30,566 nt of DNA, from positions 4,434 through 34,999 of the forward strand of contig DTUW01000178.1 in assembly GCA_012963895.1 (NCBI GenBank), given 5' to 3'. Positions 1-30,566 of this stretch are shown piece by piece (the first letter of the stretch is position 1; every line of letters begins with the position of its first letter). This stretch comes from Campylobacterales bacterium. Lineage in GTDB: Bacteria > Campylobacterota > Campylobacteria > Campylobacterales > Thiovulaceae. Under the pieces are notes generated by a model. The model searched no databases. It had not been told where the DNA came from and worked only from the letters and a program-made list of their open reading frames with translations. Both the position numbers and the translations under genes were made by a program.

Positions 1-275
1 ATAATTTCATCTTCTGAAAAGAATAGAAAAGAGTTTTTTATTTCTCGTCCCTTATTGTCTTGTCGTCCGCTATCAATATCTGTAATTAGTAAAAATAGCT
101 CATCGCTATCCAAAACTTTTCCTAAGATAATTGAAAACTCATCAGAGATAGGAAAATCGGCTATCTCCTCCATCTCCCAAAAATTTTTGTAACTTACTAA
201 AAAACTATTATCTGCTCCAATCTCAAACCATTGATAATCTTTGTCGAAACTCCTTGTATTTAGAAATATTCTCAT
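1..275 (-). CDS. Hypothetical protein, N-terminal part (runs off the left edge); not in the ORF track
   Basis: Manual translation: ATG at 275-273 preceded by AAGGT, open to base 1: MRIFLNTRSFDKDYQWFEIGADNSFLVSYKNFWEMEEIADFPISDEFSIILGKVLDSDELFLLITDIDSGRQDNKGREIKNSFLFFSEDEI. Divergent from mobA. Confidence 0.7.
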   Translation of the reverse strand, partial: MRIFLNTRSFDKDYQWFEIGADNSFLVSYKNFWEMEEIADFPISDEFSIILGKVLDSDELFLLITDIDSGRQDNKGREIKNSFLFFSEDEI

Positions 276-339
276 ATTATTACCTTATAGAATTTATTCA
301 TATAAATTTTATACAAAAAATCTCAATATAGGAGTTGTA

Positions 340-924
340 TTGAAAAAATATAGTATCCCTGCCGTTGTCTTTGCTGGTGGTAAGAGTAGTAGAATGGGCA
401 AAGATAAAAGCCTCCTACCGTTTGGAGGTTTTCCTACTCTGATTGAGTTCCAATTCAGTAAGTTGAAAAAGATTTTTAATAAGGTCTATATCTCTTGGAA
501 AAGTGAAAAAGTCGATTTGGGAAAAGATGTTTCTATTTTCGATATAGAGCCGAATATCTTTGCTCCAACTATTGGGTTACTTTCTATATTTGACAAGTTG
601 GAGAGTGAATATATTTTTATATTCAGTGTCGATGCTCCATTTTTTGGAGAGAGAGAGATTGGAAAAGTGATGGATACTTTTCAAAACCATATTGGTGAGT
701 ATGAGATATATATTCCTCAACATAGAGAGGGTTTAGAGCCTATGATAGGTATATATAGCAGGAAACTATATCCAAAGATTGCCCATATGGTTCAAGATGG
801 AAATCACAAATTGAAATCTCTAATTTCCAATTCCAAAGTTTTGAAAATTGACTTCGATGAGGTTGAACCATTTACTAATCTCAACTATTGGAATGAATAC
901 CAGAAGGCGAGGGATAGAATATAA
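340..924 (+). CDS. mobA: Molybdenum cofactor guanylyltransferase
   Basis: AVVFAGGKSSRMGKDK nucleotide-binding motif, SVDAPF, EPMIGIY and C-terminal FTNLN. Probable start is TTG at 340 after GGAG (331-334), not 241 as in the ORF track. Confidence 0.9.
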   Translation: MKKYSIPAVVFAGGKSSRMGKDKSLLPFGGFPTLIEFQFSKLKKIFNKVYISWKSEKVDLGKDVSIFDIEPNIFAPTIGLLSIFDKLESEYIFIFSVDAPFFGEREIGKVMDTFQNHIGEYEIYIPQHREGLEPMIGIYSRKLYPKIAHMVQDGNHKLKSLISNSKVLKIDFDEVEPFTNLNYWNEYQKARDRI

Positions 925-952
925 TTTTTCTAAAAATATTTGGAGTTTTTCA

Positions 953-2188
953 ATGGTTGAGTTTTTACAAAAGGCAAAAGAGAGTAGCCGGGTAGTTTCG
1001 CAACTTTCAGCAGGTGAAAAAGTGCAAATTTTGAATCGTATGGCTGATGCTCTATTGGAACATAAAGAGGCAATCATCAAAGAGAACCAAAAAGATTTGG
1101 AATATGCAAAAGAGAATAGATTATCTTCTGCTATGGTTGATAGACTTCTTCTAAATGAGAAGAGAATAGAGGGAATGGCTCAATCTCTTAGAGAAATTGC
1201 ATCTCTCCGCGAACCTGTCGGACGGATATTAGATGGTTGGGTAAATGATATAGGTTTAAGAATAGAAAAGGTATCTGTTCCAATAGGTGTAATTGGTATC
1301 ATCTACGAAAGTCGCCCTAATGTTACAAGCGACACTGCTGGACTCTGTTTCAAAAGTGGAAATGTGGCAATCCTCAAAGGTGGAAAAGAGGCGGAAAATA
1401 GTAATCGGATTATCGCCCTTATTCTCCAATCTGTATTGGAGGAGTTCGATTTACCAAAAGAGATAATATCCCTTCTACCTGATAGTTCCAGAGAGGGAGT
1501 AGCCCAACTCATAAAACAGGATAGATATGTAGATTTGATAATTCCGCGAGGTGGTGAAGGGCTTATCAGATTTGTAAATGAAAATGCAACTGTTCCAGTT
1601 GTAAAACACGATAAGGGGCTATGTCATACCTATATAGATAGAGATGCCGATTTGGAAAAGGCGGTAGAGATAGCTATCAATGCAAAGGTTCAGAGACCGG
1701 GGGTCTGTAATGCGATGGAGACTCTCTTAGTCGATTATCCGATAGCTGACGAGCTATTACCTCTTTTGAAAAAACGATTTGATGAGGTTGGAACTCAATT
1801 GAAAGGGTGTGGAGTAACCCAATCTATGATTGAAGTTGAGAAAGCCACAGAAAAGGATTACGACACTGAATATCTCGCAAATATCCTAAATGTGAAGGTT
1901 GTAAATGGAGTTTTCGAAGCCATCAACCATATTGAACGACACGGCTCTAAACATTCAGAGGCTATCGTTACAGAGAACTACACCACTGCCGAGAAGTTCC
2001 TAAATGAGGTTGATGCAAGTAGTGTATATGTAAATGCATCTACTCGATTTACAGATGGCGGAGTTTTCGGATTTGGGGCAGAAGTTGGAATATCAACCAA
2101 TAAGCTCCATGCAAGAGGTCCTATGGGTATAGATGATTTGACAACTTACAAATATAAGATATATGGACAGGGACATATCAGAAAATGA
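953..2188 (+). CDS. proA: Gamma-glutamyl phosphate reductase (glutamate-5-semialdehyde dehydrogenase)
   Basis: VPIGVIGIIYESRPNVT, LKGGKEA, IPRGGEGL, catalytic GVCNAMET, VNASTRFTDG, GISTNKLHARGPMG. Start ATG 953 after GGAG (942-945). Confidence 0.97.
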   Translation: MVEFLQKAKESSRVVSQLSAGEKVQILNRMADALLEHKEAIIKENQKDLEYAKENRLSSAMVDRLLLNEKRIEGMAQSLREIASLREPVGRILDGWVNDIGLRIEKVSVPIGVIGIIYESRPNVTSDTAGLCFKSGNVAILKGGKEAENSNRIIALILQSVLEEFDLPKEIISLLPDSSREGVAQLIKQDRYVDLIIPRGGEGLIRFVNENATVPVVKHDKGLCHTYIDRDADLEKAVEIAINAKVQRPGVCNAMETLLVDYPIADELLPLLKKRFDEVGTQLKGCGVTQSMIEVEKATEKDYDTEYLANILNVKVVNGVFEAINHIERHGSKHSEAIVTENYTTAEKFLNEVDASSVYVNASTRFTDGGVFGFGAEVGISTNKLHARGPMGIDDLTTYKYKIYGQGHIRK

Positions 2189-2814
2189 GCCAACTTTTAG
2201 AAGGAAATCTCAATTTCCGAAAAAACACATTTCCAAAGTATGCAAAGGAATTTCTAAGGCTTGTCCAAGAGGGACAAACCCCTAAGGCTCTTCTAATAGG
2301 TTGTAGCGATTCAAGAGTTATCCCGGATTTGGTGCTAAATACCAAACCGGGCGACCTATTCATTGTTAGAAATGTTGGTAATTTTGTCCCTCCATATAGT
2401 CTAAGTGAAGATTTTCATGCTACTGCTTCGGCTCTTGAATATGGGGTATCTGTTCTAAATGTTTCAGAAATTATTATTCTCGGACACACCCATTGCGGGG
2501 CTTGTGCCACTCTCCACTCTCCTGAAAAGGTCTCCAATCTACCTCATCTAAAAAAGTGGTTGAAACTTGGTGAAGTGGCTAAAACGAATGCTATTGCCAC
2601 TAAGAAACAGGGAGAAGAACTCCTAAGAGCAACAGAAAGGTTTTCCCTAATTACCCAACTTGACAATCTCCTAACATATCCAGAGATAAAAAAGAGAGTT
2701 GAAAATGGCTCTCTCCACCTTCACGGCTGGATATTTGACATCGAAACAGGAGCGATAGAGTTCTACGATTCTGAATTGGGTAAGTTCCTGCCTCTCGATA
2801 GTGCAACAGAATGA
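2185..2814 (+). CDS. can: Beta-class carbonic anhydrase
   Basis: Zn ligands CSDSR and HTHCG, RNVGNFVP, ALEYGV. ATGA overlap with the proA stop. Confidence 0.93.
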   Translation: MSQLLEGNLNFRKNTFPKYAKEFLRLVQEGQTPKALLIGCSDSRVIPDLVLNTKPGDLFIVRNVGNFVPPYSLSEDFHATASALEYGVSVLNVSEIIILGHTHCGACATLHSPEKVSNLPHLKKWLKLGEVAKTNAIATKKQGEELLRATERFSLITQLDNLLTYPEIKKRVENGSLHLHGWIFDIETGAIEFYDSELGKFLPLDSATE

Positions 2815-3296
2815 AAAGAGGTTTTACACTAGTTGAGGTTCTGGTAGCTGTTCTTATCATTTCTGTTGTAGGTGTTGCCCTTCTCAAAATGAGAGGGGAT
2901 ATGGTTCGCTCTCTAAGCTTAGTAGATAGTCGTATGAAGGTAAATAGGTTTAGCAGTTTCATATTTGGAAAGGTCTCCAAAAAGTTACATGGGAAAAATT
3001 TGGAGGTCTATGAGTATGTTAAAGAGAGATACAATATTAAAGATGACGACCTAATCCACTATCTCAAAAGTGCCAAATATGAATATAGACAAGATGAGAT
3101 ATATTTTCTCCACTTTGGAGAGAATAGCGATAGTGGAGAAGATGGAGAGATGGCAGATAGTCTAGTCATGGATACCCCTTCTGATAAAGAAGTTAGCGAT
3201 GAGGTGAAAAGGGAGGGGGTATTGGTCGAGAGGGTTATGATAAGAGATGAGAATAATAATTCTACCTCTATATATCACTTCTCTTTTTTGAAGTAA
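2811..3296 (+). CDS. Prepilin-type N-terminal cleavage/methylation domain protein (pseudopilin-like)
   Basis: Class III signal MKRG|FTLVEVLVAVLIISVVGVALL with Glu at +5. ATGA overlap with the carbonic anhydrase stop. Confidence 0.8.
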   Translation: MKRGFTLVEVLVAVLIISVVGVALLKMRGDMVRSLSLVDSRMKVNRFSSFIFGKVSKKLHGKNLEVYEYVKERYNIKDDDLIHYLKSAKYEYRQDEIYFLHFGENSDSGEDGEMADSLVMDTPSDKEVSDEVKREGVLVERVMIRDENNNSTSIYHFSFLK

Positions 3297-3352
3297 GAAT
3301 TAATTAGCTACCAATACTCATTGGAACTCTCTAATTTTAAGAAAATATTATC

Positions 3353-3376
3353 TACAATGCTCACAAATCAAGGAGG
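3353..3376 (+). promoter_or_regulatory. Putative sigma70 -10 box (TACAAT 3353-3358) and strong RBS (AGGAGG 3371-3376) for the heme protein-nifS-nifU unit
   Basis: Motif match in the only intergenic gap, AT-rich upstream, RBS 9 nt before ATG 3386. Confidence 0.5.
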
Positions 3377-3385
3377 TTTGCAGAT

Positions 3386-5151
<1,766 letters not shown>

Positions 5152-5159
5152 GAGTTCAT

Positions 5160-6983
5160 ATGGGAAAAGCTGATATTTTTGGAGAGGCACTCTGGGACCA
5201 ATATTCCAGCAAAGTTGCCGATAGAATGAACAACCCAAGACACATGGGAGAGATTACAGAAGAAGAGGCAAAAGAGAGAGGCGGAAAACTTATCGTAGCC
5301 GATTACGGGGCTGAAAGTTGTGGAGATGCTGTCCGTCTCTTCTGGTTAGTCGATGAGAAGACAGATAAGATAGTAGATGCCAAATTCAAATCCTTTGGGT
5401 GTGGAACAGCTATCGCCAGTTCAGATATGATGGCTGAACTCTGTATAGGTAAAACAGTAGATGAAGCGGTGAAAATTACCAATTTAGATGTTGAAATGGC
5501 TCTTAGAGATGACCCAGATGTTCCAGCTGTTCCAGGTCAAAAGATGCATTGTTCACCATATTTCATGCCTGTCCAAACTCCAAAAGGAAAAGTCGAAATA
5601 GGCAAAATTCAGCCGGGTGATGAGGTAGCTGTATATACAGCTAACGGAATAGTAAATTCCAAAGTAAAAAGAGTAATTAGCTACAAAACTCATAAAAGTA
5701 ATTTGGTTCGTCTCTATTTGAAGACCGCCAATGGTGGAGTTCCGGGCTTCTATGTCTTCACAAAAGACCACCAGCTATTAGACAATCAAGGTAATTGGGT
5801 TTTTGTTGAAGACCTGAAAAATGGTGATATTGTCTCTCATGTCCATGAAAGCGAATTAGACATGCAATATGCCAAACTTGGAAAACCGAGAGGTAGCTCT
5901 AAGGGTGAGAAAAACTCTCTTGAAGCTAAATATGAAGAGTATTTCAAAAGTCGAAATTTACCTATTAGATTTGTAGGTGATGGCTCTTTTTGGAGATGGA
6001 ATGGTGATAGAAGTTCTTCTATGAATCCAGATTTTGTTTTTGAAAATGAAAACAAAGTCGTAGAGGTTACAACTTCTAAATTACCATTTAGAGATTTTGA
6101 GCAATACAAGAGAGAGAGGGTAGAGAGTTTCGCTGAAATAGGCTTTGATTGCTATGTAATAGATGATATGAACTTTGATGAGGTCGATTTCAATAATTGG
6201 ACTCACAATGGATATATTGTCTCACCTTATAGAGATTTGGAAGGGGTTCATGAATTGACTCCAAGAGATTGGGGAACAATCGAGAGAAACGGCTATAAGA
6301 TTGAGATAGATGAAAATGACATGGTAACTGTCTATACTCTTGAAGTGGAGCATGAAGCTCATAACTATATTCAAAATGGAGTTATCTCTAAAAACTGCTC
6401 AGTTATGGCTTACGATGTTATTAAAGAGGCGGCAGCGATATATAAAGGGGTTGATGCAGATTCCTTTGAAAGAGAAATTATTGTATGTGAGTGTGCTAGG
6501 GTCTCTCTTGCCACTATCAAAGAGGTAATTAGACTAAATGACTTGAAGACAGTTGAAGAGATAACCGATTATACAAAAGCGGGGGCATTCTGTAAATCGT
6601 GTATCAAACCGGGAGGACACGAAGAGAGAGAATATTACCTAGTCGATATTCTCAAAGAGGTGAGAGCCGAAATGGAGCAAGAGAAGTTGCAACAGGCAGT
6701 TGAAGCCTCTTCTAGTGGTAACTTTGAGGAGATGACCACCGTCCAAAGATTGAAGGCTATTGAACAGGTAATAGATGAATCGATTAGACAATTCCTAATA
6801 GCTGATGGAGGTAATTTGGAGATTATCGATATTAGAGATAGCCAAGATGGATATATAGATGTCTATATCCGCTATCTAGGAGCTTGTTCTACTTGTGCCA
6901 CCTCCACTACCGGCACTCTCTATGCGATTGAAACAGAGCTAAAACGGGCTTTATCCGATAGAATTCGAGTTCTGCCAATATAG
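5160..6983 (+). CDS. nifU: Fe-S cluster scaffold NifU (IscU + BFD-like [2Fe-2S] + NFU domains) interrupted by an intein; 325 aa after splicing
   Basis: IscU Cys motifs ESCGD, FGCGTAIAS and KMH...CSVMAYD, middle CEC...CKSC, C-terminal GACSTC. Removing aa131-412 restores KMHCSVMAYD. Confidence 0.95.
   Translation: MGKADIFGEALWDQYSSKVADRMNNPRHMGEITEEEAKERGGKLIVADYGAESCGDAVRLFWLVDEKTDKIVDAKFKSFGCGTAIASSDMMAELCIGKTVDEAVKITNLDVEMALRDDPDVPAVPGQKMHCSPYFMPVQTPKGKVEIGKIQPGDEVAVYTANGIVNSKVKRVISYKTHKSNLVRLYLKTANGGVPGFYVFTKDHQLLDNQGNWVFVEDLKNGDIVSHVHESELDMQYAKLGKPRGSSKGEKNSLEAKYEEYFKSRNLPIRFVGDGSFWRWNGDRSSSMNPDFVFENENKVVEVTTSKLPFRDFEQYKRERVESFAEIGFDCYVIDDMNFDEVDFNNWTHNGYIVSPYRDLEGVHELTPRDWGTIERNGYKIEIDENDMVTVYTLEVEHEAHNYIQNGVISKNCSVMAYDVIKEAAAIYKGVDADSFEREIIVCECARVSLATIKEVIRLNDLKTVEEITDYTKAGAFCKSCIKPGGHEEREYYLVDILKEVRAEMEQEKLQQAVEASSSGNFEEMTTVQRLKAIEQVIDESIRQFLIADGGNLEIIDIRDSQDGYIDVYIRYLGACSTCATSTTGTLYAIETELKRALSDRIRVLPI
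5550..6395 (+). mobile_element. Intein (282 aa, aa131-412 of NifU) with a central Vsr/DUF559-like putative homing endonuclease
   Basis: N-terminal Cys (CSPYFMPVQTPKG..IGKIQPGDEV), block B TKDH, WVFVEDLKNGDIV, blocks F/G VYTLEV..HNYIQNGVISKN|C with terminal Asn and Cys+1. Confidence 0.92.
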
Positions 6984-6985
6984 TT

Positions 6986-7001
6986 GGGAGGATTTCCTCC
7001 C
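6986..7001 (+). terminator. GC hairpin right after the nifU stop (possible terminator)
   Basis: GGGAGG-attt-CCTCCC, followed by a C-rich then T-rich stretch. No clean U-tract. Confidence 0.45.
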
Positions 7002-7009
7002 CCCCTCCC

Positions 7010-7060
7010 CAATTTCTCCACAACTTTTCCCAAATTTTCCCAACTTCTCTCAATTTCCAT
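7010..7060. repeat. Five imperfect tandem decamers, consensus about CAA(C/T/A)TT(T/C)TCC
   Basis: caatttctcc-a-caacttttcc-caaattttcc-caacttctct-caatttccat read directly. Confidence 0.7.
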
Positions 7061-7078
7061 TTTTCTACTCTGTTGAAG

Positions 7079-7084
7079 TATAAT
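7079..7084 (+). promoter_or_regulatory. Putative sigma70 -10 box (TATAAT) for fapA
   Basis: Perfect TATAAT 24 nt upstream of ATG 7109. Confidence 0.55.
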
Positions 7085-7108
7085 TTATAAAAATAGAAGA
7101 GTTAGACC

Positions 7109-9040
7109 ATGTCAAAAGACATCTACGATTTCACAGAAGATATTGTTGTTGAGACTAGCGATGTAGCTTCTGAAATCGAAAAGGTAGCAAAAGAGTTCAA
7201 TATCCCAATTGCTAAAATAGATTTCGATATTCAACAGGTGAAGACTTTCGAACTTGACACCTCATCAAATAGCGATTGGATAGAGTTGGAAGGGGGGCTA
7301 CTGAAAAAGTTTGAAGAGGATAGCTATATTGCCAATCCTAATCTACAAATTCAACAGATATACACCATTAGAATATTTCCAAAAGATGAATTCGATGACC
7401 CTCTAAGAGATAGCATTACCCACCTTACAACCAATCAGGACCAGACAGCCCTCTATTTTGTGATAGAGAAGGGTTCAGAGCTTCACTACCGTTCCACCTT
7501 GAATAGAGAGATAATAGACCATATCAATAAATTGAAACTTCTAAATAGATACCTCATCAATATTAGAGAGAATGGATTTCGTGAAAAGATAGACCAATTC
7601 CTATCTAAAAAAATTCCAGTATTAGAAGAGAATTTCATTCTCCAAGTTGGCAAGTGTCTCCCTCCAACTCCTCAAATAGATGACAAATTGGAACTTTTAT
7701 ATAAAAAAGAGTTTTTAGAACAGCGAGAGAGTTCGAGCGGTAGGATAGACCATGCACAAAAGGGGAAAGTGATAGCGGTCTCCAAAGGTGAGACTATTAT
7801 TAGATATACAAAACCCCAACAGGGAAAAGAGGGGCGAAATTGTCGAGGGCGAACTATTCCGGTTGAACCTCCAAAGATTGAAAACCGCCCAGATTTCAAA
7901 GTATCTGATAACATTGAAATAGTTGAAGATGAAACAAAAATAGATTTTGTGGCAAAGATAGATGGAAATGTGGTTTTTGATGGAACTAAATACGACATAG
8001 AAACTGAAATCCATATTGGCTCTCTTAGCTTCAAAGAGACAGGATATATTGATGCAGGACTTGATAGAGATATAGAAATAGAAATAGCTGAAACAGATGC
8101 GGTAAAAGATGCTATTGGAACAGGGGTAAAGGTTAGGGTCTCTACTCTCAATATTGAGGGAAATGTTGGAGAGAATGCAGAAGTTACAGCCAAAGAGGTA
8201 AAGATAGAGGGGCAGACCCACCAGAAATCTACAATCACCACCGATACAGCCTCTATTGCTGTCCATAAAGGGAAACTATTTGGTAAATATGTAGAAGTCG
8301 AAAGATTAGAGACTGGATTTATTGAAGCCGATACTATTAGAGTTGAAACTGCTATTGGTGGAACTCTGAGAGGCAAAGAGATATATATTGAGAATCTCCA
8401 CTCTCACCTAAAAATTTTCGCAAGTAAGAAGGTCGAAATACAGAATATCTTAGGCTCTGAAAATTTCATCACAATCGATTTAGAAGGACATAGAGAGGGG
8501 GTCAATGAGATTGAGGAGACTAAACAGCTCTTGACCGAAACATCTCAAAGAATTGAATATCTCCAACGGGTCTTAAAAGAGGATTTGGATAATGTGATTG
8601 AGAGACGAAAGATATTCACATTTGCCAATAAGAGGTTGGAGAGATATAAAAAATATGATGTGCCTCCTCCAAAATCTCTTACAGACAAAATAGCTAAGCT
8701 CCAAGACTTTTTGGAGGGATATAAGACTATGAAAGAGGAGCTAAAAGAGAAAAAAGAGGAATTAGAGAAATATCAAGAGAAACTAAAAGAGTTTGAATCG
8801 GCTATCTTCGATGCTGAAATAGTGGTCTATGACACTTGGAAAGGGTGGAATAAAATTATCTTCAAATTGGTCAATTCAGATAAGAAGCTTGAAAAAATTA
8901 TTACAGAAGAGAGCAAAGAGGCTAGATTCAGATTGGCTGAGGTGATGTATGAAGATGGAGAATTTGAGATTATTACAGATATTTTAGATGAGGTGGTAGC
9001 CTCCGCCTCCTCCAATAGTGGAGGAGATGGAGAGGAGTAG
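7109..9040 (+). CDS. fapA: Flagellar assembly protein A (FapA/DUF342 family)
   Basis: YTKPQQGKEGRNCRGRTI, AKIDGNV, ETGYID, DAIGTGVKV, beta-helix-like repeats and C-terminal coiled coil typical of DUF342. Size 643 aa. Confidence 0.8.
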   Translation: MSKDIYDFTEDIVVETSDVASEIEKVAKEFNIPIAKIDFDIQQVKTFELDTSSNSDWIELEGGLLKKFEEDSYIANPNLQIQQIYTIRIFPKDEFDDPLRDSITHLTTNQDQTALYFVIEKGSELHYRSTLNREIIDHINKLKLLNRYLINIRENGFREKIDQFLSKKIPVLEENFILQVGKCLPPTPQIDDKLELLYKKEFLEQRESSSGRIDHAQKGKVIAVSKGETIIRYTKPQQGKEGRNCRGRTIPVEPPKIENRPDFKVSDNIEIVEDETKIDFVAKIDGNVVFDGTKYDIETEIHIGSLSFKETGYIDAGLDRDIEIEIAETDAVKDAIGTGVKVRVSTLNIEGNVGENAEVTAKEVKIEGQTHQKSTITTDTASIAVHKGKLFGKYVEVERLETGFIEADTIRVETAIGGTLRGKEIYIENLHSHLKIFASKKVEIQNILGSENFITIDLEGHREGVNEIEETKQLLTETSQRIEYLQRVLKEDLDNVIERRKIFTFANKRLERYKKYDVPPPKSLTDKIAKLQDFLEGYKTMKEELKEKKEELEKYQEKLKEFESAIFDAEIVVYDTWKGWNKIIFKLVNSDKKLEKIITEESKEARFRLAEVMYEDGEFEIITDILDEVVASASSNSGGDGEE

Positions 9041-9049
9041 AGGGTGGGG

Positions 9050-9538
9050 TTACAGACACCCTTTAAAGAATGAGGCTTTTGGAGGAGGAGGAGCTTTGAA
9101 GGTTAGAGCATAGATGGTGTTTTCATCTTCGTTGTATTTGCCAATAATCGTTACCTTATTTCTCCCAATTGCAGTATCGAGTTCATACTTTTTCAACTTG
9201 TCAGTTAGTTCAACTTTGTAATATTTCCCATCATCATGGACAAATAGAACCAACTGAACTGGTTTAGTTACACCAGGTTCAACCTCTTTATAGCACCCTT
9301 CAAAACCGCAAACATATGCTTCTGTGTAGCAACTTGAAAAAGTCCCTTTTAATGCACAATCTTCAACTGTTAAAAACCCAACTTTTTCAAATAGAGGCTC
9401 TACATTAGCTTCCTCTTCACTGCTTTCATCTTCAACCATCAAATCACTTGCAGAGATTACTACCTCTTCTTTTGCTTCTGATGCATAGAGAGAACCACCT
9501 AAGAGGAGGGCAAATATCAATGTTGTCATCTTTTTCAT
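9050..9538 (-). CDS. Exported Cys-containing hypothetical protein, last gene of the molybdoenzyme operon
   Basis: Signal peptide MKKMTTLIFALLLGGSLYA, acidic N-terminal segment, C-x8-C-x6-C-x4-C, C-terminus PPPPKASFFKGCL. Start abuts the gamma-subunit stop. Confidence 0.85.
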   Translation of the reverse strand: MKKMTTLIFALLLGGSLYASEAKEEVVISASDLMVEDESSEEEANVEPLFEKVGFLTVEDCALKGTFSSCYTEAYVCGFEGCYKEVEPGVTKPVQLVLFVHDDGKYYKVELTDKLKKYELDTAIGRNKVTIIGKYNEDENTIYALTFKAPPPPKASFFKGCL

Positions 9539-10747
9539 CTATTTCTCCTCGTCTGCTTTCAATGTTTTCAAATAGGCGACAATATCATTTAGAGTTTTAT
9601 CATCTAGCCAGTTGAATGGTGGCATTGCTGAAACTCTTTTTCCGTTTTCTAAGTTATACCAAGGGGTATTTTTGTGAGCATTTCTGTTGTAGCCAGGGAC
9701 AACAACAGCATTTGGCTCTTTGATGGATTCAACCAAATACCCGACTGTCGCCTGTCCTCCAATATTGCTCAAATTAGGAGCCATATATGGAGGTGCCATG
9801 TTGAAATCTTTTGTATTGTGGCAAGCTGCACAGTTGGTTTGGAACTGGACTTTTCCATTTGCCACATCACCTTTCACCTCATCATTTAGAGCGGAAACCA
9901 ATTTATCTCCACCCTCTCTCCCTTCAAGTTGAACAGAGTTCCAACCCGAAAGAAGTTTTAGACCGTCTCTATTTCTCTTATCTCCGTCCCAGACTGCGAA
10001 AGCCACAGGGAAAGCTGGAGAATCTAGATTTAGATATTCATCTTTTAGAGGTCGTGATAGTGTAGATTTCCAACACCCTTTGGTGATGTTATACATCATT
10101 TCCATATTGGAATCTACTGAACCATCTTTTACCTCTGTCATACTTCTAAATCCAGCAGAGATAAAGGTTCTCTCATAATCGACAACAGCAATATCTTTTA
10201 CTTCGCTGTCGAATTTCGCCAAGTCTTCACCAAAATAGTTTGTATTGTGTCTATTGACTTGGTGAGCTACATCTCCATGGCCGTTTGGTTCATAGGTATT
10301 TGGAGCTGCTTTTTGAAGATGGATTAGAACCTCTCTCCCTTCTGAACCCATTCCAATATATGGTAGTTTGTCAGGATTCGAGTAATTAACAGGGAATTGA
10401 ACAGCTACCCCATCTCCAAAAGAATCACTTCTATATCCCTTTTGGATAGAGAGAGTTTTATCTTTCCATTTGATAAGGAAAGCTATCTCTTTATCGTTGT
10501 AAAGAGCTTTTACTTTTATGTTCTTACTGCCATTGTGGGAATTGAGTTCATTGGCTATTTTGTCGTTTAGTTTTATAGTAGTTTGCGGATATACTGGGAT
10601 TACTACCAATTTTGCCTCATACCACAATGGAGAGAGGGGAGATATATCTTTTAGAGAGTGTTCAACTTTGGAAGCTACGATATTTGCCCCCGATAAGGAG
10701 GAGGCGAGAAGCCCCGCCACTGCACTTGATAGAGCTAATTTTTTCAT
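9539..10747 (-). CDS. Type II DMSO-reductase-family gamma subunit (EbdC/SerC-like heme b DOMON domain) fused to a C-terminal cytochrome c
   Basis: Signal peptide, LIKWKD, DGVAVQFP, YIGMG (Met ligand), AFAVWDG..RDGLK (Lys ligand), then CAACH (9818-9832) with distal SAMPPF. Confidence 0.88.
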   Translation of the reverse strand: MKKLALSSAVAGLLASSLSGANIVASKVEHSLKDISPLSPLWYEAKLVVIPVYPQTTIKLNDKIANELNSHNGSKNIKVKALYNDKEIAFLIKWKDKTLSIQKGYRSDSFGDGVAVQFPVNYSNPDKLPYIGMGSEGREVLIHLQKAAPNTYEPNGHGDVAHQVNRHNTNYFGEDLAKFDSEVKDIAVVDYERTFISAGFRSMTEVKDGSVDSNMEMMYNITKGCWKSTLSRPLKDEYLNLDSPAFPVAFAVWDGDKRNRDGLKLLSGWNSVQLEGREGGDKLVSALNDEVKGDVANGKVQFQTNCAACHNTKDFNMAPPYMAPNLSNIGGQATVGYLVESIKEPNAVVVPGYNRNAHKNTPWYNLENGKRVSAMPPFNWLDDKTLNDIVAYLKTLKADEEK

Positions 10748-11853
10748 TAATGGTGTCCTCCGGCTACTGAAAAGTGGGAAATAGTTTTAGTGTGAGCCCC
10801 TTTGATATATCTAGTATCAACAGGAGTAACTGCATCTAGTCCTTTGCTTTTTGCTACTTCTTGGTAGTAGTTGTTATCAAGTCTAAACATTTCAGAGTGT
10901 TGGTAAGCGATGAGAATATCAAGAATCTCAGATTTACCTGTTTTTCTTCTCTTCTCTCTCTCTTCTCTAATAGTTTTGACCACTCGATGAACTTCTGGAC
11001 CAAATAGCTTTTCAAGCTCCTCCATTGGGATTCTGTCTGAACCTTCAATTACCTTGCCATCAGCATCAAACTTAGGAGGTGCTTCGGTTGGAGGAATGTA
11101 ATAGACATTTGGCTGAGTTCCATAGTCTGGTCTAAGTGGTAGAGCCACTTTATATTTATGAACCAACTTATGAACCTGTGATTCTGGGTCATCTAGGAAA
11201 CCGACGAATCTAATTCGTCCAACACACTGTTGAGCACAAGCTGGTGGAAGTCCTTTTTCAACTCTTGGGAAACAGAGAATACATTTTTCAGACTTCGAGA
11301 TTTTAGGATTGAAATAGACCTTTTTGTATGGACAACCAGCTATACAATATCTATATCCTTGACATCTATCCAAATCTACGAGAACAACCCCATCTTGGTC
11401 TCTTTTGAAAATAGCATCTCTTGGACAAGCCGAAAGACAACCAGGATTGGAACAGTGGTTACAAATTCTAGGAATATAGAAAAAGTAGTTATCAGACGGG
11501 AAATTCCCCGCCCCTTGGTCTTCGTCCCAGTTTGGTCCCCAAGTTGGCTCAACATTAGGGGTCATAGTCTCACCGAGAGCGAGAGACTCATAGTTGTAAT
11601 CCCAAGGCACACCATAATCGGCTTCTAGATTAGGGATTATCCCCTCTTTTAGTTCTCCACTCTCATCGAAACCACCTCCAAGCTCTTGCCAGTTTTTAGG
11701 ATAACCGGCACCCGGATAGGTCTCAACATTATTCCAATACATATATTCGCGACCATTTCTATTGGTCCATTGAGTTTTACAAGCTACGGTACAAGTTTGA
11801 CACCCAATACATTTATTGAGGTCCATTACCATTGCTAATTGTCGTTTAGACAT
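10747..11853 (-). CDS. Type II DMSO-reductase-family Fe-S beta subunit (NarH/SerB/EbdB-like)
   Basis: DLNKCIGCQTCTVAC, WNNVET, CNHCSNPGCLSACP, CQGYRYCIAGCPY (3Fe-4S type), CILCFPR..PACAQQC, LPLRPDYGTQPNVYY. Confidence 0.93.
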   Translation of the reverse strand: MSKRQLAMVMDLNKCIGCQTCTVACKTQWTNRNGREYMYWNNVETYPGAGYPKNWQELGGGFDESGELKEGIIPNLEADYGVPWDYNYESLALGETMTPNVEPTWGPNWDEDQGAGNFPSDNYFFYIPRICNHCSNPGCLSACPRDAIFKRDQDGVVLVDLDRCQGYRYCIAGCPYKKVYFNPKISKSEKCILCFPRVEKGLPPACAQQCVGRIRFVGFLDDPESQVHKLVHKYKVALPLRPDYGTQPNVYYIPPTEAPPKFDADGKVIEGSDRIPMEELEKLFGPEVHRVVKTIREEREKRRKTGKSEILDILIAYQHSEMFRLDNNYYQEVAKSKGLDAVTPVDTRYIKGAHTKTISHFSVAGGHH

Positions 11854-11863
11854 CTATATCCCC

Positions 11864-14758
11864 TTATACATTTGCTTTTTCGAAATTGACGGCACCATCA
11901 TAAGCATATTGGTTTCCGTCCCATAGTCCGCCAAATTTGAGATGACCCCAACCATCAGCCATTTCAAGAAGGTTGAGAGCTGTTGGAACAACTTCATTAT
12001 GCCCTTTATTGAATTTATACATATAAGGCTCCCAGCCGTGTTCCATAACCAATCCATCAGGTGGGCAAGATGAAGAGACTTTTGCCATTGCATAGAATTC
12101 ACCTAGAACATTATATACCCTAATGGTATCTCCGTCTTTGATGCCTTTCTGTTTGGCAACCACTCTATTAACTTGAATATAAGGGACACCTCTTTGAAGT
12201 CTTTGGAGAGTTCTTGAAGCTTTATAGTTAGAGTGAATTGACCATCTAGCATGTGGAGTCATAAGGGCAAATGGATAGTCGAGAGATTTTGGTCTGATTC
12301 CCTCCATTCCTGTATTGGTATGAGCTCCCATTCTAATCCAAAGTGGATGATCAACATAGAAAGTTTGTCGCCCACTAAGGGTTTCAAGTCTCTTGAATTT
12401 GAATAGGTGGTCTTCGTTTGAGTTGAATGGTTTATCTGGATATAGAGGAGAACTCTTAGCAGCCTTTTCATTGAGTTGCAAGAATCCACCTGCTTCATAC
12501 ATCTTTTCCATTGTCCAAGGAGCATACTGCTTACACTTTTCTAAGGCTGCTTCAACTGCCAATTTATCAGTTCCTAATAGAACTTCTCCTGCATCTTCTG
12601 ACTCTTCATCTGTATTGGTATATTCGTCGTAGAAGATTGTAAGGTCATGGTATCCAGGTTTAGCATATCTGGTATGGTCTGGAATTTTGGCTTTTTCAAT
12701 ATTTTCAGGTCTATTAGCCACCTCTTGGAGTTTCTTAGCTAAGAAAGCAAACATTTCCCATTCATCTTTTGCTTCACCAACAGGTTTCATATTGGCAACA
12801 GGCTTAGCTAAGTTGGTAAATCGATGGTAACCTGGTGATGTTCTAAGGTCATACACTTCATAGTGAGATTTAGCAGGTAAAAGAATATCAGCATATACCG
12901 CAGCCTCACTCATTCGATAATCGACATAGGCGAAAAACTTCATCTGTTTTAGGAATGCTTCTCGATATTTAGAACCTTTATTTCGTCTAAATTTAGAGTC
13001 GGCAACGATGATAGCAGTATCAGGTAGCCACCAAGGTTTAACCACATTGCCGTGTTCAGATTCCAAATTAGCTTTATTGTTTTCACCTTGGGCTAATAGC
13101 TCATCGAGTATCTCCAAATACTCTTTTTTAGACATACCATTTTGAGCTCTTCGAACATCTTCATCAGAGAAATACTCTTTAAATGTAGATTTACCATCAC
13201 CAAATACAAACTCACCAACGAAACCAGAACCAAATCGAGGTGCATATTTTCCAGAGAAACCAGATAATGCTCCAAGTCCTGAAAGTTGGAATTCGTTCTC
13301 TGTATTCAATCCTCCATATGGTCCCATTCTACCGGTAAGACCCATAATAGAGGCGATATTCCAAATCGTCAAAATACCATTGAAATATTTGTTTAGTGAG
13401 AATCCAGTTGTAACAGATACAACTTTTGGAAGAGCTATATCATCGGCTAATGTCTCGACTAGACTTGGATGAACTCCTGTAATTTTCTGAGTTGCTTCTG
13501 GTGAGAATGGTTCAGCATTCTTTTTCAACATCTCAAATACGGTAGTTACTCGTCGAGTTTTTCCATGGACATCTGTAATAGTCCATTCACCTTCTAACTC
13601 TGGGTCAATTCCAAAATCTGAAATTCTAAGGGTTTCATGTTCGCTTCCCTCAGTTCCCGGCATTAGAACAGGTGAATTGGTTTTTTTGTTCCAAGCATAG
13701 AACTGCTCTTCAAATTTTTCATGCTCTTCTTCATCGCTTGTATGTTCCATATCAGACCGTCTAAGAAGTCTCTTAGTCTCTACATCAACTAAGAAAGGTA
13801 GGTCTGTATAGATTTTCATAAATTCAGGTTTATAGGTTTTCTTTTTGATAATAGTATGGATTACAGACATTGCCAATATATTGTCTGTTCCAGATTTTAC
13901 AGGTATCCATAAATCGGCAGACTTGGCTGATGCATTGTATTCAGGTGTGATAATAATTACTTTTGCCCCGTTGTATTTCCCTTCCCAAACAAAGTGAGCA
14001 TCAGGAATTCTGGAAACTGACGGATTACCTCCCCAGAACACAGCAGTATCCACTGTATAGAGGAAGTCATAGGTACAACCTAAGTTACCTTCACCATAAG
14101 CCACCGCTGCACCTGAGAACATATCTCCAAGATATGAAGATGGATAAATTCTATTTGCTCCAAGTTGGGTAGAAAATCTTAGAGGAGCTCCTCTCCTACC
14201 TTCTGTTAGTAGCCCTGTTCCTGCATGAACCATCAGTTTATCTGGTCCTCGTTCAGGGTCTGAAAGAACTTCAAAAATTTTCTCAGCTATCTTAGTTCCA
14301 GCCTCTTCCCAAGAAATTCTTTTCCATTTTCCTTCACCTCTCTCTCCAACTCTCTCCATTGGATAGAGAATTCTATCTTTCTCATACATTACTTGGGAGT
14401 GTTGAACCCCTTTATTACAACCTCTCGGGTTGAAGTCTGGAATATTTGGATTGATTGAAGGGTATCTAGCCGATTGGTTCTCTCTGGTAACTACTCCATT
14501 GTGAGACCAAACTTCCCAAGCACAGTTACCTTGACAATTGACACAGTGATAGGCAAATCCATGTTCCTCTTTTTTTCCATAGGTAAAAGAGAACTCATTT
14601 CTATACATGTTTTCTGTGTATGATGTATTGCCATAGCCCTCTTTACCATTTTCGAAAGATTGAACATCTGTTTTAGCAAACAATGAACCTTGTGAAGCTA
14701 CAAGGGTAGCTGTCATTCCTGACAACTTTAAAAAGTCTCTTCTTTTCATCTTCTCCAT
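11864..14758 (-). CDS. Tat-exported molybdopterin oxidoreductase alpha subunit, type II DMSO reductase family (Nar/Ser/Clr/Ebd/Ddh clade); substrate unknown
   Basis: Twin-arginine KRRDFLK, FS0 motif HCVNCQGNC...PRGCNKG, candidate Asp ligand in YLGDMFSG, WGGNP, ADLWIP, ADILLPA, TPHARWSIHS. Confidence 0.92.
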   Translation of the reverse strand: MEKMKRRDFLKLSGMTATLVASQGSLFAKTDVQSFENGKEGYGNTSYTENMYRNEFSFTYGKKEEHGFAYHCVNCQGNCAWEVWSHNGVVTRENQSARYPSINPNIPDFNPRGCNKGVQHSQVMYEKDRILYPMERVGERGEGKWKRISWEEAGTKIAEKIFEVLSDPERGPDKLMVHAGTGLLTEGRRGAPLRFSTQLGANRIYPSSYLGDMFSGAAVAYGEGNLGCTYDFLYTVDTAVFWGGNPSVSRIPDAHFVWEGKYNGAKVIIITPEYNASAKSADLWIPVKSGTDNILAMSVIHTIIKKKTYKPEFMKIYTDLPFLVDVETKRLLRRSDMEHTSDEEEHEKFEEQFYAWNKKTNSPVLMPGTEGSEHETLRISDFGIDPELEGEWTITDVHGKTRRVTTVFEMLKKNAEPFSPEATQKITGVHPSLVETLADDIALPKVVSVTTGFSLNKYFNGILTIWNIASIMGLTGRMGPYGGLNTENEFQLSGLGALSGFSGKYAPRFGSGFVGEFVFGDGKSTFKEYFSDEDVRRAQNGMSKKEYLEILDELLAQGENNKANLESEHGNVVKPWWLPDTAIIVADSKFRRNKGSKYREAFLKQMKFFAYVDYRMSEAAVYADILLPAKSHYEVYDLRTSPGYHRFTNLAKPVANMKPVGEAKDEWEMFAFLAKKLQEVANRPENIEKAKIPDHTRYAKPGYHDLTIFYDEYTNTDEESEDAGEVLLGTDKLAVEAALEKCKQYAPWTMEKMYEAGGFLQLNEKAAKSSPLYPDKPFNSNEDHLFKFKRLETLSGRQTFYVDHPLWIRMGAHTNTGMEGIRPKSLDYPFALMTPHARWSIHSNYKASRTLQRLQRGVPYIQVNRVVAKQKGIKDGDTIRVYNVLGEFYAMAKVSSSCPPDGLVMEHGWEPYMYKFNKGHNEVVPTALNLLEMADGWGHLKFGGLWDGNQYAYDGAVNFEKANV

Positions 14759-14764
14759 ACTTTC

Positions 14765-15901
14765 CTACCTTTTGATTGGTAAATTCATATTATTACCCCA
14801 ACTATCCCAGCTTCCGGAGTAAATTTTCACATTTTTGGCTCCGAGAAGTTGAAGAGCGGTAATAATTTCAGAACCTCGTCCTGTCCCTACTTGGCAATAG
14901 GCATAAACTGTATTGTCAGTAGATATATTGAACTTCTCAAAAACCTCTTTAAGCTCTTCCGCACTCTTAAATGGTCTCTTATTATTAGCATCTGAAATCT
15001 GTTTCCATTCGATGAATTTAGCTCCCGGAATATGTCCGCCTCGTGCCACATTATCCATTTTTCTCTCACCGATAATCTCTATCATGCTTCTAGCATCTAC
15101 AATTCTATATTTGGAATCATCTCCATTTTTGAGAATATCTTCCATTGCATGTTTAACTTCTGCGGTAGTGGCAACATTCGAAGTATCTATATTTGCTGGG
15201 TCTATATGATACTCTTTTGGCTCTACCTTCTCTTTTCCTTTGATAACAAGGAGATTTTTTTGTCCAAACTCATCTAGTTGTTTTTTCAACTTGTTAGCCA
15301 ACTTCTTAGCCTGTTTAGCCTCTTTTTTGAGAGCTTTATACTCTTCTTTTGTTATCTCCCCTTTTTTCATAGCTTTCTTAGCTTTTCTTAGCTCTTTTTT
15401 CAACTTTTTAGCTTTTTTCTTAGCTTCTTTCCATTCAGCCCTCATATTCTCATATATTGGACGATTCGGGTCAAGTTGCATTATTGCATTTCTACCACCA
15501 TCAAGTATTTTCACTTTTTTATGTCCGTAACTTTTGAAAAAGTGATATACACCGGTAGCATTCGGTCCTCGATAGTCATCGTAAGCGATTACAAGAGTAT
15601 CATTATCAATACCCTTAGAACCTATATACTTCTCTGCATCATCTATACATCTAAATAGTGGTTCGCAATGGAGTCGTCCCATTCCATCTGAATGGTGCAA
15701 ATGGTGAGCAAACATACTAACTGAGCCACGAATATGACCCAATTCATAGACATCCTCGCTATCCCCTGATACAAACATTACCCCCGGTTTACCTATCAGT
15801 TTGATAGCCTCTTCTGGTGATATAAGAATATCGCTATTCTTATATCCACTCGAAAAGGAGAAGGAGGTAGCGAGGAAAATAAGAGCGATAAACTTCCTCA
15901 T
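14765..15901 (-). CDS. Exported two-domain rhodanese/sulfurtransferase with a Lys-rich linker, first gene of the operon
   Basis: Start ATG 15901 after AAAGGA, signal peptide MRKFIALIFLATSFSFS, GHIRGS..VIAYDD (inactive domain), VDARS..GHIPGA..YCQVGTGR..YSGSWDSW (catalytic domain). Confidence 0.92.
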   Translation of the reverse strand: MRKFIALIFLATSFSFSSGYKNSDILISPEEAIKLIGKPGVMFVSGDSEDVYELGHIRGSVSMFAHHLHHSDGMGRLHCEPLFRCIDDAEKYIGSKGIDNDTLVIAYDDYRGPNATGVYHFFKSYGHKKVKILDGGRNAIMQLDPNRPIYENMRAEWKEAKKKAKKLKKELRKAKKAMKKGEITKEEYKALKKEAKQAKKLANKLKKQLDEFGQKNLLVIKGKEKVEPKEYHIDPANIDTSNVATTAEVKHAMEDILKNGDDSKYRIVDARSMIEIIGERKMDNVARGGHIPGAKFIEWKQISDANNKRPFKSAEELKEVFEKFNISTDNTVYAYCQVGTGRGSEIITALQLLGAKNVKIYSGSWDSWGNNMNLPIKR

Positions 15902-15934
15902 GTGGAGTCCTTTCCTGTGAGATAAATTTGAGAA

Positions 15935-15943
15935 ATTGTAGCA
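15935..15943 (-). promoter_or_regulatory. Putative extended -10 promoter (TGCTACAAT) for the rhodanese-molybdoenzyme operon
   Basis: TGnTACAAT on the minus strand, 33 nt upstream of ATG 15901. Confidence 0.55.
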
Positions 15944-16083
15944 AAAGTTATTGGAATGCATAGGTAGTTTGGGGATTTCTGGCAATTTCATAATAAATTA
16001 AATTTATATTTATCATTTTATGAATTTCTCAATTTCACCAGAAAATATCAATATTTGTTATCAATCAGTTCCTGAATTTTAGT

Positions 16084-16089
16084 TAGAAT
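16084..16089 (+). promoter_or_regulatory. Putative -10 box (TAGAAT) for nhaD
   Basis: TAnAAT 27 nt upstream of ATG 16117, with AAAGGA RBS in between. Confidence 0.45.
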
Positions 16090-16116
16090 TTCTCAAAAAT
16101 TACAGAAAGGAACTCT

Positions 16117-17430
16117 ATGCATCTAGAAGGTTGGGTAGATTTAGCAGGGTCGCTATTTGGAATAGCAATGCTCCTATTTTTTATTCTCGGCTATTTCTTT
16201 ATAGCGAGTGAAGAAAAGTATCAGATAAACAAGGCTAAACCGGCTCTATTTGTTGGAACTACTATTTTTATGCTTACGGCAGGTTACTATGCTTTCTACG
16301 GTTACAATTTAGACCCCCTCCATGAGGAGGTAGAACATCTCATTTTAGAAATAGCTGAAATCTTCTTTTTCCTCTATGTGGCTATGACCTTTATTGAGGC
16401 TCTAATTGAGAGAAATGTTTTCGAGGTGTTGAAATACAACCTCATCGCTAAGGGTTACACATATAGACAGCTCTTCTGGGCAACTGGAACAATTGCATTT
16501 TTCCTAAGTCCAGTGGCTGATAACTTGACGACTGCTCTAATTCTCTCAACGGTATTAGTTACTCTTGAAAAAGATAGAAAAGAGTTTCTAGTTCCGGGAG
16601 CAATCAATATTGTAGTTGCTGCAAATGCAGGAGGGGCTTGGTCTCCATTTGGAGATATTACAACTCTAATGGCTTGGACAGCCGAAAAGGGACACTTTAC
16701 AGATTTTCTATATCTTTTCCCTGCATCATTCCTAAATTGGTATGTAACTGCATTTTTACTATCTCGAATAGTGCCAACAGAGAAACCTCACCCAGTTCAG
16801 GCTGAAAATGCTCCAAAAATTTTGCCGGGTGGTAAAAATGTTATCTATCTTGGAGTTTTCACAATTGCATCAGCAGTATTCAGCAAACAGGTTCTACACC
16901 TTCCACCTATGTGGGGAATGCTCTTTGGGCTTTCAATCTTGAAACTATATGTATATAAATTGAAAAAAGATGCCCAAGTTGAGATAAATATCTTCTCATC
17001 TATCGCAAAGATAGAACACGATACATTGCTATTCTTTGTAGGTATTCTCGCAGCGGTTGGAGGTCTCCATTTCTTAGGCTTCTTAGATTTGGCGGTGAAG
17101 CTATATGACATATTCTCTCCAACAGCGGTAAATATAGGGGTTGGAATTCTTTCAGCAGTTGTGGATAATGTTCCTGTTATGAGTGCAGTTTTAAAATCAA
17201 ATCCTGATATGGGACTTGACCAATGGATGTTGGTTACTATGACCGCAGGGGTTGGAGGTAGTCTAATCTCATTCGGTTCAGCTGCCGGAGTTGGAGTGAT
17301 GGGTAAAATGCACGGAGTATATACCTTCAATTCTCACATGAAATATGCTTGGACTGTCGTAGTTGGGTATATAGTTTCTATTCTAGTCTGGTATCTCCAA
17401 TATGAAGTTCTCAAAATAGAGCATATGTAA
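16117..17430 (+). CDS. nhaD: Na+/H+ antiporter, NhaD family
   Basis: Polytopic membrane protein with INKAKPAL, FFLSPVADNLTTAL, ANAGGAWSPFGDITTLM, SAVVDNVP, GGSLISFGSAAGV. Confidence 0.92.
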   Translation: MHLEGWVDLAGSLFGIAMLLFFILGYFFIASEEKYQINKAKPALFVGTTIFMLTAGYYAFYGYNLDPLHEEVEHLILEIAEIFFFLYVAMTFIEALIERNVFEVLKYNLIAKGYTYRQLFWATGTIAFFLSPVADNLTTALILSTVLVTLEKDRKEFLVPGAINIVVAANAGGAWSPFGDITTLMAWTAEKGHFTDFLYLFPASFLNWYVTAFLLSRIVPTEKPHPVQAENAPKILPGGKNVIYLGVFTIASAVFSKQVLHLPPMWGMLFGLSILKLYVYKLKKDAQVEINIFSSIAKIEHDTLLFFVGILAAVGGLHFLGFLDLAVKLYDIFSPTAVNIGVGILSAVVDNVPVMSAVLKSNPDMGLDQWMLVTMTAGVGGSLISFGSAAGVGVMGKMHGVYTFNSHMKYAWTVVVGYIVSILVWYLQYEVLKIEHM

Positions 17431-17437
17431 TTTTATA

Positions 17438-17453
17438 GGGGCAGATATGCCCC
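17438..17453. terminator. Hairpin between convergent nhaD and serS (possible bidirectional terminator)
   Basis: GGGGCA-gata-TGCCCC in the 29-nt gap between the two stops. Confidence 0.55.
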
Positions 17454-17459
17454 GCCCCT

Positions 17460-18704
17460 TTATAGATACCTTTCCAAAACCTTTGGAATTTCAATCTCTC
17501 CATTCTCATTCTGAAAATTTTCCATAATCGCTACCAAAGTTCTCCCAACAGCTAAACTTGAACCGTTAAGGGTATGGACTAATCTATTCTTCTTACCATC
17601 TCTATATCTTATCTTTGCTCGTCTTGCTTGAAAATCTTCGGTATTTGAGATAGAGCTAATCTCTCTATATCTATTTTGAGAAGGTATCCAAACCTCAATA
17701 TCTACCGTTTTAGATGCTGAAAATCCCAAATCTCCTCCACATAGTTCCACTTTGCGATGAGGTAGCCCTAAATTGGAGAGAAGAGAAGAGACACACTCAA
17801 CCATCTTATCTAACATCTGATAGCTCTCTTCTGGTTTAGTGATAGCTACCAATTCCACTTTATAAAATTGGTGTTGTCGAATAATTCCGCGAACATCTTT
17901 CCCACCAGCTCCTGCCTCTTTTCTAAAACAGGGGGTAGCCGATGTAAGTTGGATAGGTAAATCATCACTTTTCAAAATCTCATCAGCAAATAGATTAGTT
18001 AGTGTAACTTCGGCAGTTGGAATTAGGTATAGCTCTTCTCCCTCTATTTTGAATAGGTCTTCTCCAAATTTTGGAAGCTGTCCCGTTCCATATAGAGATT
18101 TTGCATTAGTAACTATCGGCAGTGAGACCTCATCGAAACCACATTTTCTATTATGGTCTAGCATGTAATTGATTAATGCTCTTTCAAGCCTAGCCCCCAT
18201 TCCACGAATAGCGGTAAAACGACTCTTTGCAAGTTTTACCCCTCTTTCAAAGTCCAACCAGCCCAACTTTTCTCCTAGTTCATAGTGGGGCTTAGGCTCA
18301 AATTGAAATTGTCGAGGAGTTCCAATTTTGGCAATCTCTACATTGTCGTTTTCATCAACTCCATCAGGAACAGATTGATGAGGTAGGTTGGGGATAGAGT
18401 ATAGAAGTTCTTCTAATAGTTTCTCAGCCTCTTTCACTTTTTCGCTAAGTTGTGCTATTAGCTTCTTATTCTCCGATACCTCCTTTTTGAGATTTGTAAT
18501 ATCTTTTTTCTCTCTAATATATGTTTGGAAAAGTTTAGATTTTCGATTCTGTTCAGCTTGTGCCTCTTCTAATTGAGATTTCAAATTCTTGAATTTCAGA
18601 TACCTATCCCTAAGTTGTGAAAGTAGCTCCTCTGAAACTCTCTTTTTTTGAAGTCGAGCTACAACCTCATCGAAATTACGATTTAGCAATTTGACATCTA
18701 TCAC
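17460..18704 (-). CDS. serS: Seryl-tRNA synthetase
   Basis: N-terminal coiled coil, [54 protein letters not shown] start. Confidence 0.98.
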
Positions 18705-18766
18705 CTATTCTCCTTAATACTATTGTAATATGTGAGAGGTAATTATATTAGAGATAAGGAGCGAAA

Positions 18767-20116
18767 ATGAAAGATATAGAAAAACTTATTCCGAAGTTCC
18801 ATAAATGGATAGAGAGCGACCAAAAAGAGCTAGAACTCCACCCAACAGAGATTGCATCAATTCTAAGAAGTTTCTATCAAGAAGATGAAGAGAAATTTTT
18901 TCAATATCTAAAAAAGATAGATACCAAATTTATTGGACAAATCCTATTGGAGTTACCTGAGAAATTGAAGTATGAAGCGATTCAAATATTTCCAGCCAAA
19001 GATTTGGCGAACTCTGTTCAGACTTTGGAATCTGATGATGCTACTGACCTGATTCAAGATATTGAAGACGAGGATAAGAAAAAAGAGGTTTTATCCCTAC
19101 TAGATAAAGAAGACCAACAGGAGATAAACCAGCTTTTACAATATGAAGAGCATCAAGCCGGTGCTTGGATGCAGACTGAGTTTTTCTATGTATTTGTAGA
19201 GGAGACAATTAGAGAGGCGATAGAAAAATTGAGAAAACTCAAATTGGAGGGAGAACTACAAGAGATATATACATTCTTCATATTGGACAAAGATTTCAAA
19301 CTCCTTGGATATATCAAAATAGACCAGTTGCTAATGTATGACTTTGAAACTACCTTTTCCCAAATCCTTTCAGACTTAGACAATAGAGATATTAAGGTCT
19401 ATGCTGACGATGATATAAAACTGGTTAGTAAGATGTTTGAAGAGTATGACCTCCAAGTAATCCCAGTAGTTGATAGAGATGGAAAGATGATAGGGCGGAT
19501 TACCTCTGACGATGCTTACGACATCATTTCAGAGATAGCCACCGAACAGGTTTATAATATGGCTGGGGTTGATGATGAGGTTGAAGAAGAAGAGGATATT
19601 AGGGAAATTATCAAAACTCGGGCATACTGGCTATTTATCAACCTCATCACCGCTATTCTAGCCTCTCTCGTCATAGGTATATTTGATTCAACCCTTCAAG
19701 CTCTAATACCACTCGCTATCTTGATGCCAATAGTTGCATCTATGGGGGGAAATGCAGGAACTCAAACCCTAACCGTCGTAGTTAGACAATTAGCATTGGG
19801 AGAGATAGAGAAGGGAGAAGGTTGGAGAAGTATTAGAAGAGAGGTGGCAATTTCGACCGTGAACGGGTTGATATTTGCCGTTATCATCTCAATAGTTACC
19901 TATATCTGGTTTAGTAATTTCATGTTGGGAGTTGTCATAGCAGTGGCTATGGTGGTCAATCTATTTATAGCTGGTCTATTTGGTTCTGTTATTCCGCTTA
20001 CTTTAAAATATTTCAATATAGACCCAGCCATTGGTAGCACTGTTCTACTTACAACAGCTACCGATATATTTGGCTTTTTCGTCTTCTTAGGACTTGCAAA
20101 GATGATACTAATATAA
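18767..20116 (+). CDS. mgtE: Magnesium transporter MgtE
   Basis: LESDDATDLIQ, CBS pair (AGAWMQTE, PVVDRDGKMIGRIT.DD), membrane part WLFINL, MPIVASMGGNAGTQ, DPAIGSTVLLTTATD. Confidence 0.96.
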   Translation: MKDIEKLIPKFHKWIESDQKELELHPTEIASILRSFYQEDEEKFFQYLKKIDTKFIGQILLELPEKLKYEAIQIFPAKDLANSVQTLESDDATDLIQDIEDEDKKKEVLSLLDKEDQQEINQLLQYEEHQAGAWMQTEFFYVFVEETIREAIEKLRKLKLEGELQEIYTFFILDKDFKLLGYIKIDQLLMYDFETTFSQILSDLDNRDIKVYADDDIKLVSKMFEEYDLQVIPVVDRDGKMIGRITSDDAYDIISEIATEQVYNMAGVDDEVEEEEDIREIIKTRAYWLFINLITAILASLVIGIFDSTLQALIPLAILMPIVASMGGNAGTQTLTVVVRQLALGEIEKGEGWRSIRREVAISTVNGLIFAVIISIVTYIWFSNFMLGVVIAVAMVVNLFIAGLFGSVIPLTLKYFNIDPAIGSTVLLTTATDIFGFFVFLGLAKMILI

Positions 20117-20123
20117 AAGGAGA

Positions 20124-21995
20124 TTGATGAAAGAGGTTCCATATCAGAAGATATTTAATAAGGCAGTTGAGCGAGTAATCCTCTCCTCTCTCATATTTCA
20201 ACCTGAATTTATCGAGGACTATATATCTGAAATAGATGAAGATGATTTTTACTTTCCATTCCATCGCGACCTATTTAGTGCGATGGTAAAGCTTGTAAAT
20301 AGTAAAAAAATAGTTACAGAAGAGCTATTAAAAGAGGAGTTGGAAAAAGAGGGGAAATTTCAAGAGGAGGAGTTCCTCAATATCCTATTAGAAGAGCCTG
20401 TAACCAAGTTGGAATACTATATCAAAGAGTTGAAGAATAAAAGCACTAAAAGAAAATTTTTACTACTTGCCAAAGAGATAGAGAATGCAATATTAGAGCA
20501 GGATTTAGATAGTTCCGAACTTATCGATTTTGTGGAAAGTCAAGTATATAAGATAGGACAAAACAACACTATCAAGGATTTCAAAAATAGTGATGAAGCG
20601 GTAGAGCTTACAAAAGAGTATATAGAGAAGATGAAAAATAGAGAGAATAAGAGCATTACAGGAGTTGATACAGGCTTTTTTGCTTTAAACAAAATGACAA
20701 CTGGATTTAATCCGGGTGATTTGGTAATTATCGCTGCTCGTCCCGCTATGGGTAAAACTGCATTTTCTCTAAATATCGTCTATCACTCTCTGAAACAGGG
20801 TAACGGAGTAGCCTTTTTCTCTCTGGAAATGCCGGTAGAGCAGTTGATGCTTAGGTTGTTTAGCATCGATTCTCTGATAGAACTCCAAAAGTTGAGAACA
20901 GGGGATTTGTCAGATGCAGAGTGGCAGATGCTCTATCAATCTATGGAGAAGTTTAGAAACTATAAACTATTTATAGATGATGATAGCGGTATCAATATCA
21001 ACCAGCTAAAAACTAAACTTAGAAAGTTGAAATCGAAAAATCCAGAAATTGGATTAGCTGTTATAGATTACATTCAAATTATGGGTTCAACAGGTTCAAA
21101 AGATAGACAGGCAGAGGTTAGCGAAATTAGTAGAGGGTTGAAACTCTTAGCAAGAGAGTTGAATATCCCTATCTTAGCCCTCTCACAACTGAACCGCTCA
21201 TTAGAAGCGAGAACCAATAAGAGACCTATTATGAGCGATATTCGAGAGAGTGGGTGTCTTGCGGGGGATACTCTAATTTTCAATACCAGAGAGAATAGAT
21301 ATGTTCGACTTGATACGATTGTCAAGAACCGAGATACCCTCCTCCCTTTTCCAACTTATGGAATGGACGAAAATAGAAATATTAGAGAGTTCAATATTAT
21401 CAACGGCTTTTTTTCAGGAGTCAAATTTGTCTATCTTCTCTCAACCTCATCACATCAGATTAAAGCCACAATAGAACACAAATTCTATACCTCCACCGGC
21501 TGGAAAGAGTTGGGAGATATTCAGATAGGTGAAGAGATAGCCATATTTGAAGATGGCAAAGTAGCCTGGGAAAAAGTGGTATCTATCGATGAGGTCGGAA
21601 ACATGGAAACTTTCGATTTGACTATTGAAGAGGTTCATAACTTTATAGCTAATGGAATTGTTGCTCACAACTCGATAGAACAAGATGCTGACATTATCCT
21701 ATTTGTCTATCGAGATGATGTATATAAGTTGAAGGCTGAAAAGGAGAAAGAGAAGGAGGCAAAGGCACAGGGTAAAAAGTATATCCCGCAAATTGAGGAA
21801 AAGAGCGAGGAGGTCGCCGAAATCATTATTGGAAAACAGCGAAATGGTCCAACAGGAGTTGTAAAGTTGAACTTTATCAAATACCAAACCCGATTTGTAG
21901 ATATTACCGATAGTTTTAGCGGTATTGATGAAGAGATTCAAACCTCTACTAAGATAAATATAGATGGCGATATGGTTGATATACCACCAATCTAA
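20124..21995 (+). CDS. dnaB: Replicative DNA helicase DnaB with mini-intein; 484 aa after splicing
   Basis: Walker A AARPAMGKT, FSLEM, VIDYIQIM, LSQLNR, DIRESG|...|SIEQDAD, KQRNGPTG. Confidence 0.97.
   Translation: MMKEVPYQKIFNKAVERVILSSLIFQPEFIEDYISEIDEDDFYFPFHRDLFSAMVKLVNSKKIVTEELLKEELEKEGKFQEEEFLNILLEEPVTKLEYYIKELKNKSTKRKFLLLAKEIENAILEQDLDSSELIDFVESQVYKIGQNNTIKDFKNSDEAVELTKEYIEKMKNRENKSITGVDTGFFALNKMTTGFNPGDLVIIAARPAMGKTAFSLNIVYHSLKQGNGVAFFSLEMPVEQLMLRLFSIDSLIELQKLRTGDLSDAEWQMLYQSMEKFRNYKLFIDDDSGININQLKTKLRKLKSKNPEIGLAVIDYIQIMGSTGSKDRQAEVSEISRGLKLLARELNIPILALSQLNRSLEARTNKRPIMSDIRESGCLAGDTLIFNTRENRYVRLDTIVKNRDTLLPFPTYGMDENRNIREFNIINGFFSGVKFVYLLSTSSHQIKATIEHKFYTSTGWKELGDIQIGEEIAIFEDGKVAWEKVVSIDEVGNMETFDLTIEEVHNFIANGIVAHNSIEQDADIILFVYRDDVYKLKAEKEKEKEAKAQGKKYIPQIEEKSEEVAEIIIGKQRNGPTGVVKLNFIKYQTRFVDITDSFSGIDEEIQTSTKINIDGDMVDIPPI
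21255..21671 (+). mobile_element. DnaB mini-intein (139 aa, aa378-516), no endonuclease
   Basis: CLAGDTLI start, ATIEHKF (TxxH), WKELGDIQIGE, TFDLTIEEVHNFIANGIVAHN|S. Insertion site RESG|SIEQD is that of the Ssp/Rma DnaB inteins. Confidence 0.96.
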
Positions 21996-22004
21996 GGATA
22001 GGAA

Positions 22005-23099
22005 TTGAGAGAATATTTTCTAAATCACTCCCCTATCTCCTTTCGATTTGCTCAAAATAGTAAAGATTTTATAGTTTCTGAAATTCCTCTATATAGTTGG
22101 AGTGGAGAGGGCGAACATCTCATTTTGCACATTCGAAAAAAGAATCAAACAACTTGGGAGATGGTAAATAGCATCGCAAAGGTTCTCAATATCGATAGTC
22201 GGAATATTGGATATGGAGGGTTGAAGGATAAACACGGATTGACTATCCAATATATCTCTATTCCTCGCAAATTGGAAAATAGATTATCAGAAATCGAAAA
22301 GCTTCCCAATATCAAAATCCTAGCCACCCATTACCATAAAAACAAAATCAAGATAGGACATCTAAAAGGAAATAGCTTTTTTATTCGATTAAAAAAAGTC
22401 TCTCCTATGTCGGCTAAAAAGATAGCAGAAGTTTTGAAAACTATCCAAGAGGTTGGAATACCCAATTTCTTTGGTTATCAGCGGTTTGGAATAGATGGAG
22501 AGAACCACAAGATTGGTAAAGAGATATTGGAAGGTAAAAGGTATATTAGGGATAGGAAAAAGAGAAAATTCTTTCTCAACTCCTATCAGAGCTACCTATT
22601 CAATCTATGGCTATCGGAACGGATTCGATTTAATAAAATGGTTGATGAGTTTTCAACTTCTGAACTGGCAAAGGCTCTCCAAACTTTGGGGATTTCAATT
22701 CAAAATATTGAAGTCCTCAAATCTCAACCTCATCACTTCAAACTATTAGAAGGTGATTTTATGCTCCACTATCCACATGGAAAGGGGTTCTATCTGAAAT
22801 TGGAGGAACTCGATGAGGTGGTGGAGAGATTTCAGAGAAGGGATATAGTTCCGTCGGGGCTTCTCTTTGGGAATAGAGTAAAACATGCAGTAGGTGAGAG
22901 TTGGGATAATTTTGAAAAGAGGTATATCGAACATGGAAATCTCGCCGATGGCGGAAGGCGGTTCGCTTGGATATTTCCAACTGATATAGAGTGGAGATAT
23001 AGAGAGGAGAGTTTTTGGTTTGAGTTGAGATTTACCCTTCCCAAAGGGAGCTATGCAACCTCTCTAATAGAAGAGATAGCTAAGAGGGACATAAGGTAA
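22005..23099 (+). CDS. truD: tRNA pseudouridine(13) synthase
   Basis: DFIVSEIP, GEGEHL, GLKDKHG (catalytic Asp), LKGNSF, PNFFGYQRFG, SYQSYLFN, FTLPKGSYAT. TTG start. Confidence 0.95.
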   Translation: MREYFLNHSPISFRFAQNSKDFIVSEIPLYSWSGEGEHLILHIRKKNQTTWEMVNSIAKVLNIDSRNIGYGGLKDKHGLTIQYISIPRKLENRLSEIEKLPNIKILATHYHKNKIKIGHLKGNSFFIRLKKVSPMSAKKIAEVLKTIQEVGIPNFFGYQRFGIDGENHKIGKEILEGKRYIRDRKKRKFFLNSYQSYLFNLWLSERIRFNKMVDEFSTSELAKALQTLGISIQNIEVLKSQPHHFKLLEGDFMLHYPHGKGFYLKLEELDEVVERFQRRDIVPSGLLFGNRVKHAVGESWDNFEKRYIEHGNLADGGRRFAWIFPTDIEWRYREESFWFELRFTLPKGSYATSLIEEIAKRDIR

Positions 23100-23103
23100 T
23101 CAG

Positions 23104-23508
23104 ATGATGTTTATTGTTTGGAATCTGAGAAAAGTTCCAATAGATGTCTATCTCAATAGAGTTACCGAAAAAATTAGAATAGAATTCAAAAAATCTGTTC
23201 ATTACGACAATTGTAGAATGGCAATTATTCACAATCCCAATTTTATAGATTTGAAGATATACAAAGTGAAATATATGTATCACACCTATCCATCTCATGA
23301 GAATGTAATAGAGTATTTATTGAAAATCAGACAAAAAGACACAATATTGGTAGTTGATGAAGAGGAAATATTGGATATGTATCTACAATATCCAGAGTTC
23401 AAATCCATCTTACATCTTAGAAAAGATTTCACATTCTCTCAAATTAGAGGCAAGTTTTCTATAAATTTAGACACAAGAATCAAAACTACAAAGATAGATA
23501 AATGGTAG
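23104..23508 (+). CDS. Hypothetical protein (134 aa)
   Basis: ORF fills the gap after truD, 4 nt after its stop. No family recognised. Confidence 0.6.
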   Translation: MMFIVWNLRKVPIDVYLNRVTEKIRIEFKKSVHYDNCRMAIIHNPNFIDLKIYKVKYMYHTYPSHENVIEYLLKIRQKDTILVVDEEEILDMYLQYPEFKSILHLRKDFTFSQIRGKFSINLDTRIKTTKIDKW

Positions 23509-24128
23509 ATATATATAACTCTGAATATTTGCTAAAAGAGTATATAAGCGAAATCAAGGTAAATGGCAATAAGTATAGAAAAAAATATAGAGTGGAATTT
23601 AGCCACCATATCTACAATGATACTCTGTATAGAATAGGGAGCGAATTTAGCCTATCAGAATTGAAATATTCCATGACACAACTATATGCAAAGATTGATA
23701 AATGCACAAATATAGAAAAACCTTGTGTCAAATTTTTTAAATTAGATAACAATAGAAAGATAAGATTTGTTTTTGTCTATAAAAAAGATAGTAATGTTGT
23801 AAGGTTTATTAGCATATCATTAGCTGTAAAAAATAGAGGTTTTGAGGTGATATTAGATATTCTTAAAGAGCAGAAGGATATAAAATCCAAAATTGCTAGT
23901 ATAGTTGCACATGTTCAATCTAATATCGATGAAATCGAGGATTACAAGTCCTATCTAGTTCTATTGGCCAATATTAGTTTGGTAATGAGACAAAAAAATT
24001 TACATAAAGAAGATAAAAACTTTTTTAAAAACATGAAACAGAAAATCTCAATGTTATGCGAACAGATAATATTGCAACACTTGTCAAACAACCAAAGTAT
24101 CACAAATATTCTAAAAGAATTAGAATAG
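23502..24128 (+). CDS. Hypothetical protein (208 aa)
   Basis: ORF overlapping the previous stop. Long open frame in very AT-rich DNA. No family recognised. Confidence 0.65.
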   Translation: MVDIYNSEYLLKEYISEIKVNGNKYRKKYRVEFSHHIYNDTLYRIGSEFSLSELKYSMTQLYAKIDKCTNIEKPCVKFFKLDNNRKIRFVFVYKKDSNVVRFISISLAVKNRGFEVILDILKEQKDIKSKIASIVAHVQSNIDEIEDYKSYLVLLANISLVMRQKNLHKEDKNFFKNMKQKISMLCEQIILQHLSNNQSITNILKELE

Positions 24129-24179
24129 GGGCTATTTTTGATAATATTCTAAATGTTCTATGTTAAAAAAGGAGTAAAT

Positions 24180-26318
24180 ATGTTGCTATTTAGGTATCTG
24201 GCAATTTTTTGGGTTTTAGCTTCCCTTCTATTTTCAGCACCAATAGATGAAAAGAGAGTATTAGTTTCTAAAATAGGTGCAAACAAATACAAAATGAGAC
24301 TATATTTCAATTACGAAAACCCTTACAATACACAGGCTACATTAGTTGGGAGAAATGCTCAATATGATGTAAATATACCTATTCCAGATAAATTCGATGT
24401 TTTGCATATGTCTTTAAAGATGAAATATATACCATCTCTCCTTTTGCAACACACCCGTTCAGTGATTGCAGTTCATGCAAATGGACATATAGCGAGACAA
24501 TTCAGATTGAACCAAAGCAAATTCAAAGATAGCGGAGTTACAACGATAACTTCAGATATTCCAACAAATTTTTTGTTGGATTACAACAAGATTGGGGTGA
24601 AAATTATTCAACACTATGCTAGTGGTCCTAGTGAGGATACATCGGTTCCTGAGCTATGGACACAATTAGACTTGCACCATAGTTATGTAGAGATAGTTTT
24701 CAAACTGAAAGAGTTCAAAGAGAAACTTAGTTCCATCTCTAAATTTGTCCTAGACCCAAAAGAGGTATTTAAAGAGACTCTAAATTTTGTATTTCCAAAA
24801 TATCCAAAAGATGGTGATTTCTTCAATTACGGCTTTTTTGCCCATTTTGCCGGGCGAACTTTGAAATTTAGAGATATAGATTTTTCAGTATCTACCAAAA
24901 TAGATGATAGACGAAACAACATCATTATCATGCCTCGTAAAGATTTGAAAAAGGTTTTTGAAAAATATGATATTAAGGATTTGGATAAGAAGATTTCGGG
25001 TAATATCAATGTAATTCAAAATCCTCACCGCCCTGAAAAAGGATTTATAGTAATTACAGGAAAAGATGAGAAAGAGATAAAGAATGCTCTATTCAGATTG
25101 AATAGCGACCTATTCCTATTAGATGAACAAAATATAAAAGTTGTCTCTATTGAAACTCCTCCACCTGCTCAACCATACTCTGCACCTGGATATATACTAC
25201 CTGGAAGCAAAGTATATTTTTCAGAACTTGGATATAAAACAAAGACATTTAGCGGAGAACAGCCAGAAAATCTATTCCTAAATTTCAAGATGTATCCAAC
25301 AGTTGACTATAACGATAATGATATGATTCAAGTTGTTATCAAGACGATAAATAGCAAAATACTAAGAAACGACTCAGCCATCAATGTATATATCAACAAC
25401 AATTTTGCATACCAATATAGAATATCAACAAATGAAAAAAATGACATCTACAATGCAGGATCTGACCAACAGTTCGAACTAGAAAACAGAAACTCTATTC
25501 CAAGTATTCTACTTAACAAAGGTCGAAATAGCTTGAAGATGGATATTACAATGTTCCCTATTGGTGGTCCTGCTCTTGTGAGATTTAACAACAAAATTCT
25601 AAAACTTATTATTCGAGATGACTCTTACTTAGTTTTCCCAGAGGCTCAAACAGAAATTGAATATCCAAATCTCCAATATGTAAAAGATTTGGCATTCCCA
25701 TTCTCTATCTATCCGGATTTACAAAATACAGGTATTTTGATTACCGACTTTGATAGTAGAACTATTGCATCAGCAATGTATGTTGCATTCTTCTTAGGAA
25801 AATTGGTCGATTATCCAGCCTATTACCTAACTATCACTCCTGATATTAATAAGATGTTGAAAAAAGATATTATCAGTGTTGGAAAGCAGGTAGAGCGGTT
25901 CGCCCTTCTATATCAAAATGCTCCTCTCAAATTTACAAAAGATGGATTAGTTAAAGAAATATCACTAGGTAAGAAATATATAGAGGTCAATGGTAAAAAA
26001 GTTGAAAAGTCTTTTGCCTCTGCCAAGATTGTTGAGAATGTAAATCTCAACCACTATCTCATTGTTCAAATGTATCAATCTCCATTTGATGAAAAGAGAG
26101 TTATTTTAGAAATTTCAGCAAATAATCCAGAAACCCTATATAAGGGAATTAAAAACGGATTTACCCCTGTTCATATGGGAACATTCCAAGGAGATACTTG
26201 GCTCTACAATGTAGATACCAATAAATCTCGTTCGTTCAGATTGCAGGATAGCTACACCCTCCATCAACTAATAGAAGGTGATAATATGTATGGAGAAGAT
26301 GATTTTATTGAAGAATAG
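24180..26318 (+). CDS. bcsB: BcsB-like periplasmic polysaccharide-secretion co-polymerase, paralog 1, no C-terminal TM anchor
   Basis: Start ATG 24180 after AAGGAG, signal peptide. BcsB-like motifs LLDYNKIG..QHY..ED..PELW, APGYI..VYFSELG, YPNLQ..FPFSIYPDLQNT, YQSPFDEKRVIL..FQGD. Family assigned from a remembered BcsB alignment. Confidence 0.8.
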   Translation: MLLFRYLAIFWVLASLLFSAPIDEKRVLVSKIGANKYKMRLYFNYENPYNTQATLVGRNAQYDVNIPIPDKFDVLHMSLKMKYIPSLLLQHTRSVIAVHANGHIARQFRLNQSKFKDSGVTTITSDIPTNFLLDYNKIGVKIIQHYASGPSEDTSVPELWTQLDLHHSYVEIVFKLKEFKEKLSSISKFVLDPKEVFKETLNFVFPKYPKDGDFFNYGFFAHFAGRTLKFRDIDFSVSTKIDDRRNNIIIMPRKDLKKVFEKYDIKDLDKKISGNINVIQNPHRPEKGFIVITGKDEKEIKNALFRLNSDLFLLDEQNIKVVSIETPPPAQPYSAPGYILPGSKVYFSELGYKTKTFSGEQPENLFLNFKMYPTVDYNDNDMIQVVIKTINSKILRNDSAINVYINNNFAYQYRISTNEKNDIYNAGSDQQFELENRNSIPSILLNKGRNSLKMDITMFPIGGPALVRFNNKILKLIIRDDSYLVFPEAQTEIEYPNLQYVKDLAFPFSIYPDLQNTGILITDFDSRTIASAMYVAFFLGKLVDYPAYYLTITPDINKMLKKDIISVGKQVERFALLYQNAPLKFTKDGLVKEISLGKKYIEVNGKKVEKSFASAKIVENVNLNHYLIVQMYQSPFDEKRVILEISANNPETLYKGIKNGFTPVHMGTFQGDTWLYNVDTNKSRSFRLQDSYTLHQLIEGDNMYGEDDFIEE

Positions 26319-26328
26319 GTAATTGGAA

Positions 26329-28388
26329 ATGGCAATCAGAGTATTTGTATTACTACTATCATTAGCCCTCCTTTTGGAGGGTAAAGAGGTAAAAAAAAAA
26401 GGGTTATAGTATCCCAGATTGGTGATAACCTCTATCGGTTGAGAATATATCTCAACTACGAGAATCCCTATAAAACCAAAGTTGAACTCAACCAACAAGA
26501 TGGAAAACTGAAATTTCCTCTACCTATCCCAGATAGGTATAAAGTTGTCAAAATCAGAGAGTATATCCGATATACTCCTGGTTTGGCGACAAAATATCAA
26601 GGCTCTTACTTCTTAGGTCTCCTCAACGGAAATATTATCTATCAATCTAAACTAATTACCGATTTGGGTCGTCGCAAGGCAAAAAGTGTCAAATTTGATG
26701 TTCCAATTGATAAGCTGTATGAAGGCTACAACAATTTAGATATTGCTATCTACCAAAGTCCAGTTGATGGAGGATACAACCAGAAGGGATTTCCATCTGT
26801 CTGGACTCAAATTGATATCGAAAATAGCTATATTGAGATGGACTTCTCCGTCCAAGATTTTGAGGAAAAACTAAGTTCAATCTCTAAATTTATGTTTGAT
26901 AACAAGTCAATCATCAAAGGCAAAGTAAATTTTGTTTTACCAGCTGTTCCAACAGAGACCGATTTCTACAATTATAGTTTTATGGCATATGTAATTAGCC
27001 ATATCTTGAAATTTAGAGATATTGACATCTTTGTATCTACTCGAATAAATAACAATATGCATAATGTCATTATTGCCCAATGGAGCAACCTCTCCAAAAT
27101 TGTTCAAGATAGAAGAATATTGGACAAAGTCAAGGGCAATCTCAATATAGTTCGAAACCCAAATAATCGCAAAAATGGAATCTTGGTCATTACTGGCAAC
27201 TCTCAACAAGAGCTAATCAATGGACTTTATACCCTCTTGGATAAAGATATAGAGATTTTGGACATTCCATCAATTAGAGTTGCAGAGTTCAAAGTTCCGC
27301 CGAAAGCTCCACCACTTTCAGGTAAAGGCTTTTTTCCATTTGATAAACCAGTGAAGTTAGAAAGTTCTATTTTTCAAAATGGCTCTATCTACTCAAAAAA
27401 CTCAGCTTCTATGTTTGATGGAGACTTCAAAATATATCCTATTGTAAATTTCCGAAATAGCGATAACAAGCCTATTACTCTAAATTTGAAATATTTCGCC
27501 TCTCAATCTCCAAACTTACAACTAAGTTGTAACATATACCTTAATGGTATCTTGGCATATACCACTATGCTTCACAACAATATCCAAGAAAACTCGGAAG
27601 TTCTATCTGAAAATATCACCTTCTCCCCTATCCTTTTAAAACCTGGATTGAACCATATTCGTATCAAATTGACTCACTCCAAAAGTGAAGATATTAAAGC
27701 TAAGATTTTGGAAAGTTCCACTATCACAATCCCAAAAGCTGAACCAGAGACCAAATTACCAAACTTGGAATATATATCCAAGTTGGCTTTTCCATTTTCC
27801 ATCTATTCAGATTTACAGGATACAGGTGTTCTAATTACAGATTTTCATGCCAATACAATTGCTTCTGCTTTTCAGGTTGTTTTTCAACTCGGAAGGCTCA
27901 TGAAAACTCCGCCTTACTATCTGACAATGACATATGATATAAATAAGATATTGGATAAAAATATTATTGTTGTAGGACCTCAAATATCCAATTACAAAGT
28001 TCTATATCAGAATGCACCTATAAAATTTATTCGTGGTGGTATCATAAAAGAGCAATATATCAAAGAGCTAAATAAAACCATTAGAACCAGAGAGATAGCC
28101 GATTTCTCCAATATCCTATTTGCCCAAACCTACCAATCTATTTTTAACCCAAATAGGATAGTTTTCGAACTAACCGCACAATCACCTAAAACACTACTTA
28201 AAGGGGTTCAAAATGGATTTGTGCCTATCCAACTCGGAAATTTTAAAGGTGATGTGTGGCTCTACAATATAGAGACAGAAGACCAACAATCATCTAGATA
28301 TAGAAAAAGCTATATTGCCGATGAGGTTTTCAAAGGGTTCAAAAATATCTATGCCGATGAAAAATATCTCGATATTGAGAACTTCTAA
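26329..28388 (+). CDS. bcsB: BcsB-like paralog 2, frameshifted at a poly-A tract just after the signal peptide
   Basis: ATG 26329 gives MAIRVFVLLLSLALLLEGKEVKKK, then TAG at 26407. The -1 frame continues RVIVSQIGDNLYRLRIYLNYENP, matching the N-termini of paralogs 1 and 3. Contains FPFSIYSDLQDTG and YQSIFNPNRIVF. Confidence 0.8.
26391..26400 (+). repeat. A10 homopolymer at the frameshift point
   Basis: Ten consecutive A. A11 or A8 would restore the frame. Confidence 0.9.
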
Positions 28389-28391
28389 ATC

Positions 28392-30410
28392 ATGAATAGA
28401 TTGTTAGCTCTTTTCCTCCTCCTGCTCTTTTCAACCTCATCACTATTTAGCAAATCTGACAAGAGGCTTATCGTCTCACAACTTGATAGTAATTTATATA
28501 GAATGAGGATATATCTAAATTTCGAGAATCCGAGCCAAACATCGGCAAAACTTACTAAATCGGCTAACAAGTTTTTCATCACTATTCCGAAGCCTGATAG
28601 ATTCAATATCGTAAAGATTAGGGAAACTCTCTATTACCAATCTTCAATTGATAAAAGTAGCTATTTAAATATATTGGCAAATGGTAATTTTGTTCAACAA
28701 CTAACATCAGAAAATGGTGAAAATACCATCACTATTCCAAAAAAATATTTTCGACAAGATTACAACTCGGTAGGGGTTCAGAGTTTCCATAAGTCGCCAG
28801 ATTCCTGGATTCAAATCGACCTATCCAAAAGCTATATAGACATCTATTTTCAACTGAAAGAGTTTGAGGAGAGGCTAAGTTCTATATATAGATATATGTT
28901 TGATACTAAAAATATCTATCGAGATAGTATAAATTTTGTCTTTCCAAAATTGCCTACTGAACAAGATTTGACCAATTACGGAATTGTCGCGAATGCTATT
29001 GGGAATATATTGAAATTTAGGTATATAAATTTCTATGTCTCCACCTCTATTAGTGATAGTATGAACAATATAGTTATTGGTAGCTGGAAAAAGATTAGGG
29101 GGATTTTGCAAAAACATATAGATATTAAGAAATTCGATGAGGTAGCGAAAAAGGGGATTGGAACAATAGGAGTATATAGAAATAGAAACAATCCAAGTAA
29201 AGGGATTTTGGTAATTGGAGGCAAAGACACCAAAGAGATAGAGAAGGCAATATATAAGCTGTTTGATAAAAATTTAGAAATATACGACCAGCAATATATC
29301 AGTATTGCATCAAAAGAGATAGAGATAGAGAAAGCTCAACCCTATACAGCTCCTAAGTTTGCTCCGTTTGGAAAAAAGATATATCTCAGAGATTTAGGGC
29401 TAAATTCTTTAACTTTCGTTGGAAAAGGTAATTTCAATATATCATACAAGTTGAACATATATCCATCTTTCAAATTCGACAATAGCAATATTGGAATGAG
29501 GTTGAAATACTTCTCCTCTGATATTGCAGGGGTAGATAGAATATTCAATATTTCAATAAATGATATGTTCGTCTATCAATATTCAGATGAATACCTATCA
29601 CAAAAGGAGAGTTATAGAGATACGGGAGAATTTGGATTTCCTGCCAATATTCTAAATGGTGGAGGTAAATTCAATTTCAATATAGAAATATCTAGTCTTT
29701 TGAAAGACCCTTCAATAGAGCCATCAGATATCAAATTTACTCTAAGAGATGACTCATATATAGTATTACCAAAAGGAAAATCCTATATAGAACTACCAGA
29801 ATTGAAATATATTATGGAGTCATCATTCCCTTTCTCTATTTATCCAGACCTGCAAGATACTGGGATAGTGATTACAGATTTTCACTCTCAAACAATAGCA
29901 TCTGCTATGTTTTTAGCATTCAAGTTAGGAATGGATATCCAATCTCCGGGATATTTTTTGAAGCTAACCTATGACATAAATTCAGTCAAAGATAAAAATA
30001 TTATTCTCGTAGGTAAGGAGATAAGAAACTATGGAGCTATCTACGAAAAAGCTCCTATTCAATTTACGAAAGGTGGAATTATTAGAAGAGGATACGATAA
30101 AAAAACTCGCAAAAGTTTCCAATACAGAGAAGATATAGACCTAAGTAATTTTGTAGTTGCCCAAACTTACCAATCTTTATTTGACCCTAAAAAGATAGTG
30201 TTTGAGGTAACTGCTCTATCTCCAAAAGTTCTATATATTGGAGTTCATAAAGGATTTACCCCTGATAATAGTTGGAGTTTTAAGGGGGATATTTGGTTCT
30301 ACAATGTTGAAAGCGAAAAAGCATATTCATACCAATTCCAAAGAAAATATATAGTAGAGAATATTGAAAGTGAAGATAATAACCAATCTATATCAGTTGA
30401 GGAGCTATGA
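28392..30410 (+). CDS. bcsB: BcsB-like paralog 3, no C-terminal TM anchor
   Basis: Signal peptide MNRLLALFLLLLFSTSSLFS, KRLIVSQ..YRMRIYLNFENP, APKF..IYLRDLG, LPELKY..FPFSIYPDLQDTG, YQSLFDPKKIVF..FKGDIWFYNV. Confidence 0.8.
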   Translation: MNRLLALFLLLLFSTSSLFSKSDKRLIVSQLDSNLYRMRIYLNFENPSQTSAKLTKSANKFFITIPKPDRFNIVKIRETLYYQSSIDKSSYLNILANGNFVQQLTSENGENTITIPKKYFRQDYNSVGVQSFHKSPDSWIQIDLSKSYIDIYFQLKEFEERLSSIYRYMFDTKNIYRDSINFVFPKLPTEQDLTNYGIVANAIGNILKFRYINFYVSTSISDSMNNIVIGSWKKIRGILQKHIDIKKFDEVAKKGIGTIGVYRNRNNPSKGILVIGGKDTKEIEKAIYKLFDKNLEIYDQQYISIASKEIEIEKAQPYTAPKFAPFGKKIYLRDLGLNSLTFVGKGNFNISYKLNIYPSFKFDNSNIGMRLKYFSSDIAGVDRIFNISINDMFVYQYSDEYLSQKESYRDTGEFGFPANILNGGGKFNFNIEISSLLKDPSIEPSDIKFTLRDDSYIVLPKGKSYIELPELKYIMESSFPFSIYPDLQDTGIVITDFHSQTIASAMFLAFKLGMDIQSPGYFLKLTYDINSVKDKNIILVGKEIRNYGAIYEKAPIQFTKGGIIRRGYDKKTRKSFQYREDIDLSNFVVAQTYQSLFDPKKIVFEVTALSPKVLYIGVHKGFTPDNSWSFKGDIWFYNVESEKAYSYQFQRKYIVENIESEDNNQSISVEEL

Positions 30411-30566
30411 TTTTGGTAATTAGATACTTACTATTTTTCACCCTAATCCTTGCCTCTCTTCTCTCTGAGGAGATAAAAATATATAGAGATGGCATATCCC
30501 TAATTCAAAGAGGAGAGAAAAAATATATTAGGATATATCTTAACCACGATAATAATTCCACCTTTC
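30407..30566 (+). CDS. Exported protein, probable fourth BcsB-like paralog (partial, runs off the right edge)
   Basis: ATGA overlap with the paralog 3 stop. MILVIRYLLFFTLILASLLSEEIKIYRDGISLIQRGEKKYIRIYLNHDNNSTF; RIYLNHDN echoes RIYLN(Y/F)EN of the other paralogs. Confidence 0.65.
   Translation, partial: MILVIRYLLFFTLILASLLSEEIKIYRDGISLIQRGEKKYIRIYLNHDNNSTF

Follow-up and report, generated by a model that had tools for sequence, protein, structure and literature searches.

DMS dehydrogenase (DdhABC), selenate reductase (SerABC) and chlorate reductase (ClrABC) are soluble, periplasmic enzymes that are coupled to cytochrome c. They consist of alpha, beta and gamma subunits, with Tat export, the FS0 motif HX3CX3C, an Asp ligand to molybdenum, a gamma subunit with Met/Lys-ligated haem b, and a chaperone of the NarJ/TorD type. 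All these features recur in the system described here. NarGHI belongs to the same superfamily as its alpha subunit and shares the Asp-Mo ligand and the FS0 motif, but it faces the cytoplasm and has the membrane anchor NarI. In sulfur oxidation, a molybdenum enzyme, SoxCD, works with the carrier SoxYZ, and in Sulfurimonas soxCDY2Z2 alone was reported to be sufficient for the oxidation of S0 (PMC12403661).

The operon lies on contig DTUW01000178.1 of a Campylobacterales bacterium (GCA_012963895.1), within a window of 30,566 nucleotides, i.e., the whole stretch of DNA that was analyzed. Five ORFs were found on the minus strand at the positions given by the initial annotation, and its description as five tightly spaced genes for a rhodanese, a Tat-exported alpha, an Fe-S beta, a heme b/c gamma and a Cys-rich protein (here protein X) was confirmed at the level of ORFs and domains. 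The features are:

9050-15901, minus strand: five-gene operon
14765-15901, minus strand: exported tandem-domain rhodanese, 378 aa (PF00581 9.6e-27, two Rhodanese domains)
14876-14896, minus strand: rhodanese active-site loop C-QVGTG-R, a seven-residue CX5R read from the codons
11864-14758, minus strand: alpha, catalytic subunit with Mo-bisPGD, exported by Tat, type II DMSO-reductase family, 964 aa (Molybdopterin and Molydop_binding)
10747-11853, minus strand: beta, four-cluster Fe-S electron-transfer subunit, 368 aa (TIGR03478 523.5 bits, cut-off 480.7; PF13247, Fer4_11)
9539-10747, minus strand: gamma, EB_dh haem b domain with fused class I cytochrome c, 402 aa (PF09459 3.6e-29; PF00034 3.9e-11)
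9818-9832, minus strand: CXXCH of the gamma haem c site C306-A-A-C309-H310, with M375, from the sequence
9050-9538, minus strand: protein X, exported, classed as a new family, 162 aa
9053-9091, minus strand: C-terminal arm of X, PPPPKASFFKGCL-COOH, in which Cys161 (TGT 9056-9058) is the last residue but one
15902-16116, no strand: ORF-free stretch that separates the operon from a divergently oriented gene for an NhaD-type antiporter; presumed promoter site

From the rhodanese gene to X the intergenic spacing is 6, 10, -1 and 0 nt, TAATG being the beta/gamma junction. All five products are predicted to be exported, and the sequences of alpha and beta indicate a Mo-bisPGD with Asp212 as ligand and five Fe-S clusters. 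The cofactor ligands are all invariant. The rhodanese starts with the ATG at 15901, which is preceded by the ribosome-binding site AGGAAAGGA; a longer ORF to 15991 was rejected as the true start because the extension is not conserved. The divergent neighbor scores as NhaD. An extended -10 element had been claimed for the operon. The intergenic region contains an AT-rich stretch with TGATAAAT at 16008-16015, and in a promoter consensus scan promoter-like sites were no more common in this region than in shuffled sequence, so that the claim was not upheld.

The host is a Thiovulum-like sulfur bacterium, and its periplasmic operon is intact and widely conserved. The gene order Rhd-A-B-C-X was found again when 78 related loci were compared, in essentially all of those with a long enough contig, and this recurrence indicates that the grouping is more than chance. 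The inspection of the neighborhood, suggested earlier, showed that all five genes are kept together across two phyla, Campylobacterota and Aquificota. The operon is near-universal in the Nitratiruptoraceae-like and Hydrogenimonas-like families, is present in all Thiovulum genomes, and was found in 7 of 13 genomes of one genus (g27). The initial annotation had contrasted the operon with type II operons that carry a TorD-like chaperone. Such a chaperone does belong to the system: genes for a TorD/NarJ-type chaperone and a polyferredoxin follow X in 55-56 of the 78 loci, and the host genome encodes the chaperone unlinked to the operon, on another contig. Genes for YeeE adjoin the operon in Persephonella and in a lineage with an alpha of 42% identity, and SoxH-like, DsrE, DUF302 and thioredoxin genes surround two deeper relatives (L081 and L085).

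The distribution of alpha was compared with that of SoxC in 117 genomes of free-living Campylobacterota families, as raw counts that are not corrected for shared ancestry: alpha was present in 38 genomes, SoxC in 61, both in two (G144 and G336, genus g27), and neither in 20. In the SoxB-positive subset (n = 64), SoxC was absent in 14 of 16 alpha-positive genomes and present in 47 of 48 alpha-negative genomes. Genus g10 has 17 SoxC-positive and 3 alpha-positive genomes with an overlap of 0, and in four families both states occur, in different genera. The pattern was seen again in a second phylum, where four operon-bearing genomes of Persephonella-type Aquificales were all SoxB-positive and SoxC-negative. 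The mutual exclusivity of alpha and SoxC is a new finding of this study. A shared niche could in principle generate such a pattern.

The operon is also physically linked to sox genes. In Nitratiruptoraceae-like genomes it adjoins soxXYZAB, there without soxCD, and in five genomes of family f9 it is 7-15 kb away from soxB. The gene order in genome G032 is soxX-Y-Z-A-B, porin, cytochrome c-thioredoxin, DsrE-like, DUF302, maturation genes, and Rhd-A-B-C-X-TorD-polyferredoxin, without soxCD. Sulfuricurvum species without soxCD were reported to carry this operon as a so-called 'Nar' (PMC4288042), and Thiovulum genomes were described as lacking sox, dsr, apr and sor and as expressing the operon in situ (PMC9938260). 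In the host genome, which is 81% complete, ccoN is present, and neither SoxB nor SoxY nor a SUOX-family enzyme was found. From the exclusivity with soxCD and the adjacency to soxXYZAB we infer a sulfur substrate and an oxidative direction for the operon enzyme. The earlier proposal of thiol carriers serving the Mo site with a S, Se or As oxyanion is supported, and within the choice that it left the evidence points to sulfur and to oxidation.

The alpha subunit has the Tat motif RRDFLK, the FS0 ligands H71, C75, C79 and C114, and the Mo ligand Asp212 (codon 14123-14125), which aligns to D170 of PcrA; the FS0 and Mo ligands are invariant in 72 orthologs, and the aromatic gate of PcrA is not kept in the alignment. 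Alpha reached 752.6 bits with TIGR03479, under the cut-off of 984.75, and scored 368 bits with PcrA (4ydd), 295 with EbdA and 190 with NarG. Within Campylobacterota its identity is >67%. In the tree, whose reference clades were labelled indirectly by HMM scores and one PGAP name, alpha forms a separate clade (support 100/100) outside the NarG, PcrA-like and EbdA-like groups. The nearest labelled group is ClrA/SerA-like, within the same super-group and with about 37% identity to the representative, and the next outgroup (P0130) has a classic A-B-D-C operon without rhodanese and X. As alpha does not nest in any characterized clade, its designation as an uncharacterized type II molybdoenzyme was borne out.

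Automated and published labels of alpha conflict with one another (narGH, nitrate/nitrite oxidoreductase, DMS dehydrogenase, chlorate reductase), in line with the earlier warning that names such as selenate or DMSO reductase would be unsupported. Genome papers call the operon narGH/Nar in Thiovulum (PMC9938260) and Nar in Sulfuricurvum (PMC4288042). Automated names, as in KEGG-style pipelines, include 'nitrate reductase / nitrite oxidoreductase alpha subunit'. Nitrate is reduced by many holders and can also serve as a substrate for enzymes of the PcrA and ClrA types. Nevertheless, a function as nitrate reductase or nitrite oxidoreductase is highly improbable, because alpha has only 235 bits with the narG model TIGR01580 (cut-off 1084), is set apart from the NarG-like and PcrA-like groups in the tree, and is Tat-exported with an EB_dh gamma instead of NarI. 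Nitrate chemistry also offers no role for a rhodanese, a Cys-arm carrier or YeeE, and most holders belong to groups reported to use Nap (PMC4288042).

The beta subunit is 71-88% identical to its orthologs. Gamma has a predicted N-terminal Sec signal. Its axial haem b ligands correspond to those of EbdC in the alignment (M133 to M108, K264 to K201), and all six ligand positions have the same residue in 66-67 of 67 orthologs. By analogy, the Met/Lys haem b with a fused cytochrome c fits low-potential donors and resembles the arrangement of the cytochrome c-exchanging DdhC/EbdC/SerC class. In characterized enzymes this haem class is of high potential, which would make the reduction of low-potential sulfur couples unfavorable. 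It is thus unlikely that the enzyme reduces tetrathionate, thiosulfate or polysulfide, or takes part in disproportionation, with rhodanese and X feeding polysulfide sulfur to the Mo site in the manner of Sud-PsrABC. An NrfD/PsrC-type quinol-oxidizing anchor is also lacking, Thiovulum is a microaerophilic sulfide oxidizer, and the exclusivity with the oxidative SoxCD would be left unexplained. On the other hand, the holders Nitrosophilus, Hydrogenimonas and Sulfurospirillum are H2-oxidizing reducers of S0 or thiosulfate, and delivery from a rhodanese to a molybdoenzyme has precedents in Sud/Psr and SbdP/SR (cited in PMC12998232).

A Sec signal peptide is predicted for the rhodanese. Of its two domains, the C-terminal one is predicted to be active and the N-terminal one, with a conserved CxPL[YF]xC pair, to be inactive; the protein also has a helical insert rich in Lys. 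An ortholog was found immediately upstream of alpha at 69 loci. The nearest solved structures are tandem thiosulfate sulfurtransferases, e.g., 1uar and 3hwi. Classical sulfurtransferases have the six-residue loop CRxGxR, whereas the loop has seven residues here, and its Arg is shifted one position later in the alignment with 1uar and 3hwi. The loop reads C[MQH]VG[ATL]GR in 69 of 69 orthologs, with CHVGLGR in Persephonella and CNVGVGR in a high-GC lineage. Seven-residue CX5R loops are typical of Cdc25/Acr2-type enzymes, not of sulfane transferases, and in rhodaneses a loop of seven residues goes with atoms that are larger than sulfur. Together with a weak profile match to ExtH, the rhodanese of a selenite/tellurite operon, the loop speaks for a respiratory or detoxifying reductase of a Se or Te oxyanion (selenate, selenite), in which the rhodanese and the thiol of X would capture the reactive product, selenite or Se(0). 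The super-group shared with the ClrA/SerA-like representative would agree with this, some members of Sulfurospirillum respire selenate and X is encoded in S. halorespirans, and the high potential of selenate as an acceptor is compatible with a cytochrome c donor. However, this explanation is improbable: it accounts neither for the soxCD exclusivity nor for the contiguity with soxXYZAB, selenate is a trace compound, which fits poorly with near-universality in whole families and in Thiovulum, and the high identity of alpha among Campylobacterota suggests a core function.

No Pfam or NCBIfam profile matched protein X, and its 143 relatives in the database are all 'hypothetical' and confined to Campylobacterota and Aquificota. 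Four Cys residues (C61, C70, C77, C82) are nearly invariant. The AF2 model (pLDDT 79.5, tail low-confidence) gave only weak OB-fold matches with Foldseek (E of at least 0.03) and suggests a beta-rich, OB-like core with a C-terminal arm tethered by poly-Pro. The tail PPPPxKSFFKGCL-COOH is nearly invariant in about 60 or more orthologs/species from Campylobacterota to Aquificota; outside the tail identity is 34-73%. X ends with GFFKGCL in Persephonella, and the X-like protein of the lineage with the 42%-identical alpha ends with ISKSCL. The tail is missing in exactly one lineage, the one in which the catalytic Cys of the rhodanese is changed to Ser. Cys161 is proposed to be the substrate-carrying thiol.

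The reading that we prefer, and to which we give about an even chance, is that the operon encodes a carrier-protein-dependent sulfane-sulfur dehydrogenase, which does the job of SoxCD-SoxYZ with unrelated parts. With polysulfide, S0, thiosulfate or a SoxY persulfide as the source, the rhodanese would load sulfane sulfur onto Cys161 of X, the tail of which would enter the funnel of alpha. There, the terminal sulfur would be oxygenated stepwise from water, up to X-Cys-S-SO3-. Electrons would pass from Mo via Fe-S, haem b and haem c to the cytochrome c pool and a cbb3 oxidase, or to denitrification enzymes. SoxB would free sulfate in genomes that have it; in those without SoxB, including Thiovulum, release may use the CX5R rhodanese or occur as sulfite.

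Besides the exclusivity with soxCD in two phyla, the linkage to sox genes, the haem b/c electron path and the published parallels in Sulfuricurvum and Sulfurimonas, this dehydrogenase is supported by the carrier-like appearance of X and the coincident loss of arm and rhodanese catalytic Cys, by the sulfur genes that accompany deeper relatives, and by the absence of SoxB, SoxY and SUOX, which appears to leave no other candidate in the host genome. The two genomes with both SoxC and the operon and the Cdc25/Acr2-typical loop count against it. In addition, Sulfurospirillum, one of the holders, is known mainly as a reducer of sulfur, selenate and arsenate. Nitrosophilus alvini, the alpha of which (P0073) is 77% identical, was described as a strict H2 oxidizer, for which S0, sulfide and thiosulfate did not serve as electron donors for growth (PMC7728183).

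Several of the same observations would also suit a sulfite dehydrogenase, i.e., the rhodanese would split thiosulfate into sulfite and sulfane, the Mo enzyme would oxidize free sulfite to sulfate with two electrons, and X would only receive the sulfane sulfur and hand it to S0 or polysulfide. The relation of the rhodanese to thiosulfate sulfurtransferases, the YeeE-type thiosulfate/sulfur channels in two lineages, the lack of a SUOX-family sulfite dehydrogenase in the host genome, and the haem b/c route, which suits a low-potential donor, all agree with it. Still, this is rather unlikely, because a SorA-like SUOX-family enzyme is present in 11 of 38 operon genomes (weak TIGR04555 matches, 160-196 bits), the exclusivity is specific to SoxC and not to sulfite oxidation genes, and there is no obvious reason for an invariant tail on an X that does not reach the Mo site.

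Compared with DdhABC, SerABC and ClrABC, the operon has a gamma subunit fused to cytochrome c, an additional rhodanese and X, and an alpha below the TIGR03479 cut-off. As to NarGHI, the narG model scores far under its cut-off with alpha, and NarG-like sequences form a separate clade. In Sud-PsrABC of Wolinella succinogenes, another member of the Campylobacterota, a periplasmic rhodanese-type transferase likewise serves a Mo-bisPGD enzyme, but PsrA is from another clade, and Psr is reductive, with an NrfD-type membrane anchor and neither a Cys-arm carrier nor a haem subunit. SoxCD with SoxYZ (soxCDY2Z2 in Campylobacterota) shares with the operon the periplasmic location, a molybdenum enzyme with c-type haem, a dedicated carrier holding the substrate on a Cys near a flexible C-terminus, and the occurrence beside soxXYZAB or alone, with complementary phyletic distributions; the stand-alone module of Sulfurimonas is comparable. 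The parts, in contrast, are not homologous: SoxCD has the SUOX fold, whereas alpha is of the Mo-bisPGD DMSO-reductase family and has no PF00174 match, and X has no PF13501 match, an OB-like core and the tail FFKGCL instead of the GGCGG of SoxY. Beyond SoxCD, the operon adds an Fe-S beta subunit, haem b and a rhodanese.

The operon consists of five genes on the minus strand between positions 9050 and 15901.

Genes of the operon (positions in the window)
14765-15901, minus strand: rhodanese, 378 aa, exported, tandem rhodanese, with its true start at 15901
11864-14758, minus strand: alpha, 964 aa, with an RRDFLK Tat motif and Molybdopterin and Molydop_binding domains
10747-11853, minus strand: beta, 368 aa, four-cluster Fe-S protein, TIGR03478 score of 523.5 bits and thus above the cut-off of 480.7
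9539-10747, minus strand: gamma, 402 aa, fusion of an EB_dh haem b domain and a class I cytochrome c
9050-9538, minus strand: X, 162 aa, exported, without a match in the family scans

The gaps between the genes are 6, 10, -1 and 0 nt, and the overlap is a TAATG junction, which verified the tight five-gene operon of the initial annotation. A promoter and terminator scan yielded no more sites than were found in shuffled sequence. The operon is flanked by the housekeeping genes nifS, nifU, fapA, nhaD, serS, mgtE and dnaB. An Intein_splicing match was found both in NifU (5160-6983, 607 aa) and in DnaB (20124-21995, 623 aa), and thus both genes are intein-bearing. NhaD was rejected as a part of the system, because it is an ordinary antiporter that is not conserved alongside the operon. 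Between positions 24153 and 30410 three BcsB-like ORFs follow one another (721, 649 and 672 aa), and bcsA was not seen in the window. The host MAG has a size of 1.34 Mb in 178 contigs and is 81% complete.

The alpha subunit carries a twin-arginine signal (MEKMKRRDFLKLSG), the FS0 motif H-x3-C-x3-C...C (H71, C75, C79, C114) and the Mo ligand Asp212, which aligned to D170 of PcrA and D223 of EbdA; motif and ligand are invariant in 72 orthologs. The EB_dh domain of gamma was recognized by PF09459 at 3.6e-29, and its haem b ligands M133 and K264 correspond to M108 and K201 of EbdC. Together with the haem c ligands C306, C309, H310 and M375 they are invariant in 66-67 of 67 orthologs, and the TIGR03477 score of gamma was only 97.6 bits, i.e., below the cut-off of 169.85. 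Alpha also stayed below the curated cut-off of its family (752.6 bits with TIGR03479, cut-off 984.75), and the ClrA/SerA-like representative P0131 reached 1334 bits. Thus, judged from its sequence, alpha belongs to the type II DMSO reductase family as a divergent branch, outside of the core. It is 90% identical to its ortholog in Candidatus Thiovulum karukerense and 85% to that in Ca. T. stygium, and the nearest solved structures are PcrA (368 bits), EbdA (295) and NarG (190). When representatives were clustered at 50% identity, the alpha clade of the Campylobacterota formed a single cluster; identity dropped to 48%, 42%, 39% and 37% for the next relatives and then levelled off at about 34%.

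A maximum likelihood tree was calculated (LG+F+G4, 895 columns), in which the clades were labelled indirectly by NCBIfam HMM scores, PDB matches and one PGAP name. The alpha clade itself, including Persephonella, had a support of 100/100 in this tree with its indirect reference labels. The first outgroup, P0129, is associated with a rhodanese, YeeE and an X-like protein; the second, P0130, belongs to a classic A-B-D-C operon from which the rhodanese is absent; and the third is the ClrA/SerA-like pair P0131 and P0135, again labelled indirectly. A further split, also at 100/100, separated the alpha clade and these three outgroups from the EbdA-like and the PcrA-like/NarG-like groups. The initial annotation had regarded the system as uncharacterised. 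In the tree, alpha appeared outside of the ClrA/SerA-like, PcrA-like, EbdA-like and NarG-like representatives as indirectly labelled. The tree also bears on the reading of the operon as a selenium oxyanion reductase: alpha shares a super-group with the ClrA/SerA-like references, which were assigned by HMM scores and one PGAP name, but it forms a separate deep branch. SerA and ClrA are 83.6% identical to one another (PMC12724226). The automated names are mutually inconsistent and include nitrate/nitrite oxidoreductase, DMS dehydrogenase and chlorate reductase.

A nitrate reductase is the reading found in the literature. The same operon of Ca. T. stygium was described as rhodaneses, narG, narH, a cytochrome c-related gene and an unannotated gene, and was taken for a membrane-bound Nar found in all Thiovulum (Bizic et al., PMC9938260). 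'Nar' was also listed for Sulfuricurvum PC08-66, from which the representative P0031 and the locus L058 derive, as well as for S. kujiense and RIFRC-1, and soxCD is absent from all three (Hamilton et al., PMC4288042). Beyond these 'nar' labels no description of the module was found in open-access text. An identity as NarGHI or NxrAB was rejected, because alpha had only 235 bits with TIGR01580 compared to a cut-off of 1084, and NarI is absent, gamma being an EB_dh protein with cytochrome c. In addition, the NarG-like sequences were separated from the alpha clade with 100/100 support. The claim of a membrane-bound Nar for Thiovulum and Sulfuricurvum rests on these operon genes, and the sulfur-oxidation reading proposed below would, if true, correct this recurrent annotation. 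A perchlorate or chlorate reductase was also rejected, since the aromatic gate of PcrA (F164, Y165, W461) is not conserved, F164 and Y165 being replaced by Pro and Ser in alpha, and since chlorite dismutase (cld) was not found by PF06778 in the window's genome, which is 81% complete.

The order Rhd-A-B-C-X was retained in virtually all of the 78 loci that were long enough to reveal it; the initial annotation had proposed neighbourhood conservation of all five genes as a check. These loci carry the names Sulfurimonas, Sulfuricurvum, Sulfurovum, Hydrogenimonas, Sulfurospirillum and Thiovulum. In about 48 of them the upstream region encodes a divergent Mrp/NUBPL ATPase, a 123-aa unknown protein and an LRV/HEAT protein. 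A NarJ/TorD-type chaperone (PF02613) followed by a polyferredoxin is present 3' of X in 55-56 of the 78 loci. The initial annotation had noted that a TorD-like chaperone belongs to the characterised type II operons. In the window's operon it is missing, but orthologs of chaperone and polyferredoxin (64% and 38% identical) lie side by side on contig C71 beside rpsL and rpsG, and thus the system possesses its chaperone, which is merely unlinked. The same genome has a second, more distant pair of this kind (L001, G000:C151:1-3270), which shares about 35% and 30% identity with the operon-linked pair and presumably serves another molybdoenzyme.

Variants of the operon were also found. The chromosome of Ca. 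T. stygium contains the rhodanese split into two ORFs of 132 and 210 aa (L004:4850-5991), which accounts for the published '6-gene operon' with a rhodanese 'pair'. In the Aquificales version of the operon, found in a Persephonella MAG, the order is Rhd, YeeE, small rhodanese, A, B, C and X (L063:3134-14900); the small rhodanese has a single domain that ends in GGGGGCL, and the YeeE is a channel-type protein. Downstream of X this locus encodes PsrB-like and NrfD-like proteins and a second Tat-exported molybdopterin enzyme, and is thus a composite operon with two molybdoenzymes. A high-GC lineage has the order X-like-Rhd-YeeE-A-B. In four otherwise complete genomes (G034, G040, G190, G344) the alpha gene is broken by frameshifts or stops (TAA, TGA), which suggests that the module is undergoing recent decay in some lineages; one of them, G040, retains SoxB.

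Protein X has 143 database relatives, which are all 'hypothetical', lack Pfam domains and are confined to Campylobacterota and Aquificota. Between species the core of X is conserved at only 34-73% identity, and its C-terminus, PPPPxKSFFKGCL-COOH, is almost invariant; the tail in the window is KSFFKGCL. The X of Persephonella, which was missed by tblastn, ends in GFFKGCL, and the X-like protein of the high-GC lineage, the alpha of which is 42% identical, ends in ISKSCL. An AF2 model (pLDDT 79.5) comprised a beta-rich core and a low-confidence tail. Many X orthologs contain a lipobox-like xGCG past the signal peptide (N-terminal region of alignment A1), which is absent from the X of the window, and the X of Persephonella marina has the UniRef name 'Lipoprotein'. 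Going by this motif, X may be anchored to the membrane in part of the lineages and be a soluble protein in Thiovulum.

The rhodanese has the typical fold (PF00581) and the catalytic Cys. In 69 of 69 orthologs the active-site loop is C[MQH]VG[ATL]GR and comprises seven residues (CX5R), compared to the six-residue loop of classical sulfurtransferases. Sulfane transfer is not typical of a CX5R loop, which counts against a sulfane-loading function. One low-GC, divergent and fast-evolving lineage of Campylobacterota-like type (L081:5901-12465 and L085:4964-8851) has the catalytic Cys replaced by Ser, and the whole tail PPPP...GCL of X has been lost as well, in a single correlated loss. In L085 the FS0 segment of alpha is also gone, and genes for beta and gamma are absent downstream. 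Both loci are flanked by genes for DUF302, SoxH-like metallo-hydrolase, DsrE-like and thioredoxin proteins.

Alpha, SoxB and SoxC were searched in 400 species genomes of the phylum Campylobacterota, which were grouped by family and genus codes only. In the subset of 117 genomes from families that are not host-associated, alpha was present in 38, SoxC in 61, both in 2, and neither in 20. Among the 64 SoxB-positive genomes, SoxC was absent from 14 of the 16 with alpha and present in 47 of the 48 without it (Fisher's exact p = 3.6e-11, uncorrected for relatedness). The alternation was also seen at close range: genus g10 comprises 17 genomes with SoxC and 3 with alpha, without any overlap, and further cases were found inside genus g42 and between genera of the families f4, f7, f8 and f12, indicating several independent switches. 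Among operon-bearing genomes of the Persephonella type, SoxB was encoded in 4/4 and SoxC in 0/4 cases. In a Nitratiruptoraceae-like genome (G032) the operon lies, together with its maturation genes, immediately next to soxXYZAB-porin-cytochrome c/thioredoxin-DsrE-DUF302, and soxCD is lacking. SoxB-less genomes carried alpha in 22 and SoxC in 12 cases.

The best-supported reading is that the module would be a functional analogue of SoxCD-SoxYZ. The analysis has shown the signals for export, the ligands of the cofactors, conservation and synteny, a phyletic distribution complementary to that of SoxC, and adjacency to sox genes; the substrate, the direction of the reaction, the function of the tail and the way of release are inferred. 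The rhodanese would load sulfane sulfur onto Cys161 of X, the penultimate residue, the bound sulfur would be oxygenated at the Mo of alpha, and the electrons would run through the Fe-S clusters to haem b, then to haem c, and finally into the cytochrome c pool. In its full form, i.e., an unrecognised Mo-bisPGD dehydrogenase oxygenating sulfur on the C-terminal Cys arm of X, with a CX5R rhodanese that loads and/or unloads the arm, as a non-orthologous replacement of SoxCD-SoxYZ, the proposal is tentative, with a chance slightly short of even. Two genomes with both SoxC and the operon count against it, as do genomes with the operon and no Sox in a genus that probably corresponds to Sulfurospirillum. 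N. alvini carries the operon genes, yet it was reported to be a strict H2 oxidiser (PMC7728183), which speaks against sulfur oxidation. Rival readings of the module are a sulfite dehydrogenase, a reductase of Se oxyanions, a reductase of sulfur compounds and a nitrate reductase. SoxB, SoxY, a SUOX-family enzyme, NapA above the cut-off and Cld were not found in the window's genome (81% complete), and ccoN is present. According to Bizic et al. (PMC9938260), Thiovulum also lacks genes for sox, dsr, apr and sulfite dehydrogenase, and its operon-linked rhodaneses were expressed about 5-fold above other rhodaneses.

To our knowledge, SoxCD, reverse Dsr and sHdr are at present the only explanations for how sulfane sulfur that is stored or bound to a carrier is completely oxidised. 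None of these routes is present in Thiovulum genomes (PMC9938260). A periplasmic module that is conserved and expressed, and whose occurrence alternates with that of soxCD between genomes, is a concrete and testable candidate for this gap. If the functional analogy to SoxCD-SoxYZ is true, it would explain the oxidation of S0 to sulfate in sulfur oxidisers without SoxCD, Dsr and sHdr (Thiovulum, Sulfuricurvum, Persephonella and others), X would represent a new carrier-protein family, and alpha would be the first enzyme of the DMSO reductase family that acts on protein-tethered sulfur. Counts of Campylobacterota 'narG' in metagenomes would then stand for sulfur oxidation instead of nitrate reduction, and pipelines counting narG/nxrA probably miscount these genes in sulfidic habitats.

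New in the present analysis are the exclusivity towards soxCD, the position next to sox genes and the finding that both thiols were lost together. In contrast to SoxCD, the operon and the window's genome are devoid of the SUOX-fold domain (PF00174/TIGR04555), and thus the likeness claimed is one of function only. SoxY is defined by PF13501 and a C-terminal GGCGG, whereas X has no family match, the tail KSFFKGCL and, as indicated by weak matches of its model to the PDB with Foldseek (E >= 0.03), an OB-like fold, with no likeness to SoxY, DsrC or TusA. X is thus not a member of the SoxY family, but by analogy it may act like SoxY.

What the first reader, a model, noticed from the sequence alone, without database searches (positions are those of the whole stretch)
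24180..30566. Tandem array of at least four diverged BcsB-like proteins with no bcsA upstream
Seen: three full paralogs of about 670-710 aa plus the start of a fourth, sharing RIYLN(Y/F/H), FPFSIY.DLQ.TG..ITDF, Y(Q/E).AP..F, YQS.F and F.GD.W.YN, but strongly diverged in the carbohydrate-binding-domain loops (HYASGPSEDTSVPELW / YQSPVDGGYNQKGFPSVW / FHKSPDSW). Known: canonical operons have one bcsB right after bcsA, and E. coli BcsB homo-oligomerises into a crown of up to six copies. Inference: gene-level expansion could encode an ordered hetero-oligomeric crown or periplasmic scaffold for an undescribed exopolysaccharide secretion system.
Basis: partly seen in the sequence, partly recalled or inferred. 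Interest (0 to 1): 0.82.

Follow-up and report, generated by a model that had tools for sequence, protein, structure and literature searches.

The report
Cellulose operon with four BcsB genes
In sulfur bacteria of the Thiovulum family, the cellulose-secretion operon carries three exported BcsB copies without a membrane anchor ahead of the one normal anchored BcsB; this gene-encoded version of a normally single-gene periplasmic "crown" has not been described in the papers I could search and may build the slime stalks and veils these bacteria are known for.

Summary
Window 24153-30566 encodes three complete BcsB-family proteins and the start of a fourth (Pfam PF03170, E 7e-82 to 3e-48). An AlphaFold model of paralog 3 matches E. 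coli BcsB crown chains (TM 0.75-0.78).

The contig continues with bcsB4, bcsZ (GH8) and bcsC (TPR). The porin and a BcsQ-like ATPase lie on another contig. A complete, PilZ-bearing bcsA is not adjacent: a contig overlap places it about 36 kb away. This is therefore a cellulose (bcs) system, not an unknown polymer system.

B1-B3 lack the C-terminal membrane anchor that defines canonical BcsB, and most relatives of B2/B3 end in a conserved acidic tail with a terminal Phe. Only B4 is anchored. The anchorless copies form one clade, sister to the Thiovulum-family anchored BcsB, with orthologues in several genera. Every bcs locus retrieved outside the family was bcsA plus a single bcsB, usually followed by bcsZ and bcsC.

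The locus is decayed, and no bcsA was found, in cave Ca. Thiovulum stygium, which reportedly makes no slime.

A hetero-oligomeric crown is the best mechanism but is untested. The run finder was closed, so co-expression and the A10 frameshift in B2 remain open. The scan held no earlier report of this array on other DNA.

The parts
24153..26318 (+). bcsB1: exported BcsB paralog without a membrane anchor (721 aa). It has a hydrophobic N-terminal signal-like segment and an acidic C-terminal tail.
   Evidence: Pfam PF03170 E 7e-82, profile positions 13-604 of 606. There is no hydrophobic window in the last 70 residues. It falls in the B1-type orthologue clade with Ca. T. karukerense, isolate GLC1 and Ca. 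T. imperiosus (SH-aLRT 99).
26329..28388 (+). bcsB2: anchorless BcsB paralog. Its signal-peptide segment (ATG 26329) is one base out of frame with the body (open frame 26385-28388).
   Evidence: Pfam E 3e-48. Sequence and frames read. An A11 tract would give a product colinear with B1 and B3. The orthologue in the near-conspecific strain L066 is intact at 729 aa. All five members of its 90% cluster are 660 aa or shorter; the full-length calls are 649-660 aa, and 516 and 376 aa on short contigs.
26391..26400 (+). A10 homopolymer that separates the B2 signal peptide from the B2 body.
   Evidence: It is one of only six A/T runs of 10 in the 1.34 Mb assembly, none is longer, and it is the only run of 9 or more on this contig.
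28392..30410 (+). bcsB3: anchorless BcsB paralog (672 aa).
   Evidence: Pfam E 5e-52. AlphaFold2 model pLDDT 86.7, pTM 0.85. Foldseek top hits are E. coli BcsB crown chains, E about 1e-42, TM 0.75-0.78. No C-terminal TM; tail residues 661-672 are disordered in the model.
30407..30566 (+). Start of bcsB4, the canonical tail-anchored BcsB. It continues to G000:C178:37099, beyond the window.
   Evidence: PF03170 E 3e-81, profile positions 30-605. C-terminal hydrophobic helix at residues 637-664 of the 675-aa piece. It groups with the anchored BcsB of the Thiovulum relatives (SH-aLRT 100).
23084..23099 (+). End of truD, the left boundary of the divergent bcs cassette.
   Evidence: Nucleotide identity to the syntenic strain L066 is 96% up to here and about 68-72% beyond.

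Best explanation
Shown: the stretch is the front of a bcs (cellulose secretion) operon variant found only in the Thiovulum family among the genomes and databases searched. The gene order is bcsB1-B2-B3-B4, then bcsZ (GH8) and bcsC (TPR). A separate BCSC_C porin gene and a bcsQ-like ATPase gene follow in relatives; in this assembly they sit on contig C102. B1-B3 have the full four-domain BcsB fold and N-terminal signal-like segments, but they stop exactly where the amphipathic helix and transmembrane tail-anchor of canonical BcsB begin. B4 is anchored. The synthase gene bcsA is intact, carries a PilZ domain, and is encoded elsewhere, about 36 kb away on the opposite strand according to a 55-base contig overlap. 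Inferred mechanism: B4 completes the BcsA channel in the inner membrane through its tail-anchor, as in known BcsAB. B1-B3 then add onto B4 through the edge-to-edge beta-sheet contacts that make E. coli BcsB a superhelical homo-hexamer. This would give a hetero-oligomer of defined composition that is not limited by membrane anchors, can rise off the membrane, and hands the glucan to the BcsC TPR. The conserved C-terminal tails (consensus Y-x-[DK]-I-[DET]-[DE]-F in the B2/B3 clade) would be docking peptides for a neighbouring protomer or for BcsC. The product is most likely cellulose, used for the mucous stalk and veil of these bacteria. My confidence that this is a bcs operon variant with anchorless BcsB paralogs is about 0.9. 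My confidence in the hetero-oligomeric crown itself is about 0.45, and the figure below refers to that.
For: Family and fold: profile against PDB, E. coli BcsB E 2e-69; TM 0.75-0.78 to E. coli crown chains but only 0.35-0.40 to monomeric R. sphaeroides BcsB. Anchor loss. All members of the clade have a maximum C-terminal hydropathy below 0.9, against more than 2.2 in anchored BcsB. Operon: gaps of 10 and 3 bases and a 4-base overlap between the paralogs, with no terminator-like site between them on the + strand. Downstream genes. Synthase: (DDG, HAKAGN, DCD, FFCGS, TED, QRVRW, RxxxR, DxSxxG all present). Five GGDEF proteins are present. Conservation: arrays of 3-4 copies, or dispersed copies, in five other Thiovulum-family genomes or contigs. 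The anchorless clade is monophyletic (100) and sister to the family's anchored BcsB (88), with positional orthologues B1, B2 and B3. Nei-Gojobori omega is 0.11-0.16 for B1-B3 between two alleles. Literature: E. coli BcsB polymerises by beta-sheet complementation, its superhelical growth is limited by the tail-anchors, only the first copy binds BcsA and only the last binds BcsC TPR#1 (PMC7840130; PMC11379886). Natural loss: in Ca. T. stygium all three bcsB carry large deletions, the TPR and porin genes are frameshifted, and no BcsA passes the cut-off. That strain is reported not to form slime or a cohesive veil (PMC9938260).
Against: No direct evidence exists for any protein-protein contact. 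No multimer prediction was possible and no expression data could be obtained (the run finder was closed). In Ca. T. imperiosus and in locus L068 the anchorless genes are scattered singly among housekeeping genes, so co-regulation is not guaranteed. In this genome B2 has its signal peptide out of frame. The copy number varies between genomes (two or three anchorless copies), so a fixed stoichiometry is not conserved. The link between loss of the locus and a slime-free lifestyle rests on one genome. dS between the alleles is near saturation, so the omega values are rough.
Confidence: 0.45

Rival explanations
1. B1-B3 are free periplasmic glucan-binding chaperones or guides. They bind the nascent chain between BcsA-B4 and BcsC, for example to stop it aggregating in the periplasm or to present it to BcsZ, without joining a crown.
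For: They keep both carbohydrate-binding domains of the BcsB fold, have no anchor, and can be encoded away from the operon. Copy number varies between genomes.
Against: The fold is of the E. coli, oligomerising type rather than the monomeric R. sphaeroides type. Three distinct orthologue lineages are kept over genus-level divergence, which is more than one soluble binder would need. The conserved terminal peptide suggests docking to a partner.
Confidence: 0.25
2. B1-B3 leave the periplasm and act on the fibre outside the cell, as matrix or bundling proteins of the stalk. This would resemble the accessory proteins that organise cellulose ribbons in Komagataeibacter.
For: They have signal-like N-termini, no anchor, and a C-terminal aromatic residue after acidic residues. 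The organism makes a 10-100 micrometre load-bearing stalk (PMC4680615).
Against: No outer-membrane export signal or dedicated secretion gene was seen in the operon. All known BcsB proteins act in the periplasm.
Confidence: 0.1
3. The extra copies are redundant or decaying duplicates, or an artefact of mixing strains in the metagenome bin.
For: B2 is frameshifted at an A10 tract. The bin does contain a second allele of bcsB4-Z-C (contig C127) and of bcsA (contig C49) from a co-occurring strain.
Against: All four genes lie on one contig. The same array is found on independent assemblies and in other genera. The frames of about 700 codons are open, omega is about 0.1-0.16, and there are orthologous sub-clades. 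Real decay looks quite different, as in the Ca. T. stygium locus.
Confidence: 0.05
4. The paralogs are alternative BcsA partners, that is, isoforms swapped under different conditions or matched to different synthases.
For: Two bcsA variants are present in the assembly.
Against: The two bcsA variants share identical flanks and are alleles of one locus (an assembly bubble). B1-B3 lack the tail-anchor that completes the BcsA channel. From my own knowledge of Omadjela et al. 2013 (cited in PMC8892547; not checked here), the membrane-associated C-terminal region of BcsB is what BcsA needs for activity. Relatives have a single bcsA.
Confidence: 0.05

Closest known systems
E. coli BcsB homo-hexameric periplasmic crown (PDB 7L2Z, 6YG8, 9FMT; type II Bcs system)
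   Same: Same Pfam family and the same four-domain fold (Foldseek TM 0.75-0.78; profile E 2e-69). The operon also carries BcsZ, BcsC and a BcsQ-like ATPase. In the E. coli crown only the first BcsB copy touches BcsA and only the last binds BcsC.
   Different: E. coli makes the crown from one gene, and every copy is tail-anchored. Here four diverged genes are present, three of them without anchors and with conserved terminal peptides. bcsA is not adjacent. No BcsE or BcsG was found in the 81%-complete genome. BcsC is split into separate TPR and porin genes.
Canonical bcsA-bcsB-bcsZ-bcsC operons of other Campylobacterota, Aquificota and Desulfobulbaceae
   Same: They are the nearest sequence relatives of B4, with the same order of Z and C after B.
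   Different: Every locus retrieved outside the Thiovulum family carried a single bcsB. It lay directly after bcsA wherever the upstream region was on the contig, and it was anchored wherever its C-terminus could be read.
Rhodobacter sphaeroides BcsA-BcsB 1:1 complex (PDB 4HG6, 5EIY)
   Same: It is the model for how an anchored BcsB (here B4) completes the synthase channel.
   Different: The structural match to B3 is poor (TM 0.35-0.40). That BcsB is monomeric and has a helix where the E. coli type has interface strands (PMC7840130).
Duplicated whole synthase units (bcsAB paralogs of Acidobacteria, PMC9693552; multiple bcs operons of Komagataeibacter)
   Same: Paralogy within cellulose synthesis genes.
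   Different: In those cases the synthase is duplicated together with its B part. Here only B is multiplied, inside one operon, and the extra copies have lost the anchor (for the acidobacterial case).

Membership tests
BcsB (Pfam PF03170) | Match to the family profile above the curated cut-off | tested here: met
   B1 276 bits, B2 165, B3 178, B4 274, against a cut-off of 21. None reaches the NCBIfam equivalog cut-offs.
BcsB (Pfam PF03170) | Four-domain periplasmic fold (two carbohydrate-binding plus two flavodoxin-like domains) | tested here: met
   B3 model pLDDT 86.7 and pTM 0.85; TM 0.75-0.78 over about 680 columns to E. coli BcsB. B1, B2 and B4 were not modelled and are inferred from alignment A1.
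BcsB (Pfam PF03170) | C-terminal amphipathic helix and transmembrane tail-anchor that completes the BcsA channel | tested here: not met
   B1-B3 end at the column where the anchor starts, and the maximum hydropathy of their last 70 residues is below 0.9. B4 meets this feature (2.38). B1-B3 are therefore BcsB-fold paralogs, not functional equivalents of canonical BcsB.
BcsB (Pfam PF03170) | Encoded directly after (or fused to) bcsA | tested here: not met
   truD and two orphan ORFs lie upstream. bcsA is on contig C31, joined to C178 by a 55-base end overlap, about 36.5 kb away on the opposite strand. It is also unlinked in isolate GLC1 and Ca. T. imperiosus.
BcsB (Pfam PF03170) | N-terminal signal peptide (periplasmic export) | tested here: inconclusive
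   Hydrophobic N-terminal segments are present in B1, B3 and B4. No signal-peptide predictor was available. The B2 segment is out of frame.
Bacterial cellulose secretion (Bcs) system | BcsA: GT2 synthase with catalytic motifs and a c-di-GMP-binding PilZ domain | tested here: met
   TIGR03030 796 bits against a cut-off of 699; PilZ 43 bits; all motifs present.
Bacterial cellulose secretion (Bcs) system | Periplasmic GH8 endoglucanase BcsZ and outer-membrane BcsC (TPR plus porin) | tested here: met
   GH8 E 1e-55 and the TPR start on C178. The rest of the TPR gene, the BCSC_C porin (95 bits) and a BcsQ-like ATPase are on C102. I did not determine which of the two strain alleles C102 belongs to.
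Bacterial cellulose secretion (Bcs) system | Type-defining accessory subunits (BcsD for type I; BcsE and BcsG for type II) | tested here: not met
   No match to PF03500, PF11658 or PF10995 in the 81%-complete assembly. The BcsD control matched nothing in any control genome, so that result is uninformative.
Bacterial cellulose secretion (Bcs) system | The product is beta-1,4-glucan | not testable with these tools
   Inferred only from the equivalog-level BcsA score and the GH8 partner.

The most novel reading that the evidence does not exclude
The Thiovulum family has turned the homo-oligomeric BcsB crown into a genetically encoded, ordered hetero-oligomer of one anchored and two or three anchorless subunits, each with its own interface and a terminal docking peptide. 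This machine, probably polar, spins the cellulose tether that lets the cell hold station against its own roughly 40 pN thrust and build veils. The whole cassette is exchanged between near-identical strains as a co-adapted set, together with a matching allele of the unlinked bcsA.
Probability: 0.3. Interest if true: 0.8.

Novelty: new variant of a known kind. Interest (0 to 1): 0.62.

Why it matters
Why E. coli assembles six BcsB copies when only the first touches the synthase and only the last touches BcsC is an open question in cellulose secretion. A lineage that encodes separate, diverged genes, and has removed the membrane anchor from the extra ones, is a natural dissection of that asymmetry. 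It predicts which BcsB surfaces serve polymerisation, BcsA binding and BcsC binding.

It also gives the first concrete genetic candidate for the material of the Thiovulum stalk and veil. This is a classic structure in microbial ecology, and the papers read here do not address its composition. The idea is directly testable with cellulose stains or cellulase on veils. The decayed locus in the cave species, which is reported not to form slime, serves as a natural control.

Tried and rejected
1. A second bcs locus in this genome. Contig C127 (bcsB-Z-C) and contig C49 (bcsA) first looked like a second system. C127 is 97.8% identical to the allele of the near-conspecific strain L066 at the same chromosomal site. 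C49 shares its 3' flank, and its first roughly 26 codons at the protein level, with C31. Both are therefore alleles from a co-occurring strain, not a second locus.

2. The two ORFs between truD and B1 (134 and 208 aa) as bcs parts. They have no Pfam, NCBIfam or PADLOC match and are absent from L066, so they are an insertion.

3. Promoter and terminator scans were no better than shuffled sequence.

5. The genome record behind L066 is not held, so its bcsA allele could not be compared.

6. I considered a read-through fusion of neighbouring paralogs as a stand-in for a multimer prediction. I dropped it because the halves would probably refold as a chimeric monomer, and the tool returns no inter-domain error map.

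7. Literature searches for Thiovulum with cellulose, BcsB paralogs, and anchorless or soluble BcsB found no description of this arrangement. The 2015 operon census by Romling and Galperin is not held, so I could not check it.


Full report
**What is there.** The window is G000:C178:4434-34999 of a 1.34 Mb, 178-contig, 81%-complete metagenome bin.
- From 24153 to the window end there are three complete ORFs and the start of a fourth on the + strand.
- All of them match Pfam BcsB (PF03170). B1 scores 276 bits, B2 165, B3 178, and the continuation of B4 274, against a 21-bit cut-off.
- The spacing is operon-like. There are 10 bases from the B1 stop to the ATG of the B2 signal segment and 3 bases from B2 to B3, and B3 and B4 overlap in ATGA.

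**What follows and where the synthase is.** On the same contig B4 is followed by a GH8 endoglucanase (BcsZ) and the start of a TPR protein (BcsC). The contig then breaks in a proline-rich tandem repeat.
- Contig C102 starts with the remainder of a TPR protein, followed by a BCSC_C porin and a BcsQ-like ATPase. This is the order seen on unbroken contigs of relatives.
- A full bcsA lies on contig C31. It scores 796 bits on TIGR03030 against a cut-off of 699, and has a PilZ domain plus the DDG, HAKAGN, DCD, FFCGS, TED, QRVRW, RxxxR and DxSxxG motifs.
- The 5' end of C31 is the exact reverse complement of the first 55 bases of C178. bcsA therefore sits about 36.5 kb from B1 on the other strand, among housekeeping genes.
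- The genome also encodes five GGDEF proteins. No BcsE, BcsG or BcsD was found.
- This is therefore a cellulose-type Bcs system with an unlinked synthase gene, not a system for an unknown polymer.

**The key feature.** B1, B2 and B3 have hydrophobic N-terminal segments but no hydrophobic segment at the C-terminus. B4 has a clear C-terminal helix.
- In the alignment the three anchorless proteins stop at the column where the amphipathic helix and transmembrane anchor of B4 and its orthologues begin. They carry short acidic tails instead.
- An AlphaFold2 model of B3, built on a 22-sequence alignment, is confident (pLDDT 86.7, pTM 0.85), and its tail is disordered.
- Foldseek places the model on E. 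coli BcsB crown chains (E about 1e-42, TM 0.75-0.78). The match to the monomeric R. sphaeroides BcsB is much weaker (TM 0.35-0.40).

**Taxon and distribution.** Related loci name the lineage: Ca. Thiovulum karukerense, Ca. T. imperiosus, Ca. T. stygium, isolate GLC1 and further unnamed assemblies.

| Genome or locus | BcsB arrangement |
|---|---|
| Ca. T. karukerense | three anchorless copies plus a fourth cut by the contig end |
| L066 | three anchorless plus one anchored |
| GLC1 and L069 | two anchorless plus one anchored, then Z, TPR, porin, BcsQ |
| Ca. T. imperiosus and L068 | anchorless genes scattered singly |

- bcsA is never adjacent to the array.
- Every bcs locus retrieved outside the family (Sulfurimonas, Sulfurovum, Helicobacteraceae, Nautiliales, Aquificales, Desulfobulbaceae) carries a single bcsB. 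It follows bcsA wherever the upstream region is on the contig, is anchored wherever its C-terminus could be read, and is usually followed by Z and C.
- In 400 sampled genomes of the phylum, only one other genome had a BcsB, in a single copy.
- A search of 1.84 billion representative proteins with B3 found about a dozen clusters at roughly 40% identity. All of them lack an anchor. The next hits, below 31% identity, are anchored, apart from fragments and one C-terminally truncated entry.
- In the B2/B3 clade most members end in Y-x-[DK]-I-[DET]-[DE]-F.

**Evolution.** In a maximum-likelihood tree the anchorless proteins form one clade (SH-aLRT 100), sister (88) to the anchored BcsB of the Thiovulum family. 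Inside it there are orthologous sub-clades for B1 (99), B2 (99) and B3 (95). The duplications and the anchor loss therefore predate the split of the genera, and each copy has been kept since.
- L066 is a near-conspecific strain. MgtE, DnaB and TruD are 98, 98 and 95% identical in protein, and dS is 0.10-0.20.
- Across the same boundary the bcs genes drop to 51-77% protein identity with dS above 1.7. The switch falls exactly at the end of truD.
- Omega for B1-B3 is about 0.11-0.16. This is a rough value because dS is near saturation.
- The locus thus behaves as an exchangeable cassette.
- Contig C127 of this bin is the L066-type allele (97.8% identity). Contig C49 is a second bcsA allele (82% nucleotide identity) that shares its 3' flank with C31. 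Two strains with different bcs sets evidently co-occur.

**Natural loss.** In the complete genome of Ca. T. stygium the three bcsB genes are reduced to fragments. About 425 codons are deleted from the first, and only the last 200-270 codons remain of the other two.
- BcsZ is truncated, the TPR and porin genes are frameshifted, and only 40 codons remain of bcsQ. No BcsA above the cut-off is present.
[quoted passage not shown] The marine species, which have intact loci, were sampled from veils (PMC9938260).
- That paper contains no word beginning with bcs, polysaccharide or mucous. A biophysical study of the 10-100 micrometre stalk does not discuss its composition (PMC4680615).

**Mechanism.** Three points are established for E. 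coli.
- BcsB polymerises by beta-sheet complementation into a superhelix.
- Growth of that superhelix is limited by the membrane anchors.
- Only the first copy binds BcsA (PMC7840130), and only the last copy binds the first TPR of BcsC (PMC11379886).

On that basis the most economical reading is as follows. B4 is the BcsA partner. B1-B3 occupy the non-catalytic positions of the crown, free of the membrane, with the last one handing over to BcsC. This is inference, since no contact was tested.

The rivals are free glucan chaperones, extracellular fibre-organising proteins, redundant copies, and alternative BcsA partners. They are weighed in their own sections of this report.

**Open points.**
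- The B2 signal segment is one base out of frame at an A10 tract. This is one of the six longest homopolymer runs in the assembly.
- All five members of the B2 protein cluster are 660 aa or shorter, so none includes the in-frame signal segment. The L066 orthologue is intact.
- B4 crosses a 71-base masked stretch, so its continuity is unverified.

**Earlier notes.** Earlier notes of this scan on the same window had already pointed out the missing anchors and the A10 tract. I reached both independently and confirm them. The scan held no note of this array in other genomes.

**Verdict.** This is a real and conserved variant of the bcs operon, confined to the Thiovulum family in everything searched, and I found no description of it in the literature I could search. 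The hetero-oligomer idea is plausible and testable but not shown.

Noticed in passing
window 23104-24128: Two overlapping ORFs (134 and 208 aa, GC about 29%) lie between truD and bcsB1. They have no Pfam, NCBIfam or PADLOC match. They are absent from the near-identical strain L066, where truD is followed by bcsB1 after 38 bases. This is a strain-specific insertion at the cassette boundary.
   Followed up: partly
window 23084 onward; G000 contigs C127 and C49; L066: The whole bcs cassette (B1-B4, Z, C) is 51-77% identical in protein between two strains whose flanking genes are 95-98% identical (dS 0.1-0.2 against more than 1.7). The unlinked bcsA also exists as two alleles (86% protein identity) sharing the same 3' flank. 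Both allele sets occur in this one bin.
   Followed up: yes
window 26391-26400: An A10 tract puts the signal peptide of bcsB2 out of frame. All five members of the protein's 90% cluster are 660 aa or shorter, so none includes the in-frame signal segment. It is among the six longest homopolymers in the genome.
   Followed up: partly
L054 (Ca. Thiovulum stygium CP091137, locus 10000-17100): The bcs locus is decayed by large deletions and frameshifts, and no bcsA was found, in the cave species reported not to form slime.
   Followed up: yes
G000:C178:38620-38890 (beyond the window): The BcsC TPR gene contains a proline-rich tandem repeat with a 108-base period, where the contig breaks.
   Followed up: no
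window 20124-21995: DnaB carries an intein (Pfam Intein_splicing, within a DnaB_C match spanning residues 180-592). The same architecture is present in the syntenic strain L066.
   Followed up: no
L045, L047-L051, L053, L055, L057, L059: Many Sulfurimonas, Sulfuricurvum and other Campylobacterales BcsB proteins are about 950-965 aa rather than about 745 aa. For three such 958-aa proteins the precomputed annotation lists an extra PF13385 domain. This is another lineage-specific elaboration of BcsB.
   Followed up: no
L021, L069, L071: In the Thiovulum family BcsC is split into a TPR gene (about 850-890 aa) and a separate BCSC_C porin gene (about 490-540 aa). A BcsQ-like ATPase gene comes last in the operon rather than first.
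   Followed up: partly
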